From Blastocatellia bacterium (GTDB lineage: Bacteria > Acidobacteriota > Blastocatellia > Chloracidobacteriales > JADJPF01), in contig JBDIBI010000019.1 of NCBI GenBank assembly GCA_039812885.1, positions 28,275 through 92,274 of the forward strand: a stretch of 64,000 nucleotides of DNA. Reading direction: 5' to 3'. Within the stretch, counting starts at the first letter, position 1. The number at the start of each line of letters is the position of its first letter. The position numbers were made by a program, and so were the translations under genes. The notes below the pieces were generated by a model. That model saw only the letters and a list, made by a program, of their open reading frames with translations. It did not search any database and was not told the origin of the DNA. Positions 1 through 64,000 of this stretch are shown here, in pieces.

Positions 1-200
1 CTTCCTGTAGTAGATTTACCACAGCCAGATTCTCCAACTAACCCTAAGGTTTCACCTTTTCTAATGTTAAATGAAACACCATCAACTGCTTTTACTGTGC
101 GGGGTTTGCTCCCCATTAGACGATCAATTATTCCACCACCACTTAGGTGGAAGTGAACTTTTAAATTATTTATTTCAAGCAAAGTTTTATCTGTACTCAT
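1..200 (-). CDS. oppF: Oligopeptide ABC transporter ATP-binding subunit (5' part; runs off window start)
   Basis: Not in ORF track. Manual translation from ATG at 200 gives [17 protein letters not shown]...[31 protein letters not shown] (Walker A). Directly follows oppD. Confidence 0.9.
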
Positions 201-218
201 AATTTTACTTATCTAGAT

Positions 219-1181
219 TTAATCATCTAGCCAGCAAGCAGAATAATGTTGTGCATTAATTTGTTTAACAGGTGGAAACTCTTGGCATTTATCCATTACA
301 CGACTACAACGAGGAGAAAAAGGACATCCCTTTGGTAAATTAGATAAATCTGGAGGCATGCCAGGAATTTGAAATAATTTTTCTTGTTCAACTAATGGAT
401 CGGGGACTGATTTTAATAAGCCTTGTGTATAAGGGTGTTTAGGTGTAGAAAACAATTCTGTTGTTGGAGCATATTCAACAACTTTTCCTGCATACATTAC
501 AGCTATATGGTCAGTCATTCCTGCAACTACACCCAAATCATGAGTAATTAAGATAACAGATGTTCCAGTCTTTTCTTTTAGATCTTTAATTAGTTCTAGG
601 ATTTGAGCTTGAATAGTTACGTCTAATGCTGTAGTTGGCTCATCAGCAATTAAAAGTTCAGGCTTACAGGAAAGTGCCATAGCAATCATAACTCTTTGAC
701 GCATCCCACCGGAAAACTGATGTGGATAATCATCTATTCGCCTTGATGCATCAGGGATTCCAACTAAATCAAGCATTTCTATAGCTTTTTTACGTGCTGC
801 TACTTTTGATAACCCTTCATGAAGTTCAGTAATTTCCATTAGTTGTGTTCCAACTGTCATAAATGGATTTAGTGAGGTCATAGGATCTTGAAAAATCATT
901 GCAATACGTTTACCACGTATTTTTCGCATTTCTTTTTCTGAAAGCTTCATTAAATCTTGGTTATTAAAAAGCACTTCACCCCCAACTACTTTACCAGGAG
1001 GGTAAGGAATTAGCCTTAAGATAGATAAATTAGTAACAGATTTGCCAGAGCCAGATTCACCTACAATGCCAAGAGTTTCACCTCTACGCAGATCAAAAGA
1101 AACATTATCAACAGCCTTTACTACATAATCTTCGCTGTAAAAATGAGTTTGCAGATTACGTACAGAAAGCACTATTGACAT
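219..1181 (-). CDS. oppD: Oligopeptide/dipeptide ABC transporter ATP-binding subunit
   Basis: GESGSGKS Walker A, FSGGMRQR signature, [10 protein letters not shown] Walker B, C-terminal HPYT and GCPF..RC..C..C motif. Confidence 0.95.
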
Positions 1182-1208
1182 TGTTTGCTCCTTGCTTTGC
1201 TAGTCTTA

Positions 1209-2093
1209 CTAATCTTTTCTTGTTTGTGGATCAAGAGCATCTCTAAGACCATCACCTAGAAAATTTAAGCTAAAAAGTGTAACAGCCATCATTAGCCCAG
1301 GAAAAATAAGCTGCCAAGGGTAAACTGAAATTGCTGCAATTCCTTCATTTACCATAGTTCCCCAACTAGCTAAAGGAGGTTGAACCCCTAGACCAAGAAA
1401 GCTGAGAAAAGCTTCAGAAAGCATTGCATTTGGAATAGTTAAAGTTGTGTAAACAATAACTGGGCCTAAAGTGTTAGGAACAACATGACGAAAAATAATT
1501 GTTGGGGTATCTACTCCAACTGCTCTTGCTGCTTCAACAAATTCCTGGTTTTTTATTGATAAAACTTGGCCTCTAACAATACGTGCCATTGTTAACCAAG
1601 ACACTGCTCCTAACACAAAAAAGAGCATAAAAATACTTTTAGTGAAAAATGCTAATAGAACAATGACTAGGAATAAGTAAGGCAGTGAGTAGATAATATC
1701 AACAATACGCATCATAAGTTCATCAACATAGCCGCCAAAATAGCCAGAAATAGCTCCGTAACTTACTCCTATTACAAAGCTTACAGCCGTGGCTACAAAG
1801 CCAACCATTAAGGAAATTCGCCCACCAATTAATGAACGAACCAAAATATCTCGACCAAGTTGATCTGTTCCAAACCAATGTTGCCAACTAGGGCCTTCAC
1901 TGCTGATATCTAAGTTAATTTGATCATAGGTGTAGGAAGATAGCAAAGGCCCAATTAAGGACGCTATAATCATCAAGCCTAATACAATAGCTCCTAAAAC
2001 GGCTAGCTTGTTTTTTTTCAAACGCCGCCAAGCGTCTTGCCAAAGGCTAGTGCCAGATACTAACTCTTTTTTATCAGTAGTGGTTGCACTCAT
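1209..2093 (-). CDS. oppC: Oligopeptide ABC transporter permease
   Basis: HWFGTDQLGRD, EAA loop (EFVEAARAVG), C-terminal NFLGDGLRDALDP. Confidence 0.93.
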   Translation of the reverse strand: MSATTTDKKELVSGTSLWQDAWRRLKKNKLAVLGAIVLGLMIIASLIGPLLSSYTYDQINLDISSEGPSWQHWFGTDQLGRDILVRSLIGGRISLMVGFVATAVSFVIGVSYGAISGYFGGYVDELMMRIVDIIYSLPYLFLVIVLLAFFTKSIFMLFFVLGAVSWLTMARIVRGQVLSIKNQEFVEAARAVGVDTPTIIFRHVVPNTLGPVIVYTTLTIPNAMLSEAFLSFLGLGVQPPLASWGTMVNEGIAAISVYPWQLIFPGLMMAVTLFSLNFLGDGLRDALDPQTRKD

Positions 2094-2135
2094 AACTATT
2101 TCCTAAAAATCAAATAGCATACTACATACATATTA

Positions 2136-3152
2136 TTACTTGGTAGCAAGTAGTAATGGAAAAGCAGAAGGTATTTTATCTAGTATTTCAAAATTCTTTA
2201 ATCCTGCTTCTTCAGTCCAAGCTTTATATTGAGAGGCAGGGAAGACATCACCTTCACTAGTATGAATTAACATATTTAGCGAAAATAGCAAAGCGCTAAG
2301 AGGTGCAGTAAAATCATCATTAGGTAAAATTTCAGCTATTAGTAGAGTTCCACCTTCTTTTAGTGCTTGAGCTGATTTTTTAATTAATTTACGGGCACGT
2401 CTTTCACCTTCGCTATGACAGATATGGCCTAAAAGGATTAAATCATAGCAGTTTTTTCCAAAAGATGTAGTTGTTAAATCTCCTGCTAAGTATTCATATT
2501 GTTCTTCTACATCTAGCATTTTAGTAAATTCACGAGTGACATTTAATACACCAGGAAAATCTAATGCAGTAACTTTTGCTTCTGGATAAGCTTTGGCAAA
2601 GCCTAAACTCCAAGCTGCTGAACCTGCTGCAACATCTAAAACTGTTTCTATATTAATTTTTCTTTTCTTAAAAATAGCAGCAGCAGCAGAGGAAGTAGCG
2701 AAATTCCCAGGGAAAAGCGCTTTAACTAAGTGGCTAAAAAATTCTTCTCCACCTTTTTGAGTTTCAAATTGGAATGATGATTTGCCAGATTCTATACTTT
2801 GAGGAAGTTTTTGCCAATTATTTATTAATGCTGCTCCATGATAGACCATATCTCCTAAGTAACTAGGGCGTTCTCTAACTAAAAAAGCATCTGCTTCTGG
2901 TTGTAAATTATAGGTTTTCCCGTCTTTTGTAAGCAAATTTAGCCCAACCATAACATTCAACAAACGTTCCATTGCATTAGCAGAACATTTTGTTGCTCTT
3001 GCTAGTTCACGTGCAGAAGTTTTTCCGTTAGCAATATGAGAAAAAACATTATAATGAACAGCAGTACTTAGAGAGATAGTTTCTGCTCCTGCCCACATAA
3101 TGCGCATAATGTTTTCTGGGGTAACACCCTTTTGGCGTTGTTTTGTTGTCAT
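2136..3152 (-). CDS. O-methyltransferase (dimerization domain + Methyltransf_2; ASMT/CrtF-like)
   Basis: N-terminal wHTH dimerization region, VLDVAAGSAAW SAM motif, YDLILLGHICH. Confidence 0.85.
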   Translation of the reverse strand: MTTKQRQKGVTPENIMRIMWAGAETISLSTAVHYNVFSHIANGKTSARELARATKCSANAMERLLNVMVGLNLLTKDGKTYNLQPEADAFLVRERPSYLGDMVYHGAALINNWQKLPQSIESGKSSFQFETQKGGEEFFSHLVKALFPGNFATSSAAAAIFKKRKINIETVLDVAAGSAAWSLGFAKAYPEAKVTALDFPGVLNVTREFTKMLDVEEQYEYLAGDLTTTSFGKNCYDLILLGHICHSEGERRARKLIKKSAQALKEGGTLLIAEILPNDDFTAPLSALLFSLNMLIHTSEGDVFPASQYKAWTEEAGLKNFEILDKIPSAFPLLLATK

Positions 3153-3177
3153 ATTTTTTCCTCACTAGGGTTAAGTT

Positions 3178-4527
3178 TTATTCTAAGTCTCTGATGCAAA
3201 TCATTTCACCTTCTGCTAGTTGTACACGAACCTTATCTCCGGGAGCAACCTGTGTTGGGCGTTTTACTAGCTTATTATCTTGTGTCCAAACTAATGCATA
3301 TCCACGAGATAAAACTGCAAGAGGGCTTAATGCCTCTAGTTTACCTACAGTTGAATGAAATTTATCTGTTAACCTTTGTAAGTTTTTACTTAAGGTATTT
3401 TGCATTTGCAATTCTAGCTTTTGGACTCTATTTCGTCCTTCTAAAACAGTACTTCTTAATTCTCTTGTAGCTAGTCGTAAAGATAAACTACTGACTTGTT
3501 CTTGATGTTGAGTTAATTGCGCTTGAAAGCTAGACTCTAGTCTATGTGTAAGATTTGTAAGCTTTTGTTGATGATTTGTTATTGTTTTAGGTAAATTATC
3601 TAGTGCTGGTTTAGCTAATAAATTAATTAGTTTGTTATGATGACTAAGTAAAAAATATTCAAAACAACGAGTTAAAGTTTCTTTATAACTTTCTACTAAA
3701 CCTATTAATTCATCTTGTCTAGCTGCTACAATTTCTGCTGCTGCTGATGGAGTAGGCGCACGGTGATCAGCTACAAAGTCTGCAATTGTAAAATCAATTT
3801 CATGCCCAACGGCAGAAATCACCGGAATACGTGAAGCAAAAATTGCTCTAGCTACAAGTTCTTCATTAAAAGGCCATAAATCTTCAATTGATCCACCACC
3901 TCGCCCAACAATTAAAACATCTATATCTTCACGGTTGTTAAGATAAGCAATTCCTTCAGCAATTTCTTCAGCAGCTCCTTGACCTTGTACACGTGCTGAG
4001 TAAATGACTACATTAATTGATTTATTACGCCGGTGAAGTATTTGTAATATGTCTTGGATTGCTGCTCCAGTATGACTAGTTACAATACCAACACATATAG
4101 GAAATTTAGGTAAAGGCTTTTTATGAATTGGATCAAAAAGCCCTTCGGCAAAAAGGCGAGCTTGTAAAAGTTCAAAAGCTTTTTGTAGATCTCCTTTGCC
4201 AATAGGCTCAATGCTACTAACAACTAGCTGATAATCTCCTCGACTTTCATAAACAGAGAGTTTTCCACGAAGTCTAGCTTTTAATCCATCAGTAGGGCGG
4301 GGACGAATATAAAGATTTTGATTACGAAAAGCTGCACAACGTAACTGAGCCCCTTCATCCTTCAAGGTAAAGTACCAGTGTCCAGAGCTATGACTTTTGA
4401 AATTAGAGATTTCACCTTGCACTACTACATCATAAAATTGAACTTCCAAAGAATCTTTTATTAAGGCTGTTAGCTCACTAACAGAAATAGTACGAGGTTG
4501 ATTAAGGAGAGTATCTAGTAAAGACAT
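3178..4527 (-). CDS. xseA: Exodeoxyribonuclease VII large subunit
   Basis: GEISNF..HSSGHWYFTLKD OB fold, RGGGSIEDLWPFN, SAVGHEIDFT, APTPSAAAE, LSPLAVLSRGYA. Confidence 0.97.
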   Translation of the reverse strand: MSLLDTLLNQPRTISVSELTALIKDSLEVQFYDVVVQGEISNFKSHSSGHWYFTLKDEGAQLRCAAFRNQNLYIRPRPTDGLKARLRGKLSVYESRGDYQLVVSSIEPIGKGDLQKAFELLQARLFAEGLFDPIHKKPLPKFPICVGIVTSHTGAAIQDILQILHRRNKSINVVIYSARVQGQGAAEEIAEGIAYLNNREDIDVLIVGRGGGSIEDLWPFNEELVARAIFASRIPVISAVGHEIDFTIADFVADHRAPTPSAAAEIVAARQDELIGLVESYKETLTRCFEYFLLSHHNKLINLLAKPALDNLPKTITNHQQKLTNLTHRLESSFQAQLTQHQEQVSSLSLRLATRELRSTVLEGRNRVQKLELQMQNTLSKNLQRLTDKFHSTVGKLEALSPLAVLSRGYALVWTQDNKLVKRPTQVAPGDKVRVQLAEGEMICIRDLE

Positions 4528-4549
4528 TGTTTATTGAAGTTAGTTTAGC

Positions 4550-4846
4550 TTAGCAAGCATTGGATTGTTTAAGAATATCTTTCCAAGGAGTTTGTATTGT
4601 TTGTTGCGAGGACGTAACATTTAGCTCTACTTGGTATTTGCCTTCTTTAATTGTAAGGGCTTGAAAAAGTGCATCTAAGCCGTTAAATGAATCATAGCGA
4701 GCATCTATTATGTTACCATTGTCAAAATATATTTCTGCCTTGTTGTTTCCATTTATGAGTTTGACACAAGCACGGGCGCGCCCAAAACAATGGATCATTA
4801 TTAAATCACTAACAGATAAATCAGGTATTTGCCCTTTAAGCGCCAT
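4550..4846 (-). CDS. DUF4388 (PATAN-like) domain protein
   Basis: MALKGQIPDLSVSDLI...IYFDNGNIIDA..G.DAL pattern typical of DUF4388. Confidence 0.7.
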   Translation of the reverse strand: MALKGQIPDLSVSDLIMIHCFGRARACVKLINGNNKAEIYFDNGNIIDARYDSFNGLDALFQALTIKEGKYQVELNVTSSQQTIQTPWKDILKQSNAC

Positions 4847-5233
4847 AGAGCTTATCTTCCTCTCAATGAATTTTATTGTGAAGAGTTATTGTAAATTACT
4901 CAAATGGAAAAATGTTTTTGTGGAGATAACATAATACAGATATAACCCTACCTGCAAGAGTAAAATCTTACATTTAGCAATTAATATTTTATCCTTTTTT
5001 ATTCTAGTCTTTTAGATTTTTCATAAGAGAATTTGCAGTTATTTTGGTACAAAATAAAGTGAAAAAGATCATTAAGGTAAATGTAAAAAATTTATTAAAA
5101 GTATAAATATTTTAAGTCTCCTGACAAAAATTTAGTTAATTTTTCTAACCTCATGTTATACTGTGCCGCAATAAATTTTATCTTAAACAGGCTTTATTTA
5201 AACACTTTACAAATTACTGGAGGCATTGAGTTT

Positions 5234-5596
5234 ATGAGACTAGGAAAATATGCCATTTTATACGAGCCAACTTTTGAAGTACTAACTAGATCTTCTGAAC
5301 ATGGAGTAATGACTATTGAGCATATTACTGAGTTTGTTGAAACAGATGTAAAACACTTTGCTTGGTTAGAAGAAGCAGTACGTGAAGCTAAAAAATATCT
5401 GGAAAAGAAATCCTATCCAGAAGTTTCAAGTAAACGTTTTTGTGGTATCTGTGGAGTAGCTGCTTTAACTAAAGCAAATGAAGATGCTTGTGCTAATTGT
5501 GATAGCTTGCCAGAAAATGTTCAACGTGGTTTTGTTGCTCTTCGCTCAACTATTATTGAGCAAAATGAGCTTATTGAAGAATTAAAGAAAAAATAA
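5234..5596 (+). CDS. Hypothetical protein with CxxC...CxxC zinc ribbon
   Basis: GGAGG at 5219-5223 favours ATG 5234 over 5153; CGIC and CANC pairs. Confidence 0.7.
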   Translation: MRLGKYAILYEPTFEVLTRSSEHGVMTIEHITEFVETDVKHFAWLEEAVREAKKYLEKKSYPEVSSKRFCGICGVAALTKANEDACANCDSLPENVQRGFVALRSTIIEQNELIEELKKK

Positions 5597-5616
5597 GTAC
5601 AAGAGTATTCTAAAAT

Positions 5617-5634
5617 GGGCAGGCAAACCTGCCC
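5617..5634. terminator. GC-rich hairpin between convergent genes (terminator or solitary REP)
   Basis: GGGCAGG-caaa-CCTGCCC perfect 7-bp stem. Confidence 0.55.
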
Positions 5635-5652
5635 GCTATATTACTTAATTGC

Positions 5653-6477
5653 TTAAAAACCTTTTGCAATAAGATTTTTGCGCTGCAACCAATTATCTTT
5701 TAGATAGTTCCAACTCTTATCAATTATATGTAATGTATAAGCATGTCTAGACTGTTTTGACGTGTTAGCATAGCTCAGATGTGGAACTAACCCATGCAAA
5801 ACTATTAGACTCCCTTTTTTTACTTCCAAAGCAACTAGTTTATCTAAATCCCACTTGCTTTCATCTAAAATCTCAAATTTTGTTTTATCATCTGAAGTTC
5901 TTATAAAACGCGACTTTAAGCCTTCTTTATGCCCCCCAGGAATTGCCCATAAACAACCATTTTCTTTAGTTGCATCTTCTAGCGCAAACCAAAACCCTAT
6001 TACATTACCACCTTCGGTATATATAAAAGTACTATCTTGATGACAATTGACTTCACCTCCAATGTTAGGCTGCTTGAAAATATACATTGATTGGAGTAGT
6101 AAGGGATCTGTTAAACCTAATTCTTTAGATAAGTTAGCTAGTTGCGGAGTTCGTGAAAATTCATTAAAGATTGGATCTAAATCATGTAGAGCATGTCCTA
6201 TTTTGTTGATACAAAGTTCTTTATCTTGAACTAATTGTCCTTTGTCATTAAATGCCTTTTCCTCAAAAAAGAAACTAATTTTCTCGCTAGAATCAAAAAA
6301 ATATTTGTCTGCAACTCTAGTTTGTTCATTAGTTGTAAAAATTGCAGTAGTGTTTTCTAGATCTGAAGATAAAAGCAGATTTGTTGTGTAATTACGCAGC
6401 TTATCGCAAGCAAAATCACTGACAAAGTTTTCTAATATCAAAAAGCCATTTTCTTGGAGTTTGGAAAAATTTGACAT
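5653..6477 (-). CDS. Phytanoyl-CoA dioxygenase (PhyH/PHYHD1-like) Fe(II)/2OG dioxygenase
   Basis: INKIGHALH, QSMYIFKQP, HQD...H facial triad, WFALEDAT.ENGCL. Confidence 0.9.
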   Translation of the reverse strand: MSNFSKLQENGFLILENFVSDFACDKLRNYTTNLLLSSDLENTTAIFTTNEQTRVADKYFFDSSEKISFFFEEKAFNDKGQLVQDKELCINKIGHALHDLDPIFNEFSRTPQLANLSKELGLTDPLLLQSMYIFKQPNIGGEVNCHQDSTFIYTEGGNVIGFWFALEDATKENGCLWAIPGGHKEGLKSRFIRTSDDKTKFEILDESKWDLDKLVALEVKKGSLIVLHGLVPHLSYANTSKQSRHAYTLHIIDKSWNYLKDNWLQRKNLIAKGF

Positions 6478-6499
6478 AAAACAAGTAAATAAATCTTAA

Positions 6500-6916
6500 C
6501 TAAAATTCTTTACCTTCGTTTTCCGATAAATAGGCAACTAGGCGGTTAGTGGCATCCAACGTAGCTTTAGCAATATTATGTGTTGCCTTCTCATCATTAC
6601 TTAAGCAAGTACCTGTTAGCTGTACAGATTTACCATTAGTATTATAATCAATAGTAACTACAAGCAAATTTTTATCAATACTATCATGTTTTATTGGAGC
6701 AGCTTTATCTAAATCTAGATCTATATTTGAAGGTAGTGCTTGTCGTACTGCATTTAAAGTGGCTTGTGCAACAATAACAAACTCATCATTTGTTGAAGTT
6801 AGGTCTGCTGTTCCTACAAGTTGAGTTTCACCATTTTGTAGAGTTACAGTTGCTTGGCACTGTCCATTATTTTCAGAAATTTCTACGGATTGCAAGATAA
6901 GTCTTAGCATATTCAC
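6500..6916 (-). CDS. Hypothetical protein, possibly stand-alone LeuA-regulatory-domain-like fold
   Basis: Internal duplication (G...AQATLNAV / G...AKATLDAT); fold assignment is inference. Confidence 0.55.
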   Translation of the reverse strand: MNMLRLILQSVEISENNGQCQATVTLQNGETQLVGTADLTSTNDEFVIVAQATLNAVRQALPSNIDLDLDKAAPIKHDSIDKNLLVVTIDYNTNGKSVQLTGTCLSNDEKATHNIAKATLDATNRLVAYLSENEGKEF

Positions 6917-7029
6917 CTAGGTTGCATTATTTTTTTACAGGATTCGCTATATTAACATCAAAAGCAAAATAAATATACAAAGATTTAGATCAATGTTAGT
7001 TTGTAAAATTGTAAAAGCACAATATATAA

Positions 7030-9270
7030 CTATAAGAATAATTTGTAGTTAGCAGAACTTATTCCATCAACCACTATAGATATAATATTTTCACCAGGCT
7101 TAAGTTTTAGTTTATTTTGCTTACCTTTAAATAATAATTTTTCATTAACTAACTTGGCTTGGCGATCAATCATAGTTCCATTTACAAACAACTTAGCTTT
7201 TTGAGAAAATCCGCTTCCTTCTATTTCTAAACGAGTATCTAAAACAGAATAACGCGCAAAATCTATAGTTAAATCAGTCCCAATATTTAAGTTAGCATCA
7301 CTTGTATCTGTGACAACTGTATTAGAATCAGTAGTATGTACAACAACGCGGAATCGTGCCTTAGCTGTAGCTTTTGAAACTGTAAAATCAAAATTCCTTG
7401 CAGTTGCAGCTAAATTTGTTGCAATAGCTTTAAATGTTGCACCTTCATCCATAGACAAAAGTATATCTTGACTAGTGGCCTTAACAGCTAAAGTATCTAA
7501 GAGATTCCAACGAACTGTAATTTTTTGATCTTTAGGTAAAAAATCTCCACCATTTGGAAAAATAAGAAATAATTCTCTTTGCTTATCTGGAATAGATCCA
7601 AAACTCATAGCAAACCGGTTGACATTAGGTGTTCCCCAGCCTGTACATAAATCATAGCCAGGAGAAGCTTTATAACCAGGTAATGTTGCAGATGCATTAT
7701 TTCCTTCTATTACATCATTAAAAAAACCTGGCAAAGGACTAGCACTCATTTGTTGTATTTGGCCTAACTGGTAAATACGACTGTTAGCATTGCCTAATCC
7801 ATTTGACTTGGTTGCTTGATTGGTTAAAGCTAAAATTCCTGCCCAAACAGGAGCAGAAGTACTAGTTCCACCAAAAACACGAGTTGAACCATCTTGGAAA
7901 ATAAAAAATCCTGGACTAGAAGGATCCGCTAGTAATGCTACATCAGGCACAGTGCGACCAGTTAAAGAGATTCCTGCCGCAGTTTGATAATCAGGACGAG
8001 GGAAAAATACACTTACTCCGCCGCCGCTACCTCTCCAAGCTTGTTCACCTTGATAAGAAGTAACATTTCCATTGTCATCAGTGGCAACTTTTAAAGATGT
8101 GCCTCCTACAGCAGTAACAAAAGGACTTGCAGCTAATGCATTGACTTGTGCTGTTAAACCATCCCCACAATCATTTGCACCTTGATCCCCAGAAGAAACT
8201 ACTACAGTTTGACCTTGTGCTACAGCTTGTTTATAGAGATTATTAAAAAGTGCTTCAAATTGAGGAAAGAGGAATTTTTCACATTCTCCAAAACTAATGC
8301 TTAATACTTTGGTATCAGGTAGTTTATCTAGAAAATATGCTAAAGATTGATCAATATCATTGTCTTTATCCGCTACAGCTACCTGAACAGTTGCTTTAGG
8401 TGCTGCTGCACCAGAAAGTTGTGTATCTATCAATACTTCCACTAGTTCTATACCACCACGGTCTACAATTTGGCCTCCAGCAGGAATTTTTACAACATCT
8501 ACATTAGGTAGCTTAAAAAAGCTCCGGAAATCACTAATATCAGATATATTAAAATCATTTCTAGCTATAATTCCAATTGCTTGACCATTTCCCTCTATAC
8601 CATTGCTAAATAAAGGTTTAAAGTTATAAATAGTATGTAGGTCTTGTGGGCCAATAGAAAAACGCCCTTTATCCATAGCATTAGGTAAAATAACAGTGTT
8701 TTTTTGATGTTTAATGGTTGGTTGGGTAAAAAGAAAATTATGTAGTTTTACATCTAGTACATCTTGAGCAAGATTAACTGGTAAGTAAGCTTGTTCCAAA
8801 TGTCCATAATAAGTTTGATTTTCCATTTCAAATAGCTGCATTTGAACTTGAAAGACTTTTTCAATTTCTGAACTTGGGGCTATGAAATCTAGCCTTAAGT
8901 GATTAGACCAAGTTTGTGATACTTTAATACCAGATTGCTTTAACCAATTTATTGTATTTTCATAAGTAGAGTTTGACGCTCCAAAGCTTTCTCCAAATTC
9001 TCTTGGAGTTAACCAACGATGATAATTAGGGCTATTTGGATCTTGTTGTTCTGCTAGCAAAGCATCTAGTTTATCTTCATCTCTTAGACGAAAGTATATT
9101 GTGCCGGAAATTTCTTTATTAGCTGAGAGGTGTTCTTTAAGCTGGGCTTTAATAGGGATAAAAGGCTTTCCTGAAATTTGTAAGTTTTTAGTTTCTGCTT
9201 GTCCAGAAAATATATTAAAGATTAAGCTAGCAAAGATTATTGCTGTAAGAATTAGTATTTTCCCTCTCAT
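7030..9270 (-). CDS. Secreted S53 (sedolisin/kumamolisin) peptidase with prodomain and C-terminal Ig-like domains
   Basis: Signal peptide; prodomain DPNSPNYHRWLTP.EF; EVLID, SSGD, GGTSTSAP catalytic motifs; Ca-site GYDLCTGWGTP. Confidence 0.92.
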   Translation of the reverse strand: MRGKILILTAIIFASLIFNIFSGQAETKNLQISGKPFIPIKAQLKEHLSANKEISGTIYFRLRDEDKLDALLAEQQDPNSPNYHRWLTPREFGESFGASNSTYENTINWLKQSGIKVSQTWSNHLRLDFIAPSSEIEKVFQVQMQLFEMENQTYYGHLEQAYLPVNLAQDVLDVKLHNFLFTQPTIKHQKNTVILPNAMDKGRFSIGPQDLHTIYNFKPLFSNGIEGNGQAIGIIARNDFNISDISDFRSFFKLPNVDVVKIPAGGQIVDRGGIELVEVLIDTQLSGAAAPKATVQVAVADKDNDIDQSLAYFLDKLPDTKVLSISFGECEKFLFPQFEALFNNLYKQAVAQGQTVVVSSGDQGANDCGDGLTAQVNALAASPFVTAVGGTSLKVATDDNGNVTSYQGEQAWRGSGGGVSVFFPRPDYQTAAGISLTGRTVPDVALLADPSSPGFFIFQDGSTRVFGGTSTSAPVWAGILALTNQATKSNGLGNANSRIYQLGQIQQMSASPLPGFFNDVIEGNNASATLPGYKASPGYDLCTGWGTPNVNRFAMSFGSIPDKQRELFLIFPNGGDFLPKDQKITVRWNLLDTLAVKATSQDILLSMDEGATFKAIATNLAATARNFDFTVSKATAKARFRVVVHTTDSNTVVTDTSDANLNIGTDLTIDFARYSVLDTRLEIEGSGFSQKAKLFVNGTMIDRQAKLVNEKLLFKGKQNKLKLKPGENIISIVVDGISSANYKLFL

Positions 9271-9401
9271 AAAACTTCCTTTTTTATTTTCAACGAAATA
9301 TATATTTAATTTGCTACTATTTAATTTACAAAACCGTGATAAAATTTACTAATTCTAATCATCTTTTCACTATGTCAACAAGGGGACAATACGAATATTT
9401 T

Positions 9402-10457
9402 ATGGATTCTCCACAATCGAAAACGAAGACTAAAGTAGCTGGAAAAAAAACTTCTTCAGAATCAAGTAGTGATCAAGCAGATATTAAGAAAATTTACGAG
9501 ATTGCCACAGGATTTTGGGCTTCAGGAGCATTGATTGCAGCCATTAAATTGGGAATATTTACAAAGCTAGAAAACAATCCTTCTTCTAGTGATTCCTTAG
9601 CTCGCAAATTAGGCTTAAATAGACGCTGGACTGAAAAATTGCTAACAGCTTGTGCTGCAATGGGAATACTAGAAAAAAGCCAAGATTATTTTAGCAACTC
9701 AGCAACAGCTTCACAGTATTTAGTAGAATATAAGCCACATTACCAAGGAGCTTTTTTACTCCACTTAGGGTCTTTGTGGGAACGCTTTGGCACATTGGCA
9801 AACACTGTTCAAACAGGCTCTCGCAATGATAGTCAAACAACAGAACGTACTGACCAAGAAACTAGCCGAAGTTGGATTCTTAGCTCACATAATGTTGCTA
9901 TGAGTGGTCAGGCAGAAGCCCTAGCAAAGCTTTTAGATCTAGCAAATTACAAACACCTTTGTGATGTAGGTGGTGGGCCAGGCACTTATGCTGCGGTGCT
10001 TTGTCTAAGAAATCCTGAGCTAAAAGCTACTGTTTTGGATGATCCAGAAGTTGTCCCTTATGCTCAAGAAATTATTGAAGCCTCAGGATTAAAAGATCGT
10101 ATAATTGTAAAAGCAGCTCAAGTCCCTTTCCATACTTATGATGAAGAATATGATGTAATGCTAATTTCTGGTGTTTTACATGGCTTTTCAGAAGCAACTT
10201 GTAAGAAAATATTACGTAAAGCTTTTAAAGCATTATCAAGTAATAGCCTTGTAATAATTCAAGAAATGCTCTTAGATGATGAAGAAGCTAAGCCCTTATT
10301 ACCAGCACTATTTAGCTTAAATATGACAATGGGAGAAACCTATACTGCTTCTCAGATTATGTCTTGGCTCTATGATGTGGGTTTTGTAAAAGCAGAAGTA
10401 AAAGAAATTCCTGATGGAACTTGGATGGATCACGTTATTATTGCTAGAAAACCCTAA
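9402..10457 (+). CDS. O-methyltransferase (dimerization domain + Methyltransf_2)
   Basis: CDVGGGPGTY SAM motif; same architecture as 2136..3152; start uncertain (9336/9372/9402). Confidence 0.85.
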   Translation: MDSPQSKTKTKVAGKKTSSESSSDQADIKKIYEIATGFWASGALIAAIKLGIFTKLENNPSSSDSLARKLGLNRRWTEKLLTACAAMGILEKSQDYFSNSATASQYLVEYKPHYQGAFLLHLGSLWERFGTLANTVQTGSRNDSQTTERTDQETSRSWILSSHNVAMSGQAEALAKLLDLANYKHLCDVGGGPGTYAAVLCLRNPELKATVLDDPEVVPYAQEIIEASGLKDRIIVKAAQVPFHTYDEEYDVMLISGVLHGFSEATCKKILRKAFKALSSNSLVIIQEMLLDDEEAKPLLPALFSLNMTMGETYTASQIMSWLYDVGFVKAEVKEIPDGTWMDHVIIARKP

Positions 10458-10474
10458 GCCTTTTATTCAAGAGT

Positions 10475-10585
10475 TTCTGTTCTCAGATTTTAGAGAGCCT
10501 AATTAGTCAGGGTTTTCTGGGTTTTAGATTTTAGAGAGCCTAATTAGTCAGGGTTTTCTGTTTTCAAATTTTAGAAAGCCTACTA
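10475..10585. repeat. ~41-bp tandem repeat, ~2.5 copies
   Basis: AGATTTTAGAGAGCCTAATTAGTCAGGGTTTTCTG at 10485 and 10526; degenerate third start at 10566. Confidence 0.85.
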
Positions 10586-10604
10586 GAAATAACTCAAAAT
10601 AATA

Positions 10605-10675
10605 ATAGTTCGACCCATATTAGCCCGGGGTTTTAGCGAGCTTTAGCGAGCGCAACCCCGGGTTTAGAAGCGCAA
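10605..10675 (-). repeat. REP-like palindromic element, inverted copy of the 82-bp unit at 32.5 kb
   Basis: Reverse complement GCGCTTCTAAACCCGGGGTTGCGCTCGCTAAAGCTCGCTAAAACCCCGGGCTAATATGGGTCGAACTA matches the array unit. Confidence 0.85.
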
Positions 10676-10686
10676 ATCCAAAGGTA

Positions 10687-12477
10687 TTATGGTTGATTAG
10701 TAAGTAATAATTTCCCACCAGATTCTTTTACCAAATGAAATTTATCTTCTCCCAATAATTTTTGTAACCGACCAAACGCAGGTGCTTCCACCAGCAAATA
10801 AAAGCGTTCCGTTTTTAGCCAAAGATCTTTAAATTCTTCATCATTAATAAATACATTTGGAGCTCCTGGAGCATATGAACCATAGGATAGATTTGTAACT
10901 CGTCCATTAAGTAGTAATGCTTGTTTAGGGTTAGTATAAAAAAATACTGTAGAGAAAACATAGTATTGGTTATCTACCACTAATTTTCCTGGAGGAGAGG
11001 CTTTAAGCGCTTCAGCTAAAGGGCGAGAACCTAGATAAGGCTCAAACACAATTAAGGCTTGGGTTGCAGCTTGAAAGAAAATCAACATCGTTACAGTTAA
11101 AAGAACAAAAGCTATGTTCCGATTCCTTTTAGCCCAATACATTGATAATAACCCAACAAAAGTGCTTATTAGCGCTAATACAAGAGGAAACCTTAGATAA
11201 GCAAAGGAATTAAGGTTTAAGTCCCCAAGATGTCCTAATGATAAGGTGTAGACATTATAAACATCTGAACTTTTAGCTAAAGCATTAGAAATATCACCTT
11301 TAGCTACTGAATTTCTTACCAAATAGAGAATAGCCAAAATTGCAATAGCTGAAATTCCAAACACTGTAGTGATAAGCCATCGACCAAATTTAGGCAACTC
11401 TTCCTTTTTACTTAAAGCTATTCCAATTAGTAGTGCTAAGGCTGGATAAATTGGCATTGAATAATATTCTTGTCTAGTTGAAAAACTAAAAAATCCCATT
11501 ACAACAGCTATCCAACATAGAGCTAGCAAAGAAAGTTTCTCAAGTCGGTTTTCTGGCTTTAGGCTAAATTTAAGCGTTTTTAGAGTTGGTAAAAATGCAC
11601 TCCCAGGAAAAAGCCAAAGCAGATTTAATAACCAGAAAGACACTATTGGAACAGTGTTATAATCATGTGGGAAACGTTTACCTAAAAATCTTAGAATATG
11701 TTCATTAAAAATATAAAACCAAAAAAATCCTCTATATTTTCCTGGCTCACTAACCATAGAAAATTCAAAGTATGGCGGATTACGTAAGGTTGCTAGGATA
11801 TGCCAAGGTAATGCTATTATCAAGATAATAGAGATAAATAACGGTAAATTAAGCTTCTTCCAAGTTTCTTTTTGAAATGCTTGTTTGGTTAGAAATAAAT
11901 ATAGCCCAGCTGTACCTAAAGGAAATACTATAGCTATAAATCCTTTCAGTAAAATGCCTAGGCCAATAGAGATAGCACCAGTTACAACCCAATAATTAGG
12001 GGATTTCTCATCATCTATTATTCCTAAAAATGACCATATAGCAGTAGTAATAGTTAGGGTAACTAACACGTCAGGAATTAAGAATCTTGTAAAAAGAAAG
12101 AGTCCAATAGAGCTTGTAATAATTAGGCCAGAGTAAAAGGCTGCTGTTTTTGAGTTTGTAACCCATAAAGCAAAACGAAATACTGCCCAACAAAGCCCAA
12201 CAATTGCTATGGCAACAGCTAAGCGTGCTACCCAATCATGAACACCAAAAACAATATATAGACAAGCCATCATCCAATATTTTAGAGGTGGTTTTTCTAA
12301 GTAAGCAATTCCATTAAGTTTAGCTGTGACCCAATCACCAGATTCAAGCATTGTTCTTGCAATTTGTGCTTGAACCGCATCCACATCATCCATTAAACCT
12401 GGGGGGGAAATACAAGCAGTAAGAAAAATAAAAGCAGCAAGAGCTATTACTATCCATTCATATTTGTCGATTTTCAT
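10687..12477 (-). CDS. ArnT/PMT-family (GT-C) membrane glycosyltransferase
   Basis: ARTMLESGDWVT..LNG..YLEKPPL.YW, LLKG, YYSMPIYPALALL; many TM helices. Confidence 0.9.
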   Translation of the reverse strand: MKIDKYEWIVIALAAFIFLTACISPPGLMDDVDAVQAQIARTMLESGDWVTAKLNGIAYLEKPPLKYWMMACLYIVFGVHDWVARLAVAIAIVGLCWAVFRFALWVTNSKTAAFYSGLIITSSIGLFLFTRFLIPDVLVTLTITTAIWSFLGIIDDEKSPNYWVVTGAISIGLGILLKGFIAIVFPLGTAGLYLFLTKQAFQKETWKKLNLPLFISIILIIALPWHILATLRNPPYFEFSMVSEPGKYRGFFWFYIFNEHILRFLGKRFPHDYNTVPIVSFWLLNLLWLFPGSAFLPTLKTLKFSLKPENRLEKLSLLALCWIAVVMGFFSFSTRQEYYSMPIYPALALLIGIALSKKEELPKFGRWLITTVFGISAIAILAILYLVRNSVAKGDISNALAKSSDVYNVYTLSLGHLGDLNLNSFAYLRFPLVLALISTFVGLLSMYWAKRNRNIAFVLLTVTMLIFFQAATQALIVFEPYLGSRPLAEALKASPPGKLVVDNQYYVFSTVFFYTNPKQALLLNGRVTNLSYGSYAPGAPNVFINDEEFKDLWLKTERFYLLVEAPAFGRLQKLLGEDKFHLVKESGGKLLLTNQP

Positions 12478-12557
12478 AAATTAATGTAAAGAAAGGGCTT
12501 ATCTTTGCCCATTATTAAAATCAATAAATTATAAAGAGAGTTAAATAAGTTATAAAG

Positions 12558-13718
12558 CTATTTAGTTTCAACAGGAATGAAACGACCGCCTTCAACAATA
12601 CGAAAACGGCGATCTCGCCAAGAAATTTCTCGTCCTAAAAACCCTCCAACCCAAGAAGCAAAACTTATAAGATCTTGAATTGGAACTAACCAAAGCCTTT
12701 TTAATACAGTTTTATCTTCTAGTAGAAAGAAACCAACTTTAATGGCTAAACATATTCTTAGTAATAAGGTCAACATTAGCAATGTTATAGCCCAATTGGG
12801 AGGTAGAAGAAACATTCCAATAAATGCCCATGATAGGCCATAAGTAAAACCTTGACCAATATAACCAGAAGGTCTTGAAAATCTTGTGCTGCGATTCCAT
12901 CTTAAACGATGCTTAAAGCTAGAATAAAAACCTGGAGAAGTAGCATGATGATTGATAATATGAGTAGATAGAACCACTTCTGACCCAGCAGAAGCAACCC
13001 AATTTCCTAAAACAAAATCGTCTGCTAGAAAATCTGCCATTGCTGCAAACCCACCTATTTGCTCTAAGTTTGATTTACGAATAGCCATTGAAGGGCCAAG
13101 GGTGAATTTCATTCCTTCTAACCATTCTGCAACAATAACTCCAGACATAAATTCAGTGCTCATCCCTAAAGCTTCAAGCTTTGACCAAAAATCATTGGCT
13201 CCAACACCACGATAAAGATTAGTTACTGCTCCTACACGTTCTGATGCAAATGCTGTAGCTAAAGCACTAAGGTAATCTTTGCAAACAGAAGTGTCACTAT
13301 CTGTAATTACCAAAATGTCAAATTTTGCTACTTTAGCCATTTGCTCTAGACTAAATACTTTAGCATTATTGTAAGAAGGGTTTTTAGCAATTATAAGTCT
13401 AGCTAAAGTATTAGGGTATTTTGCACTTAATGTTTCCACTATTTTAATTGCAGGATCATCTTCACTATGAACAGCAAAAATAAGCTCATATTTTGGATAA
13501 TCCAAAGTATAGAAGCTTTCCAAGTAGCTTTCTAAACCATCCTCAACTCCTTTTAGGGGTTTGAGGATACTTATGGGAATATTTTGAGGTTGGAAGTTGT
13601 TGGTTTTGCGCTTGTTAAGATAAACTCCTGCTATAATAGCAATGAAATAGTAAACCATTCCACCAATAATAATTATACCTATAGCAAGTTGTAAGACCAG
13701 TAGTGCCCATTCCAGCAT
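12558..13718 (-). CDS. hpnI: HpnI-like / ceramide glucosyltransferase-family GT2 (hopanoid side-chain glycosylation)
   Basis: ISILKPLKG, N.KV..L, ITDSD, FLADDFVLG, RLRWNR motifs. Confidence 0.75.
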   Translation of the reverse strand: MLEWALLVLQLAIGIIIIGGMVYYFIAIIAGVYLNKRKTNNFQPQNIPISILKPLKGVEDGLESYLESFYTLDYPKYELIFAVHSEDDPAIKIVETLSAKYPNTLARLIIAKNPSYNNAKVFSLEQMAKVAKFDILVITDSDTSVCKDYLSALATAFASERVGAVTNLYRGVGANDFWSKLEALGMSTEFMSGVIVAEWLEGMKFTLGPSMAIRKSNLEQIGGFAAMADFLADDFVLGNWVASAGSEVVLSTHIINHHATSPGFYSSFKHRLRWNRSTRFSRPSGYIGQGFTYGLSWAFIGMFLLPPNWAITLLMLTLLLRICLAIKVGFFLLEDKTVLKRLWLVPIQDLISFASWVGGFLGREISWRDRRFRIVEGGRFIPVETK

Positions 13719-13928
13719 AAATTTCTCTCCTACAATGGCTGACTAAATTTTTTTGTTTAGAGGAATTTGAGGCATGAAGAAAATTTTTAGCTTGGCTAGT
13801 ATATCAATGGAAAAAAACATTTCCAGCCATAGTGGTAGGTATTAAAAAAAGAAAGTTACTTAGTATTGCAAATTATTTCGCTTATATGTTACATTCGCTT
13901 ATACTTTGTATGTATTAGGTTAACATTT

Positions 13929-14684
13929 ATGTCAGAACAATTCTCAAAATTCAATATCCCGCAATTAGTTACGGAGGATGACACTCCTGTGGATAATATT
14001 TTTTCTGAAAAACAACAACGCTTGCTTACAGAGCCTCTTTATAGCAGTTGGAAACCAAATATTTCATTTCTTGCCACAGCTAATGTAGGGTTATTTAGTG
14101 ATATCTATCATGAACCAGTAGTTCCAGATATGTTACTTAGTCTAGATGTTGAAATTACGGAAAAAAATTGGCCTACAGAACAACGCTCTTATATGCTTTG
14201 GCAATTTGGTAAACCTCCTGATGTTGTTATTGAGGTTGTTTCCAACCGAATTGGTCAAGAAAATACCAAAAAAATGGAACGCTATGCTCGTATGCGTATT
14301 CCATATTATGTAATTTTTGATCCATTTCAGGAATTAAGTGATGATATTTTAAATGTTTATGCATTGTTAGATTTACGTAGGTATATAAAGTATCACCAAA
14401 ATTTTTTATCTGAAATTGGTTTGGGTTTGACTTTATGGGAAGGTACTTTTGAAGGCACTTCAGCTACTTGGTTGCGTTGGTGTGATGAGCAAGGGCACTT
14501 AATTCTTACAGGCGAAGAAAGAGCAGATCAAGAAAAAATACGTGCAGATCAAGAAAGGGTACGAGCAGATCAACTAGAACAAGAATTACAAAAAGCACAA
14601 CAACAATCTGCTCAAGAAAAAGAACAAATGGAAAAAATGGCTGCAAAGTTAAAAGCATTAGGCATTGATATTGATAAAATATAA
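13929..14684 (+). CDS. Uma2/DUF820 family PD-(D/E)xK endonuclease-like protein
   Basis: TEDDTPVDN, VPD, PPDVVIEVVS, YYVIFDP, WLRW; C-terminal (E)RADQE coiled-coil repeats; likely start ATG 13929. Confidence 0.9.
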   Translation: MSEQFSKFNIPQLVTEDDTPVDNIFSEKQQRLLTEPLYSSWKPNISFLATANVGLFSDIYHEPVVPDMLLSLDVEITEKNWPTEQRSYMLWQFGKPPDVVIEVVSNRIGQENTKKMERYARMRIPYYVIFDPFQELSDDILNVYALLDLRRYIKYHQNFLSEIGLGLTLWEGTFEGTSATWLRWCDEQGHLILTGEERADQEKIRADQERVRADQLEQELQKAQQQSAQEKEQMEKMAAKLKALGIDIDKI

Positions 14685-14693
14685 TTAGGCAGA

Positions 14694-15554
14694 CTATTTA
14701 GGTTTTCTTGCACTCATTAAAACATATTCCAACAAGCCTTTTTTAAATGCTTGAAATACTGCTATATCAATAATAAAACCAAGTCGTCCAGCAACAAAAC
14801 CACGAATTTTCCCAACAGCTTGTTTAACTTCTGGGCGGCTTTGTTCATAGTAATAACCTGGAATGGTTAATGCTCCAACTTCTTTAGCTGCAACATTTTC
14901 AAATCCTGCCCGTTTAAGTCTTTCTTTGTAAACTTCTATAGAATAGACATTATCATCAGGAACTTTCCAAAGTGAGCGTGCTGACTCAACAACAAGCTTT
15001 TCCATAAATGTTTTAGGTTCTTGTTTGAGTGTAAAATCACCAATGCTAATACCGCCACCAGGTTTTAACACACGAAAAGCTTCTTCTAAAAAAGTTTGTC
15101 TAGTATTGAAATGTTCTGCTGCTTCAATACTAATAACATTGGTAAAGTGTTGATTTGGAAAGGGTAATTTTATTCCACTTTCATGGTGAAAGTGGATTTG
15201 GTGACTACATTTATGAGTTTCTGCCCGTTTTCTAGCAATTTCAATATGTTTCCAAGTAACATCTAAGGCATCTATTTGTTTAACCTTAAACTTTTCTAAG
15301 ACATAAATATCTTGAGTTCCCATTCCACAACCAACATCAAGCAAATGGCTATCTTGGTTAACTCCAGCTAGTTCAGCCATTTGATAGACCATATTTTCAG
15401 CAGCTTCTTCATAGTTTTTTACACCTTCTTCCCAAAGGCCAAAATTTAAGTAGCCTTTGTGAAAGTCACCATAATTTTCTGCTCCCCAGCCATAAAATGA
15501 TTCAACCCTAGCTTCATGACTGCCTTTAACCCAAGTTTTTTTGTCTGATACCAT
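14694..15554 (-). CDS. SAM-dependent methyltransferase (EryG/McyJ/sterol-tocopherol MTase-like)
   Basis: YLNFGLW, LLDVGCGMG, SIEAAEHF..R..FL.EAFRVLKPGG. Confidence 0.85.
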   Translation of the reverse strand: MVSDKKTWVKGSHEARVESFYGWGAENYGDFHKGYLNFGLWEEGVKNYEEAAENMVYQMAELAGVNQDSHLLDVGCGMGTQDIYVLEKFKVKQIDALDVTWKHIEIARKRAETHKCSHQIHFHHESGIKLPFPNQHFTNVISIEAAEHFNTRQTFLEEAFRVLKPGGGISIGDFTLKQEPKTFMEKLVVESARSLWKVPDDNVYSIEVYKERLKRAGFENVAAKEVGALTIPGYYYEQSRPEVKQAVGKIRGFVAGRLGFIIDIAVFQAFKKGLLEYVLMSARKPK

Positions 15555-15570
15555 TATTTTTATAACCTAT

Positions 15571-16674
15571 TTATTCATAACTTAAAGCTACTACTGGATC
15601 TTGACGAGCAGCATAAATAGCTGGGTAGAGCGCTCCTATTACTGCTCCTAAAATACCTATTAAAGCTGTTATTAATAACCAATCCCACTCAAAAGTAACA
15701 TTCTGTAAACTAGTAAGTTTAATTAAGAGAAGTTTAGATGTAAAAGCTAATGCATAACCTAGTAAAACACCTATAACTCCAATAGCTAGAGCCTCTTTTT
15801 CTATAACCCAAATAATGAAAAGACTTGAAGCTCCTAGGCTTTTTAGAATGCCTATTTCTCTAGTTCTCTCAATAATTGCAGTATACATTGAGAGTAAAAT
15901 AACTAATGTGCTAATAAAAACAGATAGTGCAACAAGGACTTTTAAAAACACATCTAAAGCTGGGATTCCTTGAGAATAAAGGCGTGGCAAGTCTTTAGTA
16001 AAAATTATTTGAGTATCTGGAATTGATTCGCTAATTTTTTTTGCAACAGCTTGTTGATCAGTTCCTTCAGCACAACGAACTAAAAACATAGTACAACGGT
16101 CTTCTGCTGAAAGCATATTTTGGATCATTGATAAATGAACTTTAATATGTGATCCAACTGTAGGAGAAAAAATTCCAGATAGCTTAAAACTTTTATCTAG
16201 TGTTTTTACTTCATCTCCAAGTTTTAATTTACGTTCATTAGCATATTCTTCATCAACAATTACTTCTGTATCATTACTAGGAGCTTGTCCTTTAATTAAT
16301 TTCATACCAGTAGTTTGTGAATAGCTATCATAGACAATTCCTTCTGTAACACGAAACCCTATACCAGTGCCAGTATTTTGTATATATTGTGCTATTGGAG
16401 TAGCAGCCTTTACTCCAGCAATTTGCTGGATTTTTTCCACAGTTTTAACATCCATTGATAGAGTGTTAGAAACCAAGCCAGCAGTAAAACTACCAGCAGG
16501 ACGCACAATAATTTCTGCTGCCATATTGGATTCTCTAGCACCGCGATCTAGTAACATCCCATGTGAAAGACCTACAATCACTAAAATTAAGACTATTCCA
16601 ATAGATATGCCTATGGCTGTCATAAGAGTCCGCATAGGTCTGTGTGTAATATTGGCTAATACCAAGTTTTCCAT
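15571..16674 (-). CDS. ABC transporter permease, MacB/FtsX family
   Basis: N-terminal TM, periplasmic domain, ERTREIGILKSLGAS, YPA..AARQDPVVALSYE. Confidence 0.9.
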   Translation of the reverse strand: MENLVLANITHRPMRTLMTAIGISIGIVLILVIVGLSHGMLLDRGARESNMAAEIIVRPAGSFTAGLVSNTLSMDVKTVEKIQQIAGVKAATPIAQYIQNTGTGIGFRVTEGIVYDSYSQTTGMKLIKGQAPSNDTEVIVDEEYANERKLKLGDEVKTLDKSFKLSGIFSPTVGSHIKVHLSMIQNMLSAEDRCTMFLVRCAEGTDQQAVAKKISESIPDTQIIFTKDLPRLYSQGIPALDVFLKVLVALSVFISTLVILLSMYTAIIERTREIGILKSLGASSLFIIWVIEKEALAIGVIGVLLGYALAFTSKLLLIKLTSLQNVTFEWDWLLITALIGILGAVIGALYPAIYAARQDPVVALSYE

Positions 16675-16828
16675 TATAAAAATAACTCCTAAAGTATTTA
16701 TTAATTAAAGAATGAAGTAAAAAGACTTTTTTGCAATAAAATCAAATTTTTATTCTGAGAAAAAGCTAAATATTAAACCAGATAACCAACAGATCAAAAA
16801 TATATTAGGCAATTTGGCGATAAATGTT

Positions 16829-16929
16829 TTGCAGGATGGGGAATTTTTATATATACTTTTTTTCATTCAGTTCTAGATTTCTAGATAAAGCACTCGTAGC
16901 CAGCGGCTATTTAGGCTAGCTGGCTTTTT
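16829..16929 (+). promoter_or_regulatory. Putative sigma70 promoter followed by terminator-like hairpin in the leader of the ygfK-like gene
   Basis: TTGCAG-17-TATACT (16829-16857); AGCCAGC...GCTGGCT + T-run (16898-16929). Confidence 0.4.
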
Positions 16930-17054
16930 CCATTTCTAGTAAAAATTTTTCTTGTCAAACTAAATCAAAGATTTCTTTACCTAAAAATAACTATTTTGCA
17001 TATAATTGCGATTTGATAGTTAGCTAACATATTTATTTTAGGGGGTTTCTATCA

Positions 17055-19286
17055 TTGGTAGAACTTTACACTGTTGCTTTTCCTCGCTTGTTAAAAAGGA
17101 TTTTCCTAGAATACGAAAAAGAAGGGAAAATTTTTGACTTACCTAAAACTAAGTTTTATCAAAATGATGGCAAACTAGATTTTTCTGTGCAATTGCATGG
17201 ACTTCAAGCTGGCAACCCTGTAGGCCCAGCCGCAGGTCCTCAAAGTCAACTTGCTCAAAATCTTGTGCTTTCCTGGCTTGCAGGTGCAAGAATTATTGAG
17301 CTAAAAACAGTTCAAATTAATGATGAACTGAAAATTCCTCGCCCTTGTATTGATGCTACTAATGTTGGCTATAATGTTGAATGGTCACAAGAACTTAAGC
17401 TCCCAGTGTCTTTAGAAGAATATGTTGCAGGCTCAATGTTGATTGAAATTTTGCGCGAGGCAGAAATAATTCCAGGAACAAAAGGCAACTCGGGCAATAC
17501 AATTTATGATATGAGTGTGGGCTATGATCTAGCAGGTATTAAGTCATCCCAAGTCTGTCAATGGATGGCACAAATGCGTAATGCTACTGAAATCATAGAA
17601 CGCCTTAGAAAACAAATCCCTCCAGAATTTGCTAAATATAAAAATCTTGAGTTTAACCCTCAAATTAGTAATTCTATTACTCTTTCCACTTTTCATGGCT
17701 GTCCAGCTAATGAAATTGAAAAAATTGTAGAGTTTCTACTAGATGAACTAAATGTCCATACAATTATTAAAATGAATCCAACATTGCTAGGGAAAGAGGC
17801 TGTAGAATATTTGCTGCATGATCAGCTTGGTTATCAAGAAATTAAAGTAACTAAAGAGGCTTTTGACAAAGATTTACAGTTTGACCAAGCTCTAGAAATT
17901 TGTGATCGCTTAGGAAAATTAGCTGCTAAAAAAGGTAAAAAACTTGGAGCAAAGTTCTCTAATACTTTAGTAGTACGTAATCACCGAACTTTCTTTAAAG
18001 ATGAAGAAATGTATTTATCAGGTGCACCATTGCATGTAATTACACTTAACCTTGTCAAAAAGTTTCGAGAGGCTGTAGGTGATGATTTGCCAATTTCTTT
18101 CTCTGCTGGGATAGACCAAAATAATTTTCCTGATGCTGTTGCCCAAGGTTTTGTCCCAGTGACTACTTGTACAGATTTGCTTCGTCCAGGTGGTTATGGC
18201 CGCTTACCTGGCTACTTAAACCGATTAGCTCAAAAAATGCATTCTCTACAAGTAGACAATATTGGAGACTTTATTATTAAAGCTGAAGGCCATGCATCAA
18301 AAGCTATAAATACTGTACTCTCACAATTACCTGATCAGTTACCTAATAAATGGGAACATTTTAGTAGTGAACAACAAAAATTAATTAAACGTTGGTCTGA
18401 TAACACTATAGTTTTAATAGAAGAGGTATTAAGTAAAGGTAGTGAAGGAGAATTAGAGACAAAAGTATCTTTACAAGAGTTTTTTGTTAAGCAGGTTAGT
18501 AAGTTAGAGGAAGAGCTTAAAGCCAAGTATCCATTGATGGTTGGGGATGTTTTACCGACATTAGAAAATATATATCCTAACATAGTAAAACAGGCTAGTT
18601 GGTTAAACACACAGACTATAGTTCCACGCACTACAGTTGATGTGCGTTATAGTAAGCAAAAAAATTCTGCTGTACCAAAGAAAATAGGTTCTAAGTTATG
18701 GTTATATGATTGTATAAATTGTGATAAATGTATTCCTGTTTGTCCAAATGATGCTAATTTTGTCTATCAGTTAAAACCCTTAGAGGTAAACTGTACTCTT
18801 TATCAAATTAGTGAGCAAGGTATTAACTCTTTACCTAGCAAGACATTAAAAATAGATAAAGCTCATCAAATAGGCAACTTTGCAGATTTCTGCAATGAAT
18901 GTGGTAATTGTGATGTATTTTGTCCTGAGGAAGGTGGGCCTTATGTAGAAAAACCTCGTTTCTTTGGAACACTTCAAGCAATGAGACTTCATAGCAAGCA
19001 TGATGGATGCTATTTTGAGCGTACAGAAGCAGAGGATAAAGTTTATGGTAGATTTAATGAGCAAGAATATTTGTTAACTGTTGAAAGACAAGTAGATAAA
19101 GCTAGCTTTACTAATGGAAAAATCTTGCTATTGTTTGATCTTACAACAAATACATGTCAAAAAATAGAAGCGCTGAAAGAAGCTACAATAGGTGATAATA
19201 TAGATGACTACTACTATTACGTATTATCATCATTATTAGATGGAATTATGAATAGTGGAAAAGTTAATTATCTTAATATTTCTTAA
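17055..19286 (+). CDS. YgfK-like oxidoreductase (dihydroorotate-dehydrogenase-like barrel + 2x 4Fe-4S), lacking the GltD-like FAD module
   Basis: GPAAGP.SQLAQN, ELKTVQ, PRPCID...GYNVEWSQEL, STFHGCP, CINCDKCIPVCP and CNECGNCDVFCP; TTG start. Confidence 0.8.
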   Translation: MVELYTVAFPRLLKRIFLEYEKEGKIFDLPKTKFYQNDGKLDFSVQLHGLQAGNPVGPAAGPQSQLAQNLVLSWLAGARIIELKTVQINDELKIPRPCIDATNVGYNVEWSQELKLPVSLEEYVAGSMLIEILREAEIIPGTKGNSGNTIYDMSVGYDLAGIKSSQVCQWMAQMRNATEIIERLRKQIPPEFAKYKNLEFNPQISNSITLSTFHGCPANEIEKIVEFLLDELNVHTIIKMNPTLLGKEAVEYLLHDQLGYQEIKVTKEAFDKDLQFDQALEICDRLGKLAAKKGKKLGAKFSNTLVVRNHRTFFKDEEMYLSGAPLHVITLNLVKKFREAVGDDLPISFSAGIDQNNFPDAVAQGFVPVTTCTDLLRPGGYGRLPGYLNRLAQKMHSLQVDNIGDFIIKAEGHASKAINTVLSQLPDQLPNKWEHFSSEQQKLIKRWSDNTIVLIEEVLSKGSEGELETKVSLQEFFVKQVSKLEEELKAKYPLMVGDVLPTLENIYPNIVKQASWLNTQTIVPRTTVDVRYSKQKNSAVPKKIGSKLWLYDCINCDKCIPVCPNDANFVYQLKPLEVNCTLYQISEQGINSLPSKTLKIDKAHQIGNFADFCNECGNCDVFCPEEGGPYVEKPRFFGTLQAMRLHSKHDGCYFERTEAEDKVYGRFNEQEYLLTVERQVDKASFTNGKILLLFDLTTNTCQKIEALKEATIGDNIDDYYYYVLSSLLDGIMNSGKVNYLNIS

Positions 19287-19310
19287 TAAGTTAGAAAGAT
19301 AGGGAAATTA

Positions 19311-20558
19311 ATGACGACTAAACATATTAATCAACTTCGCTGTGTAAAATGTCAAACTGTTTATGGTTTAGAACAAGAATACACTTGTTCTAAGTGTGGG
19401 TTGGAAGGTGTATTAGACATTGAATATAATTATGATCTAGTAGCAGAGACGCTAAATAAAGACACTTTAGCCAATCGTGAGCTAAATCACTGGCGATACA
19501 AGGAATTATTACCTATAGCAGAGGATACGACTTTGCCACATCTTCAAGTAGGTTGGACACCTATTTATAACGCTCCTAAAATTGCAGCTGAAATAGGAGT
19601 AAAGACTGTTTATATAAAAGATGATGGCCGTAATCCTACAGCTTCTTTTAAAGATAGAGCTAGCTCTGTTGGAGTAGTAAAAGCAGTGGAAAAACACGCT
19701 AAAATTGTAGCTTGTGCTTCTACAGGTAATGCTGCTAGTTCTTTGGCTGGTTTTGCTGCTGCTATGGGGCTAAGAAGTATTATTTTTGTTCCTGAGCGTG
19801 CTCCAGAGCCTAAAATTACTCAATTGTTAATCTTTGGTGCTACAGTTTTGCGTGTTCAAGGTAGCTATGAACAAGCTTGGGCGCTTTGTCAAAAGGCTTG
19901 TGAACACTTTGGTTGGTATAATCGTAATGCAGCTGTAAATCCTTATTTAGTTGAAGGTAAAAAAACTGCTGGGCTAGAAATTGCTGAACAAATGGGAGAT
20001 AACATCCCAGATTGGGTAGTCTTTTCTGTTGGAGATGGTTGCACAATCGCTGGAGCTTGGAAAGGTCTTGTAGAGATGCATAAACTAGGATTTATTCCTC
20101 GTTTACCTCGTATGTTAGGCGTTCAAGCCATAGGTGCAAGCCCAATAGCTAAAGCCTTTCACACTAAACAAGATTTAGTTGTTTCTGATGCACATACCAT
20201 TGCTGATAGTATTTGTGTAGGTGAACCTAGAAATTGGCGCAAAGCTCTTAAAGCTATAGAAGATTCCAATGGTGAAATGATAGAAGTCAAGGATGAAGAC
20301 ATCCTTTCAGCTATGAGACTTGCTGCTAGAGGAGCTGCTGTTTTTGGTGAGCCTGCTGGAGTTGCTGCATTGGCTGGACTAGAACATGCCAAAATACATG
20401 GAATTGTTAAAGCTAATGAATCTGCACTAGTTGCTATTACTGGAAACGGATTAAAAGATGTTCAAACTGCTCGCCAAGCGGCTGGGCTTCCTATTTCTAT
20501 TGAGCCAGATATGGAACACTTAGAAAAACTGTTAGCTGAAAAATTGACTAGTGTATAG
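19311..20558 (+). CDS. thrC: Threonine synthase-like PLP enzyme
   Basis: NPTASFKDR PLP lysine, ASTGNAASS, EGKKT, SVGDG, ITGNGLKD; N-terminal Zn ribbon. Confidence 0.8.
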   Translation: MTTKHINQLRCVKCQTVYGLEQEYTCSKCGLEGVLDIEYNYDLVAETLNKDTLANRELNHWRYKELLPIAEDTTLPHLQVGWTPIYNAPKIAAEIGVKTVYIKDDGRNPTASFKDRASSVGVVKAVEKHAKIVACASTGNAASSLAGFAAAMGLRSIIFVPERAPEPKITQLLIFGATVLRVQGSYEQAWALCQKACEHFGWYNRNAAVNPYLVEGKKTAGLEIAEQMGDNIPDWVVFSVGDGCTIAGAWKGLVEMHKLGFIPRLPRMLGVQAIGASPIAKAFHTKQDLVVSDAHTIADSICVGEPRNWRKALKAIEDSNGEMIEVKDEDILSAMRLAARGAAVFGEPAGVAALAGLEHAKIHGIVKANESALVAITGNGLKDVQTARQAAGLPISIEPDMEHLEKLLAEKLTSV

Positions 20559-20580
20559 CTTAAGTATAAACCAATAGTTT

Positions 20581-21345
20581 ATGAGTCAAAAATCAAAACC
20601 TGATTATGGAATAGATGCTCCAGGCGTAGTTCGCAATTTATTTATTGCTTCTGGAGTAGCTATATTGGTGATAATTGGAATTACTTCCGGTATAGTGCCT
20701 AAAAGATTAATGATATTTGATTTATTAGGCACTTGTATTGGAACAGCTATTGGTTGTGGTTCAATGGGTTTTTACATGCTTTGGTCAAGTAAAATTGGGA
20801 AAATAAAAGAGCGTGAAAAGTTACTAGACTTAGTTAAATGGCGAGGAGATGAACAGGTTTTAGATATTGGATGTGGTAGAGGTTTGATGTTAATAGGTGC
20901 TGCAAAACGTCTTTCTACTGGGAAAGCTTTTGGAATAGATCTTTGGCAACAAGAAGACTTGTTAGATAATCGCCCTGATGCAACTCTAGAAAATGCAAAG
21001 ATTGAAGGTGTAGCCAATTTAGTAGAAGTTAAAACTGCCGATATGCGCAAGATTCCTTTTGAAGATGGAACTTTTGATGTGATTGTTTCTTGTGCTGCTA
21101 TACATAACCTCTATCAAGCTGAAGATAGAGAACAAACTATGAAAGAAATAGCACGAGTACTTAAAGCTGGCGGACAGGTTGTACTTGAAGATATTAGACA
21201 TGGTAAAGAATACCAGGCAAATCTTGCTAAAGCAGGCTTAAGTGATGCAAAAATAGTTAGTTCAACTTTAGGAACACTATTTTTCAAACTAATAACTTTT
21301 GGAAATTTGGCTCCTGTTACTTTATTAGCAAGTAAATCAAAATAA
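20581..21345 (+). CDS. Membrane-anchored class I SAM methyltransferase
   Basis: YGIDAP, two TM helices, VLDIGCGRG, EIARVLKAGG. Confidence 0.85.
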   Translation: MSQKSKPDYGIDAPGVVRNLFIASGVAILVIIGITSGIVPKRLMIFDLLGTCIGTAIGCGSMGFYMLWSSKIGKIKEREKLLDLVKWRGDEQVLDIGCGRGLMLIGAAKRLSTGKAFGIDLWQQEDLLDNRPDATLENAKIEGVANLVEVKTADMRKIPFEDGTFDVIVSCAAIHNLYQAEDREQTMKEIARVLKAGGQVVLEDIRHGKEYQANLAKAGLSDAKIVSSTLGTLFFKLITFGNLAPVTLLASKSK

Positions 21346-21347
21346 GG

Positions 21348-21896
21348 TTATTTACTTAAGTTAACTCTTAGACTAAAAAAGATTTTTGAACCATTACGAA
21401 AGACTACAGCATTAGAATCTCCCTGTGCAAAGTCTGGAGATAGTTTACCAGTGAGCAAGGTAGTTGCAGGTGCAAAATTACGTCTATAAATACCCAAATC
21501 CATACGTCCATCAAAGAATTTATAAAGGATAATTCCTTTGGTATAAGAAATAGCATCTCGGCGGTAGTAGAGATGATTACTTTCCATTTCTATTGGTTGA
21601 CCTGTTTCATCAAAACGACGACGCTGAAAAACACCTTCTTTATATAATTCTCCAGCACGTTCTAACAAAGTTTTAGGGGTTTTTGCAATGGCAGGTTTCT
21701 TAAAAAAAGAACCTCCACGTAAGCCTAATACTTCTACTGAAACAAGAGTTGGATCATTTTCATTTTCTAAAATATTCTGATTTGAAGGTGTTGAGGAGGG
21801 TTTTTGTGTGGAAATGGCTTGAGAAAGGTTTTGAGCCTTAGCTACAGGGCAAAGACAGATTAACATAAAAGATAAAATTACAATCAAATGTTTCAT
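21348..21896 (-). CDS. Hypothetical secreted protein
   Basis: Sec signal (…VAKA|Q); no recognisable domain. Confidence 0.6.
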   Translation of the reverse strand: MKHLIVILSFMLICLCPVAKAQNLSQAISTQKPSSTPSNQNILENENDPTLVSVEVLGLRGGSFFKKPAIAKTPKTLLERAGELYKEGVFQRRRFDETGQPIEMESNHLYYRRDAISYTKGIILYKFFDGRMDLGIYRRNFAPATTLLTGKLSPDFAQGDSNAVVFRNGSKIFFSLRVNLSK

Positions 21897-21996
21897 AATA
21901 TCTCAGTAAATTAAAGACTATTACTGCTCCCTATAAAAAGCCAAGCTTGTCTGAAATTACAGCTTTAAACCAATTAAAGATAAAATAGGTTCAACT

Positions 21997-22296
21997 CTAA
22001 TTGATAAATTCTTCTTCATCAGAAGACTCTTCAGTTTGCAGGTAAAGATCCTTCCATAAGTTTGCGGAATGTTGGTGAAGTTCTGCTGTTTTTTTCCAAA
22101 CTTGAGCAGCCTTTTTCCAAACCTCAGTGGACTCTTCTAGGATCATATTTTTTTGTTGCCAATCAAAAGATAATTTTTGTAACTCACTTATTATTATATG
22201 AGTTAACAAATATTTTTTTCTTTCTTGAAAATAAAGTGTCCATCCGATTGCACAAAAAATCAAACTCACTATTAAAAGCGAAATTAACCAAAACAT
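21997..22296 (-). CDS. Hypothetical membrane-anchored coiled-coil protein
   Basis: N-terminal TM, heptad-spaced Trp, acidic tail; SD-like GGAAGG upstream. Confidence 0.65.
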   Translation of the reverse strand: MFWLISLLIVSLIFCAIGWTLYFQERKKYLLTHIIISELQKLSFDWQQKNMILEESTEVWKKAAQVWKKTAELHQHSANLWKDLYLQTEESSDEEEFIN

Positions 22297-22600
22297 GATT
22301 ACCTTCCTAATACTGAATTATAATTAAAAATTATAGAAAGAAAATAAAATATCTTTACGAAAAAAAAGTTTATATAGATTAAGCTTTTTTGCTACTAGTA
22401 ATATCCTACTTATAGTTTCTTAGCTAAATGTTTATATATAAGAATTATTGTTTAGGTGAAAACTCAACTAAGTAAATTACTTATAGCCAACCCCCCCCAT
22501 ATTAGTGTTAAAATGCTCCTACCAACCAAACTTTCAAATATACTAATAAAACTGAAATAAATCCCAAGAAGTTTCAGAGAGAAGTGAGATAAAAGAAAAA

Positions 22601-22984
22601 ATGGATTTTTGGGTTACGATTGTGTTCGCGGCTATTGCAGTAAGTTTGTTGATAGTTTTTGGTATTTACTTAGTTCGAATACGCAAACGTTATGAGCAAG
22701 AATGTTTTGATGCTATGTTGAGGGTTTTGCTCCAGCCTACAGCAAACAATATTTCTGAACTAGAAAAAATACTAGCAACTCCTTGGGTGAGTGGCAAAGC
22801 AAGAAATGAACTTCTTTATCAAGCAGAGTTAGAAGCTGATTGTCTATCAATTATGCCTACAGGGGAGATTCGCTCTAGTCAGCCTTTTTTACAACAACGC
22901 TATAATCAGATTTTGACTTCAGCACAATCTCAACAAGCTGTTGCATCACTGGTAAAAGTTCGTTTGACAAGCTTCAAGAAATAA
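22601..22984 (+). CDS. Hypothetical single-TM protein
   Basis: Hydrophobic N-terminus followed by RIRKR. Confidence 0.6.
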   Translation: MDFWVTIVFAAIAVSLLIVFGIYLVRIRKRYEQECFDAMLRVLLQPTANNISELEKILATPWVSGKARNELLYQAELEADCLSIMPTGEIRSSQPFLQQRYNQILTSAQSQQAVASLVKVRLTSFKK

Positions 22985-23139
22985 AATCTTTTTATTTAGC
23001 AGTTAGAATTCTTTAAACTTAATCACTGTTATAAATACATTAGTAGGATTTTGCTGTAAATTAAAAACCTATTATTTGCTGAAATAAGTTATAATAATAA
23101 GTTATAATAACAGAAAATTAACAAGCTCAAGATCTACCC

Positions 23140-24207
23140 TTGAAGCAAACCTCTGTTTATGGTATTAGATACTCAATCCTATCTACAATTGTGAAAGAAA
23201 AACTTATGGAAATGCTTAATGAATGCCTAGGAAAAATAGAGCAATATTTAGCCCGTAGTATTGCTGCACAGTCAAAATTAACTCCAAGAGATATTGATTC
23301 AAGGGAAGTAGCTGCTCAACTAGCTGAACAAGTAAGGCTACAACAATTTCGCTGGGCTGATAATAAGTATTTGCCTCATATATTGACAGTCCATGTTTTG
23401 GAAAGCAAACCAGACAAAATAGAACCCTTGGAAATAATTTTTTGTTCTCCAGAATTTATCCGCCTATTAATGGATACAGCTAAAGCTGCTGGACTAGAAT
23501 GTTTAATGCCTATTCGTTCAGAAGTAGAGCTTGTAAAACAAAATCATAATGCAATAATTTCTGGTAGTGAAAGATGTTCAGTCACTTTAGCCTGGCCTAA
23601 AGTCGAAGATACGCTCTCTATAGCAGATGTAATAGTTGATCAAGACAAACATCGTATTATTGCTATACATGTTCGTCGTTCTAAAATGCCAGTGCTTGCA
23701 CGTCTTACTGCACTTAATGCAGAAGTTTATCGTAATAACTATTTGATGATTCGTGAAAGTACTCATATAGGCCGATTACGTGTTGTAATAGATGATAAAA
23801 CAGGGAGATTTGTAAGACGCAACGACTTTGTTTTTGCTCAAAATGATGATCCTGAAGCTGTGTGCAATAGTGTTTCTCGTCAGCATGCTAAAATTACTTA
23901 CCAACAAGATGGAAGTTTTATCATTGAAGATTCTGGTAGTGCTAATTTAACCAAAATTGAACGTATGGAAGAAGGTAAGAAGTTTTCTATGGAAGTTAAA
24001 CCAAAATTTGGGGTTAAATTACAACATAATGACTTAATAATTTTAGGTTTAGCTCAAGTAAGATTCCAGATAGTTGACCATATAGATCCTAACATATTGG
24101 CAGAAATTAGCTCTGAACAAGAGCGTTCTTCAGTTAGCCATAGTAGTAATGAAAAAGTGCAAAATGTTACTATGCGGTTACCAGTAACATCAAGAGAACC
24201 TAATTAA
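23140..24207 (+). CDS. FHA domain protein (FhaA-like)
   Basis: C-terminal IGR...VSRQHAKI...D.GSAN.T..L...D.I.LG FHA motifs; start may be ATG 23206. Confidence 0.8.
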   Translation: MKQTSVYGIRYSILSTIVKEKLMEMLNECLGKIEQYLARSIAAQSKLTPRDIDSREVAAQLAEQVRLQQFRWADNKYLPHILTVHVLESKPDKIEPLEIIFCSPEFIRLLMDTAKAAGLECLMPIRSEVELVKQNHNAIISGSERCSVTLAWPKVEDTLSIADVIVDQDKHRIIAIHVRRSKMPVLARLTALNAEVYRNNYLMIRESTHIGRLRVVIDDKTGRFVRRNDFVFAQNDDPEAVCNSVSRQHAKITYQQDGSFIIEDSGSANLTKIERMEEGKKFSMEVKPKFGVKLQHNDLIILGLAQVRFQIVDHIDPNILAEISSEQERSSVSHSSNEKVQNVTMRLPVTSREPN

Positions 24208-24220
24208 TAAGGAGTATTAG

Positions 24221-25087
24221 ATGTTTATTGCTGAACATCATTTTGACCATTTTCAAATACACACTATTAAAGATTCATCAGGTAATTTACTAGAAGTTGT
24301 TCCAGAGCGAGGAGCAATAATTTCTCGCTTTTCTATTGCAGATAGGGATGTTTTTTATTTAGACAGAGATAGCCTTAATGATGCTAGTAAAAACGTTCGC
24401 GGTGGTAATCCTGTTCTTTTCCCTATTTGTGGCCCTTTAGCAGGTGGAACTTGTCAAATAAGTGGAAACACTTATTCAATGAAACAGCATGGTTTTGCTC
24501 GTAACTTACCTTGGACAGTTCTAGAAGAAACTCTTGCTGAAGACTCAGGAAAAATTACCCTAGAATTAGTAAGCAATGATACTACTCGCTCACAATATCC
24601 TTTTGATTTCTCAGCTAAATTAACATATGAGCTAACTCAAAAAGGGTTAAAAATACATCAAAAGTATGAAAACCACTCTAAAGAAACTATGCCTTTTTAT
24701 GCAGGTTTTCATCCTTATTTTGCTGCTCCAGAAAAAACAGCTGTAGAACTTCTGGTGTCGGCTGATGAATATGATGATTTTCTTACAGGTAAAACTCTTG
24801 CTGTTGAAAGTGTTATTAATTTTGATCAAGCAGCAGAGGTTAATGGAGCTTTTCATAATGTTAAAGAGCCAAAAGTAAGTTTTAACAATTTTGGTCAAGG
24901 CCGGAAGATTGAGATAACTTTTGACCCACCTTATAAACACATAGTTATATGGGCTTTGCGTGATAAACCTTTTATTTGTGTAGAACCTTGGATGGGCTTA
25001 AATAATAGTTTAAATACTGGTGAAAGTGTTTATCACCTAGAACCGGGAACATCTTTGGAAACATCTGTTGCCTTCAATATCATGTAA
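24221..25087 (+). CDS. Aldose 1-epimerase/galactose mutarotase-like protein
   Basis: VRGGNPVLFP, QHGFAR, GFHPYF, FICVEPW. Confidence 0.9.
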   Translation: MFIAEHHFDHFQIHTIKDSSGNLLEVVPERGAIISRFSIADRDVFYLDRDSLNDASKNVRGGNPVLFPICGPLAGGTCQISGNTYSMKQHGFARNLPWTVLEETLAEDSGKITLELVSNDTTRSQYPFDFSAKLTYELTQKGLKIHQKYENHSKETMPFYAGFHPYFAAPEKTAVELLVSADEYDDFLTGKTLAVESVINFDQAAEVNGAFHNVKEPKVSFNNFGQGRKIEITFDPPYKHIVIWALRDKPFICVEPWMGLNNSLNTGESVYHLEPGTSLETSVAFNIM

Positions 25088-25210
25088 GGACTTATTATAT
25101 AGTTTAAGACTTTTCTTTTTTAGGATAGTGTCTAAGCTAATCCTAATGTAATATGAGCGTAAACAGTAATACTCAACTATTAAAACTTATATGGTTTAGA
25201 GGCATTTGTC

Positions 25211-27715
25211 ATGACGGAAGAACTTACTTCAACAACACCGCCAAGTGAGCAGGAAGAAAAACAATTTCATCTATTAGCATTAACACATCTGCTAGAAGAA
25301 CAAAAAGCTAATCATAGCGTACGCCAAATTCATGGTTTAATAGGGCTTCTAGAAGAAGGTGCAACCGTTCCTTTTATTGCTCGTTATCGTAAAGAAGTAA
25401 CTGGAGGAATGGATGAGGTTGTAATAGCTAATCTAAAAGAACGCTTTGAAGAATTATGCCAGTTAGAAATACGTAAGCAAACCATTTTAGATGTAATTCA
25501 AAAACAAGGTAAACTTACTCCAGAACTAGAAAAACAAATTTCTGCCTGTCATGATAAACATCAATTAGAAGACCTCTATTTGCCTTATAAACCAAAACGC
25601 AAAACAAAGGCTTCTGTGGCTCGTGAAAAAGGCTTAGAACCACTGGCAACAGAAATCTTTGCAACACATGGCAAAGTTTTGGACAAAGATTTAGAAACTT
25701 TGGCTGCTGCTTTTGTTAATGCTGAACTAGGGGTTAATTCTCCTAAGGACGCTTTAGAAGGGGCAAGCCATATTGTTGCTGAATGGATTAGTGAAACTGC
25801 TGAAATTCGTGCAGGACTTCGTAATCATTTACTTACTTCAGGTGAAGTAGTGGTAAGTAGAGCTTCTAAAGAAAAAACTGCTGAACCAACTAAATATGAA
25901 ATGTATTATGATTTTAGAGAAGCTGCCTCTAAAATCCCTTCACACCGCTATTTAGCTATTCGTCGAGGTGAAGAAGAAAATGTACTTAAATATACGATAG
26001 AAGGTGATCGTATTCAAATGGTACAAATGTTAGATGAGCATTTCTTAATTCATCGCACAGGAGAAACAGCAGAATTTATAAAGGCATGTTTGATTGATGC
26101 TTTAGATAGACTCTTAATTCCTTCTCTAGTTACAGAAGTAAGATTAGAAATAAGACGTCGTGCAGAAGCAGAAGCAATTGCTGTTTTTGCTCAAAACTTA
26201 CGCCAAGTCTTGCTTTCTCCTCCAGCAGGCGAACGCCGTGTTCTAGGGCTTGATCCAGGCTATCGCACAGGTTGTAAAATAGCTGTAATTGATGAAACAG
26301 GAAAATTAATTGCTCATACAACTATCTATCCTCATACTTCACAAAATCAATATGAAGAATCAAAACAAATATTGACAGATTTGTCTAAGCAACATCAAGT
26401 AAGTGCTTTAGCTGTTGGAAATGGAACTGCAAGCCGTGAAACTATGCAATTAGCTCAGGAAGTAGCTTCTGACTTAGGTATTAGCGCTATTTTAGTAAAT
26501 GAATCTGGCGCCAGCATTTATTCTGCTTCTGAAATTGCTAGAACGGAATTTCCAGATTTAGATATTACAGTGCGCAGTGCTGCTAGTATTGCTCGACGCT
26601 TCCAAGATCCACTAGCTGAACTAGTTAAAATTGACCCTAAATCTATTGGTGTAGGTCAGTACCAACATGATGTGGATCAAAATGCTTTGAAAAAATCCCT
26701 AGATGGAGTTGTTGAATCTTGCGTTAACTATGTAGGGATTGATCTAAATACTGCTTCCGAAACTTTACTAAGATATGTTTCTGGTATAGGCCCAGCAGTT
26801 GCTAAAGAAATAGTTTCATATCGCAATACTAATGGTAGATTTAATAATAGAGCTGAGTTATTAGAAGTTTCTAAAATAGGCCCAAAAACCTATGAACAAG
26901 CAGCAGGATTCTTAAGAATCCGAGATGGAGCTAATCCTTTAGATAATACTGCTGTGCATCCTGAAAGTTACCCTATTGTAGAAAAAATGGCTGCTAAGCT
27001 AAATGTTACTGTTAATGAGTTAATCGGCAACCAATCTTTACTTAAGAAAATTGACCTAGAAGAATTTGTTGGCGAAAGTATAGGGATGTTAACTTTAACA
27101 GATATTATGAATGAGCTTGCTAAACCAGGTAGAGATCCGCGTAGTGAGTTTGTTGCAATTACTTTTACTGAAGGTGTTAACTCTCTAGATGACTTAGAGT
27201 TAGATATGATTTTGGAAGGTGTGGTTACAAATGTTACTAACTTTGGAGCTTTTGTAGATATAGGCGTTCATCAAGATGGCCTAGTACATATCTCTAATTT
27301 AAGCCACCGCTATGTTAAGAATCCAACAGAAGTAATTAAAGTAGGGGATCGGGTAAAAGTAAAAGTTATAGAAGTTGATGTAGCACGTCGCCGAATAGGT
27401 TTAAGCATCAAAGATACTCAACCTGCTCCTGCTAAAGTAGCTCTAGAACCTAGAGAAGCTAAAGTTGAAAAAGCTGAAAGACCTGAAAGATCTGAAAGAC
27501 CTCTTCGTCCTACTAGAAGACCTCAATCTGAAGCACCAAGAACTGAAGCACAAAGAACTGAAACACGAAGAACTGAAGTAAAACATGAGACAAAACCTGT
27601 AGAAAAAGCACAAGTTCAAAAAGCAAAACCTCAAAAACCTCCTGAAAAGCCAGCCGATACTGGTACTTTGGCAGATAAACTTGCTGCTGCTTGGGCAAAG
27701 AATCGCTTAAAATAG
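25211..27715 (+). CDS. tex: Tex RNA-binding transcription accessory protein
   Basis: TVPFIARYRKE.TG, LDPGYRTGCK, KSIGVGQYQHD, HhH, C-terminal S1 domain. Confidence 0.96.
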   Translation: MTEELTSTTPPSEQEEKQFHLLALTHLLEEQKANHSVRQIHGLIGLLEEGATVPFIARYRKEVTGGMDEVVIANLKERFEELCQLEIRKQTILDVIQKQGKLTPELEKQISACHDKHQLEDLYLPYKPKRKTKASVAREKGLEPLATEIFATHGKVLDKDLETLAAAFVNAELGVNSPKDALEGASHIVAEWISETAEIRAGLRNHLLTSGEVVVSRASKEKTAEPTKYEMYYDFREAASKIPSHRYLAIRRGEEENVLKYTIEGDRIQMVQMLDEHFLIHRTGETAEFIKACLIDALDRLLIPSLVTEVRLEIRRRAEAEAIAVFAQNLRQVLLSPPAGERRVLGLDPGYRTGCKIAVIDETGKLIAHTTIYPHTSQNQYEESKQILTDLSKQHQVSALAVGNGTASRETMQLAQEVASDLGISAILVNESGASIYSASEIARTEFPDLDITVRSAASIARRFQDPLAELVKIDPKSIGVGQYQHDVDQNALKKSLDGVVESCVNYVGIDLNTASETLLRYVSGIGPAVAKEIVSYRNTNGRFNNRAELLEVSKIGPKTYEQAAGFLRIRDGANPLDNTAVHPESYPIVEKMAAKLNVTVNELIGNQSLLKKIDLEEFVGESIGMLTLTDIMNELAKPGRDPRSEFVAITFTEGVNSLDDLELDMILEGVVTNVTNFGAFVDIGVHQDGLVHISNLSHRYVKNPTEVIKVGDRVKVKVIEVDVARRRIGLSIKDTQPAPAKVALEPREAKVEKAERPERSERPLRPTRRPQSEAPRTEAQRTETRRTEVKHETKPVEKAQVQKAKPQKPPEKPADTGTLADKLAAAWAKNRLK

Positions 27716-27716
27716 T

Positions 27717-28814
27717 ATGCAGTCAATTGATGTAGCGATTCCTAACCGTAGTTATTCTATTTTAATAGAAAAAGGACTGCTTTACTGTTTAGGTAAAGAC
27801 ATAAAGCAGTCTTTGTCTTCTTATTGCCGAAAAATAGTAATAGTATCTAATAAACCAATCTTTAGTTTATATGGAGATATTTTATCAAAAAGCCTTATAG
27901 ATGAAGGATTTCAACTTTATCACTTTCTTATTGGAGATGGTGAAAAATATAAAACTTTAGCTACAGCAGAAAAACTTTTTGCTTTTTTAATTGAAAATCG
28001 CGTTGAACGCCGAGATTGTTTGGTTGCCTTAGGTGGTGGAGTTGTAGGGGATTTAACTGGGTTTGTTGCCGCTACTTACTTAAGAGGTATTGATTATGTT
28101 CAAGTTCCTACATCACTTTTAGCACAAATAGATGCTGCAATAGGTGGAAAGACAGCAGTAAATCACCCTAAAGGTAAAAACTTAATAGGTGCTTTTCATC
28201 AACCTAAATTAGTAGTAATTGATCCAAATGTCCTAACTACTTTGCCCAAACGAGAATTAAAAGCTGCAATGCAAGAAGTGATTAAATATGGTGTAATTGC
28301 AGATAAAAAGCTTTTTGAATTGGTAGAAAAAAAGAAGAAATTAATTTTAGCAGGTGATGTTGAGGTATTAAGCCAAATAATTTTTAGTTGCTGTGTTATT
28401 AAAGCAGGTGTTGTTAGTAGAGATGAACATGAAAGTGGAGAAAGACGCATTCTTAATTTTGGTCACACCTTTGGACATGCTTTAGAAACAGCGACCAACT
28501 ACAAACGATTTAAACATGGTGAGGCTGTTGGTTATGGTATAATAGCTGCCACACACATCGCAAATAAGCTGGGTATAATATCTGAAAAAGAAACTATAGA
28601 AATTGAAAATTTAGTATATGCCTATGGGCAATTACCTACAATACAAGACCTAAATATAAATCTATTATTAGATATTATGCAACAGGATAAAAAATCTTTA
28701 GCTGGGCAATTAACATTTGTACTGCCAGAGGAAATTGGACGTGTTATCATTAAAACATCGGTTCCATTAAGTGTCATTCATCAAGTTTTAGGAAAATTGA
28801 TTTCAGGATACTAA
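27717..28814 (+). CDS. aroB: 3-dehydroquinate synthase
   Basis: GGGVVGDLTGF, GGKTAVN, KNLIGAFHQP, LNFGHTFGHA, HGEAV. Confidence 0.97.
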   Translation: MQSIDVAIPNRSYSILIEKGLLYCLGKDIKQSLSSYCRKIVIVSNKPIFSLYGDILSKSLIDEGFQLYHFLIGDGEKYKTLATAEKLFAFLIENRVERRDCLVALGGGVVGDLTGFVAATYLRGIDYVQVPTSLLAQIDAAIGGKTAVNHPKGKNLIGAFHQPKLVVIDPNVLTTLPKRELKAAMQEVIKYGVIADKKLFELVEKKKKLILAGDVEVLSQIIFSCCVIKAGVVSRDEHESGERRILNFGHTFGHALETATNYKRFKHGEAVGYGIIAATHIANKLGIISEKETIEIENLVYAYGQLPTIQDLNINLLLDIMQQDKKSLAGQLTFVLPEEIGRVIIKTSVPLSVIHQVLGKLISGY

Positions 28815-28885
28815 ATCGTTGCTTATAAAAAATCAAAAGAGATAAGCTTTATAAAAGCAATACTTAAAAAAGGAGTGCTGAAAGT

Positions 28886-29275
28886 ATGAAAAAAAGCAGG
28901 ATTTATCGCTATTTAGCAGGGACACGGGGAGAAGGTAATGCCAAGTTTATAGCTACACTCTCAATAATAACAATTGTTGGGTATACTATTTATAGTATTT
29001 TGCCTGTTTATTACAAAGAACAACAGCTTAACCATGATGTGAAAGAAGAAGCTAGACAAGGTGCTGTTAACGGAGCAGAGCCTAAGAAAGTAGAGAAAAG
29101 AGTCAAAGATATAGTAGATAACATTAATTTTCCTACACCTATAAAAATAGATGTTATTAAAAAAGGTGATAACTTGACTATAAAATGTACTGGAACTATA
29201 CCTGTTAGCTTTGTTGTTTATACTTATAACTATAATGTTAATGTAGAGCAGACAGCTAATAGAGGTGGATACTAA
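28886..29275 (+). CDS. DUF4845-like / pseudopilin-like membrane protein (paralog 1)
   Basis: Basic leader ending RG, TM helix, P.YY; paralog of next gene. Confidence 0.65.
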   Translation: MKKSRIYRYLAGTRGEGNAKFIATLSIITIVGYTIYSILPVYYKEQQLNHDVKEEARQGAVNGAEPKKVEKRVKDIVDNINFPTPIKIDVIKKGDNLTIKCTGTIPVSFVVYTYNYNVNVEQTANRGGY

Positions 29276-29419
29276 AACTTACTTATGTTAGCTTATGTAA
29301 GGTGTAAAAAGTTTTTTATCCCACAATTTTAGATTTACTTTTGAACAATACTTCAAGAATTTGAAACATTGCCTTAGCAGCAAGGCTCAATATTTAGTTA
29401 TGGAGGAAGCACTTGAACA

Positions 29420-29821
29420 GTGCCAAGATCTATGAAAAAAGATAAAACTTATCGTTATTTGGCATCACAAAAAGGAGAAAGTAACGCTAAGCTTATAGTT
29501 GCTTTAGTTGTAGTAGCGGTACTTGGATATATTATCTACAGTATTATGCCTCTTTACTATAAAGAACAACAACTTAGTCATGATATAAAAGAAGAGGCTA
29601 GAATAGCTGCTGTTAATGGAAGAGATGTAAAATTAGTAGAAAAATCCTGTCAAAAAATAGTAGATGACATCAATTTTCCTGCGGATATAAAAACAGAAGT
29701 TGTTAAAAATGGGGATAATTTAACCATAAAATGTAAAGGTACTGTACCAGTAAATTTTTTTATTTACAGCTATCCATATAATGTAAATGTGGTTCAGACT
29801 GCTGGTAAAGGCGGCTACTAG
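29420..29821 (+). CDS. DUF4845-like / pseudopilin-like membrane protein (paralog 2)
   Basis: QKG leader, TM; shares YYKEQQL.HD.KEEAR, INFP, GDNLTIKC.GT.PV, QTA..GGY with previous gene. Confidence 0.65.
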   Translation: MPRSMKKDKTYRYLASQKGESNAKLIVALVVVAVLGYIIYSIMPLYYKEQQLSHDIKEEARIAAVNGRDVKLVEKSCQKIVDDINFPADIKTEVVKNGDNLTIKCKGTVPVNFFIYSYPYNVNVVQTAGKGGY

Positions 29822-29833
29822 ATTTAACTAGAA

Positions 29834-29858
29834 AACCTGCTTGAACTTCAAGCAGGTT
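29834..29858. terminator. Bidirectional terminator-like hairpin between convergent genes
   Basis: AACCTGCTTGA-act-TCAAGCAGGTT. Confidence 0.65.
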
Positions 29859-30306
29859 AAAAAAGTTTTTTGCTATCCAAAAGAATTGTTACAGGCCCTT
29901 GATTGACTAACTCTACATCCATCATTGCTTGGAATTTTCCTGTCTCAGTTTTAATTCCTTGTTTAATTGCTTGACTAACAAAATAATTATAAAGTTCTTC
30001 TGCTTGATTTGGTGTTGCTGCATCACTATAGGAAGGCCGTCTTCCTTTGCGACAGTCTCCAAAGAGAGTAAACTGAGATACTACTAATAATTCTCCTTTT
30101 ACATCCAATAGTGAAAGATTCATCTTATCATTAAGATCAGCAAAAATACGGAGGTTGATAATTTTTTCTACCAAGTAATCAGCATCTAATTTTGTATCAG
30201 ATTGAGCTACACCTAAAAGAATTAGTATTCCTAAGCCAATTTTTCCAATTATCTGGTTTTCTACTGTGACTTGAGCATGGGAAACTCTTTGTATAACAGC
30301 ACGCAT
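29857..30306 (-). CDS. dtd: D-aminoacyl-tRNA deacylase
   Basis: MRAVIQRV, SQFTL, KGRRPS, NQGPVT. Confidence 0.97.
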   Translation of the reverse strand: MRAVIQRVSHAQVTVENQIIGKIGLGILILLGVAQSDTKLDADYLVEKIINLRIFADLNDKMNLSLLDVKGELLVVSQFTLFGDCRKGRRPSYSDAATPNQAEELYNYFVSQAIKQGIKTETGKFQAMMDVELVNQGPVTILLDSKKLF

Positions 30307-30320
30307 AAGCTAATAAAGAT

Positions 30321-30395
30321 GGGCAGGGATAAACCTTACTCCTACATTACCTCATCTTTTTTAGATTGATGTAGGAGCAGGGTTTATTCCTGCCC
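30321..30395. repeat. GTAG-type REP doublet (REPIN-like)
   Basis: Inverted 25-mers: revcomp of 30321-30345 is GTAGGAGTAAGGTTTATCCCTGCCC; 30371-30395 is GTAGGAGCAGGGTTTATTCCTGCCC. Confidence 0.8.
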
Positions 30396-30414
30396 GTTAC
30401 CTTTCTATTAAAAT

Positions 30415-30828
30415 TTACTTATTGTTTTGAGCAGCTTGAACTCGAACTGTAGCGCGTTCAACTTTAGCTAAAGCATCACTAATATTTACTTCTTGATCTT
30501 TTTCTGCTGATTTCAAGAAGCGTTCTGCTGCTTCTAAATCACGGCGAGCGCTTTCTATATTAATGTCTTCAGGCTTTTCTGCCAAACTAGATAGTATTGT
30601 CACTTTATTTTTGAAAACTTCAACAAATCCACTACCTATAACTGCAGTTTGCTCTTTTCCCTCATCACGGTATTTGAGGATACCTGCTATTGCTAGTTGA
30701 GAAATTAAGGGAGTATGCTCAGGTAAAATACCAATCTCACCAGTTAATGTTGGTATTTGTACTTCTGTTACTTCTTGTGAAAGCAACACACGTTCAGGGG
30801 TAATAATTTCTAACTTTAGCTTTGCCAT
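30415..30828 (-). CDS. atpC: F1 ATP synthase epsilon subunit
   Basis: LEIITPER, GEIGILPEHTPLIS, GFVEV; follows atpD. Confidence 0.95.
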   Translation of the reverse strand: MAKLKLEIITPERVLLSQEVTEVQIPTLTGEIGILPEHTPLISQLAIAGILKYRDEGKEQTAVIGSGFVEVFKNKVTILSSLAEKPEDINIESARRDLEAAERFLKSAEKDQEVNISDALAKVERATVRVQAAQNNK

Positions 30829-30860
30829 ATTTTTACTTAAGAATCTTTTAGAGAGTTAAT

Positions 30861-30885
30861 AACCCGGCAAAGCATTTACCGGGTT
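30861..30885 (-). other. Intergenic hairpin between atpD and atpC
   Basis: AACCCGG(C)AAA-gca-TTT(A)CCGGGTT. Confidence 0.55.
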
Positions 30886-30912
30886 CATTTTATTGTTTAC
30901 AGAAGCTATAAG

Positions 30913-32415
<1,503 letters not shown>

Positions 32416-32516
32416 TTAGTTGTAATAAATAAAGGGACTAAAATATCATAAGCCGTTGTTTTTGACTAGTAACCCTGCCCGATCCTTTTAATCCCAGGTT
32501 GCGCTTCTTGAACCCC

Positions 32517-32845
32517 CAGGGTAGCGCTTCTTGAACCCCAGGTTGCACTCGTTACACTCGCTAAAACCTGGGGCTAATATGGGTTGAACTAATATTAACA
32601 GGGTAGCGCTTCTTGAACCCCAGGTTGCACTCGTTACACTCGCTAAAACCTGGGGCTAATATGGGTTGAACTAATATTAACAGGGTAGCGCTTCTTGAAC
32701 CCCAGGTTGCACTCGTTACACTCGCTAAAACCTGGGGCTAATATGGGTTGAACTAATATTAACAGGGTAGCGCTTCTTGAATCCCCAGGTAGCGCTCGTT
32801 TCACTCGCTAAAACCTGGGGCTAATATGGGTTGAACTAATATTAA
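32517..32845. repeat. Tandem array of four 82-bp REP-like hairpin units
   Basis: Units start at 32517, 32599, 32681, 32763; first three identical, fourth 83 bp with few changes; partial unit from ~32493. Confidence 0.95.
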
Positions 32846-32930
32846 TTTGAGCAATTTCAATAAATACTTTAGTGTGGGATTTTGGTGAAAAATTAGCCTG
32901 GAGTTTAGCTAAACTCAGAATTGGGAAAAT

Positions 32931-32975
32931 ATATTAGCCTGGGGTTTTAGCGAGTGTAACGAGCGCAACCCCAGG
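32931..32975 (-). repeat. Inverted copy of the REP-like hairpin core
   Basis: Revcomp CCTGGGGTTGCGCTCGTTACACTCGCTAAAACCCCAGGCTAATAT. Confidence 0.85.
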
Positions 32976-33012
32976 AAACGAGCGCAATATGACGAAACAA
33001 TTAGGAATAAGT

Positions 33013-34158
33013 ATGAATATATTAGTTGCTCCAAGTAATTTTAAAGAGTCAATATCTGCAAGTTTAGCTGCCTCAATAATAACAAGAGTTGTTAAAGATT
33101 TTTTACCTGATGCTTTGATCTGGGAAGTTCCTTTAGCTGATGGTGGATCTGGAACAGTAGATTCTTTGCTTCAAGCTATTGGTGGAGAAAAGATTTATTG
33201 CCAAGTTTCTGATCCACTTGATCGAAAAATCTCTGCCTATTATGGATTATTAGTAGATAAAACTACAGCAGTAATAGAAATGGCTGCTAGTAGTGGATTA
33301 GCATTGCTTTCTGTCTCTGAGCGCAATCCAATGTTTTCTAGTAGTTATGGTTGTGGGGAATTAATAGTTGATGCTATAGCAAGAGGAGCTAAAAAGATAA
33401 TTCTTGGTTTAGGTGACACTGCTACTGTAGATGGTGGCATAGGTTTGTTACAAGCTTTAGGGGTAAAACTTTTAGATGTAAAGGGTAAAGAAGTTGAAAA
33501 AGGAGCTAGAGGACTAAAACAAATTGTTAGGCTAGATGCTCTAGAAGCAATAAAATTACTAGAAAAAGTGGAACTTATCATAGCCTCTGACGTGGAAAAC
33601 CTATTATTAGGTGAAAAAGGTGCAGCAAAAGTATTTGGCCCACAAAAAGGAGCAACTCTTCAAATGGTTCAAGAGCTAGAAGAAGGTCTAGAACATTGGG
33701 CTAATATACTTATGCAAACAGCAGAATTTGATAGAAATTTAGTAGGGGCAGGTGCAGCTGGTGGAGTGGCAACAGGATTGGTTTCTCTTTTTAAGGCTAA
33801 GATCATTTCTGGAAGTCAGTTAATTTTTGATAGTCATAATTTGAATGAAAAAATTTCTCTGTCCCAGATAATTTTTACAGGGGAAGGTTCAATAGATGAA
33901 CAAACCCTACAAGGTAAAATGCCTTCTAAGTTGGCTAAAGCAGCAAAAATAGCAGGTATTCCATTAGTTGCTTTTACTGCTCGTATATTAATGGATAATA
34001 ATAACTTACAAAAACAAGGATTTACTCTAGTTGTACCAATAGTTGATCAAGTGATGGAACTTGAAAAAGCATATAAATTGGCACCAAAATTGCTTGAACA
34101 AGCTGTTTATAGGACTTTGCAAGCTATGTTTTTAGGTAGCAGAGTATTCTTGTCATAA
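33013..34158 (+). CDS. glxK: Glycerate kinase (GlxK/GarK family)
   Basis: ILVAP..FKES, PLADGG.GT, IEMAASSGL, FGPQKGA, GAGAAGG, TGEG.ID.QT..GK. Confidence 0.9.
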   Translation: MNILVAPSNFKESISASLAASIITRVVKDFLPDALIWEVPLADGGSGTVDSLLQAIGGEKIYCQVSDPLDRKISAYYGLLVDKTTAVIEMAASSGLALLSVSERNPMFSSSYGCGELIVDAIARGAKKIILGLGDTATVDGGIGLLQALGVKLLDVKGKEVEKGARGLKQIVRLDALEAIKLLEKVELIIASDVENLLLGEKGAAKVFGPQKGATLQMVQELEEGLEHWANILMQTAEFDRNLVGAGAAGGVATGLVSLFKAKIISGSQLIFDSHNLNEKISLSQIIFTGEGSIDEQTLQGKMPSKLAKAAKIAGIPLVAFTARILMDNNNLQKQGFTLVVPIVDQVMELEKAYKLAPKLLEQAVYRTLQAMFLGSRVFLS

Positions 34159-34268
34159 ATTTGGTAAATCTTGCCCTAAATTTGAGACAAAATAAATCAA
34201 CTTAAGAAATTAATGTAATAAATTAATACAGCCTAAATGTCTTCTACTAGGAATTAGATAGGTGAGCT

Positions 34269-35147
34269 ATGAATAGGATGTTAAAAAAAATATCTTCTTT
34301 CTCAAAGCCGCTTTTTATGGTGGTTGCTCTTTTATTGGTATTGTTGACAGGAGTAATTGATTGTTTGACAGGCCCGGAAATATCGATGTCATTGTTTTAT
34401 TTAATTCCTGTTGCTATAGCAGCATGGTATGTTGGGAAAGTTGAAGGAACTATAGTTTCTTTTCTGGCTGCACTAGATTGGTTTTTAGCAAAGTTACCTG
34501 GATATCAAACTATGTATTCTAATCCAGCAATACCTTATTGGAACGCTTTTGTAGAGTTAAGTTTCTTTTTGATAATAACTTTTACTCTAGCTAGTTTGAA
34601 GAAAAAGTGGGATATAGAAACACAATTAGCTAGAACTGATGTTTTAACAAAGGTTTCCAACCGTCGCACATTTTTGGAAACGCTAGCTTTGGAGATAGAA
34701 AGAGCTAATCGCTATCAACACCCTTTATCTTTAGCCTATATAGATTTGGATAATTTCAAATGGGTTAATGATCATTTAGGACATGCTGAAGGCGATAAAT
34801 TACTTGTTTGTGTTGGAAGTATACTTAAAGAGAAAACTCGTTTAACAGATTCTGTTGCTCGTTTAGGGGGAGATGAATTTGCTGTGCTATTACCAGAAAC
34901 TAACCCTATTGATGCTAAAGTAGCCATGGATAAGCTACAAGAAGAATTATTAGCTGCAATGGAACTAAATAATTGGCCTGTAACCTTTAGCATAGGGTTA
35001 GTTTCTTTTATAGAAGTACCTGATTCAGTAGATTTACTAGTTAATGAAGCTGATATATTAATGTATAGTGTAAAAAAATCAGGGAAAAATAGAATTTCCC
35101 ATAAAGTTGTTAAAAGCCAAGAGTTAGGCTTAGTTATTTCTGGATAA
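34269..35147 (+). CDS. Membrane diguanylate cyclase (GGDEF)
   Basis: N-terminal TMs, DLDNFKWVND..GH..GD, RLGGDEF. Confidence 0.93.
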   Translation: MNRMLKKISSFSKPLFMVVALLLVLLTGVIDCLTGPEISMSLFYLIPVAIAAWYVGKVEGTIVSFLAALDWFLAKLPGYQTMYSNPAIPYWNAFVELSFFLIITFTLASLKKKWDIETQLARTDVLTKVSNRRTFLETLALEIERANRYQHPLSLAYIDLDNFKWVNDHLGHAEGDKLLVCVGSILKEKTRLTDSVARLGGDEFAVLLPETNPIDAKVAMDKLQEELLAAMELNNWPVTFSIGLVSFIEVPDSVDLLVNEADILMYSVKKSGKNRISHKVVKSQELGLVISG

Positions 35148-36575
35148 AGGGATTCCGAATTTCTTTATTTTTAAGTATAAAGAGTTTCTAGATAAGCCTA
35201 ACTTTTTAGCTGCTGGTTCAACTCGACCATTAGTACTTTTAAGTACTCGCTCAATATGAAGTTTTTCATTTTCATCTAAAGTTAAGTTGGACAGATCTTG
35301 AATTTGATTGACTTCAGTTTTATGGCCATTGTTGGTTACTTTTGCAGATGGTTTAACTTCTATAACTTCTGGAGTTTCTGGTTCTAATTTCTCTGAATTG
35401 ATAGTTTTAGCAGGCGAATCCAACAACAGATCACTAGCAGAAAGAACATTACTATCACTAAGCAAAACAGCATGTTCTAAAACATTGCGTAGTTGTCTAA
35501 TATTTCCTGGCCAAGAATAATTTTGCAGAGCTTTTTCTGCATCCTTTGAAAGAAAAACCTCTCCATGACGTAAGTGAGCTAAATCTCTTAAAATATATTC
35601 AGCTAGAACTGGAATATCTTCGGCTCTTTCACGAAGTGAAGGAGTACGTAAAGGAATTGTGCTGATACGGAAATAAAGGTCACTACGGAACTTTTTTTCT
35701 TCTACTAACTGGTGCAAGTGCTGATGAGTAGCGGCAATTAACCTAACATCAACTTGGCGATCAGTTGTACTTCCTAATCTACGAAAGCGTTTTTCTTCTA
35801 GTACTTTTAGGAGTTTAGGTTGAATTTGTGGATCTACATCTCCTATTTCATCTAAAAACATTGTGCCTCTATGAGCAACTTCAAAAAGACCGGATTTGCT
35901 GGCTACAGCACTAGTAAAGGCACCTTTTTCATGTCCAAAAAGTTCTGTTTCCAAAAATTCTTTGCTTAAACCAGCACAATTAAGATCTACAAATGCTTCA
36001 TCTGAACGAGGACTATTTTCATGTATCCATTTAGCTAAAACTCCTTTACCTGTACCGGTTTCGCCTAGGATTAAAATAGGGCTATCAGAATTAGCTACAC
36101 GACGCACTTTTTCTTTAAGTTGCTGTATTACTCGGCTTGTACCAAGAAATGGATCAAAACTTTTATTAACTAGTTGAGTTTTATTGGCAATAAGTTTTTG
36201 TTTATTTCGCTGATTTTCTAAAAGCCGCTCTAAAATAACTAGAAGTGTTGGCAACTCAATTGGCTTAGTGAGAAACTGTTCTGCTCCTAATTTAATAGCT
36301 TGAACTGCCAATTCTATTGAGCCATGAGCCGTTAAAATAAGCAAAGGCACATCAGGAGCTATTTCCTTAAATAATGTTAGTAAGTCTAGTGCTGTTCCAT
36401 CTGGCAATGAATAATCCAACACCACGGCATCAGGCGAAGAGTTTTTAAATATCTCACGAGCTTTTTCACAATTATAAGCTTCTAAAACATTATAACCTTT
36501 TGACCCCAAAAATTTACGTATTCCAAATCGAATTCCTGGCTCATCATCTACTACTAAGATTTTGTTTCTTGACAT
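35130..36575 (-). CDS. Sigma54-dependent response regulator (NtrC/AtoC family)
   Basis: Receiver (VVDDE, D, KP), GETGTGK, ELFGHEKGAFTSA, FLDEIG, WPGNIRQL, Fis-type HTH. Confidence 0.95.
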   Translation of the reverse strand: MSRNKILVVDDEPGIRFGIRKFLGSKGYNVLEAYNCEKAREIFKNSSPDAVVLDYSLPDGTALDLLTLFKEIAPDVPLLILTAHGSIELAVQAIKLGAEQFLTKPIELPTLLVILERLLENQRNKQKLIANKTQLVNKSFDPFLGTSRVIQQLKEKVRRVANSDSPILILGETGTGKGVLAKWIHENSPRSDEAFVDLNCAGLSKEFLETELFGHEKGAFTSAVASKSGLFEVAHRGTMFLDEIGDVDPQIQPKLLKVLEEKRFRRLGSTTDRQVDVRLIAATHQHLHQLVEEKKFRSDLYFRISTIPLRTPSLRERAEDIPVLAEYILRDLAHLRHGEVFLSKDAEKALQNYSWPGNIRQLRNVLEHAVLLSDSNVLSASDLLLDSPAKTINSEKLEPETPEVIEVKPSAKVTNNGHKTEVNQIQDLSNLTLDENEKLHIERVLKSTNGRVEPAAKKLGLSRNSLYLKIKKFGIPLSRNN

Positions 36576-36624
36576 CTGCTTTACCTCGTTTGCCTCATTT
36601 TGTCTTTATTTTCTTTTACTTGTC

Positions 36625-38172
36625 TTATTCTGCTTCACTTGCTTGAGTTTTTTGATTTTCTATGACTGGCAATAATACTGTCACTTTAGCCCCACCTTCA
36701 GAAGAATTTGCTATAGCAATTTTACCATTATGTTGATCTACAATGCGATTTACTATTGGAAGCCCTAAACCTGTTCCTCCAGAACGTTTAGAAAAGAAAG
36801 GCTCAAAAACTTTAGGCATATCTTCTTTAATAAAACCTGGCCCAGAATCTTGAACAATTGCTTCTAACCAAGTTGCGTCATTATGCGTAGTTGTATTCAC
36901 TGTAATTTTAACAGTAGAATTTTTAGGAGAATGACGAATAGCATTATCTAAAAGATTTTGAAAGACTTGAATTAATCGGCTTTCATCCATTGGTACAAGT
37001 AAATCTTTAGTTATTTGGTACTCTATTTTAACTTTTTGCTCATTTGATAAAAGTTCACAAGCTTTAATTGCTTGGTTAATTACAATGTCAATTGGGCTAG
37101 GAATAAGTTCTTGATTTGATGGTTTACCATATTCCAATAAATCCCTCATCAAATAAGTAAGTCTTGTTAATTCACTATGCAAGATATCTAAATATTCTTT
37201 ATATTCAGGATGATCTGGGAAATCTTCTTCAAAAGCATCTAAAGTTGCAGTCATGCTAAAGAGAGGGTTTCTAACTTCATGTGCTACACCTGCCACTAAT
37301 GAACCTAAAGCAGACATCATTTCACTGCGTCGCAAAGATTCTTGAAGCTCTACTAACTTGGAAATATCTTTAATTACTAGAATTATTCGTTCTGCTAAGG
37401 TTTGGGTGCTATTAGAAAAAGTAATGGAGATATCCCAATTTTTTTTGGTAGTAATATCTTGTACTTGACAAGAAATAGCAGAATGATTTGCCTTAATAAA
37501 TTTCATACATTCATAGGCAGTTTTCCAAGGTTCTTTTTTGTTTAGAGTTTTAATGTTTTTACCAACAATATTTCCAAAATTTGAAGTAGTTGCTAAATCA
37601 TTGGTAGCTTTATTGGTACGGAGAATTTTTCCTTTACTATCAAGTACAATTATTGGGGATTCAATAGCATTAAAGGTCATTTGCCATTCTTGAGCAGCAG
37701 TTTGAAGAAAAGATTGGAGTTTTTGTTGATGTTCTTCCGAACGTTTTTGTTCTGTTAAATCACGAGTAACTTTAGCAAAACCAAGCAATTCCCCATCTTC
37801 AGTGTGTAAGGGTGCAATGGTTGTGTTTGCCCAAAAAACATCTCCATTCTTGCGCACTCTCCAACCTTTGCTTTCAAACTGTCCTTCCAACTCAGCAAAT
37901 GTTAGGTTTCTTTCTGGAACCCCTTTTTTTTGATCTTCTAAAGTATAGAAACAGGAAAAATGCTTACCTATTATTTCATCTGCTTTGTAACCTTTAATGT
38001 TTTCTGCTCCATCATTCCAGCTTATTACATTTCCTCTCTTATCAAGCATATAGATGGCATAGTCTTTTACACTTTTTACTAATAGACCAAAATAATGCTC
38101 GCGATAGCTATCTATAAGCAGATCACGGTGTTTTCTTATTATTTCTTTAGGCATTTTTTCTTCTTTTTCCAT
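36625..38172 (-). CDS. Cytoplasmic PAS-PAS sensor histidine kinase
   Basis: PAS (WNDGAE.IKGY), H-box AHEVRNPL, N-box NLLDNA, DSGPG, GTGLGL; no TM. Confidence 0.93.
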   Translation of the reverse strand: MEKEEKMPKEIIRKHRDLLIDSYREHYFGLLVKSVKDYAIYMLDKRGNVISWNDGAENIKGYKADEIIGKHFSCFYTLEDQKKGVPERNLTFAELEGQFESKGWRVRKNGDVFWANTTIAPLHTEDGELLGFAKVTRDLTEQKRSEEHQQKLQSFLQTAAQEWQMTFNAIESPIIVLDSKGKILRTNKATNDLATTSNFGNIVGKNIKTLNKKEPWKTAYECMKFIKANHSAISCQVQDITTKKNWDISITFSNSTQTLAERIILVIKDISKLVELQESLRRSEMMSALGSLVAGVAHEVRNPLFSMTATLDAFEEDFPDHPEYKEYLDILHSELTRLTYLMRDLLEYGKPSNQELIPSPIDIVINQAIKACELLSNEQKVKIEYQITKDLLVPMDESRLIQVFQNLLDNAIRHSPKNSTVKITVNTTTHNDATWLEAIVQDSGPGFIKEDMPKVFEPFFSKRSGGTGLGLPIVNRIVDQHNGKIAIANSSEGGAKVTVLLPVIENQKTQASEAE

Positions 38173-38220
38173 AAGTATCCTTTAGTTTTTAACCTTTAAA
38201 AATAGTCCAATTTTTTGTAC

Positions 38221-38236
38221 AGCGAAAAATATGCCA
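38221..38236 (-). promoter_or_regulatory. Putative sigma54 promoter for kinase-regulator operon
   Basis: Minus strand TGGCAT-ATTTT-TCGC (GG-N10-GC). Confidence 0.55.
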
Positions 38237-38385
38237 AAGTGATGTGCCAGACTTTAACAGGCAAATTTCTCATTTTTAGGAAAATTTGTCCTAATTTTAA
38301 TACAAATTCTAATTTGAACAACTTTTGTTACATAAAAATTTACAAAAAATGCTTCCATTAGCCTAATTTAAGGGTTTTTAGCTTA

Positions 38386-38400
38386 TGGCACACAGATTGC
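38386..38400 (+). promoter_or_regulatory. Sigma54 (-24/-12) promoter of htpX operon
   Basis: TGGCAC-ACAGA-TTGC, consensus match, 33 nt before htpX ATG. Confidence 0.85.
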
Positions 38401-38433
38401 CTTTAGAAAAGGTCACTTACAAAAGGAGGACAT

Positions 38434-39270
38434 ATGAATCGAATTAAAACAGCAATGTTATTAGCCTTACTAACCGCATTGCTGCTTACAATGGGTTTAG
38501 TAATTGGTGGAAAAATGGGGTTAATAATAGCTTTAACCTTAGCTTTACTAATGAACTTTGGAGCTTATTGGTTTTCAGATCGCATTGTACTTAGGATGTA
38601 CAACGCACAAGAGTTAACCGAAGATGAAGACCCAGAAATTTTTGAAATTGTAAGAGATCTAACTAGAAAAGCTGATATGCCAATGCCAAAGCTCTACCTA
38701 ATAGAAGAAGAAGCTCCAAATGCATTTGCTACAGGTCGAAATCCTAAGCATGCAGCAGTTGCAGTAACTACTGGACTCTTGGAATTACTTGACGAAGAAG
38801 AACTTGCTGGAGTTATTGCACATGAATTAGCACACGTAAAAAATCGAGACACTTTGGTTATGAGTGTTACTGCTACTATAGCAGGTGCTTTAGGTATGTT
38901 AGCTAATTTTGGGTTATTTTTTGGTGCTTCAGATGATGATGATAGCCCAAACCCTGTGGTTGCACTACTTGGAGTAATTATTGCTCCTATAGCTGCTGGA
39001 CTAATTCAAATGGCTATTTCTCGCTCTCGTGAGTTTATGGCTGATGAAACTGGGGCACGCTTGACTACTAACCCAATGGCTTTAGCTAATGCCTTATACA
39101 AAATTGAAAATTGGAGTAAACAAGTTGTTATGCAACAAGGCAGTCCTGCAACAGGTCATATGTTCATAATTAATCCTTTTTCAGGTGCTAAGCTTGCTAG
39201 TTTGTTTAGCACTCATCCAGCTACAGAAGCTCGTATTGAGAGATTAGAACTACTTGCTAGAACCATGTAG
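38434..39270 (+). CDS. htpX: Membrane zinc metalloprotease HtpX
   Basis: PNAFATGRNP, HELAH, ISRSREF.AD, STHP....RI. Confidence 0.95.
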   Translation: MNRIKTAMLLALLTALLLTMGLVIGGKMGLIIALTLALLMNFGAYWFSDRIVLRMYNAQELTEDEDPEIFEIVRDLTRKADMPMPKLYLIEEEAPNAFATGRNPKHAAVAVTTGLLELLDEEELAGVIAHELAHVKNRDTLVMSVTATIAGALGMLANFGLFFGASDDDDSPNPVVALLGVIIAPIAAGLIQMAISRSREFMADETGARLTTNPMALANALYKIENWSKQVVMQQGSPATGHMFIINPFSGAKLASLFSTHPATEARIERLELLARTM

Positions 39271-39294
39271 GGTTAATTGCATAAGGAAAAACTC

Positions 39295-39561
39295 ATGATT
39301 AAACAGCGCTTGTCAGAAATCTTGGGGTACACATTGATAATAGTAGGGTTGATAGGGTTTTTGATTCCCATCATGCCATCTGTTCCTTTTCTCCTTGCAG
39401 GCGCAGCATTAGTTGGAAAAGATGATCCTCATCTCCAACTAATGCTAAGCAAAACAAAAGAAATTAAAGAAAAGCTAAAAAATAAATTCTCTAAACTCTT
39501 TGTTAAAAAAGGATTACAAGAAAATGTAAGAGAAACCAACAAATCAGTAGATATAGCCTAA
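39295..39561 (+). CDS. Small membrane protein (PGPGW/DUF454-like)
   Basis: G..LI..G..G..IP.MP..PFLL.G pattern; located between htpX and terC. Confidence 0.6.
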   Translation: MIKQRLSEILGYTLIIVGLIGFLIPIMPSVPFLLAGAALVGKDDPHLQLMLSKTKEIKEKLKNKFSKLFVKKGLQENVRETNKSVDIA

Positions 39562-39645
39562 GGTATTAATCTTAGGCTTAACATAACAGGTATATACTTT
39601 ACAATTAATTACTTATTTAACAGTTACTTGAAAGGCAGACAATAA

Positions 39646-40683
39646 ATGGACGTAATACTATTTCCTTTTTCGGACTATTGGTGGCTATATGGTGTGTTTA
39701 TGCTCTTTGTATTTGGGATGCTAGCGCTTGATCTAGGCGTTTTTCATAGAAAAGCCCATATAGTTTCTTTTAAGGAATCGGCTATATGGAGTGTGGTTTG
39801 GATAGCATTAGCTTTGTTGTTCAATTTAGGACTTTATAGTTATGCTTCTTGGAAATTTGCCCAAGATGCTAGATTGCTAGCTGTTCCTGGATTTGATCCA
39901 AGTGCTGCTGCACAAGCAGTAGGATTACAATTTTTAACAGGCTATGTTATTGAAAAATCACTCTCTGTAGATAACATCTTTATATTTGTGATGGTATTTA
40001 GTTACTTTGCTATTCCAGCACTTTATCAACATAGAGTTTTGTTTTATGGAATTCTTGGTGCGCTAGTATTTAGAGCAATATTTATTGCTATGGGTGCTGC
40101 TTTAATGCAATACCATTGGGTAATCTGGATATTTGGTGCTTTCTTAATTTTAACTGGTATAAAGATGTTTTGGGCTGGAGATGAAAAAATTGAACCTGAG
40201 AAAAATCCTTTGATTCGTTTATTCCGTCGTTTTGTTCCTGTAACTAATGAGCTACACGGACAAAACTTCTTTACCAAAATTAACGGAGTTCTATATGCTA
40301 CACCACTCTTTATTGCTCTACTTTTCTTAGAACTCACAGACGTTATTTTTGCTATAGACTCAGTTCCAGCAATATTTGCCATTACTAAAGAGCCGTTGAT
40401 TGTATTTACCTCTAACATATTTGCCATATTGGGGCTTCGTTCTTTGTACTTTATGTTAGCTGGAGCAGTAGACAAATTCCATATGCTTAAATATGGATTA
40501 GCTACAATCCTTGTGTTTGTTGGTCTTAAGATGGCTTGGCTTAATGATATGTTTAATGGAAAATTCCCTATAGTACTTTCATTAGGCATTATCTTTGGTG
40601 TATTAGCAATTTCTATGGTGTTATCACTTTGCTTTCCTAAAAAAAGGGAAACAATAGGTAAGCAAGAAACTGTATTAAATTAA
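39646..40683 (+). CDS. terC: TerC/Alx family membrane protein
   Basis: EKSLSVDNIF, QHRVLFYGI.GA, D..FAIDSVPAI, SNIFAILGLRSLYF. Confidence 0.92.
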   Translation: MDVILFPFSDYWWLYGVFMLFVFGMLALDLGVFHRKAHIVSFKESAIWSVVWIALALLFNLGLYSYASWKFAQDARLLAVPGFDPSAAAQAVGLQFLTGYVIEKSLSVDNIFIFVMVFSYFAIPALYQHRVLFYGILGALVFRAIFIAMGAALMQYHWVIWIFGAFLILTGIKMFWAGDEKIEPEKNPLIRLFRRFVPVTNELHGQNFFTKINGVLYATPLFIALLFLELTDVIFAIDSVPAIFAITKEPLIVFTSNIFAILGLRSLYFMLAGAVDKFHMLKYGLATILVFVGLKMAWLNDMFNGKFPIVLSLGIIFGVLAISMVLSLCFPKKRETIGKQETVLN

Positions 40684-40706
40684 ACATTTAGGAGGCAAAA
40701 GTACTT

Positions 40707-41180
40707 ATGATTATGACAGATGTTGAAAACCCGACAAAAATAACTTTTAAGACACCTGCACAGAAAAGTTGTTATGAGAAAATAAAACCTTGGATAGAGG
40801 AATGGTTTGGGGAAATCTCAGTTTGTGATAGCACTATCCCGTTATTTTCAATTCCATTTCGCTCAGCTATTGCACATGTGATAGTAAACCCTTGGTATGA
40901 TGATGCAGTAATTACTACTAGGGCTTATGTAGTTTCAGGAGCAACCCTTTCTTCTGATTTACTACACTTCTTACTTAGAAAAAATGTATCTATGCGCTTT
41001 GGTGCTTTTGGTATAGATGATGATGGAGAAATCTTGTTTGAACATAATATTGTTGGTTCAACTTGTGATAGGGAAGAATTAAATGCTTCTATTGTTGAAG
41101 TTATGAGAATGGCAAATAAATATGATGATGAAATCATTGAAAAATGGGGTGGAAAAAGAGCCATAGATTTGGCTAGATAA
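40707..41180 (+). CDS. YbjN/T3SS-chaperone-like domain protein
   Basis: LL..N..MRFGAFGIDDDG.I...H......D..EL, YDDEI...WGG. Confidence 0.75.
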   Translation: MIMTDVENPTKITFKTPAQKSCYEKIKPWIEEWFGEISVCDSTIPLFSIPFRSAIAHVIVNPWYDDAVITTRAYVVSGATLSSDLLHFLLRKNVSMRFGAFGIDDDGEILFEHNIVGSTCDREELNASIVEVMRMANKYDDEIIEKWGGKRAIDLAR

Positions 41181-41244
41181 ACCTTTGAGTTTTACTAACA
41201 CCTTTCTATTTTTCTGCTGTAATTGACTGTGAGGCATATTAAGA

Positions 41245-41282
41245 AAGTAGCTTTCCTTACAAGAAAGCTACTTATTTTTTTT
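41245..41282 (+). terminator. Rho-independent terminator
   Basis: AAGTAGCTTTC / GAAAGCTACTT 11-bp stem + T-run. Confidence 0.8.
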
Positions 41283-41316
41283 CATAAAACTAAACCAAGC
41301 GAGAGGAAATAAAGCT

Positions 41317-42162
41317 ATGAAAAAAACAATTCAAAACTTAACAACAATAATCTTTACCATTTTAGGTATATTATCTGCTGGTTTAGGACTAAAAGGTTTT
41401 TTGCTAGCTAACAAGTTTATAGATGGTGGAGTTACTGGTATTTCAATGTTGATTGCTGCTGTTAGTTCAATTCCTTTAGCTATACTTATTTTGCTTATCA
41501 ATATTCCTTTTATAATTCTTGGATATCGTCAAGTTAGCAAAGTCTTTGCCATTAAAAGTATAGTAGCTATTTTAGGTTTAGCCATTAGCTTAGTGTTAGT
41601 TCCTTATCCGACTGTTACTACTGATAAACTACTAACAGCAGTTTTTGGAGGTATGTTTTTAGGTGCAGGAATTGGGTTATCAATCAGAGGCGGTTGTGTT
41701 TTAGATGGAACGGAAGTTATGGCTCTGATATTGAGCAAAAAAATAGGTGCTACTATAGGAGATATTATTTTAATATTTAATATCATCATTTTTTCTGTAG
41801 CCATTTTGGTTTTAGGAGTTGAACCATCTTTGTACTCAATGCTTACTTACTTTGCTGCGTCTAAGACTGTGGATTTTATCTTAAATGGTATTGAGGAATA
41901 TAATGGAATTATTATCATCTCAAACAAGAGTGATGAAATTAGGCAATCCATTCTTAATGATCTTGCACGCGGAGTTACTGTTTATAAGGGTTCTGGAGGT
42001 TTGACAGAAGTTGAACACAATATTTTGTTTTGTGTAGTGACTAGGTTGGAAATTCCTGCATTGAAGAACTTGGTTAGTATAATTGATGAAGCCGCCTTTT
42101 TAGTTATTCATCCAATTAGTGATGCTAGTGGAGGAATAATTAAAAAACGACCATTACACTAA
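41317..42162 (+). CDS. YitT family membrane protein
   Basis: DGGVTGIS, NIPF...GY, GG..DGTE, C-terminal RGVT...G.G and D..AF. Confidence 0.9.
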   Translation: MKKTIQNLTTIIFTILGILSAGLGLKGFLLANKFIDGGVTGISMLIAAVSSIPLAILILLINIPFIILGYRQVSKVFAIKSIVAILGLAISLVLVPYPTVTTDKLLTAVFGGMFLGAGIGLSIRGGCVLDGTEVMALILSKKIGATIGDIILIFNIIIFSVAILVLGVEPSLYSMLTYFAASKTVDFILNGIEEYNGIIIISNKSDEIRQSILNDLARGVTVYKGSGGLTEVEHNILFCVVTRLEIPALKNLVSIIDEAAFLVIHPISDASGGIIKKRPLH

Positions 42163-42167
42163 AAAGT

Positions 42168-42653
42168 TTACTCTGTCTTTAGAGTTTCTCGTTTCCAATC
42201 ACCAGATTTACCACCAGTTTTGCTTTCTAGTTGAATGTTTGTAATGGTGATAGTTTTATCAACTGCTTTGCACATATCATAAATCGTCAGTGCTGCAAGA
42301 GAAACGGCTGTTAACGCTTCCATTTCAACTCCTGTAGCAGCACGAGTTGAAACTGTGGCAGTGATATAAATACCACAATCGGTTAGCTCTAATTGAACAT
42401 CTGCATGGCTAATTGGAAGGGGATGACAAAGGGGAATTAAATTAGCTGTTTGTTTAGCTGCTAGAATTCCTGCAATACGGGCTGTTTCAAATGGATTACC
42501 TTTAGGAAGCTTTTGATCTCGAATTTTTTCTATCACAATTGCAGACATTTGAACTAAAGCACTAGCTGTGGCTTGGCGTGTAGTTTCGGCCTTGCTGCTT
42601 ACATCAACCATATGCGCACGGCCTTCTTTATCTAGGTGAGAAAATTCTGTCAT
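42168..42653 (-). CDS. moaC: Cyclic pyranopterin monophosphate synthase
   Basis: MVDVS.K, LIPLCHP, TGVEMEAL, IYDMCKAVDK, KTGGKSG. Confidence 0.97.
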   Translation of the reverse strand: MTEFSHLDKEGRAHMVDVSSKAETTRQATASALVQMSAIVIEKIRDQKLPKGNPFETARIAGILAAKQTANLIPLCHPLPISHADVQLELTDCGIYITATVSTRAATGVEMEALTAVSLAALTIYDMCKAVDKTITITNIQLESKTGGKSGDWKRETLKTE

Positions 42654-42713
42654 AAGATTTGGGTAGTCCTAAGATTTTCCAGAGTTTTCTAGAAAAATTT
42701 CTCTAGTAACGCA

Positions 42714-42742
42714 AAAAGCCACTTGAAACTCAAGTGGCTTTT
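42714..42742 (-). terminator. Terminator downstream of tRNA-Asp
   Basis: AAAAGCCACTTGA-aac-TCAAGTGGCTTTT perfect inverted repeat. Confidence 0.85.
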
Positions 42743-42751
42743 TACAATAAA

Positions 42752-42826
<75 letters not shown>

Positions 42827-42855
42827 AAAAAAACTTTTTCCTCAAAGGAAGGGCT

Positions 42856-42884
42856 AATTTAACACTGCTCTTATTGGCTGTCAA
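42856..42884 (-). promoter_or_regulatory. Sigma70 promoter of tRNA-Asp
   Basis: Minus strand TTGACA-17-TAAATT. Confidence 0.75.
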
Positions 42885-43038
42885 CAAGAATTTCTAGATT
42901 TTCTGGAAATTTATTCCTGAAGCCTAAAACTTAATTTTGTTTTTTGCTTTTTTCTGTAGCAAATCCACTCAGAAAATATTATCTTCTTATAGTTTTGTTA
43001 ATCTTGAGAGCTTTATCATTTTAGGATAATTACTAGTT

Positions 43039-44082
43039 GTGAAATTTTCTTTTAGTGGACTGATAACAGAGGATTTAGCCATAGATTTAGGCACCGTACA
43101 TACTTTTTTAGCTGTTAGAGGACGAGGTCTTGTAGTTAATGAACCCTCTGTAGTGGCAATTGATCGCAATGATGGAGAAGTGGCTGCTGTAGGTAATGAA
43201 GCTTTAGAGCTTTTAGGCCAATCTCCTGAACAGGTTGAAATTACTCAACCAATGGAAGATGGAGTTATAACCGATTTTGAACTAGCTGCTAAAATGCTAG
43301 CTCATTATATTCGCAAAGCTCGCGGAGGCCGCTCTGCTTTTTCTCGTAGAGTTGTGTTAGGCGTCCCTAGTGATATTACTAGTGTAGAGCGCTATGCCTT
43401 ATTTCAAGCCGTACAAGCCGCCGGTGCAAACCATATTTACTTAATAGATAAAGGATATTTGGCTGCTTTAGGAGCAAGTGTTTTTGCTAACAACGAACGA
43501 GCTAGCATGATTGTTGATATTGGAGGCGCTACTACAGAAATAGCTGCTGTTACTAGATCCCATTTAGTTGCTTCTAGATCAATTCGTAGAGGCGCTTCGG
43601 ATATGGATATAGCTATTCTTGAACATATTAAGCGCTATCATAATCTTGTGATTGGAAGTCGTACAGCAGAACGAGTAAAAATTGAACTAGGCAGTGCTTT
43701 ACCAATATCTAAACTTAATACTTCTGCACTGGAAAATACTAAAATACGAGGCCAAAGTATTGTTAGATCTGTTCCAGAAATGATGACTGTTACTCCACAA
43801 GAAATTCATATTGCTATTGAACCAACTCTTAGAGAAATTATTTTGGCAGTAAGAGGCTTTTTGGAAGACTTATCTCCAGAAGTAGCCGGAGATATTCATA
43901 GTCAAGGAATTACAATTACAGGCGGTGGATCACTGCTAGCAAAACTAGATGAAAGAATATCTAGAGAACTTCAGCTAAAAGTAAAAACAGCAAAAAATCC
44001 AACTGAATCAGTAGTTTTTGGAGCTAGTGCAGTTTTTGATCAACCCTTGTTGCTAAGACGGCTTTCTCGTCAAAGTAGTTAG
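43039..44082 (+). CDS. mreB: MreB/Mbl-family actin-like protein (divergent paralog)
   Basis: AIDLGT, NEPSVVA, P..DGVI.DF, IVDIGG.TTE, AE.VKI..G, TGGGSLL. Confidence 0.85.
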   Translation: MKFSFSGLITEDLAIDLGTVHTFLAVRGRGLVVNEPSVVAIDRNDGEVAAVGNEALELLGQSPEQVEITQPMEDGVITDFELAAKMLAHYIRKARGGRSAFSRRVVLGVPSDITSVERYALFQAVQAAGANHIYLIDKGYLAALGASVFANNERASMIVDIGGATTEIAAVTRSHLVASRSIRRGASDMDIAILEHIKRYHNLVIGSRTAERVKIELGSALPISKLNTSALENTKIRGQSIVRSVPEMMTVTPQEIHIAIEPTLREIILAVRGFLEDLSPEVAGDIHSQGITITGGGSLLAKLDERISRELQLKVKTAKNPTESVVFGASAVFDQPLLLRRLSRQSS

Positions 44083-44120
44083 TGTGAATTATAAATTAAT
44101 AAAAGATTCAAGGAGAAATA

Positions 44121-45362
44121 ATGGTAGCACCACTAGAAGGAATTCGTGTATTAGACTTAACTAGATTATTACCAGGCCCTTATTGCACAATGATGTTAGG
44201 TGATATGGGCGCAGAAATACTTAAGATAGAAGAACCAAATTATGGTGATCCTGCCCGTTTAATTCCTCCACGCTTAAAAGAAGAAGGCGCACTGTTTCTA
44301 ACTGTTAATCGTAATAAAAAAAGCGTTACTCTAAACTTAAAAGAACCTCGTGGAGTAGAGGCTTTTATGAAACTAGTGGCTAAATCTGATGTAATTGTAG
44401 AAGGATTTAGACCTGGAGTAATGGAGCGCTTAGGTATTGGCTATAAACAAACTAGTCAGGTCAATCCTAAAATTGTTTATTGTTCTATTACTGGTTATGG
44501 TCAAACTGGCCCAATGGCAGAACGCTCAGGTCATGACATTAATTATATTGCCTTAGGTGGTGTACTAGGATTAACAGTTGACGCAAAAGGGGTTCCTGTT
44601 ATTCCTGCTGTACAAATTGGAGATCTTGGTGGCGGGCTTATGGCTGCTGTAGGCATACTTTCAGCCTTAATAGCACGTGAAAAAACAGGCAAGGGACAAT
44701 TTGTTGATATTGCTATGATGGATGCAGCACTTTCTATGCTTCCTGTTATGTCTGCAAATTTCTTTGCTGGTCAAGATACAGAAGTAGGTTCTCACTCGCA
44801 ATTAACAGGCCAATACCCATTTTATAACGTTTATAAAACTAAAGATGGTAAATACCTTTCTCTAGGCGCACTTGAACCAAAGTTCTGGAAAAATTTCTGT
44901 GAAGCTATTAACCGCAAAGACTTTATTGATAAACAATTTTCTGAAGGCAAAGATAAAGAAAGAATGTACACAGAAATACGTAGTCTATTTTTAAGCAAAC
45001 CTAGAGAAGAATGGTTAAGACTATTTGCTGACAAAGATGTTTGCTGTGAACCTATTTATAATATGGCAGATGCCCTTTCTAGCCCACAAGCAGCACATCG
45101 AGCTATGATCTTTGAACAAGAACATCCTGTTGAAGGAGCTTTACGTCAGGTTGGCTCTCCTTTTAAGTTTTCTGATACTCCTGTCAGAATGCAAAGTGCT
45201 CCTCCTCGTTTAGGACAACATACAGCAGATGTGTTATCTAGTATTGCTGGTTACTCACTAGATGAAATCAAGAAATTAAATCGTGATGGTGTAACAAAAG
45301 AAAAGAAAGGTTTCCTTGAAAAACTTGCCTTTGGAGTAATGCGATTTTTGGGCAAAGTCTAA
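44121..45362 (+). CDS. CoA-transferase family III (CaiB/BaiF)
   Basis: PLEGIRVLDL...PGP, NRNKKS, EGFRPGV, CSITGYGQ.GP, GHDINY. Confidence 0.93.
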   Translation: MVAPLEGIRVLDLTRLLPGPYCTMMLGDMGAEILKIEEPNYGDPARLIPPRLKEEGALFLTVNRNKKSVTLNLKEPRGVEAFMKLVAKSDVIVEGFRPGVMERLGIGYKQTSQVNPKIVYCSITGYGQTGPMAERSGHDINYIALGGVLGLTVDAKGVPVIPAVQIGDLGGGLMAAVGILSALIAREKTGKGQFVDIAMMDAALSMLPVMSANFFAGQDTEVGSHSQLTGQYPFYNVYKTKDGKYLSLGALEPKFWKNFCEAINRKDFIDKQFSEGKDKERMYTEIRSLFLSKPREEWLRLFADKDVCCEPIYNMADALSSPQAAHRAMIFEQEHPVEGALRQVGSPFKFSDTPVRMQSAPPRLGQHTADVLSSIAGYSLDEIKKLNRDGVTKEKKGFLEKLAFGVMRFLGKV

Positions 45363-45438
45363 GCTTAAGTAGCTAGATATAATTAATAATAAACACTTTA
45401 TATTAAGTATTTGCAATCACTGGTAGGAGAAAAATTCA

Positions 45439-46221
45439 ATGGCTGATTTTAAATGTCCAAGCTGCAAAGGCAGTTCGGCTCAAGTGTGGGCGCTTCCAAA
45501 ATTTACTCTTCTACATTGGATAATAAATCCAGGACTGGCTGTTAATGAGCTAGTTTTAGGACAGGCCATCCCAAGAGAAACATATATTTGCAATGATTGT
45601 AATAAGCCTTTAATGGATAGAAGCTATTTTCATTGCCCTACCTGTGATTCATTTCATAACTCAAAGATTTGGAGTGGTAAAAATGCTATAGGAAGATGGT
45701 TTGGTTATCTTTGCCCAAGATGTACACAGCCTATTCCTAGACTTTGGAATCTTACTTCACTTTTAATCCTTGGTATAACTATGCCTATTTGGTGGATCCC
45801 TGCTCAAACCCTTCGTCCTAAATGGATTGCTAAAGAAAAAAGAAGAATGAATGTTGACCCAGAGGGCTTAATACCTCCACCTGTAGAAGTTAAATGGTAT
45901 GAGGCAGGATTATGTTTTGGTATTACAACAGGGTTGCTTATTACTTTGTTTAATATTTTTTTAGGCTCTGGAGATCTTCAACGGGTAATGTGGAAAGCGC
46001 TTTTTAGCGTTCCTGTTTGGATAATTATGGGTCTGGTATTTGGATTTGTTATGAAAAAATTTTCAACAAAAACTCCAGATAAGAAAAAAGAAGTGCTAAT
46101 CTATTTAGATGGAACTGTTAAACAATTAAACGCTCCTCAAGAACAATTTAATCAATTTAATCAATCTCAAAATAATCAAAATCAGCCTCAATACCAAAAG
46201 AATAAACCTTATAATAACTAG
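45439..46221 (+). CDS. Hypothetical multi-zinc-ribbon membrane protein
   Basis: CPSC, CNDC, CPTC, CPRC; three TM segments; Q/N-rich tail. Confidence 0.7.
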   Translation: MADFKCPSCKGSSAQVWALPKFTLLHWIINPGLAVNELVLGQAIPRETYICNDCNKPLMDRSYFHCPTCDSFHNSKIWSGKNAIGRWFGYLCPRCTQPIPRLWNLTSLLILGITMPIWWIPAQTLRPKWIAKEKRRMNVDPEGLIPPPVEVKWYEAGLCFGITTGLLITLFNIFLGSGDLQRVMWKALFSVPVWIIMGLVFGFVMKKFSTKTPDKKKEVLIYLDGTVKQLNAPQEQFNQFNQSQNNQNQPQYQKNKPYNN

Positions 46222-46245
46222 GTATATTGTGTAAGGATAATATCT

Positions 46246-46608
46246 ATGGCAAAAATAGTTGCTAAACTAGTTCGCGATGCAAAAGGAAGATTAATAGGAA
46301 TTCGGGAAATAGATATAATTCATTACTCAATACAACTAGAAATAGATGACCTTACAGAAAAACCAGAAAAAGTTATTTATCAACTACATGAATCCTATCC
46401 CGTCTCTAAAATTGAAGTTAAAGCTTCAACTCCTAAGTTTTTAACAGAAATAACTTCTTATGGAGATTATGATATAAAAGCAGTACTTTGCTATACTGAT
46501 AGAATAGATGTAATTACGACGGTACTTTCTGAAAGCTTGGAAGAGTCTCACAAACAAGATAATAGCCCTGAAATGAAAACAGCTCTTGAACAAATAAAGA
46601 AGCTGTAA
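46246..46608 (+). CDS. Prokaryotic YEATS (pYEATS) domain protein
   Basis: Y.I.L.I....EKV.YQLHESY......F..E...YGDY.I.A pattern of YEATS-like domains. Confidence 0.7.
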   Translation: MAKIVAKLVRDAKGRLIGIREIDIIHYSIQLEIDDLTEKPEKVIYQLHESYPVSKIEVKASTPKFLTEITSYGDYDIKAVLCYTDRIDVITTVLSESLEESHKQDNSPEMKTALEQIKKL

Positions 46609-46738
46609 AGAAGCTGTAACATTGTAAAAATCAAACACTTATAATATTACTTCAATATGGTTTGTAATTGTAGGCACAATAATTGGCTTTTTCTTATATA
46701 AAAATAAACTAATATATTTATCACTAAATACTTTAACT

Positions 46739-49700
46739 CTACACATTTCCAAAATGTCTTTGCCAAAGTTTAAGCAAATCAGTTTTATCTTCTTGGAAAA
46801 TAGTAACTAAATTTTCTGGTAGATCTGCTGACATTTCTTCTAAAGCATGTTTTGCTTCACGCAAATAGGTTTTTGCTTCTTGAACTCTGTTTTGGCTAAT
46901 AAAACAGCATCCCATCATTTCAGAAGCTATCATAAGTGGATAGCGGAATTGATTTTCACGTGAAATTGTTCTAGCTTGTCGGCAAATTTCTATTGCTTTA
47001 TCTATTTCATTAGTTTGGAAATAGCATTGACTTAATTTAGCTAAAGCTTCAGCTAGACGATAGCTATACTTTAATGAGGTAATAATATCAATAGCCTGAT
47101 GATAATTGTTAATAGCTTCTTGAAAATTTCCTGTAAGGTATTCTACTTCTGCTAATTCTGTATAAGCTCGGCTGATGTGCAATTTGTTGCGGGATTTTTG
47201 GCTTAGAGCAAGTAGTTGAGAAATAGCTTCTCTAGCAGCAGAAAAGTTTTTTCTATGCAGCAAAACAGGTACCATAGTGCTACGAGCAATAAGTTCTGCA
47301 AATAGATTGATGCCTGCAACTTGTTCTAAAGCACGTTGACAACAATCTTCTGCTAAGTCAAATTGACGACGTTGAGCATAAGTTGTGCCTAACAAACAAA
47401 GTGTTCTGCTATATTGAGAAGTTTCTCCTGCTACTTCAAAATGCTCTAATGAGCGTTGGTAATTTTTAACGGTTTGCCCTAAAAGTCCATACTGAAAGTT
47501 AGAAAGAGCTATTGCTGTATAAGCATAACCTTTGGCTTGAGATGAGTTTCCTGCCATTGCCATTAACCAACGACCTGCACGCTCAAGCTCTTTTACATCA
47601 AAGGATTTAGATAGTGCAAACCCAGCTAAGGCTTCTAAACGTTGTGTATTGTCACGGATACGCTCAAATATTGAAATTGCCTCAGAATAATATTTTTGAG
47701 CACTTTGATAATCGGTAAGTAGTAAATGTACTTGTCCTAATTCTATCAATATAGAACCATGTAGTTGCTCATCTCCGGCTTTTTGGCTAAAAAGTAATGC
47801 TTCTTCTAAATGGCTAAGTGCCACATCTGTTTTACCTTTTAAACCAGCTAAAGAACCTAAATTTAACCGAAAAGTGCTTAATAACCGTAATGATTTTTTA
47901 TCATGCAAATCTGTAGGCATATCTGCTAGTGCAGTTCTAGCCCATTCTAAGTAGTTAGACTGCTCACTAGCTGAACCAGCACGTCTTTCCTGTTCGGCTG
48001 CACGCACAGAAAATTCAAAGGTTTTTTCTGGAACTCCAGCATAGTAGTAATGATAGGCTATTTGGGGGGTTACTTTTTCTATGCTGCTGGCAAAACATTT
48101 TTGTAAGGCTTCAGCAACTCTTTCATGTAATTGTCGTTTTCTACGTTTGCTCAAACCTTCATAAAGCACTTGCTGAACAATTGTATGATGAAAACAATAA
48201 CGATCTTCTGTATGTTGCCCTACTTCATCAATTAGATTGAGTTTAATGGCAGTTTCTATGATATAGGTTAATTCTTCTTCATCTAGCTGAGTTACTGCTT
48301 GCAGAAAAACAAAACCAAACTCATTACCTATTACCGCAGCTTGTGAAAGAACATCTGAAATAGTTTTATCTAAACTTTTAAGCTTTAATTCTATTAAATC
48401 CCCAATGGATTTGGGTAAGTTTGTCTTATCCATCCCTGAGAATTGCCATTTACCATTTTGCTTACGTAGAGTTGAATTATCTAACCAAAGCATCACTAAT
48501 TCTTTGATGAAAAAAGGATTTCCCCCTGTTTCTTGATAAAGCGCATTAAGTAGATCTTGGTTTTGGTCAATTCCTGGACATAGCTGAGAAATCAACATTC
48601 CTACTTCTTGAGCATTAAATGGAGTTAATTTTAATATTTCAACATTTTCTCTGCTTTCTATTTGTTGAAGCCAGGTTTTTAGTGTACGCCCTTCTACTAA
48701 ATCTTCATTACGTATACTAGCAAGAAGCATAACTGGTACATTACTTAAGGTTTTAACTAGATAAGCAAAAGCTAGTAAACTTGCATCATCTGCCCATTGT
48801 ATATTGTCTAGGAAAAATATAATAGGTTTGTGTTTAGCCAAAGCTTTAAGACATCGTCGAATAGCTTCAAAGCTTCTAATAGTTTGTTCTGCACCGCCCT
48901 GCATTTGCAGCAACATATAAGAAGCACGTATAGAATCTCGTTTTTTAAGAGCTTCTTCAATTTCAGCAGTACGTTCACCAAAAATTTCTCCAAGCAACTC
49001 GGTTTTGCCATCTAAAAGAAAATCATTCCAAAAATCACTAAGTGCTTCTAAAAATGTAACAAATGGTAAACCACAAATATTTTCATAGAAACGTCCTGAA
49101 AGAAAACTAGCTTTTTCTTTTACTGAATTGCGGAAATGGCTGACCAAAACACTTTTTCCTTGTCCAGCTTCTCCTGTGATAAAGACTATTTGAGGCTTAT
49201 TGTTTAGAACTAATTGGAAACGTTTTTCTAGTGCTGCTACTTCTTTAACACGTCCAACAAAGCCATGTTGAGCTGTAGACTCTTGATCTACGTTCTCAGC
49301 TGCTTCAGCAATAGTTTTGGCATGTTCACTAGTTGGAGGCTTAAGGGATAATGTGCTAATAGCTGCATCTGTGTCAGATTCAATTAAACGCAAAGCCCTT
49401 ACTAAGGCTAAGGCGTTTTGAAAACGATCTTCTTTACGTTTAGCTAAAGCTCTAGCAATGAAAACATCAAACTCTGAACTCAAGCAAGATCGTAAATGGC
49501 TTGGTGGTGTGACTTCAAGTCGCAAAATAGCAAGCATTCTATCTGCTAAAGTTTTTGCTTGGAAAGGTATATTACCCGTTAGCATTTCGTAGATGGTTAC
49601 ACCTAATGAAAATAAATCACTTCGTTCGTCAACATCTTCTCCACGAACTTGTTCAGGGGACATATAACCAGCAGTACCTTGCATTATTCTTTGGCTATTA

Positions 49701-50233
49701 AATGGGCCAACACGACCCAAGGTACTTTTGCCTTTAGCCTCTTCTATTAGGCTACCTGAAGAGATTTTAGCTAAACCAAAGTCTAAAATTTTCACATAGC
49801 CATCTGGCCGAACAATGATATTTTCTGGTTTAACATCGCGATGAATAATACCTAATGAATGTGCTGCACCTAAACCTTCAGCCACTTGTATAGCAATATC
49901 CATTGCTTCATGAGCTTCTAGTGGCCCTTTGGCAATTTTTTCACGAAGGGTTTCTCCTTCTATTAGCTCCATTGCTATAAAATATTGTCCATTTTCTTGA
50001 CCAACATCATAAATAGTAAGGATATTAGGATGATTTAAACCTGAGGCTGTTATAGCTTCTTGTAAAACAAGATGGTCTATTTCACTATTTGCATTTTTGT
50101 CAGGAGTTAAGATTTTTATTGCTACTTCACGCCCAAGCACTGTATCCAAAGCACGATAGACTGTAGCCATTCCTCCCTGACCAATAAGGGATTTTAGTTT
50201 ATAACGTCCAAAGGTTGATTCCATCTCTACCAT
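46739..50233 (-). CDS. Ser/Thr protein kinase fused to STAND-type AAA ATPase and TPR repeats
   Basis: GQGGMA.VY, VAIK, HRDVKPEN, DFG; FVGR..E, GEAGQGKS, LDNIQWAD, TGGNPFF; C-terminal TPRs. Confidence 0.92.
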   Translation of the reverse strand: MVEMESTFGRYKLKSLIGQGGMATVYRALDTVLGREVAIKILTPDKNANSEIDHLVLQEAITASGLNHPNILTIYDVGQENGQYFIAMELIEGETLREKIAKGPLEAHEAMDIAIQVAEGLGAAHSLGIIHRDVKPENIIVRPDGYVKILDFGLAKISSGSLIEEAKGKSTLGRVGPFNSQRIMQGTAGYMSPEQVRGEDVDERSDLFSLGVTIYEMLTGNIPFQAKTLADRMLAILRLEVTPPSHLRSCLSSEFDVFIARALAKRKEDRFQNALALVRALRLIESDTDAAISTLSLKPPTSEHAKTIAEAAENVDQESTAQHGFVGRVKEVAALEKRFQLVLNNKPQIVFITGEAGQGKSVLVSHFRNSVKEKASFLSGRFYENICGLPFVTFLEALSDFWNDFLLDGKTELLGEIFGERTAEIEEALKKRDSIRASYMLLQMQGGAEQTIRSFEAIRRCLKALAKHKPIIFFLDNIQWADDASLLAFAYLVKTLSNVPVMLLASIRNEDLVEGRTLKTWLQQIESRENVEILKLTPFNAQEVGMLISQLCPGIDQNQDLLNALYQETGGNPFFIKELVMLWLDNSTLRKQNGKWQFSGMDKTNLPKSIGDLIELKLKSLDKTISDVLSQAAVIGNEFGFVFLQAVTQLDEEELTYIIETAIKLNLIDEVGQHTEDRYCFHHTIVQQVLYEGLSKRRKRQLHERVAEALQKCFASSIEKVTPQIAYHYYYAGVPEKTFEFSVRAAEQERRAGSASEQSNYLEWARTALADMPTDLHDKKSLRLLSTFRLNLGSLAGLKGKTDVALSHLEEALLFSQKAGDEQLHGSILIELGQVHLLLTDYQSAQKYYSEAISIFERIRDNTQRLEALAGFALSKSFDVKELERAGRWLMAMAGNSSQAKGYAYTAIALSNFQYGLLGQTVKNYQRSLEHFEVAGETSQYSRTLCLLGTTYAQRRQFDLAEDCCQRALEQVAGINLFAELIARSTMVPVLLHRKNFSAAREAISQLLALSQKSRNKLHISRAYTELAEVEYLTGNFQEAINNYHQAIDIITSLKYSYRLAEALAKLSQCYFQTNEIDKAIEICRQARTISRENQFRYPLMIASEMMGCCFISQNRVQEAKTYLREAKHALEEMSADLPENLVTIFQEDKTDLLKLWQRHFGNV

Positions 50234-50255
50234 TTTATTTTCCTAACAAAAGCTA

Positions 50256-51164
50256 TTATTCATTATTAAGGGGCAGTAACTCTGATTTAGAGTAAGGTCT
50301 TCTAGTGGGGTCAACTGCTAGAAGTTTGCGAAACTCACCATCTACATATTCCGGAGCTAAACGCTCAATCCATTTATAAGCTTCATCTCTAAGACGGACA
50401 AAAATTTCCTTATCTTTCCTGACAATACCATTTAGCAATGCCAATGCTACTTCTTCAGAAGATTCTAAACTAATAAAGTGGCTCATCATATTGAAAAGTG
50501 TTTCATCAGAAAGATTAGTTACTGTAACATTTGGGTGAATTATAGATAGTTGCACCCCGCTATTTGCAGGTAGTTCTCGTCTTAAAGCCGCAACAAAGTT
50601 ATTTAATCCACCTTTAGTTGCTGTGTAAACACTATGTGAAGGTGAATAAACATGGGAACTAAGTGAACCTGTATAAGCAATAACACCAGCAGAACGATCT
50701 AGAAAATAAGGTAAAAAAGTGTGAGTCATACGGATTTGAGCTATGAAATTAATACCAACTAAGCGCTCAATGCTTGAAACAGACATATCCCAAAAAGGGC
50801 CTAGAACAATAATTCCAGCATTATTAAATAGAAGGTCTACTTTGCCAAATTGCTGACAAGCTTCAGCTAAAATTTTTTCTGGAGCATCATCTTCAAGTAT
50901 ATTCATTGCTAAAGTAGCAACTGGAGGAAGCTCTTCTTGTAATTGTGCTAGAGCTATTTCATTGTAATCAACAACTAAAACATTAGCTCCTAGCCCTACT
51001 AGTTGCGCTACAATAGCCTTACCAATGCCACTTGCGCCACCTGTGACTACTGCAACTTTATCCCTGTAATAATCTGGTAGATTTGGTGCAGAGTAGTCTT
51101 TTATAAGTTTATATGCTACAAGCCCACCTGTAGCAAGAAGTAGCGCTTTAATTAACTGGTTCAT
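50256..51164 (-). CDS. Short-chain dehydrogenase/reductase
   Basis: VTGGASGIG, NNAG, YTATK; start ATG 51164 with GGAGG SD. Confidence 0.9.
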   Translation of the reverse strand: MNQLIKALLLATGGLVAYKLIKDYSAPNLPDYYRDKVAVVTGGASGIGKAIVAQLVGLGANVLVVDYNEIALAQLQEELPPVATLAMNILEDDAPEKILAEACQQFGKVDLLFNNAGIIVLGPFWDMSVSSIERLVGINFIAQIRMTHTFLPYFLDRSAGVIAYTGSLSSHVYSPSHSVYTATKGGLNNFVAALRRELPANSGVQLSIIHPNVTVTNLSDETLFNMMSHFISLESSEEVALALLNGIVRKDKEIFVRLRDEAYKWIERLAPEYVDGEFRKLLAVDPTRRPYSKSELLPLNNE

Positions 51165-51276
51165 TAAAATGCCTCCATAAAATGTAGATTGATGTAAAGA
51201 CAAGGCAAGCAGACTGCCTTCTATTATAAACAAATCTATTGTATAAATAAATCTATTGGGTTGAGTAGAATTTTCT

Positions 51277-52017
51277 CTAAATTATGCTAGGAATAATCTT
51301 ATCGCTATGGCCTAGAATAGTAAAATGAAAATGCGGAGTTATTTCTGTTACTATTAAATTGACTTCTACTAAAAATGCTCCACTACGACGAGCTATTGCT
51401 GGTAATAGCCCACCAGGTAACACTTGACCCGAACTACCTATCGCAATAAATACTTCAGCTTTCTGTACTAGTTCTTCAGCCTCTTGCCAAAGCTCTTTAG
51501 CCATTGCTTCATCAAATAATAAAAGATCTGGTCGCCAACTTCCACCACAACTACATTTAGTCTTCCATTGTTCTTTATAACTACCTTCAATTGTCTGACT
51601 TTGATTACAGTTTAAGCATCTTACCTTAGTGATATCTCCGTGTAACATTATACAGTTGTTTATTCCTGCACGTCTGTGTAGATCATCAAAATTTTGTGTA
51701 ATTATGGAGAAATTTTTAGCTTTTAAGGCTAGGTCAGATAAAGCTAGGTGTGCTTTTGTTGGTAGTGCTAGACGAGTTTTTTTTAGTAGATCATCTAGTA
51801 AACGTAGATGCAAGATGGATTTGCCAGAGATTTTTTCTAGAGAAAGCAAATCGCTAACAAAGTTATATTCCCAAACAGGTGAGCATCCAGGGCCAGTCAA
51901 AGTGGGAATTAAAGCACTAGCTGAAATTCCTGCTCCAGTAAAAATAACTAAGCTATTTGCCTGGTGAATATGTGAGAGAACTTCTTCTGGAACTAAGTTT
52001 TCTACTATTTTTCCCAT
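51277..52017 (-). CDS. Sir2/CobB-family NAD-dependent deacylase (divergent)
   Basis: TGAGISA, TQNFDDLH..AG, LHG, CLNC...CSC Zn site, RPD...F.E, GSS. Confidence 0.85.
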   Translation of the reverse strand: MGKIVENLVPEEVLSHIHQANSLVIFTGAGISASALIPTLTGPGCSPVWEYNFVSDLLSLEKISGKSILHLRLLDDLLKKTRLALPTKAHLALSDLALKAKNFSIITQNFDDLHRRAGINNCIMLHGDITKVRCLNCNQSQTIEGSYKEQWKTKCSCGGSWRPDLLLFDEAMAKELWQEAEELVQKAEVFIAIGSSGQVLPGGLLPAIARRSGAFLVEVNLIVTEITPHFHFTILGHSDKIIPSII

Positions 52018-52021
52018 CAAG

Positions 52022-53752
52022 TTAGTCTTTCACAAAAAGATCTACCAAAGCAAATTTTGTAACATCAACTAGACCGCGATCTGTAATTTTAAGCTTAGGT
52101 ATCACAGGCAGAGCTAGAAAAGACATTGCCATAAAAGGATCAGCTAGAACACAACCTAAATGACTACTAGCACGCTTAAGCTCATTCATCCCATCACTAA
52201 CTTTTTCAATAGGTTGGCTAGACATTAACCCTGCAATAGGCAATTCTATTGCTGCTTCGGTTTTTTCTCCATCTACAACAGCAATACCGCCTTGCATTTC
52301 TGCTACTTTGCTAACTGCCTGACAAATGCTTTCATCATCTGCCCCGATTGCAATAATGTTGTGAGAATCATGAGCTATGGAAGCCGCTAATGCACCTCGC
52401 TTTAGCCCAAAGCCTTTTACTAAACCGATTCCACGTCTACCAGATGCTTTATGACGCTCTACCACAGTGATTTTTAGTAAGTCTTTATTTGTATCTGAAA
52501 CCAAATTACCATCTTTAATTGTAGGTTCAGCCATTAAATCTTCTGTGTAAAGCTGATATTTACCAAGTCCAATTACTCTAGCCTGGCGGCTAAGAGCTTT
52601 AACTAAAAAGTCCTCAGCTCGTAAAGCTTTAACATTAACTGAGTTTCTAGCTTTAACAGATAGTTGTTCTAGAGGAGGTAAAGTTAGCTGTCCATCAATG
52701 GCTACGAGTTTGCCATCTTTGTAAACTCTGCGTGGGCGAATATCTTTTAGTGAGTCAAACACAACAAAATCAGCAAAATAGCCAGGTGCAATTGCTCCTG
52801 TTCGCTCAATTCTAAAATATTCAGCAGCATTTAGTGTAGCCATTCTAATAGCACTTATTGGAGATAAACCTTTAGCAACAGCAGTTCGGATTAAGAAATC
52901 AATATGGCCTTCTTCTAAAATATCATTGGGATGTCTATCATCTGTTACTAATAAGCATCGACGCTCATTTTCTACATTGACCAAAGGCAGTAGGTCAGAA
53001 AGGTTTTTAGCCGCAGTTCCTTCACGCAACATTATATGCATTCCAAGACGCATTTTTTCTGCTGCTTCTCCAATGCTTGTACATTCGTGATCAGATGCAA
53101 TTCCACTAGCAACATAGGCACAAAGTGCAAGCCCAGAAAGCCCTGGAGCATGACCATCTAAACGTTTTTGCGAGCCTAAAGCTATTTTCTTAAGTACTTC
53201 TTGATCCCCATTTACTACACCAGGAAAATTCATCATTTCAGCCAAGCCTAAAACTTGAGGGTGATCTATAAATGGCTCTAGATCTTCAGCAGAAAGTGCT
53301 GCTCCAGAAGTTTCTAAACCTGTTGCTGGAACACAGGAAGGTAACATAAAAAATACATTAAGCGGAACACCTTTGCTAGAATCAATCATAAAGCGTAAGC
53401 CGTCTAGCCCAAGTACATTGGCAATTTCATGCGGATCGCAAATTACAGAAGTTGTTCCACGTGCAACAACTGCACGTGCAAAGCTTGGTATTGTTACCAT
53501 TGAGCTTTCAATATGAACATGTGAATCAATAAAACCTGGTGCAAGATATAAACCTTTTAAATCTTCTTCTTGTTTACCACGATAACCTGATCCAACTCCA
53601 ACAATTACATTATCTTCGATGGCAACGTCGGTCTGATAAATTTCCCCAGAAAAAACATTTATAAGTTGTACATTGCGTAGCACTAAGTCTACAGCTCTAT
53701 CTCCGCGTGCAGCACTAATTAAGATAGAGAGGTCATCAATTTTTCTTGCCAT
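52022..53752 (-). CDS. ade: Adenine deaminase
   Basis: PGFIDSHVHIESSM, DPHEIANV, EMMNFPGV, DGHAPG, SDHE, HDSHN. Confidence 0.96.
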   Translation of the reverse strand: MARKIDDLSILISAARGDRAVDLVLRNVQLINVFSGEIYQTDVAIEDNVIVGVGSGYRGKQEEDLKGLYLAPGFIDSHVHIESSMVTIPSFARAVVARGTTSVICDPHEIANVLGLDGLRFMIDSSKGVPLNVFFMLPSCVPATGLETSGAALSAEDLEPFIDHPQVLGLAEMMNFPGVVNGDQEVLKKIALGSQKRLDGHAPGLSGLALCAYVASGIASDHECTSIGEAAEKMRLGMHIMLREGTAAKNLSDLLPLVNVENERRCLLVTDDRHPNDILEEGHIDFLIRTAVAKGLSPISAIRMATLNAAEYFRIERTGAIAPGYFADFVVFDSLKDIRPRRVYKDGKLVAIDGQLTLPPLEQLSVKARNSVNVKALRAEDFLVKALSRQARVIGLGKYQLYTEDLMAEPTIKDGNLVSDTNKDLLKITVVERHKASGRRGIGLVKGFGLKRGALAASIAHDSHNIIAIGADDESICQAVSKVAEMQGGIAVVDGEKTEAAIELPIAGLMSSQPIEKVSDGMNELKRASSHLGCVLADPFMAMSFLALPVIPKLKITDRGLVDVTKFALVDLFVKD

Positions 53753-53790
53753 AGTTTTATTCCTTATGTTTTATACCTAAAAAATCCGAT

Positions 53791-53823
53791 CTAGTGGGAC
53801 AGAACTTACTATTGTCCCACTAG
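53791..53823 (-). terminator. Hairpin after M28 peptidase
   Basis: CTAGTGGGACA ... TGTCCCACTAG 11-bp stem. Confidence 0.6.
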
Positions 53824-53848
53824 AATTAGTTACAACATAAAATATCAA

Positions 53849-55609
53849 TTATTTACCAGCTTTAAGAGATTCTTCACGTTTAGCTTTAAATTCAGTACCT
53901 TCTCGCCAAGCAGGTATTTCTTTAGAGTTAGCTACTTCATAACCAACTTGGAAAATTAACACAAGGTCTTCTACTGCACCGCTAAGATCCCAGAAAGGTT
54001 TAACCTCATCTGATGGTTTATGGTAATCTTTTTCTAAGTATTCATCAGAAAGCTTTTTACCTTCGCCTTCAGGCTTACCAACTAGAATTTTTCCTGGCCC
54101 TGCGTCAAAGGCTGGAATACCTTGTTTTGCAAAGTTAAAGTGATCAGAGCGATAAAAATGACCTTTTTCTGGTTCTGGATCTGGTTTTACTTCTCTTCCT
54201 TGTGCGGCAGCTACACCTTTTACAATATCATCTAAGGTAGAAAGCCCTAGGCCAACTACGGTTACATCTTTACTTTTACCCCAAACATTCATGCTATCCA
54301 TATTGATGTTAGCAACTGTTTTAGCTACAGGATATAGAGGATTTTGACCATAATAAGCAGAACCTAACAAACCACGTTCTTCAGCTGTAACAGATAAAAA
54401 TAGTAAAGATCGTTTAGGAGGAGTGCCTAATTTTGTATAGGCTTTAGCTAGTTCTAGAAGGCCAGCTGTGCCAGTAGCATTATCTCTTGCACCATTATAA
54501 ATCTTATCATCATTTATTGGTTTTCCCTTGTCGTCAGTGGCTGGTGAGCCTACACCAAAATGATCCCAGTGAGCAGTAAAGATTACATATTCATCTTTAA
54601 GTGCTGGATCGCTGCCTTCAAGTTTAGCAACCACATTGTTAGATTCAATGCGCTTATATTCGCTCTTTAGTTGTAAAGAGGCTTTTACCCCTAATGAAAC
54701 AGGTTTAAAGTCTTTTTTCAAAGCTTCTTGCTTCATAGTGGCAAAGTCTTTACCTGCAAGTTTAAAAAGTTCTTCAGCTTTTTGAGTAGTTATCCAAGAT
54801 TCTATTGGAACTAGAGATTTGTTATTTTCTTTGTCAGCAATGGTAAAACCACCATCTCCCCAACTATTTCTAACAACTTCCCAGCCATAACCAGCAGGCT
54901 CTTTTTCATGAATAATGATGCAACCGGCTGCCCCTTTTTTAGTAGCCATTTCAAACTTATAAGTCCAACGACCATAATAAGTCATAGCCTTGCCACCAAA
55001 CATCTTTTCATCAGGTAAAGGAGGATCATTAATTAAAACTACCATGATTTTACCTTTTAGATCTTGTTCCTTGTAGTCATCCCATTGGAATTCTGGAGCA
55101 TCTGCACCATAACCTACAAAAACTAACTCTCCATCCATATTAACTTTATCAACTAGTTGGCGAGTCCAAGCAACAAAATCATCCTTAAATTTTAAAGACA
55201 TTGATTTATCGCCAGCAGAAAATTTCATTTCCATATTTGGATCAACTTTGTAACTAACTAGAGGAACTTTTTGCAAAAATGTCCCATCTGGATTGCCAGG
55301 CTTTAAACCTAGTTTCTGAAAATTCTCTGTAAGATATTTAACTGTTAACTCTTCACCTTTAGTGTTTGGGCTTCGGCCTTCAAACTCATCTGATGCTAGT
55401 TTCTTTATATGTTCTAACATGTCTTTAGCATTGATATTTTGTGCTGCTGGATCAATTGCTATGGCCTTTACATTGCTTGCTGTTGGACTTGCTGAAGTAG
55501 TTGGTTGGGGTGTTTCACTTTTATTTGTCGTTGTATTGTCTCCACAACCTAGCATTATTGTACTACCAAAAAGAAGTAGTGCTAAGGAAAGATATGTACT
55601 TGATTTCAC
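53849..55609 (-). CDS. M28 family metallopeptidase lipoprotein with PA domain
   Basis: Lipobox MLG|C, AHWDH, NGARDNATG, TAEERGLLGS, RSDHF.F, YHKPSD. Confidence 0.93.
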   Translation of the reverse strand: MKSSTYLSLALLLFGSTIMLGCGDNTTTNKSETPQPTTSASPTASNVKAIAIDPAAQNINAKDMLEHIKKLASDEFEGRSPNTKGEELTVKYLTENFQKLGLKPGNPDGTFLQKVPLVSYKVDPNMEMKFSAGDKSMSLKFKDDFVAWTRQLVDKVNMDGELVFVGYGADAPEFQWDDYKEQDLKGKIMVVLINDPPLPDEKMFGGKAMTYYGRWTYKFEMATKKGAAGCIIIHEKEPAGYGWEVVRNSWGDGGFTIADKENNKSLVPIESWITTQKAEELFKLAGKDFATMKQEALKKDFKPVSLGVKASLQLKSEYKRIESNNVVAKLEGSDPALKDEYVIFTAHWDHFGVGSPATDDKGKPINDDKIYNGARDNATGTAGLLELAKAYTKLGTPPKRSLLFLSVTAEERGLLGSAYYGQNPLYPVAKTVANINMDSMNVWGKSKDVTVVGLGLSTLDDIVKGVAAAQGREVKPDPEPEKGHFYRSDHFNFAKQGIPAFDAGPGKILVGKPEGEGKKLSDEYLEKDYHKPSDEVKPFWDLSGAVEDLVLIFQVGYEVANSKEIPAWREGTEFKAKREESLKAGK

Positions 55610-55874
55610 TATATGGACTCCTAGAATTTTAATAAGCTGGAATGTAATTTTGTTAATCTTAATGGTTAGAAAGGCTTACGTCAATCTAGCAGGTTATGGC
55701 TTTTTTAACCTTATCTGCTTCTTTTAAGCTAACTTTGTTTTTTAGTTATTATAAAATACTACTGTTTTTGGTTATAGAAATCTTGTATATTATGTTAGGC
55801 AAAACTTGTTTTTTATGTTAGAAAAATGTTGATTAATTGAATAAGAAAATCTGTCAATTCTTGATAGAATGGAG

Positions 55875-55903
55875 TTGACAAGCCTTATGTATTTTGTTAG
55901 GGT
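55875..55903 (+). promoter_or_regulatory. Putative sigma70 promoter giving a leaderless transcript at ATG 55910
   Basis: TTGACA-17-TAGGGT with TG extension; ATG 6 nt after -10; no SD. Confidence 0.55.
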
Positions 55904-55909
55904 ATTGAC

Positions 55910-56578
55910 ATGGTTAAAGCTAGACGATTTACAAAACCATTAATATTAATAGCCCTGCTAATGCTAATTTTCTCAAGCAATTGGGCAATTTTAGCTCGCC
56001 TAGCATTTTTTGCCAGTAATAACTCTTTATCTACCAAAGACGCCTTTTGCTTACCAGTAACAGAACAGGCTATTTCAAACCTTAATGAAGATAGCAGTGT
56101 AGATTTAATCGTTGGTAAAGTTGAAGGAAGTTCCTACAAACTTGAAATCAGTTTAACCGGAAATAACAATAAAGTATCTAACTTTGTTTTAGATCAACCT
56201 AATGTAATAGGATCAAGCTTTTTTACTTGTGATATAGATCAAGATAATGACCAAGATATTGTTGTTGTTAGCCCACTTTCTAATAGACCTATAGCAGTTT
56301 GGCTTAGTGATGGAAAAGGCAATTTTCAACAAGATAAAAGTTATACCAATGATGGTTTTTCTACTAGTGAATCAGATGTTTCCCAGCAAACTCACTTTCT
56401 AGCAGAAAGCCCCATTTCTAATGAAGAACAACGACTTTCTATAGAAAGTACAATACTATCTTTTATTAATCATAAGCTTGAACAAATCTTTGTAGGTACT
56501 TGTACTGTATCTAGTACTTATTCTAGAATCTTTTCAAAACTTATAACCTCTCGCGGGCCTCCTTTTAGTCTTATCTAA
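55910..56578 (+). CDS. Exported FG-GAP/VCBS-repeat protein with C-terminal RGPP arrest-like motif (putative regulatory uORF)
   Basis: Signal-like N-terminus, NLNEDSSVD and DIDQDNDQD..WLSDGKGNF repeats, ends SRGPPFSLI*. Confidence 0.75.
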   Translation: MVKARRFTKPLILIALLMLIFSSNWAILARLAFFASNNSLSTKDAFCLPVTEQAISNLNEDSSVDLIVGKVEGSSYKLEISLTGNNNKVSNFVLDQPNVIGSSFFTCDIDQDNDQDIVVVSPLSNRPIAVWLSDGKGNFQQDKSYTNDGFSTSESDVSQQTHFLAESPISNEEQRLSIESTILSFINHKLEQIFVGTCTVSSTYSRIFSKLITSRGPPFSLI

Positions 56579-56883
56579 TTTCTTACGCACAATCACTATA
56601 ATCCTTTTTATCTAATAGTTATTGTTATTGTGCTCTGCGTATTATTTCTTAGTCTAACAGCTATACTAAATTTTATTTATTCACTTTACTGGTGACTAGC
56701 AAGCTTGATAGTTGCTTGTTTGGAGTAGTTTTCCAATTAGATAGGCGATACATGAAGTTGCCTATGTAAGTTTACCTTTGTTATGTGAATAAAAGTTACA
56801 GTTAATTAAGTAGATTGGATGCTTAAACCTTTAAGTATGCAAATATTTCCATGATTTTTACATATTCTTCTGAGGAGGGAATA

Positions 56884-59800
56884 ATGAAAAAGGGCATTAC
56901 CCTAATTGTATTAGCTATTACATTAATAGTCAGTGCTATTGCACCAGTGCTAGCCCAAGATTTTGCATTTGGTGGAGCTGGCAATGCAAGTATTGGCTTT
57001 AGACAATCTATTCCATTATTAGCAACAGCTTCTAATGGTCAAACTATATCTAACTTAGGTGTTACTGGTGCAGCTAGAACCCCTTCTGCTATTGGCACTC
57101 TAGGAGCTGGTTATCTTAACACCATCCTTGCCACAGGAGCAGGTCGTTTACCTAATGGAAATAACAGTTCTTTTAATGTTGTTGATTTGGGAGTTGGTGA
57201 TGTAGACGGGGATGGGTTTTTAGATATTGTTGCTGTTTCTGATGACAATAACGCTTCTAATCTCAATGTTCGCCAATTTGGTGCTACTATTCCAACTCAG
57301 GCTGCTGGTACTGCTGGCAATGTTGGTAGAGTTACCTTATTTACAGGTATAGGAGATGGAACATTTGGTCTTCCTGTTGCTATTAACACTGCTGTTGGCT
57401 TTTCTCCAAGCTGTGTTGCTATGGGAGATTTTAATGTTGATGGTGCCAGCGAAATTTTAGTTGGCGAATCTAGCCAAGATGGTCAATTTACAGGCAATTT
57501 TGAGATTTTTTCTAGTGGTAATTTAACTAGCCTTGGCTTAGGCACTCCTACTAGTACACCTTCTAGAGTTGCTTCTGTTGCTTTTGGGCGTATAAATGAT
57601 GACCCATTTCCTGATGTTGTACTGGGTTTGAATACACAAGGAGGAGGATCTGGAACTGTATTAGTCTATCCTACTAATGGTAGTCCAACTTTATTAGCTC
57701 CTACAGTTTTAAATACTGCGGGTTCAATAGGTTTTAATGCTATTGCAGGCACTCCTGCCGGAATTATTCCAGCAAACAGAGCAGTAGCCACTTTCCAAAG
57801 TAACTTTCCATTTCCACTAGTTGGTGGTTCAGTAAATACAACTGTTGATGTTGGAGTTGCAACAACATCAGGTTTAGAAATTTTTGAAAACACCACTCCT
57901 CAAAACACTATTCAACCTACATTTGCTGCAAATGGTAATCCATTGCAAAATGGGGGTTTAGGGTTACAAGCAGGAAGTGGGCCAATTGGTATTTTACCTG
58001 GAGATATAAATGGTGACAATATTGAGGATTTAGTGGTTATAAATCGTGGTTCTGGTACAGTAACTTGTTATGTTGCTAACTCTGGAACTCCTGGATATCA
58101 AAGTGCTCGGACTTCTGTTGCTAGTAGTCAACCAACTTCTGGTACTTTCTCCAACTTTGATGGCGATGGCAAACCTGATCTTTTAATTACAGATGCGCTT
58201 AATGGAGTTACTGTATTAAAAGGTAATGGTGATGGGTCTTTTACCAATAAAGGTCTTTTAGCTGAATTAAATGTTACTGGTGAACCAGTATTCAACGCTA
58301 GTGCAGTTGTTAGCGGTGCGTTTGAAACCTTAATTGGTGGTGGTGCTGTTGATGATATCGCTATCGGTGATGGTTTTAGCAACAGTGCTTTAATCGGTGG
58401 TGGTTTATCAGGTGGGGTATATTACTTGTCAGGCTTACGCGGTGATGTTCCTGTTCGTTTAAGACTCTTTACCGCAATATCTTTAGCAGCTGACTTTGAT
58501 GGAACAGGTGGCTTAAATGACATCGCTTTAATGGAACAAGGTAGTGGTACAGTATTTGTTCTATTAAACGTATCTGCAACCAACCCAACTCCAACTGCTA
58601 ACTTGATTACCTTAAGAGACGTATTCACCAACAGAGATTTACGTCCAACTTCTGCTACTTCCTTTGTTGATGCTTTAACCGGCTTGAACGATATCGCTAT
58701 TACAGATGTTGGTACTCCTGAAAACACCAATGGTTCAGGTCAAATCATTGTTGGCTTAAATGATGGTACTGGCGTATTCTCCAACAGAAACCGCTTATTC
58801 CGTCAATTCGTTGCTACTTCTGGTGCCACTAACATTCTAAGTGGTGACTTTAGAAACACTGGTAGAGCTACTGACTTAGCATATGTTGACTATGCAAACA
58901 ACCTAGCTGCTGTTGTCCTAAATGATGGCACTAACTTCTTCTTAACTCCACAAATTCGTGAAACTGGTGGTTTTGTACCTGTTTCCGCAGCATTAGCTGA
59001 CGTAAACGATGACGACAACCTTGATATGGTAGTACTTAACGCTGGTACAGCTCCAAACCAAACAGTTGGTAATCAATCAATTGTGTCAGTTCTATTAGGA
59101 CAAGGTGATGGCCGCTTAATTCCAAGTGGCTCATTGCTAAACGTACCAAACTTTGGTCTATCAATCGTTGGTGGTTTAGCAGTATTAGACTCTACACCAA
59201 TTCGCCGTGTTGTAGACTTCAACGGTGACGGATTCCCAGACTTTGCAGTTAACTCAACTCGTGGTGGTGCAGGCGTTTTAGGCGTTCCAGGTCAACCAGT
59301 TCCAACAGTTACCTTGATTCTAAATCGTGCAGATGCTCCAGGCCAATTTGTTGTACAACCTCCTATCTCCTTGTTTGACGATACAGTTACAACAGGTGCA
59401 GGGAATGCTGTAAACGGTGCAAATATGACCTTGGATGATACAGGCGGCGGCCCAGCATTAGTAGCAGGTCGTGGTGGTCTATCTACATTAGGTTTAACAG
59501 GAGGATTTGGTGGTGCAGGTGTAGGTGGTGCTAATTACACATTAGCAGTATCTGATTTCCAAGCTGATGGTTCTCCAGACTTAGTTGTAACTGGTACTTT
59601 TACGACGCTACAAAATATAGTGGGGCCAGTTACTAACTTGACTCCAACCAACTATCGTGCCGCAATCTACCTAGTAGGAAATGAAACCGCAGGAACAATG
59701 CGTGTATCACGTCCAATGCGTATTAGAGAATTTACTATAAATGGCGCAGGAACATTAACCCCAAGATTCAATGCTGGAGACACCTTTGTAGCTTGTGCAA

Positions 59801-61095
59801 CAGGTAACTTTGCTCCATTTAACAACTTTGTACCAGATGTAGTTCACCTATCTATCAATGGTTCTTTATATTTGGATGCTAATATAACTTCAGTGTTAAA
59901 TCATGCTCCAATAGTAAGAATTAACCGTACAGACTTAGGTTCTCCAGTTGGTAGTGGTCGTAAAGTTATCTTAACTTCTGGTGAAATGAAGTCAATTCCT
60001 GTGACAGGCGCTACTGTTGATGTTCCTGCCAGTACGCTTAAATTCTCATTGGTGCCACCACCAACAAACGAACCACCACCAAGTTTTGTAAAAGTTCAAG
60101 ACAATGGAAACAACACTGCTAATGTTGTTATTGACACTCGCAACAATGGTGCTGGTGTCAATAATGGTCCAGGAAATCTAACTGCTCGTATAGCTGTAAG
60201 AGCAACAGATTCAGGTAATAGTGGGCCAGGTGGACGGCTACCATTGACTGGAGAAGATTTCTTTACATTGATTGTAAAACCAAAATCAGCTCCAACCATT
60301 GCTCCTATAGCTAATGTAAGCTTAGAAGCAGGTAAGAGTCAAAATGTAAATCTTCAAGTAACCGAAAAAGACGGTGGAGCAGTAACAGTAACTCGTTCTT
60401 GTGACAAGAATAGTTATGTGAATATTAGCGGAACTACTCTGTCAATAGCTCCAACAGACGGTGATGTAGGTACAAACACTTGTACATTAACAGCAACCGG
60501 GCCAACAGGCTTATTCTCAACTACTTCTTTTGTTGTAACAGTAAGACCTAGAGTCGTAGCCCCAACAATAGCCAACATTGGGGATCAAACTGTAACCCAA
60601 GGACAAGCAGCTACAGTAAATGTACTAGCAAATGGTTCTCCTAGTGACACCCTAAGATTATCCTTAGCATCAGCACCAGCATTCGTAACTTTGTCTGATA
60701 ACGGAAATGGCACAGGTGTAATTCGTATTGCTCCAACTTTAACAGACACTCAAGGCGGTCGTGTAACAGTAACAGCAACAAATCAAGTAGGGTTGAGTGT
60801 GTCAACTTCCTTTAATGTAACTGTGCAAAAGGCAGTAGTGATTAATGGTGCAGCCTTTGACACTGCTGGCAAACAGTTATTCATTAACGGCAGTGGTTTT
60901 GGAACTTCTGGAGCAAGAATAACAGTTAATGGGCAAGATATTTCTTCTAGAGTAAGTGGTCAATCTGATAGCTCAATTACTGTTAAAGGCAACAAGAAGA
61001 GATTAAACCTCAAGACCGGGCCAAACCAAATTGTGGTTACTTCTAGTGGTATAACTTCTAATACCTTTGTATTGAATTTACTAACTCAAGAGTAA
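56884..61095 (+). CDS. Giant secreted FG-GAP/VCBS beta-propeller protein with Ig/cadherin-like repeats and C-terminal Ig-like domain
   Basis: SD GAGGAGG before ATG 56884; signal peptide ...VLA|Q; many DxD/NxDG..D motifs; APTIA.I....V..G repeats. Confidence 0.88.
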   Translation: MKKGITLIVLAITLIVSAIAPVLAQDFAFGGAGNASIGFRQSIPLLATASNGQTISNLGVTGAARTPSAIGTLGAGYLNTILATGAGRLPNGNNSSFNVVDLGVGDVDGDGFLDIVAVSDDNNASNLNVRQFGATIPTQAAGTAGNVGRVTLFTGIGDGTFGLPVAINTAVGFSPSCVAMGDFNVDGASEILVGESSQDGQFTGNFEIFSSGNLTSLGLGTPTSTPSRVASVAFGRINDDPFPDVVLGLNTQGGGSGTVLVYPTNGSPTLLAPTVLNTAGSIGFNAIAGTPAGIIPANRAVATFQSNFPFPLVGGSVNTTVDVGVATTSGLEIFENTTPQNTIQPTFAANGNPLQNGGLGLQAGSGPIGILPGDINGDNIEDLVVINRGSGTVTCYVANSGTPGYQSARTSVASSQPTSGTFSNFDGDGKPDLLITDALNGVTVLKGNGDGSFTNKGLLAELNVTGEPVFNASAVVSGAFETLIGGGAVDDIAIGDGFSNSALIGGGLSGGVYYLSGLRGDVPVRLRLFTAISLAADFDGTGGLNDIALMEQGSGTVFVLLNVSATNPTPTANLITLRDVFTNRDLRPTSATSFVDALTGLNDIAITDVGTPENTNGSGQIIVGLNDGTGVFSNRNRLFRQFVATSGATNILSGDFRNTGRATDLAYVDYANNLAAVVLNDGTNFFLTPQIRETGGFVPVSAALADVNDDDNLDMVVLNAGTAPNQTVGNQSIVSVLLGQGDGRLIPSGSLLNVPNFGLSIVGGLAVLDSTPIRRVVDFNGDGFPDFAVNSTRGGAGVLGVPGQPVPTVTLILNRADAPGQFVVQPPISLFDDTVTTGAGNAVNGANMTLDDTGGGPALVAGRGGLSTLGLTGGFGGAGVGGANYTLAVSDFQADGSPDLVVTGTFTTLQNIVGPVTNLTPTNYRAAIYLVGNETAGTMRVSRPMRIREFTINGAGTLTPRFNAGDTFVACATGNFAPFNNFVPDVVHLSINGSLYLDANITSVLNHAPIVRINRTDLGSPVGSGRKVILTSGEMKSIPVTGATVDVPASTLKFSLVPPPTNEPPPSFVKVQDNGNNTANVVIDTRNNGAGVNNGPGNLTARIAVRATDSGNSGPGGRLPLTGEDFFTLIVKPKSAPTIAPIANVSLEAGKSQNVNLQVTEKDGGAVTVTRSCDKNSYVNISGTTLSIAPTDGDVGTNTCTLTATGPTGLFSTTSFVVTVRPRVVAPTIANIGDQTVTQGQAATVNVLANGSPSDTLRLSLASAPAFVTLSDNGNGTGVIRIAPTLTDTQGGRVTVTATNQVGLSVSTSFNVTVQKAVVINGAAFDTAGKQLFINGSGFGTSGARITVNGQDISSRVSGQSDSSITVKGNKKRLNLKTGPNQIVVTSSGITSNTFVLNLLTQE

Positions 61096-61107
61096 TTGTT
61101 GATTGAA

Positions 61108-61139
61108 AATAAGAGTGAGTTTTTCTACTCACTCTTATT
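61108..61139 (+). terminator. Hairpin after giant secreted protein gene
   Basis: AATAAGAGTGAGT-ttttct-ACTCACTCTTATT 13-bp stem. Confidence 0.7.
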
Positions 61140-61301
61140 CTTCAAAATTTCGCTAGGTGTTTTTGTAGGGAATAGCTAGCAAAGTGTTGAAGAATAACTA
61201 GTTATAAGCTCCAGTTTATTGTTTTTTACTCCTCGAAGATGTATTATTACATAAATACTTTAATGTAATGGCTATGGTAATAATCATCCTTCGCTATTGT
61301 T

Positions 61302-61325
61302 GGGGCTGTAATAAGCCCCTTTTTT
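61302..61325 (+). terminator. Rho-independent terminator upstream of 61365 ORF
   Basis: GGGGCT-gtaata-AGCCCC-TTTTTT. Confidence 0.65.
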
Positions 61326-61364
61326 GTAACTACTGAAATAAGAATAGAATAGACAGGGTGTAAT

Positions 61365-61760
61365 ATGAAGAAATTTCGTATTGTTACTAGATCTTTGCCT
61401 AAATACTGTGAAATATGTCACAAGGTAGATTGTTTTGATGCAAAAAACAATTATTGCTCTCGGTGTAGAACAATAAATTTAAGAGAAATGGTTTCTATGA
61501 CAGAGGGTGAAAAATTATTCAAAGATAAGAAGCTTGAAAATAACTCCAAAATATTAAAAAGAGCTATTAAAGGTTTAATGTGGGGTACTTTGTTTGGAGC
61601 CCTTTATACAATGGTTTTTGATGAGATTGTGTGTGGAATTTATTGGTCAAAAGTTAACCCCATAATATCAATACTAGAAGGCTCTGTATTTGGAGCGCTA
61701 ATTGGGATGATATTTAGCGTAAAAGTACTGTTTAAAAATACACAAAAGCATAACAGTTAA
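61365..61760 (+). CDS. Hypothetical protein, N-terminal zinc ribbon + two TM helices
   Basis: SLP..CEICH..D.FD..NN.CSRC then Gly-rich TMs. Confidence 0.65.
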   Translation: MKKFRIVTRSLPKYCEICHKVDCFDAKNNYCSRCRTINLREMVSMTEGEKLFKDKKLENNSKILKRAIKGLMWGTLFGALYTMVFDEIVCGIYWSKVNPIISILEGSVFGALIGMIFSVKVLFKNTQKHNS

Positions 61761-61870
61761 TAAAAATTAGCTGTTTGATTGCCAATGGTTTTGCATAGAA
61801 AGCCTGCAAAATCTTCCTATAAGTCTAAAACATTAAATAGGTTGAAAAGAGTTTAGGAGAATTTATCAAT

Positions 61871-64000
61871 ATGCTAGAAAAAGTAATCTATTTTATACTA
61901 CAAGAAAAATTAATAGTGATTTCCCTTACTATATTTTTGTTACTTGGAGGGTTATTAGCTTTTAAGCAGCTTAACATAGAAGCATATCCAGATCCATCAC
62001 CACCAACAATTGACATAATAGCTCAAAATCCTGGTTTATCAGCAGAAGAAATGGAGCGTCAAATTACTATTCCACTAGAAACACAACTTAATGGAATGCC
62101 TGGTATTAGTCATATAAGGTCTTCTTCACTTTTTGGGTTAACAGATATTAAATGTTATTTTAATTTTGACACAGACTATAACTTTGATCGTCAAGAAGTA
62201 CTTAACAGGATACAAATGGTTCAGCTTCCATCAGGGGTTCAGCCTCAATTGTCTCCTACTTCAGCTGTTGGTGAGATTTACCGCTATCAATTGACGGGTA
62301 ATGGATATAGTTTACTTGAATTAAAGGAAGCAGAAGATTGGATATTAGAACGTCAGTTTAAACAAGTTCCTGGTGTGATAGATGTAGTCAGTTTTGGTGG
62401 GCCTACAAAGGAGTTTCATGTAGATTTAGATCCTAGCAAATTAACAGCTTTTAATGTGAGTGTTTCACAAGTTATGCAAGCAATTGCCAATAGTAACTCA
62501 AATGTTGGTGCAAACTATTTAGAGTTAGGTGTGCAAAGCTATAATGTTCGTGGGATTGGCCTTTTTCAAGATCAAGAAGATATTGGAGATGTTGAAGTTA
62601 GTTCTAAAAATGGTACTCCAATATATGTTAAGCAGTTAGGAGAAGTAAGTGTAGGGGCTAAAGTTCCGTTAGGCAAAGTTGGTAAAGATGACAACCCAGA
62701 CATTGTTGAAGGGGTTGTTTTAATGAGACGGGGTGAAAAAGCCTTGCCAACTTTAGATAAAGTGCGGGAAAAAGTAGAAAGCCTTAATAATGAAATTTTA
62801 CCAAAGGGAATGAAAATTGTTCCTTATTATGATAGAACTGACCTAATTAATCTTACTACAAAAACAGTAACACATACATTAATAGAAGGAATGGTATTAG
62901 TAGCTTTTATTTTGCTAGCTTTTTTAGGTAATTTACGAGCCTCGCTAATAGTAGCGCTTTCAATTCCACTGTCATTGTTATTTACCTTTATTGTGTTAGT
63001 TCTTAAAGGAGAATCAGCTAATTTAATCTCTATGGGAGCAATAGACTTTGGCATAATTGTCGATGCTTCTGTGATAATGGTTGAAAATATTTATCGCCAC
63101 ATTTCAGAAACCAAACAAAAGAATATCAACAAGACAATTCTTGAAGCAGCAAGAGAAGTAGGTAAACCTATTTTCTTTTCATCCATAATAATTGTAGTTG
63201 CTTTTCTTCCACTCTTTACTATGAAAGGAGTTGAAGGCAAAATCTTTGGCCCAATGGCACTTACTTATGGATTTGCACTTATTGGAGCACTTGCACTAGC
63301 CTTAAGTTTTTCTCCTGTAATGTCTTCAATATTTTTCAAACCATCAATGCATGAGCATGAAACATTTATTGTTGAAGTGCTTAGAAAAATATACTGTAAG
63401 TTATTAAGATTAACCTTAGCTGAACCGGTTTTAGTTGTTTGTCTTGCTGCTATTGCCCTAGCAGGTGCTTGTAGCACACTTCCTTTTATTGGAGGTGAAT
63501 TTATGCCTAAGTTAGAAGAGGGCAATCTTTGGGTAAGGGCTAGTATGCCTAATACAGTTTCTTTTAGTTATGCAAGTAAGCTTGTAGATGAGATGCGCAA
63601 GACCTTTAAAGAATACCCAGAAGTCACAACAGTTGTTAGTCAACTTGGACGGCCAGATGATGGTACTGATGCAACAGGATATTTCAATTCTGAGTTCTTT
63701 GTTACATTAAAACCAAGAGAAGAATGGCCTAAAGGAATTACTAAAGAAGATTTAATTAAACAAATGGAAAAGCAACTTCAGAAATTTCCTGGAGTAACTT
63801 ATAACTTTTCGCAAAATATTCAGGATAATGTTGAAGAGGCCATGTCAGGGGTTAAAGGTGAGAACTCTATTAAGCTGTTTGGAAATGATTTACAAAAGCT
63901 AGAGGATATAGCTCATAAAATTTCTGATATTATGAAAACTGTTCCAGGTGTTAGCGACTTAGGTGTTTTTAGTGAGTTAGGACAACCAAATCTGCTTATA
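61871..64000 (+). CDS. CusA/CzcA heavy-metal-efflux family RND permease (5' part; runs off window end)
   Basis: Not in ORF track. ATG 61871 with AGGAGA SD; MLEKVI...LNIEAYPD...GLSAEEMERQITIPLE...SANLISMGAIDFGIIVDASV..VEN...GGEFMPKLEEG. Confidence 0.93.
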   Translation, partial: MLEKVIYFILQEKLIVISLTIFLLLGGLLAFKQLNIEAYPDPSPPTIDIIAQNPGLSAEEMERQITIPLETQLNGMPGISHIRSSSLFGLTDIKCYFNFDTDYNFDRQEVLNRIQMVQLPSGVQPQLSPTSAVGEIYRYQLTGNGYSLLELKEAEDWILERQFKQVPGVIDVVSFGGPTKEFHVDLDPSKLTAFNVSVSQVMQAIANSNSNVGANYLELGVQSYNVRGIGLFQDQEDIGDVEVSSKNGTPIYVKQLGEVSVGAKVPLGKVGKDDNPDIVEGVVLMRRGEKALPTLDKVREKVESLNNEILPKGMKIVPYYDRTDLINLTTKTVTHTLIEGMVLVAFILLAFLGNLRASLIVALSIPLSLLFTFIVLVLKGESANLISMGAIDFGIIVDASVIMVENIYRHISETKQKNINKTILEAAREVGKPIFFSSIIIVVAFLPLFTMKGVEGKIFGPMALTYGFALIGALALALSFSPVMSSIFFKPSMHEHETFIVEVLRKIYCKLLRLTLAEPVLVVCLAAIALAGACSTLPFIGGEFMPKLEEGNLWVRASMPNTVSFSYASKLVDEMRKTFKEYPEVTTVVSQLGRPDDGTDATGYFNSEFFVTLKPREEWPKGITKEDLIKQMEKQLQKFPGVTYNFSQNIQDNVEEAMSGVKGENSIKLFGNDLQKLEDIAHKISDIMKTVPGVSDLGVFSELGQPNLLI

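What the first reader, a model, noticed from the sequence alone, without database searches (positions are those of the whole stretch)
55875..56886. Candidate secretion-monitoring arrest-peptide uORF (RGPP) whose Pro-Pro codons are the anti-SD of a giant secreted protein
Seen: the 222-aa ORF has an export signal and FG-GAP repeats of the same type as the downstream giant protein, a Ser-rich linker, and ends RGPP-FSLI. The codons CCT CCT T (56558-56564) can pair 7 bp (one G-U) with the downstream SD GAGGAGG (56872-56878). The ~305-nt spacer is structured: GCACAAT/ATTGTGC and TACGCA/TGCGTA at 56584-56641, and CTTATCTAATT pairing with AATTAGATAGG near 56735. The ORF looks leaderless (-10 ends 6 nt before ATG). 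Established: RAPP/RGPP/RAGP motifs are ribosome arrest sequences in SecM, ApdA/ApdP and DUF2946/CruR-type leaders, released by pulling force. Inference: a stalled ribosome masks the anti-SD and turns on the 1403-aa protein. The uORF may act as a substrate mimic that reports export or Ca2+-dependent folding of FG-GAP domains. Here it would regulate a cargo rather than the Sec machinery.
Basis: partly seen in the sequence, partly recalled or inferred. Interest (0 to 1): 0.88.

Follow-up and report, generated by a model that had tools for sequence, protein, structure and literature searches.

The report
RGPP ribosome-arrest leader ORF family
This 222-residue exported protein ends in a rare Arg-Gly-Pro-Pro sequence known to jam ribosomes, kept at a fixed distance from a small folded domain in about ninety relatives, so it most likely acts as a built-in sensor that switches on the genes behind it.

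Summary
ORF 55910-56578 has an N-terminal membrane helix, a two-blade FG-GAP domain, a disordered linker and ...TSRGPPFSLI*.

It belongs to a family in Acidobacteria-type genomes. R-x-P-P (x = G, S, A, D, once P) lies 1-23 residues from the C-terminus in 69 of 70 genome loci and in 23 of 27 small metagenome frames. The poorly conserved linker between domain and motif has a fixed length: 45 of 65 are 73-76 residues (mode 75).

In this genome RGPP, RAPP, RSPP and RAGP are absent from 3412 long ORFs (10-18 expected each).

In folding models, the SD and AUG of the 1403-aa gene pair mainly with ACCUCU (55%) and CCUCCUU (16%). Both lie under a ribosome stalled at RGPP. Only 3 of 140 control gene pairs reach this level.

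A C>G-rich stretch, as at CruR's Rho site, is also conserved, so Rho control is a live rival.

The "FG-GAP cargo mimic" idea fails: 24 of 65 relatives precede heavy-metal-type RND efflux genes and none an FG-GAP giant.

Verdict: a new member of the known RAPP-like arrest-peptide class. Stalling itself is untested.

The parts
55875..55903 (+). Promoter-like TTGACA (55875-80), 17 nt, TAGGGT (55898-903). The -10 ends 6 nt before the ATG, so a leaderless mRNA is possible.
   Evidence: The same geometry is kept in the paralog (TTGACA-17-TAATGT-6-ATG). A similar in-frame pattern occurs in 8 of 70 family loci (no null computed). Weakly against: an RNA-library contig spans 55817-56080 (it may be DNA).
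55910..56578 (+). The uORF, 222 aa plus stop. It encodes a membrane-anchored or exported two-blade FG-GAP protein with a C-terminal RGPP.
55931..56017 (+). N-terminal hydrophobic helix, residues 8-36. It is a signal peptide or a membrane anchor.
   Evidence: The AlphaFold model shows a helix at 8-36. The most hydrophobic 15-residue stretch starts at residue 7 and is preceded by 3 K/R. No dedicated signal-peptide predictor was available.
56063..56332 (+). Beta domain, residues 52-141. It forms two FG-GAP-type blades with invariant Asp/Gly/Phe positions in DxDxD-type loops.
   Evidence: pLDDT is about 88-93 over eight strands. Pfam FG-GAP_3. D61, D65, D108, D112, D116, G135, G137 and F139 are invariant in 19 sequences. 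The best fold matches are integrin alpha-V propellers at E about 0.02; none reaches 0.001.
56327..56551 (+). Disordered 75-residue linker (residues 140-214). Its length is conserved but its sequence is not, so it looks like a ruler.
   Evidence: Most of residues 148-210 have pLDDT <50. Of 65 measured linkers, 45 are 73-76 residues (mode 75, n=27) and 10 are 80. Pairwise identity is about 0.08 per column.
56552..56563 (+). The RGPP codons CGC GGG CCT CCT. The predicted stall has Pro217 (56558-60) in the P site and Pro218 in the A site.
   Evidence: R215, P217 and P218 are invariant. The stall geometry is taken from the CruR toeprint in PMC12992588, section 14; it was not tested here.
56535..56564 (+). 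Two pyrimidine anti-SD elements under the stalled ribosome: CAAAACUUAUAACCUCU (56535-51) and CCUCCUU (56558-64).
   Evidence: Base-pair probabilities with the SD and AUG at 56874-86 are about 0.55 and 0.16. The footprint takes 58% of the SD pairing mass. The control mean is 4%.
56500..56640 (+). C-rich, G-poor stretch (C>G bubble) over the 3' end of the uORF and the start of the spacer. It is a candidate Rho loading site.
   Evidence: C-G is +12 per 60 nt at -10 from the stop. Only 0.57% of 5592 ORFs in this genome reach that at the same position. The family mean maximum is 14.6, and 84% of loci have z>2. Rho is present.
56587..56633 (+). Hairpin just after the uORF stop. Its role is unknown.
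   Evidence: -10.3 kcal/mol, z = -1.92. The paralog also has one (z = -2.19). The family mean is only z = -0.94.
56872..56886 (+). SD GAGGAGG and the AUG of the downstream gene.
56884..61095 (+). 1403-aa secreted FG-GAP / He_PIG protein, the putative regulated gene in this locus.
61871..64000 (+). CusA/CzcA-type RND pump. It runs on past the window end; the ORF is 1030 aa in the contig. It is 73% identical to the pump of the paralog's operon.

Best explanation
The ORF is a regulatory leader of the RAPP-like arrest-peptide class.

Proposed sequence of events:
1. It is translated, possibly from a leaderless mRNA.
2. Its N-terminal helix takes the chain to the Sec translocon.
3. The ribosome jams at R215-G-P217 with Pro218-tRNA in the A site.
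4. At that moment the last strand of the two-blade FG-GAP domain is about 78 residues from the peptidyl-transferase centre. That is just far enough for the domain to fold outside the membrane.
5. Folding or translocation pulls on the chain and releases the stall.
6. While the ribosome sits there it covers the pyrimidine elements ACCUCU and CCUCCUU. These otherwise pair with the SD and AUG of the next gene, so a longer stall gives more translation downstream.
7. The stalled ribosome may at the same time shield the C-rich RNA from Rho.

Shown here: the anatomy, family-wide conservation of the motif and of the linker length, avoidance of the motif in this proteome, and the predicted pairing against controls.

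Inferred: the stall itself, its release by force, and the direction of regulation.

My odds: about 0.7 that this is an arrest uORF of some kind, and 0.5 for this full statement with SD unmasking as the main output in this locus.
For: Motif:
- R-x-P-P lies within 30 residues of the C-terminus in 69 of 70 genome loci: RGPP 46, RSPP 12, RAPP 7, RDPP 3, RPPP 1.
- It is present in 23 of 27 small-frame metagenome hits.
- R215, P217 and P218 are invariant at 31% mean column identity.
- The motifs occur 0 times against 10-18 expected in 3412 long ORFs.
- The third carrier in the genome precedes a TonB-dependent receptor, a published class of such uORFs (PMC12992588 section 13).

Ruler:
- Linkers are 71-83 residues with a mode of 75, although the sequence is near-random and disordered.
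- For comparison, the membrane-anchored LepB periplasmic domain folds when its last strand is about 70 residues from the PTC (bioRxiv 10.1101/2021.02.06.430026, passages read).
- CruR's sensing motif is likewise at a fixed spacing from RAPP (PMC9426467, passages).

SD coupling:
- 58% of the SD pairing mass goes to the 28-nt stall footprint.
- Blocking the footprint leaves G56872-74 unpaired.
- Only 3 of 140 control gene pairs in this genome reach 58%.
- Family-wide, 15 of 48 loci reach >=50%. Footprints shifted by -60 and -100 nt reach it in 2 of 48 and 1 of 48.
- The first Pro codon is CCT in 29 of 67 GC-rich loci, against a 13% background.

Literature: RGPP and RAPP arrest robustly in varied sequence contexts, and RSPP and RDPP are permissive (PMC12992588, abstract and passages).
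Against: - No stall was measured.
- The 305-nt spacer is long for SD masking, and the result depends on how much sequence is folded. With a shorter segment, pairing of the Pro codons with the SD summed to only 0.53 bp, and SD accessibility did not rise on blocking (0.41 to 0.35).
- The paralog flips between 5.8 bp and 0% with context. L042 and L043, near-identical loci, give 11% and 93%.
- 33 of 48 loci do not show the pairing, and some downstream start sites there were picked by a heuristic.
- Residues before RxPP are barely conserved (0.13-0.16 identity), so the needed tunnel contacts are unproven.
- No RNA-library contig bridges the spacer.
- Related sequences are not independent, so the binomial P values are overstated.
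Confidence: 0.5

Rival explanations
1. The arrest uORF is the same, but its output is transcriptional, as in CruR. The stalled ribosome keeps Rho off a C-rich loading site at the 3' end of the uORF and the start of the spacer, so RNA polymerase reads on. When the stall is released, Rho terminates within the 305-nt spacer. On this view the SD pairing is a by-product of pyrimidine-rich RNA.
For: - A C>G bubble peaks at the uORF end in nearly every locus. The window has +12 and the paralog +17, in the top 0.57% and 0.36% of 5592 ORFs by the two measures. The family mean is 14.6 with 84% at z>2.
- CCG is depleted at the first Pro codon: 17 of 67 against a 47% background.
- Rho is present at 712 bits, above the 509 cut-off.
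- Spacers are long and variable, 26 to more than 500 nt, which suits termination better than SD masking.
- The CruR mechanism is published (PMC9426467, abstract and passages).
Against: - The C-rich bias could come from the Ser/Pro/Leu/Ala-rich composition of the linker.
- CCC is also depleted (6 of 67 against 25%), which a pure C>G requirement would not predict.
- The SD-footprint pairing exceeds both controls.
- There are no data on Rho sites in this phylum.
Confidence: 0.25
2. RxPP is a functional motif of the mature protein, such as a docking, processing or PDZ-binding C-terminal tag. The ORF is then simply a small membrane-anchored FG-GAP protein with no role as a leader.
For: - The protein has a conserved, confidently folded domain, unlike most leader peptides.
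- Downstream genes vary.
- The tails after the motif are short and often hydrophobic.
- 4 of 65 loci precede Trypsin_2/PDZ proteases.
Against: - The motif is one this proteome otherwise excludes and is a documented stalling sequence (PMC12992588).
- G, S, A and D are tolerated at position 2, exactly as in the arrest-permissive mutants.
- The tail varies from 1 to 23 residues with no conserved sequence.
- A fixed-length disordered linker and nucleotide-level features are not expected for a docking tag.
Confidence: 0.1
3. The stall is real but serves only the protein's own biogenesis. It would be a pause that gives time for targeting, or for assembly of two-blade units into a closed propeller, with no control of downstream genes.
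For: - A two-blade unit cannot close a propeller alone.
- Fold hits include the two-blade RSL lectin monomers (TM-score normalised to the target 0.53-0.59, but E = 0.08-0.5). That these assemble into a propeller is recalled, not checked here.
- The fixed linker would also fit timing relative to the translocon.
Against: - A stall 4 residues before the stop is late for targeting.
- In both paralogs of this genome the ORF heads a same-strand gene set and has no same-strand gene directly upstream. In L048 and L049, however, another ORF precedes it.
- Enrichment before RND efflux genes (24 of 65) and SD-footprint pairing point to regulation.
Confidence: 0.08
4. One reading: the uORF mimics the FG-GAP cargo, reports export or Ca2+-dependent folding of that cargo class, and exists to tune the 1403-aa protein.
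For: Both proteins carry FG-GAP_3 repeats, and the SD of the giant gene pairs with the stall site.
Against: - No FG-GAP family is among the 19 Pfam families matched by the 65 downstream proteins of relatives.
- The paralog and G023 precede OEP-MFP-CzcA operons.
- The window's pump is 73% identical to the paralog's, so the giant gene looks like a secondary replacement.
Confidence: 0.05

Closest known systems
[quoted passage not shown]
   Same: Small (<300 aa) secreted or membrane protein. RGPP, RAPP or RSPP lies a few residues from the C-terminus. A same-strand downstream gene follows. The motif is otherwise purged from the proteome.
   Different: - It carries a recognisable folded FG-GAP domain at a fixed distance of about 75 residues.
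- It occurs in Acidobacteria-type genomes.
- Its usual downstream genes are OEP, CusB-like and CzcA-like efflux components. The paper's main text has no occurrence of 'efflux', 'TolC', 'RND' or 'FG-GAP'.
- Its source-data gene lists could not be read, because supplements are closed.
CruR / DUF2946 (Roy et al., mBio 2022, PMC9426467)
   Same: Exported uORF product with a C-terminal R-A-P-P three residues from the end. A sensing element sits at a fixed spacing from the motif. There is a C>G-rich 3' region and a long intergenic region. The downstream genes relate to metals.
   Different: - No CXXC motif and no DUF2946 match; Pfam gives only FG-GAP families.
- The spacing is about 75 residues, not 45.
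- The sensor would act outside the membrane, by folding, rather than in the cytoplasm.
- The targets are mostly efflux rather than uptake genes.
- A role for Rho is untested here.
SecM, MifM, VemP and other Sec/YidC monitoring substrates
   Same: An N-terminal export signal plus a C-terminal arrest sequence. The stall is relieved by pulling force. The stalled ribosome opens a structure that hides the next gene's SD.
   Different: No downstream gene examined here was identified as a Sec or YidC component (28 of 65 had no Pfam match). One of the 65 matched TatA_B_E, a protein-export (Tat) family, but I did not work out which locus. The monitored event would be folding of the ORF's own domain.
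Force-profile constructs: a periplasmic domain, a linker and a SecM arrest peptide (bioRxiv 10.1101/2021.02.06.430026)
   Same: The geometry matches. A membrane-anchored periplasmic domain folds and pulls when its last strand is about 70 residues from the PTC. Here the figure is about 78.
   Different: Those are engineered reporters. This would be a natural one.

Membership tests
RAPP-like ribosome arrest peptides | R-[A/G](S/D tolerated)-P-P close to the C-terminus | tested here: met
   RGPP lies 4 residues from the end. It is present in 69 of 70 genome loci and in 23 of 27 metagenome small frames.
RAPP-like ribosome arrest peptides | N-terminal signal peptide or transmembrane segment | tested here: met
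   The hydrophobic stretch starts at residue 7 after 3 K/R, and 18 of 19 aligned relatives are similar. The model shows a helix at 8-36. No SignalP or DeepTMHMM was available.
RAPP-like ribosome arrest peptides | A same-strand downstream gene within an operon-like distance | tested here: met
   A 305-nt spacer leads to the 1403-aa ORF. The pattern is similar in relatives.
RAPP-like ribosome arrest peptides | The motif is otherwise avoided in the proteome | tested here: met
   0 observed against 10-18 expected in 3412 long ORFs. There are three plausible carriers in the genome, all C-terminal.
RAPP-like ribosome arrest peptides | The ribosome actually stalls with the two Pro codons in the P and A sites | not testable with these tools
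   This needs in vitro translation and toeprinting, or ribosome profiling.
RAPP-like ribosome arrest peptides | Downstream expression depends on the motif | not testable with these tools
   In silico only: the SD pairs with the stall footprint (58%; controls).
Sec/YidC monitoring substrates (SecM, MifM, VemP, ApdA/P, ApcA) | The downstream gene encodes a Sec or YidC component | tested here: not met
   In the window the downstream gene is an FG-GAP/He_PIG protein. In relatives it is OEP 14, HlyD_D23 9, ACR_tran 1, Radical_SAM 5 and Trypsin_2 4 of 65. No Sec or YidC family was matched; one of the 65 matched TatA_B_E (Tat export), locus not identified, and 28 of 65 had no Pfam match.
CruR / DUF2946 | DUF2946 domain with a CXXC motif about 45 residues before RAPP | tested here: not met
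   Pfam gives only FG-GAP_3 and FG-GAP. The linker has no CXXC.
CruR / DUF2946 | C>G-rich, unstructured RNA at the uORF 3' end that acts as a Rho site | tested here: inconclusive
   The C>G bubble is present and rho is present. Rho action is untested.
FG-GAP / VCBS repeat proteins (PF13517) | Pfam score above the curated cut-off, and a beta-propeller blade fold | tested here: met
   27.5 bits against 26.9. The model shows eight strands in two blades at pLDDT about 90. Integrin propellers are the top fold hits, but only at E about 0.02.

The most novel reading that the evidence does not exclude
This family is a natural force sensor for the cell envelope.

A two-blade FG-GAP domain with invariant DxDxD-type cation loops is held exactly about 75 disordered residues from an RGPP stall site. 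The ribosome therefore reads out whether the domain has folded just outside the translocon. When folding fails, for instance because toxic metals displace Ca2+, the envelope is stressed or Sec is jammed, the stall persists.

Without any transcription factor, the persisting stall switches on CzcCBA-type metal efflux pumps, HtrA-like proteases and, in this window, a giant surface protein.
Probability: 0.3. Interest if true: 0.8.

Novelty: new member of a known kind. Interest (0 to 1): 0.62.

Why it matters
RAPP and RGPP arrest peptides were recently shown to sit before many kinds of genes. For almost all of them it is unknown what is sensed. This family offers an unusually readable case:
- a confidently folded extracytoplasmic domain;
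- a linker whose length, not sequence, is conserved;
- a match between that length and the distance at which a tethered periplasmic domain is known to fold and pull.

It would link co-translational folding outside the membrane to control of heavy-metal efflux operons in a poorly studied phylum. It also gives a natural test bed for force-dependent release of the RGPP stall.

Tried and rejected
- Folding 56540-56900 alone gave z = -1.27, and the MFE had no Pro-codon:SD helix. A short-context ensemble gave only 0.53 bp. The pairing appeared only with more upstream sequence, so this evidence depends on context.
- The promoter and terminator scan of 55500-57100 listed no + strand promoter-like site inside 56579-56850 at its threshold, and no + strand terminator. 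This does not exclude a promoter.
- Rfam has no family in 55600-57000 at E<=1.
- The post-stop hairpin is not a family feature: mean z = -0.94, and 20% of loci are below -2.
- The word-indexed protein searches found few relatives: 3, then 6. The HMM scan and the genome searches found the family.
- RNA-library contigs covered 55817-56080, 56275-56603, 56554-56730 and parts of the giant gene. None bridged the spacer, and all may be DNA carry-over. No conclusion on transcripts.
- Fold search gave no match at E<=0.001.
- Literature searches for an arrest peptide together with FG-GAP, heavy-metal efflux or czcC, and for RAPP/RGPP together with efflux, found no paper that links them.

Rows dropped before counts:
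- From I fetched all hits in open frames of <=335 aa without internal stops that I did not already hold.
- I left out 27 hits in frames of >=571 aa (generic FG-GAP giants) and 2 hits with an internal TAG (G019:C262, G602:C32).
- In one search only loci with a downstream ORF of >=250 aa and a spacer of 15-700 nt were folded (48 of 70).
- One search scanned 65 downstream ORFs that were called crudely. Of these, 28 matched no Pfam family at 1e-5.
- Several metagenome loci duplicate genome loci: L131-133 have the same C-terminal 25 residues and length as L052, and L136 likewise matches L054.

Full report
**1. What is in the window**

ORF 55910-56578 (+) encodes 222 residues ending ...KLITSRGPPFSLI*.
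- TTGACA (55875-80), 17 nt, TAGGGT (55898-903) and 6 nt precede the ATG. No SD lies in between.
- 305 nt after the stop, GAGGAGG (56872-78) and ATG 56884 open a 1403-aa FG-GAP/He_PIG protein.
- Next come a 131-aa ORF and a CusA/CzcA-type RND pump.
Related loci come from records titled Acidobacteria.
- Near-identical DNA occurs in activated-sludge, sludge, hot-spring and mat metagenomes: 20 of 21 listed rows hold it or part of it (14 hold at least half of its sampled words), from 12 studies, and two of those rows may be the source itself.

**2. The protein**

An AlphaFold model built on a 19-sequence alignment (mean pLDDT 67) shows three parts:
- a helix at residues 8-36;
- an eight-strand beta domain at 52-141 with pLDDT about 88-93;
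- a low-confidence tail: most of residues 148-210 have pLDDT below 50.

Pfam calls FG-GAP_3 just above its cut-off, 27.5 against 26.9 bits. Fold search puts integrin alpha-V propeller blades first, at E about 0.02, with nothing at 0.001 or better. It also lists the two-blade RSL lectin.

**3. The family**

A paralog in the same genome (C8:179208-179870, 61% identical) ends ITSRGPPNII*. I collected 70 small-ORF loci, the window included, from these sources:
- searches of 41, 401 and 401 genomes;
- a scan of GTDB contigs.

A profile scan of 1.8 billion proteins also contributed sequences to the seed alignments A3 and A6.

Of these loci, 69 carry R-x-P-P within 30 residues of the C-terminus: RGPP 46, RSPP 12, RAPP 7, RDPP 3, RPPP 1. 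L123 has none.

In metagenome contigs, 27 small frames hit the family profile and 23 carry the motif. L140 reads RGPS. L151, L164 and L167 match only the FG-GAP part. Some loci are duplicates or close kin.

In the 19-sequence alignment (31% mean column identity) the invariant columns are D61, D65, D108, D112, D116, G135, G137, F139, R215, P217 and P218. The tail after the motif is 1-23 residues, with a mode of 4.

**4. The motif is not there by chance**

In 3412 ORFs of >=300 aa in this genome, RGPP, RAPP, RSPP and RAGP each occur 0 times against 10-18 expected. Among 25,945 ORFs of >=40 aa, the three longest carriers are:
- this ORF;
- its paralog;
- a 168-aa ORF (C17:5799-6305, RSPP plus 3 residues) upstream of a TonB-dependent receptor.

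This matches the published picture (PMC12992588):
- RGPP is the most under-represented four-residue sequence in most phyla, and RSPP and RDPP are arrest-permissive (passages).
- RAPP and RGPP cluster at the C-termini of small secreted or membrane proteins upstream of diverse genes, TonB-dependent receptors among them (section 13).
- All seven S. lividans examples stalled in vitro (section 14).

**5. A ruler**

I measured the distance from the end of the last conserved strand motif (DGxGxF) to the Arg in 65 loci. It is 71-83 residues: 45 are 73-76 (mode 75, n=27) and 10 are 80. In the 19-sequence set, 18 are 73-76.

The linker sequence itself is almost unconserved. Pairwise identity is about 0.08 per column, rising to 0.13-0.16 only in the last ten residues. 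The linker is also predicted to be disordered.

With Pro217 in the P site, the domain's last strand is about 78 residues from the peptidyl-transferase centre. Force-profile work on membrane-anchored LepB found the periplasmic domain folding, and pulling, when its last strand is about 70 residues from that centre (bioRxiv 10.1101/2021.02.06.430026, passages). CruR also keeps its sensing CXXC at a fixed 45 residues from RAPP, and changing that spacing was tested there (PMC9426467, passages).

I infer that the stall is timed to the moment the domain can fold outside the translocon.

**6. Coupling to the next gene**

Two signals exist at the nucleotide level.

(a) SD masking.
Blocking a stall footprint (56546-73) leaves G56872-74 unpaired.
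- With 150 nt of upstream context, 58% of the SD pairing mass goes to the 28-nt footprint.
- In 140 control gene pairs from this genome the mean is 4%, and 3 reach 58%.
- Across 48 family loci, 15 reach >=50%. Footprints shifted by -60 or -100 nt reach it in 2 and 1.
- The result is fragile. A shorter context gave 0.53 bp and no opening. The paralog and the L042/L043 pair flip between runs.
- CCT is enriched at the first Pro codon in GC-rich loci: 29 of 67 against a 13% background, nominal P = 1e-9, overstated by kinship. However, loci with and without CCTCC pair equally often: 8 of 25 against 7 of 23.

(b) A C>G bubble.
- C minus G peaks at the uORF's 3' end. The window has +12 per 60 nt; 0.57% of 5592 ORFs reach that at the same place. 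The paralog has +17; 0.36% of ORFs reach that as a regional maximum.
- The family mean is 14.6, and 84% of loci have z>2.
- This is the signature of the Rho site in CruR, where the stalled ribosome blocks Rho. The genome has rho.
- I cannot separate (a) from (b), and both may act.

**7. What it regulates**

Of 65 downstream ORFs of relatives, the Pfam matches are OEP 14, CusB-type HlyD_D23 9, ACR_tran 1, Radical_SAM 5 and Trypsin_2 4 (three of these with PDZ). None is FG-GAP.

The paralog and G023 head OEP-MFP-CzcA operons, with TIGR00914 scores of 958 and 956 bits. The window's pump is 73% identical to the paralog's and has no OEP or MFP beside it. The window therefore looks like a duplicated uORF-efflux locus in which the FG-GAP giant and the 131-aa gene replaced OEP and MFP.

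This speaks against the 'cargo mimic' idea. It suggests a metal or envelope-stress theme, which is an inference.

**8. Leaderless start**

The paralog keeps exactly the same -35 / 17 / -10 / 6 / ATG geometry, although the flanks have diverged. Eight of 70 loci show a similar in-frame pattern; I computed no null for this.

One low-depth contig from a metatranscriptome library covers 55817-56080, which is upstream of the proposed start. It may be DNA or another transcript. I put the leaderless reading at about even odds.

**9. Verdict**

The finding is real and is a good call. It is best filed as a new family within the known RAPP-like arrest-peptide uORFs.
- It fails the membership tests for Sec/YidC monitoring substrates and for DUF2946.
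- It probably works like both.
- The stall, the release by force and the direction of control remain to be shown.

Noticed in passing
G000:C17:5799-6305 (-), locus L051: This is the third R-x-P-P ORF of the genome. It is 168 aa, has a hydrophobic N-terminus and ends RSPPFLA*. It has no Pfam match. It lies about 180 nt upstream of a TonB-dependent receptor (Plug plus barrel), the published CruR-like context. Its Pro codons are CCC CCA, although CCC is only 4.5% of Pro codons in this genome.
   Followed up: partly
G000:C8:179208-179870 (+), locus L011 5209-5871: The paralog of the window ORF (61% identical, RGPP plus 3 residues) heads an operon of OEP (489 aa), CusB-like MFP (489 aa) and CzcA-like RND (1036 aa). 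It has the same leaderless-type promoter geometry and an 11-bp AT-rich hairpin after its stop.
   Followed up: yes
L056 1860-2660: This family member has two RAPP motifs, 45 and 75 residues after the domain. The first spacing equals CruR's CXXC-to-RAPP distance, which may be coincidence.
   Followed up: no
L090, L099, L114 (RDPP); L127 (RPPP); L123 and L140 (no motif; L140 reads RGPS): These are natural variants at position 2 of the motif, plus two copies that have lost it. They would serve as ready-made controls for stalling assays.
   Followed up: no
L042-L044 (genomes G011-G013): In the genus with 3.7-Mb genomes in two contigs, the family ORF precedes a 320-330-aa secreted protein with no Pfam match. 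It is transcribed divergently from two genes whose N-termini look like SecD and SecF. That resemblance is recalled and was not tested.
   Followed up: no
window 61365-61760 (+): A 131-aa ORF with CxxC...CxxC near its N-terminus and a hydrophobic C-terminal half lies between the giant gene and the RND pump. It has no Pfam or NCBIfam match. A 244-aa ORF about 7 kb further on in the contig, outside the window, has a similar CEICH string.
   Followed up: no
window 56063-56332 (protein residues 52-141): The two-blade domain weakly resembles two-blade RSL lectin monomers, which by my recollection (not checked here) trimerise into a six-blade propeller (TM-score normalised to the target 0.53-0.59, E = 0.08-0.5). 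The protein might oligomerise after release.
   Followed up: partly
C-terminal tails across the family: The 3-6 residues after RxPP are often hydrophobic (FSLI, NII, LPLI, FLLS, SLFI). Four loci precede HtrA-like Trypsin_2/PDZ proteases. A PDZ-ligand role for the released C-terminus is conceivable.
   Followed up: no
window 55817-56080: A contig from a root metatranscriptome library covers the promoter region and the first 170 nt of the ORF at depth 2. This is at odds with a strictly leaderless transcript if it is RNA of this strand.
   Followed up: partly

What the first reader, a model, noticed from the sequence alone, without database searches (positions are those of the whole stretch)
60835..61095. 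Shared ~80-aa C-terminal domain on two unrelated secreted proteins: candidate lineage-specific sorting/secretion signal
Seen: the extreme C-terminus of the giant FG-GAP protein (VVINGAAF...QLFINGSGF..GARITVNGQDI...KGNKKRLNLKTGPNQIVV..GITSNTFVLNL) aligns by hand with that of the S53 protease at 7030-7272 (LTIDFARY...RLEIEGSGF..KAKLFVNGTMI...KGKQNKLKLKPGENIISI..GISSANYKLFL). About 26 of 80 positions are identical. The two proteins are otherwise unrelated, lie 50 kb apart, and both have Sec signal peptides. Established: T9SS CTDs (70-80 aa, Ig-like) and the Solibacter TIGR03437 domain are terminal tags on diverse secreted cargo. Inference: this is an analogous outer-membrane export or surface-anchoring tag with a basic KG.K..L.LK.G.N patch, implying an uncharacterised translocation or attachment system.
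Basis: partly seen in the sequence, partly recalled or inferred. Interest (0 to 1): 0.85.

Follow-up and report, generated by a model that had tools for sequence, protein, structure and literature searches.

The report
Shared C-terminal tag on secreted proteins
About forty otherwise unrelated secreted proteins of this soil-type acidobacterium all end in the same small, positively charged immunoglobulin-like domain, which looks like an undescribed address label for delivery to, or attachment at, the cell surface.

Summary
The last ~82 residues of the FG-GAP protein (window 60829-61092, +) and of the S53 peptidase (7033-7278, -) align at 27/82 identities, E 7e-10.

A profile of just these two tails finds 44 ORFs in the 8.8-Mb genome, 41 ending within 7 residues of the stop codon. 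All 40 full-length ones have signal-peptide-like N-termini. Cargo falls into about 10 unrelated architectures.

The domain is a divergent IPT/TIG beta-sandwich (AF2 pLDDT 94.6). It carries a conserved Lys-rich loop and has a median pI of 10.1, against 5.3 for its cargo. No Pfam or NCBIfam model covers it, and it matches no T9SS CTD, PEP-CTERM or TIGR03437 model.

It occurs in 18 of 41 related Blastocatellia genomes, at 0 or at least 7 copies in all but one of them. It is rare outside the class: 6 of 301 Acidobacteriota sampled. The sister family f5 lacks it apart from one borderline match in G029 (E 8.7e-4), and carries 38 to 53 TIGR03437 tails per genome instead. Distant S53 homologues also bear TIGR03437.

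Best reading: a lineage-specific C-terminal targeting or anchoring tag. No machinery was found, and export versus anchoring is unresolved.

The parts
56851..61095 (+). Gene for the 1414-aa secreted FG-GAP/VCBS-type beta-propeller protein with a He_PIG Ig domain. This is cargo 1; the likely true start is the ATG at 56884.
   Evidence: ORF list and translation. Pfam FG-GAP_3 7.6e-21, FG-GAP 4.2e-11, He_PIG 5e-06. 55 of 60 close homologues carry the same tail within 12 aa of their C-terminus.
56884..56955 (+). Signal-peptide-like N-terminus of cargo 1: a basic start, a hydrophobic core, then ..VLA|QD. The extent is approximate.
   Evidence: Translation. Mean Kyte-Doolittle 3.44 over the best 10-aa window. 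This is a heuristic only; no dedicated predictor was available.
60829..61092 (+). C-terminal tag domain (CTD) of cargo 1: the last 88 aa, a seven-strand IPT/TIG-like beta-sandwich that ends 0-6 aa before the stop codon.
   Evidence: BLASTP against the S53 tail, E 7e-10. First row of alignment A1. AF2 pLDDT 94.6, strands 4-11, 16-22, 30-33, 42-45, 49-53, 64-72 and 80-84. Foldseek and VIA best matches are IPT/TIG domains.
60985..61014 (+). Conserved Lys-rich loop (KGNKKRLNLK) between strands 5 and 6 of the CTD.
   Evidence: Translation. Positions 53, 56, 57 and 58 are basic in 76-86% of 42 copies; G54 86%, L59 88%, N66 100%. The model shows no strand at 54-63, with block pLDDT 96-97.
7030..9270 (-). 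Gene for the 746-aa secreted S53 (sedolisin/kumamolisin-type) peptidase. This is cargo 2.
   Evidence: ORF and translation. Pfam Pro-kuma_activ 7.5e-26, Peptidase_S8 6.4e-07. All 23 of 23 homologues with at least 44% identity carry the CTD.
7033..7278 (-). C-terminal tag domain of cargo 2: the last 82 aa, ending at the stop codon. Its Lys-rich loop is at about 7099-7128.
   Evidence: Translation; BLASTP; second row of A1. It groups with the CTD of the second S53 paralogue, L032, at SH-aLRT 95.
9199..9270 (-). Signal-peptide-like N-terminus of cargo 2. The extent is approximate.
   Evidence: Translation. Mean Kyte-Doolittle 3.13. Heuristic only.

Best explanation
The two tails are copies of an undescribed, lineage-restricted subfamily of the IPT/TIG immunoglobulin-like fold. 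It is used as a single-copy, extreme-C-terminal tag on Sec- (occasionally Tat-) exported proteins of one part of the class Blastocatellia (Acidobacteriota).

Proposed working, with status of each step:
1. The cargo crosses the inner membrane by its N-terminal signal peptide. The signal-like N-termini are shown; export is inferred.
2. The ~80-aa tag folds as a compact seven-strand beta-sandwich directly behind the last cargo domain. This is shown by prediction only.
3. Its conserved, exposed Lys-rich loop (consensus KGNKKKLNLKKG) and its free C-terminal hydrophobic strand (22/42 end in F) are bound by a partner common to all ~40 cargo proteins. This step is inferred.
4. Binding brings proteases, esterases and propeller-type adhesin-like proteins to one extracytoplasmic destination. 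This step is inferred.

I put about 0.55 on 'a tag with a common partner'. Within that, about 0.3 is for non-covalent retention on an anionic envelope or matrix polymer. That option is favoured by tag pI 10 against cargo pI 5, and by a related domain sitting just behind the signal peptide in another family. About 0.25 is for a recognition signal for outer-membrane translocation or processing, as with the T9SS C-terminal domain.

The tag appears to be the functional counterpart of the equally uncharacterised TIGR03437 'Solibacter C-terminal domain' used by sister lineages.
For: (1) Number and position.
- A two-sequence profile finds 44 of 19,839 ORFs; 41/44 end within 7 aa of the stop, with exceptions at 12, 16 and 54 aa.
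- After iteration, 44 C-terminal ORFs remain, 41 within 8 aa.
- Among the best 150 of 1.84 billion representatives, 129 have a domain of at least 40 bits, and 121 of those end within 10 aa of the C-terminus.
- In 20 loci from four other genera and one genome outside the class (GC 46-69%), 22/22 matches of at least 18 bits end within 6 aa of the stop.

(2) One copy per protein in G000, unlike ordinary tandem TIG arrays. Those arrays appear only as weak multi-stretch hits.

(3) 40/40 full-length G000 members have signal-peptide-like N-termini. Members in other genera do too, one with an RRGML Tat-like motif.

(4) Cargo diversity.
- G000: 12 NHL propellers; 11 WD40/BNR-like propellers with Big_7; 8 in the FG-GAP cluster (Pfam-checked in L011 and L021; L008 showed only a weak Big_9 match) plus the FG-GAP singleton L033; 2 sortilin/BNR; 2 S53; 1 M10; 1 DUF7453; 2 unknown.
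- Elsewhere: S8 subtilases, beta-helix, dioxygenase, esterases and M12.

(5) Mostly all-or-none phyletic pattern. 18/41 relatives have it; 17 of them hold 7-52 matches and the 18th (G029) a single borderline one; 23 have none. In a phylum sample, 6/301 genomes match at E<=1e-8.

(6) Alternative tails on the same cargo. 23/23 S53 homologues with at least 44% identity carry this tag. Among the 96 more distant ones, 10 carry TIGR03437 and one carries IPTL-CTERM, at the C-terminus.

(7) Complementary distribution. The four f5 genomes have 38-53 TIGR03437 matches each and no CTD, apart from one 8.7e-4 hit. CTD-positive genomes have only weak TIGR03437 hits, E>=8.8e-7, and in G000 those lie outside the CTDs. 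There is no overlap in the phylum sample either: 6 against 14 genomes of 301.

(8) Charge. Median CTD pI is 10.1 with net charge +6. Median cargo pI is 5.3.

(9) The tag is under purifying selection, like the other accessory domains of S53 orthologues.
Against: - No partner or machinery was identified.
  - SprA, T9SS-CTD and PEP-CTERM models find nothing in G000, but their control genomes were also silent.
  - Secretins occur in 40/41 relatives regardless of the tag.
  - TonB-dependent-receptor-like and kinase/TPR neighbours are not clearly enriched: 10 against 5.7 expected, and 25 against 18.1.
  - The window neighbours are housekeeping genes.
- The fold is an ordinary IPT/TIG. Such domains often serve as plain spacers or sugar-binding modules.
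- 31 of the 40 cargoes belong to three paralogous families, so part of the count reflects gene-family expansion rather than independent fusions. The CTD tree is poorly resolved: 5 of 38 branches are starred.
- A related domain with a VK.KKL motif sits N-proximally in seven 456-492-aa TIG proteins, so terminal position is not absolute for the wider family.
- The tag is joined to the preceding domain by only 2-12 residues, with no conserved cleavage motif.
- The tag is not more conserved than the S53 catalytic domain.
- The complementarity with TIGR03437 rests on few, phylogenetically clustered genomes. Expected chance overlap in the phylum sample is only about 0.3 genomes.
- Signal peptides were judged by a crude heuristic.
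Confidence: 0.55

Rival explanations
1. An ordinary accessory IPT/TIG domain with no common partner. It would act as a structural cap or spacer, a folding or solubility helper, or a substrate- or polymer-binding module, as PPC/PKD/CBM-type domains do on exoenzymes. It would have been spread by paralogous expansion of a few families and by shuffling of an 'Ig + CTD' cassette. Its terminal position would then reflect ancestry, not function.
For: - Fold and remote sequence similarity are plain IPT/TIG. Best matches are CGTase/maltogenic-amylase domain D (Z 11.2), Bacteroides SGBP-B TIG domains (Z 9.2-9.4) and plexin/Met IPT. 23/42 copies hit Pfam TIG.
- 31/40 cargoes lie in three paralogous families.
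- The same He_PIG-like Ig module (..QGGRVTV..TSFNVTV..) precedes the tag in FG-GAP, NHL and sortilin proteins, suggesting transfer of a two-domain cassette.
- Linkers are short and no cleavage motif is seen.
- No machinery was found.
Against: - Spacer-type Ig domains are usually internal or tandem. This subfamily is single-copy and ends within a few residues of the stop in 41/44, 121/129 and 22/22 cases, across genomes of 34-69% GC.
- It sits on enzymes and propellers alike.
- The mostly all-or-none genome pattern, the replacement by TIGR03437 on the same cargo and in sister genomes, and the conserved basic loop on acidic cargo are not expected of a neutral spacer.
- Two short records in the representative library consist of a signal or lipoprotein-like leader plus the tag alone: P0075 (135 aa) and P0137 (123 aa).
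Confidence: 0.3
2. A docking module for a type IV filament (T2SS or type IV pilus-like) machine. The tag would let periplasmic cargo be picked up by a pseudopilus tip or by the secretin and be pushed out or displayed.
For: - In G000, all 9 members of the ~750-aa tagged propeller family that have 8 kb of flanking sequence lie beside a repeated gene set.
- On C34, C77, C81 and C41 this set is read as three prepilin-like (N_methyl) genes, then a 375-416-aa single-pass membrane protein, then the tagged gene. On C34 and C64 these genes are preceded by PilO-like, T2SSE ATPase and T2SSF genes.
- The second-best structural match (Z 10.7) is DR_1364/GspP, an IPT/TIG lipoprotein that forms a belt around the Deinococcus secretin by electrostatic contacts (PMC10828601, passages read).
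- G000 has secretins but no detectable T9SS.
Against: - With single-protein queries, the cassette proteins are found only in family f1: 9/41 genomes. The tag occurs in 18/41.
- No prepilin-like motif lies within about 8 kb of 22 tagged genes in other genera.
- The other ~30 tagged genes of G000 are not near pilin genes.
- Secretins are equally present in tag-negative genomes.
- The GspP match is a generic fold match of the same strength as the match to amylase domain D.
Confidence: 0.08

Closest known systems
TIGR03437 'Soli_cterm' (Solibacter uncharacterized C-terminal domain; NCBIfam paralog_domain)
   Same: - Acidobacterial, and placed at the extreme C-terminus of many different signal-peptide proteins, with dozens of copies per genome: 38-53 in the f5 genomes.
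- Built of TIG-like modules.
- Borne by homologues of the very same S53 cargo: 10 of 119, with P0195 matching 1019-1231 of 1231.
- Its distribution is complementary to this tag within the class.
- As far as I recall its function is also unknown. No paper in the held library contains the accession.
   Different: - It is 225 positions long (two modules) against about 80.
- None of the 42 tags matches the model at E<=0.1.
- Profile-profile comparison gives probability 3% over the last 26 columns only.
- It lacks the Lys-rich loop.
- It is widespread in other classes of the phylum (14/301), whereas this tag is nearly confined to part of Blastocatellia (6/301).
Type IX secretion C-terminal domain (T9SS CTD, TIGR04183 / PF18962)
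   Same: An ~80-aa Ig-like beta-sandwich at the extreme C-terminus of diverse Sec-exported proteases, adhesin-like and propeller proteins, present in tens of copies per genome, in all-or-none lineages. These properties of the T9SS CTD are recalled from general knowledge, not from a call.
   Different: - There is no sequence match: 0 of 42 tags at E<=0.1, and 0 matches in the genome.
- No SprA translocon was found (control silent).
- The best structural matches are IPT/TIG domains, and no T9SS CTD is among the rows listed.
- Cleavage and lipid attachment are unknown here.
Canonical IPT/TIG domains (Pfam PF01833), e.g. CGTase domain D, Bacteroides SGBP-B N-terminal domains, Deinococcus GspP (DR_1364)
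   Same: - The fold is the same: Z 8-11, rmsd 2.5-3.1 over 76-83 residues.
- There is remote sequence similarity: 23/42 at E<=0.1.
- Pattern shared across the alignments: ..L.I.G.GF...V.VN....
   Different: - The two window copies score below Pfam's gathering cut-off (16.5 bits, and no hit at all).
- The tag has a family-specific basic loop between strands 5 and 6.
- It is single-copy and strictly terminal rather than tandem or internal.
Bacterial pre-peptidase C-terminal domain (PPC, PF04151) and similar C-terminal beta-sandwich modules of exoenzymes
   Same: A small beta-sandwich appended to the C-terminus of secreted peptidases and other exoproteins of Gram-negative bacteria (recalled).
   Different: - PPC is not among the families listed for the 42 tags at E<=0.1.
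- One tagged protein (L073) has a weak PPC-like stretch upstream of the tag, so the two can coexist.
- PPC is not confined to the last residues of a protein (recalled).

Membership tests
IPT/TIG (Pfam PF01833, E-set) | Sequence match to PF01833 at or above its gathering score (20.9 bits) | tested here: inconclusive
   The FG-GAP tail scores 16.5 bits (E 0.0088-0.01), below the cut-off. The S53 tail has no TIG hit at E<=1. Across the genome's 42 copies, 23 match at E<=0.1, best 5.7e-06.
IPT/TIG (Pfam PF01833, E-set) | Seven-strand Ig-like beta-sandwich superposable on solved IPT/TIG domains | tested here: met
   AF2 model with pLDDT 94.6 and seven strands. Foldseek best hits are 8co1 GspP, CGTase domain D, Sec5 and plexin IPT. 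VIA-align Z 11.2, 10.7, 9.4 and 9.2 against IPT/TIG domains. The ESM Atlas nearest clusters are named IPT/TIG, from Acidobacteriota.
T9SS C-terminal domain (TIGR04183 / PF18962) | Match to the Por_Secre_tail model | tested here: not met
   The model is not among the families listed for the 42 tags at E<=0.1 in Pfam or NCBIfam. The genome gives 0 matches of 43 candidates scored (the control genomes were silent).
T9SS C-terminal domain (TIGR04183 / PF18962) | Genome encodes the T9SS translocon (SprA) | tested here: inconclusive
   TIGR04189 gives 0 candidates in G000 (95.9% complete), but the model rang in none of the 14 control genomes either. Other T9SS parts were not searched.
T9SS C-terminal domain (TIGR04183 / PF18962) | Extreme C-terminal position on many diverse signal-peptide cargo proteins | tested here: met
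   41/44 within 7 aa of the stop. 40/40 with signal-like N-termini. About 10 cargo architectures.
T9SS C-terminal domain (TIGR04183 / PF18962) | Tag removed by a sortase-like peptidase and cargo attached to the surface | not testable with these tools
   This needs proteomics of mature proteins.
TIGR03437 Soli_cterm | Match to TIGR03437 at or above 29.05 bits | tested here: not met
   Neither window tail hits at E<=1. None of the 42 hits at E<=0.1. The genome's weak TIGR03437 matches (at most 27 bits singly) lie in other proteins. hhalign of A1 against 10 TIGR03437 tails gives probability 3%.
TIGR03437 Soli_cterm | Acidobacterial paralogous C-terminal domain on many unrelated secreted proteins | tested here: met
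   The S53 cargo family bears either tail.
PEP-CTERM / IPTL-CTERM-type sorting signals | Short C-terminal motif followed by a hydrophobic helix and a basic tail | tested here: not met
   The tails end in a beta-strand of the folded domain, and 29/42 end in F or L. TIGR02595 gives 0 matches in the genome (controls silent).
Pre-peptidase C-terminal domain (PF04151) | Match to the PPC model | tested here: not met
   PPC is not among the families listed for the 42 tags at E<=0.1.

The most novel reading that the evidence does not exclude
This tag and the long-known but unexplained TIGR03437 domain are interchangeable address labels of an undiscovered acidobacterial pathway. That pathway would carry folded exoproteins across, or fix them onto, the outer membrane. 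It would be a functional analogue of the type IX secretion C-terminal-domain system that arose independently from the IPT/TIG fold, with the Lys-rich loop and the free C-terminal strand as the recognition element.
Probability: 0.25. Interest if true: 0.85.

Novelty: new variant of a known kind. Interest (0 to 1): 0.55.

Why it matters
Acidobacteria are among the most abundant soil bacteria. They are thought to live largely by secreted hydrolases and surface proteins, yet how they sort proteins beyond the inner membrane is barely known.

A domain that marks about 40 exoproteins per genome gives three things:
- a ready predictor of the surface and secreted proteome in these mostly uncultured lineages;
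- a handle for finding the unknown partner, through pull-downs, reporter fusions or phylogenetic profiling over the 18 positive and 23 negative genomes;
- a first functional clue to TIGR03437, which appears to replace it in sister lineages.

If the partner is a translocon or an attachment enzyme, this would be a new protein-sorting route. If it is an envelope polymer, it would be a new non-covalent surface-display module, also usable as a tool.

Tried and rejected
1. Known sorting systems. TIGR04189 (SprA), TIGR04183 (T9SS CTD) and TIGR02595 (PEP-CTERM) found nothing in G000. The control genomes did not ring, so this is weak.

2. Conserved neighbours as machinery. Within 8 kb of the tagged genes the recurrent neighbours are Ser/Thr-kinase/TPR proteins, TonB-dependent-receptor-like OMPs and TPR proteins. 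These are large families and are not clearly enriched: 25 against 18.1, and 10 against 5.7 expected. I rejected them as chance.

3. Candidate partners by phyletic pattern.
- The 416-aa and 431-aa proteins of the pilin cassette occur in only 9/41 genomes, all f1.
- The C-terminal part of the 470-aa TIG family occurs in 7/41.
- Secretin occurs in 40/41.
None tracks the tag (18/41).

4. Complex prediction. I sent the 416-aa cassette protein (residues 66-406), the 431-aa pilin-like protein (45-426) and the tag of the adjacent 750-aa protein. The verdict was 'no answer' (score 0.00, mark 0.32, controls not run). This counts neither for nor against binding.

5. Homology to TIGR03437. hhalign gave probability 3%.

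6. CTD tree against cargo class. The 750-aa family and the S53 pair each form a clade. NHL and FG-GAP tags interleave, but only 5 of 38 branches are well supported, so I draw no conclusion on the number of independent fusions.

7. Cleavage motif or linker. None was seen in the 30 residues upstream of 38 tags.

8. Literature. No paper was found for 'TIGR03437' or for 'Blastocatellia' plus 'TIG domain'. The search 'Acidobacteria / C-terminal sorting / secreted proteins' listed nothing relevant by title or abstract (listing only). Supplements were not consulted.

10. VIA-align and Foldseek listed no T9SS CTD among the rows shown. This does not exclude fold similarity.
Full report
**1. Observation**

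The window holds two relevant genes.
- A 1414-aa ORF at 56851..61095 (+) carries FG-GAP_3, FG-GAP and He_PIG domains.
- A 746-aa ORF at 7030..9270 (-) carries a pro-kumamolisin activation domain and a weak subtilase match, which makes it an S53 peptidase.

Their last 86 residues align by BLASTP at 27/82 identities, E 7e-10. The rest of the two proteins shares no Pfam family, and they fall into different clusters in an all-against-all BLAST of cargo parts. Both start with a basic-hydrophobic-AQ/GQA signal-peptide-like segment. That judgement rests on my own hydropathy heuristic, not on a dedicated predictor.

**2. How common and how positioned**

The window lies on contig C19 of an 8.79-Mb, 131-contig genome of 34.4% GC.

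- I built a profile from the two tails alone and searched all 19,839 stop-to-stop ORFs of at least 60 aa. It found 44 ORFs at domain i-E<=1e-3. Of these, 41 have the match ending within 7 residues of the stop codon; the exceptions are at 12, 16 and 54 residues.
- Four rounds of iteration gave 51 ORFs. The same 44 have the domain at the C-terminus, 41 of them within 8 aa.
- The other 7 ORFs are 456-492 aa long and carry the match just behind the signal peptide. These seven are genuine Pfam TIG proteins. Their first domain carries a related VK.KKL motif.
- Four of the 44 are fragments at contig ends or a short remnant. All 40 full-length ones have signal-peptide-like N-termini.
- Each protein has one copy of the domain.

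**3. Cargo**

The cargo parts cluster into groups of 12, 11, 8, 2 and 2, plus five singletons. By Pfam they are:
- NHL-repeat propellers;
- a ~750-aa family with a WD40/BNR-like propeller and Big_7;
- FG-GAP proteins;
- sortilin/BNR proteins;
- the two S53 peptidases;
- an M10 metallopeptidase;
- an FG-GAP singleton (L033), a DUF7453 protein and two small unknown proteins.

In 55 tagged representatives from public data, NHL (29) and FG-GAP (8) dominate. Esterases, S9/S15 and M12 peptidases and sortilin-like proteins also occur.

In other genera I found S8 subtilases (3), a beta-helix protein, a dioxygenase-like protein with a Tat-like RRGML leader, and several proteins with no Pfam match.

**4. 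What the domain is**

The 42 aligned copies (A1) share this pattern..P.IT.A.Y...L.I.G.GF.....V.VN.K.VS......LKGNKKKLNL.KG.N..V.V.G..SN.F.F.

Conservation and composition:
- Two Asn are invariant.
- I5, L17, G21 and S77 are at least 90% conserved.
- Positions 53 and 56-58 are basic in 76-86% of copies.
- Twenty-two of 42 copies end in Phe and 7 in Leu.
- The median pI of the tag is 10.1 with net charge +6. The cargo median pI is 5.3.

Pfam finds only sub-threshold TIG similarity for the FG-GAP tail (16.5 bits against a cut-off of 20.9) and nothing for the S53 tail. Of the 42 copies, 23 hit TIG at E<=0.1, best 5.7e-06. NCBIfam gives no T9SS, PEP-CTERM or TIGR03437 match. It gives only weak hits to a 'choice-of-anchor Z' repeat, in 16/42.

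AlphaFold2 with A1 gives a confident seven-strand sandwich (pLDDT 94.6). The Lys-rich segment forms an ordered non-strand connection between strands 5 and 6.

Structural matches:
- Foldseek and an all-against-representatives VIA-align search put IPT/TIG domains on top.
- These are maltogenic amylase/CGTase domain D (Z 11.2), chain A2/Q2 of 8CO1 (Z 10.7), Bacteroides SGBP-B TIG domains (Z 9.2-9.4), and the NFAT, Sec5, Met and plexin IPT domains.
- The 8CO1 chain is DR_1364 'GspP', an IPT/TIG lipoprotein belt around the Deinococcus secretin (PMC10828601, passages read).
- The PDB sequence profile search gave only E 0.0086, to an IPT/TIG protein of Bacteroides.
- The ESM Atlas neighbours are 'IPT/TIG domain-containing protein' clusters from Acidobacteriota.

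So the fold is known. The subfamily has no curated model in the Pfam or NCBIfam copies searched.

**5. Distribution**

Names attached to homologues place the genome among Blastocatellia/Acidobacteriota MAGs.

Among 41 genomes of the class, including G000, 18 have matches. Seventeen hold 7-52 each, one has a single borderline hit, and 23 have none. By family the counts without G000 are:

| Family | With a match / searched |
|---|---|
| f1 | 8/8 |
| f2 | 4/14 (two genera yes, two no) |
| f7 | 3/3 |
| f9 | 1/1 |
| f5 | 1/4 (one weak hit) |
| f3, f4, f6, f8 | 0 |

In an even sample of 301 genomes of the phylum, 6 match at E<=1e-8, and five of those are in the class (only up to 18 candidates per genome were scored there).

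In 1.84 billion representative proteins the profile finds 900 at E<=1e-3 and 363 at E<=1e-10. Of the best 150:
- 129 have a domain of at least 40 bits, and 121 of these end within 10 residues of the C-terminus;
- the other 8 have tails of 11-59 residues;
- the remaining 21 are long tandem-TIG proteins with weak partial matches.

Of 92 tagged representatives that start with Met and are at least 150 aa long, 69 have a signal-like N-terminus. The other 23 mostly begin inside repeats and look like truncated gene calls; that is my reading.

In 20 loci fetched from four other genera and one genome outside the class (GC 46-69%), all 22 matches of at least 18 bits end within 6 residues of the stop.

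**6. Alternative tails on the same cargo**

For the S53 peptidase:
- all 23 homologues with at least 44% identity carry the tag, 22 of them within 6 aa of the end;
- none of the 96 more distant ones does;
- ten of those carry a TIGR03437-type tail, and my own scan confirmed it for two: P0195 at 1019-1231 of 1231, and P0234 at 713-902 of 904;
- one carries IPTL-CTERM.

For the FG-GAP protein, 55 of 60 close homologues carry the tag within 12 aa of the end. One has a 25-aa extension, one is truncated and three end differently. None of 60 distant FG-GAP proteins has it.

Tag-positive genomes have only weak TIGR03437 matches. In G000 those weak matches lie in the 470-aa TIG proteins and elsewhere, not in the tags.

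In the phylum sample, the 6 tag-positive and the 14 TIGR03437-positive genomes do not overlap. The expected chance overlap is only about 0.3, and relatives are not independent.

Profile-profile comparison of the two tails is not significant (probability 3%).

**7. Search for a partner**

- T9SS SprA, T9SS CTD and PEP-CTERM models find nothing in G000 (controls silent).
- The window neighbours of both genes are an RND pump, an M28 peptidase, adenine deaminase, Sir2, an SDR, PhyH and exonuclease VII.
- Recurrent neighbours across all tagged loci are large families without clear enrichment.

There is one exception. All 9 members of the ~750-aa family that have flanking sequence lie beside a repeated gene set. 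On C34, C77, C81 and C41 this reads as three prepilin-like genes, a 375-416-aa membrane protein, then the tagged gene. On C34 and C64 the prepilin genes are preceded by PilO-like, T2SSE and T2SSF genes.

With single-protein queries, those cassette proteins are found only in family f1: 9/41 genomes. No prepilin motif lies near 22 tagged genes of other genera. Secretins are in 40/41 genomes. So the cassette is a family-level context for one cargo class, not the general partner.

**8. Other checks**

- In S53 orthologues the tag diverges about as fast as the pro-domain and the middle domain, and faster than the catalytic domain.
- The tag follows the preceding domain after 2-12 residues, without a conserved motif.
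- In FG-GAP, NHL and sortilin proteins the preceding domain is the same He_PIG-like Ig module.
- A tree of the 42 tags groups the 750-aa family and the S53 pair, but is otherwise poorly resolved.

**9. Interpretation**

What is shown:
- a distinct, basic, single-copy IPT/TIG-derived domain at the extreme C-terminus of about 40 signal-peptide proteins per genome;
- conservation in that position across genera of very different base composition;
- absence from most of the phylum;
- replacement by TIGR03437 on the same cargo and in sister genomes.

What is inferred is that it works as a tag bound by one common partner. I give this 0.55. I split it between electrostatic retention on an anionic envelope or matrix polymer (about 0.3) and a recognition signal for outer-membrane passage or processing (about 0.25).

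The main rival is an ordinary accessory TIG domain spread by paralogy (0.3). It is weakened by the positional rule, the mostly all-or-none genome pattern and the alternative tails. It is not excluded, because no partner was found. A role in docking to type IV filament machines is a minor rival (0.08).

**10. Novelty and score**

The fold and the general idea of C-terminal domain tags are known. This subfamily, its Lys loop, its restriction to part of Blastocatellia and its complementarity with TIGR03437 appear undescribed:
- no model covers it in the Pfam (2025) or NCBIfam (June 2026) copies searched;
- the three literature searches found no paper.

I rate it a new variant of a known kind, with interest 0.55.

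Supplementary files were not consulted.

Noticed in passing
L056 (G000:C34:33359-38000) + L081 (C34:38001-46000); the same order on L086 (C64), L082 (C77), L083 (C81), L084 (C41), L085 (C11): A repeated type-IV-filament gene set. The order is: a 515-aa unknown, PilO-like, T2SSE ATPase (687 aa), T2SSF, three prepilin-like genes, a 375-416-aa single-pass membrane protein rich in conserved Cys, an HTH_3 gene on the other strand, then a ~750-aa secreted propeller+Big_7 protein ending in the tag. There are about 9-11 partial or full copies, several on short contigs, so the repeat probably broke the assembly. The cassette proteins were found only in family f1 (9/41 genomes). G000 has just two secretin genes.
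   Followed up: partly
L017, L018, L027, L029, L034, L038, L039 (G000 contigs C21, C26, C40, C4, C50, C60, C61): Seven paralogues of 456-492 aa. Each has a signal peptide, a tag-like TIG domain with a VK.KKL motif, a canonical TIG domain, and a ~260-aa C-terminal domain with no Pfam match. Three copies are 95-98% identical in that domain. The family was found only in genera g1 and g4 (7/41 genomes).
   Followed up: partly
G000 loci L003, L011 (window ~60730-60830), L016, L024, L026, L035, L042: The same He_PIG-like Ig module (..QGGRVTV..A.TSFNVTV..) lies directly before the tag in FG-GAP, NHL and sortilin-type proteins. This suggests that a two-domain 'Ig + tag' cassette moved between cargo families.
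   Followed up: no
None of them has the tag studied here, apart from one borderline match in G029 (E 8.7e-4).
   Followed up: partly
L069 (G027:C12:170000-188000), about 3518-11865, minus strand: Three tagged genes lie in a row on one strand (750, 482 and 615 aa). A fourth ORF between them (437 aa) has only a partial 14.5-bit match, which may be a decayed copy.
   Followed up: no
L080:8845-9903 (-) (G010:C72): A 353-aa tagged protein with a dioxygenase-like domain and a twin-arginine-like leader (RRGML). If real, the tag also rides on Tat-exported, pre-folded cargo.
   Followed up: no
L052 and L054 (genome contigs records titled 'uncultured Clostridia bacterium'): Two of the four close tag matches in genome contigs carry a Clostridia label, although the tag, at 66-70% identity, otherwise belongs to Acidobacteriota/Blastocatellia records. 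The label looks doubtful.
   Followed up: no
window 55910-56578 (+) and 46739-50233 (-): A 222-aa ORF with one FG-GAP_3 repeat lies just upstream of the giant FG-GAP gene. A 1164-aa Ser/Thr kinase-AAA-TPR protein lies 6.6 kb upstream and belongs to a family of about 239 members in this genome.
   Followed up: partly
P0075 (135 aa) and P0137 (123 aa), representative-library proteins: Short proteins that consist of a signal or lipoprotein-like leader, a short linker and the tag alone, with no cargo.
   Followed up: no
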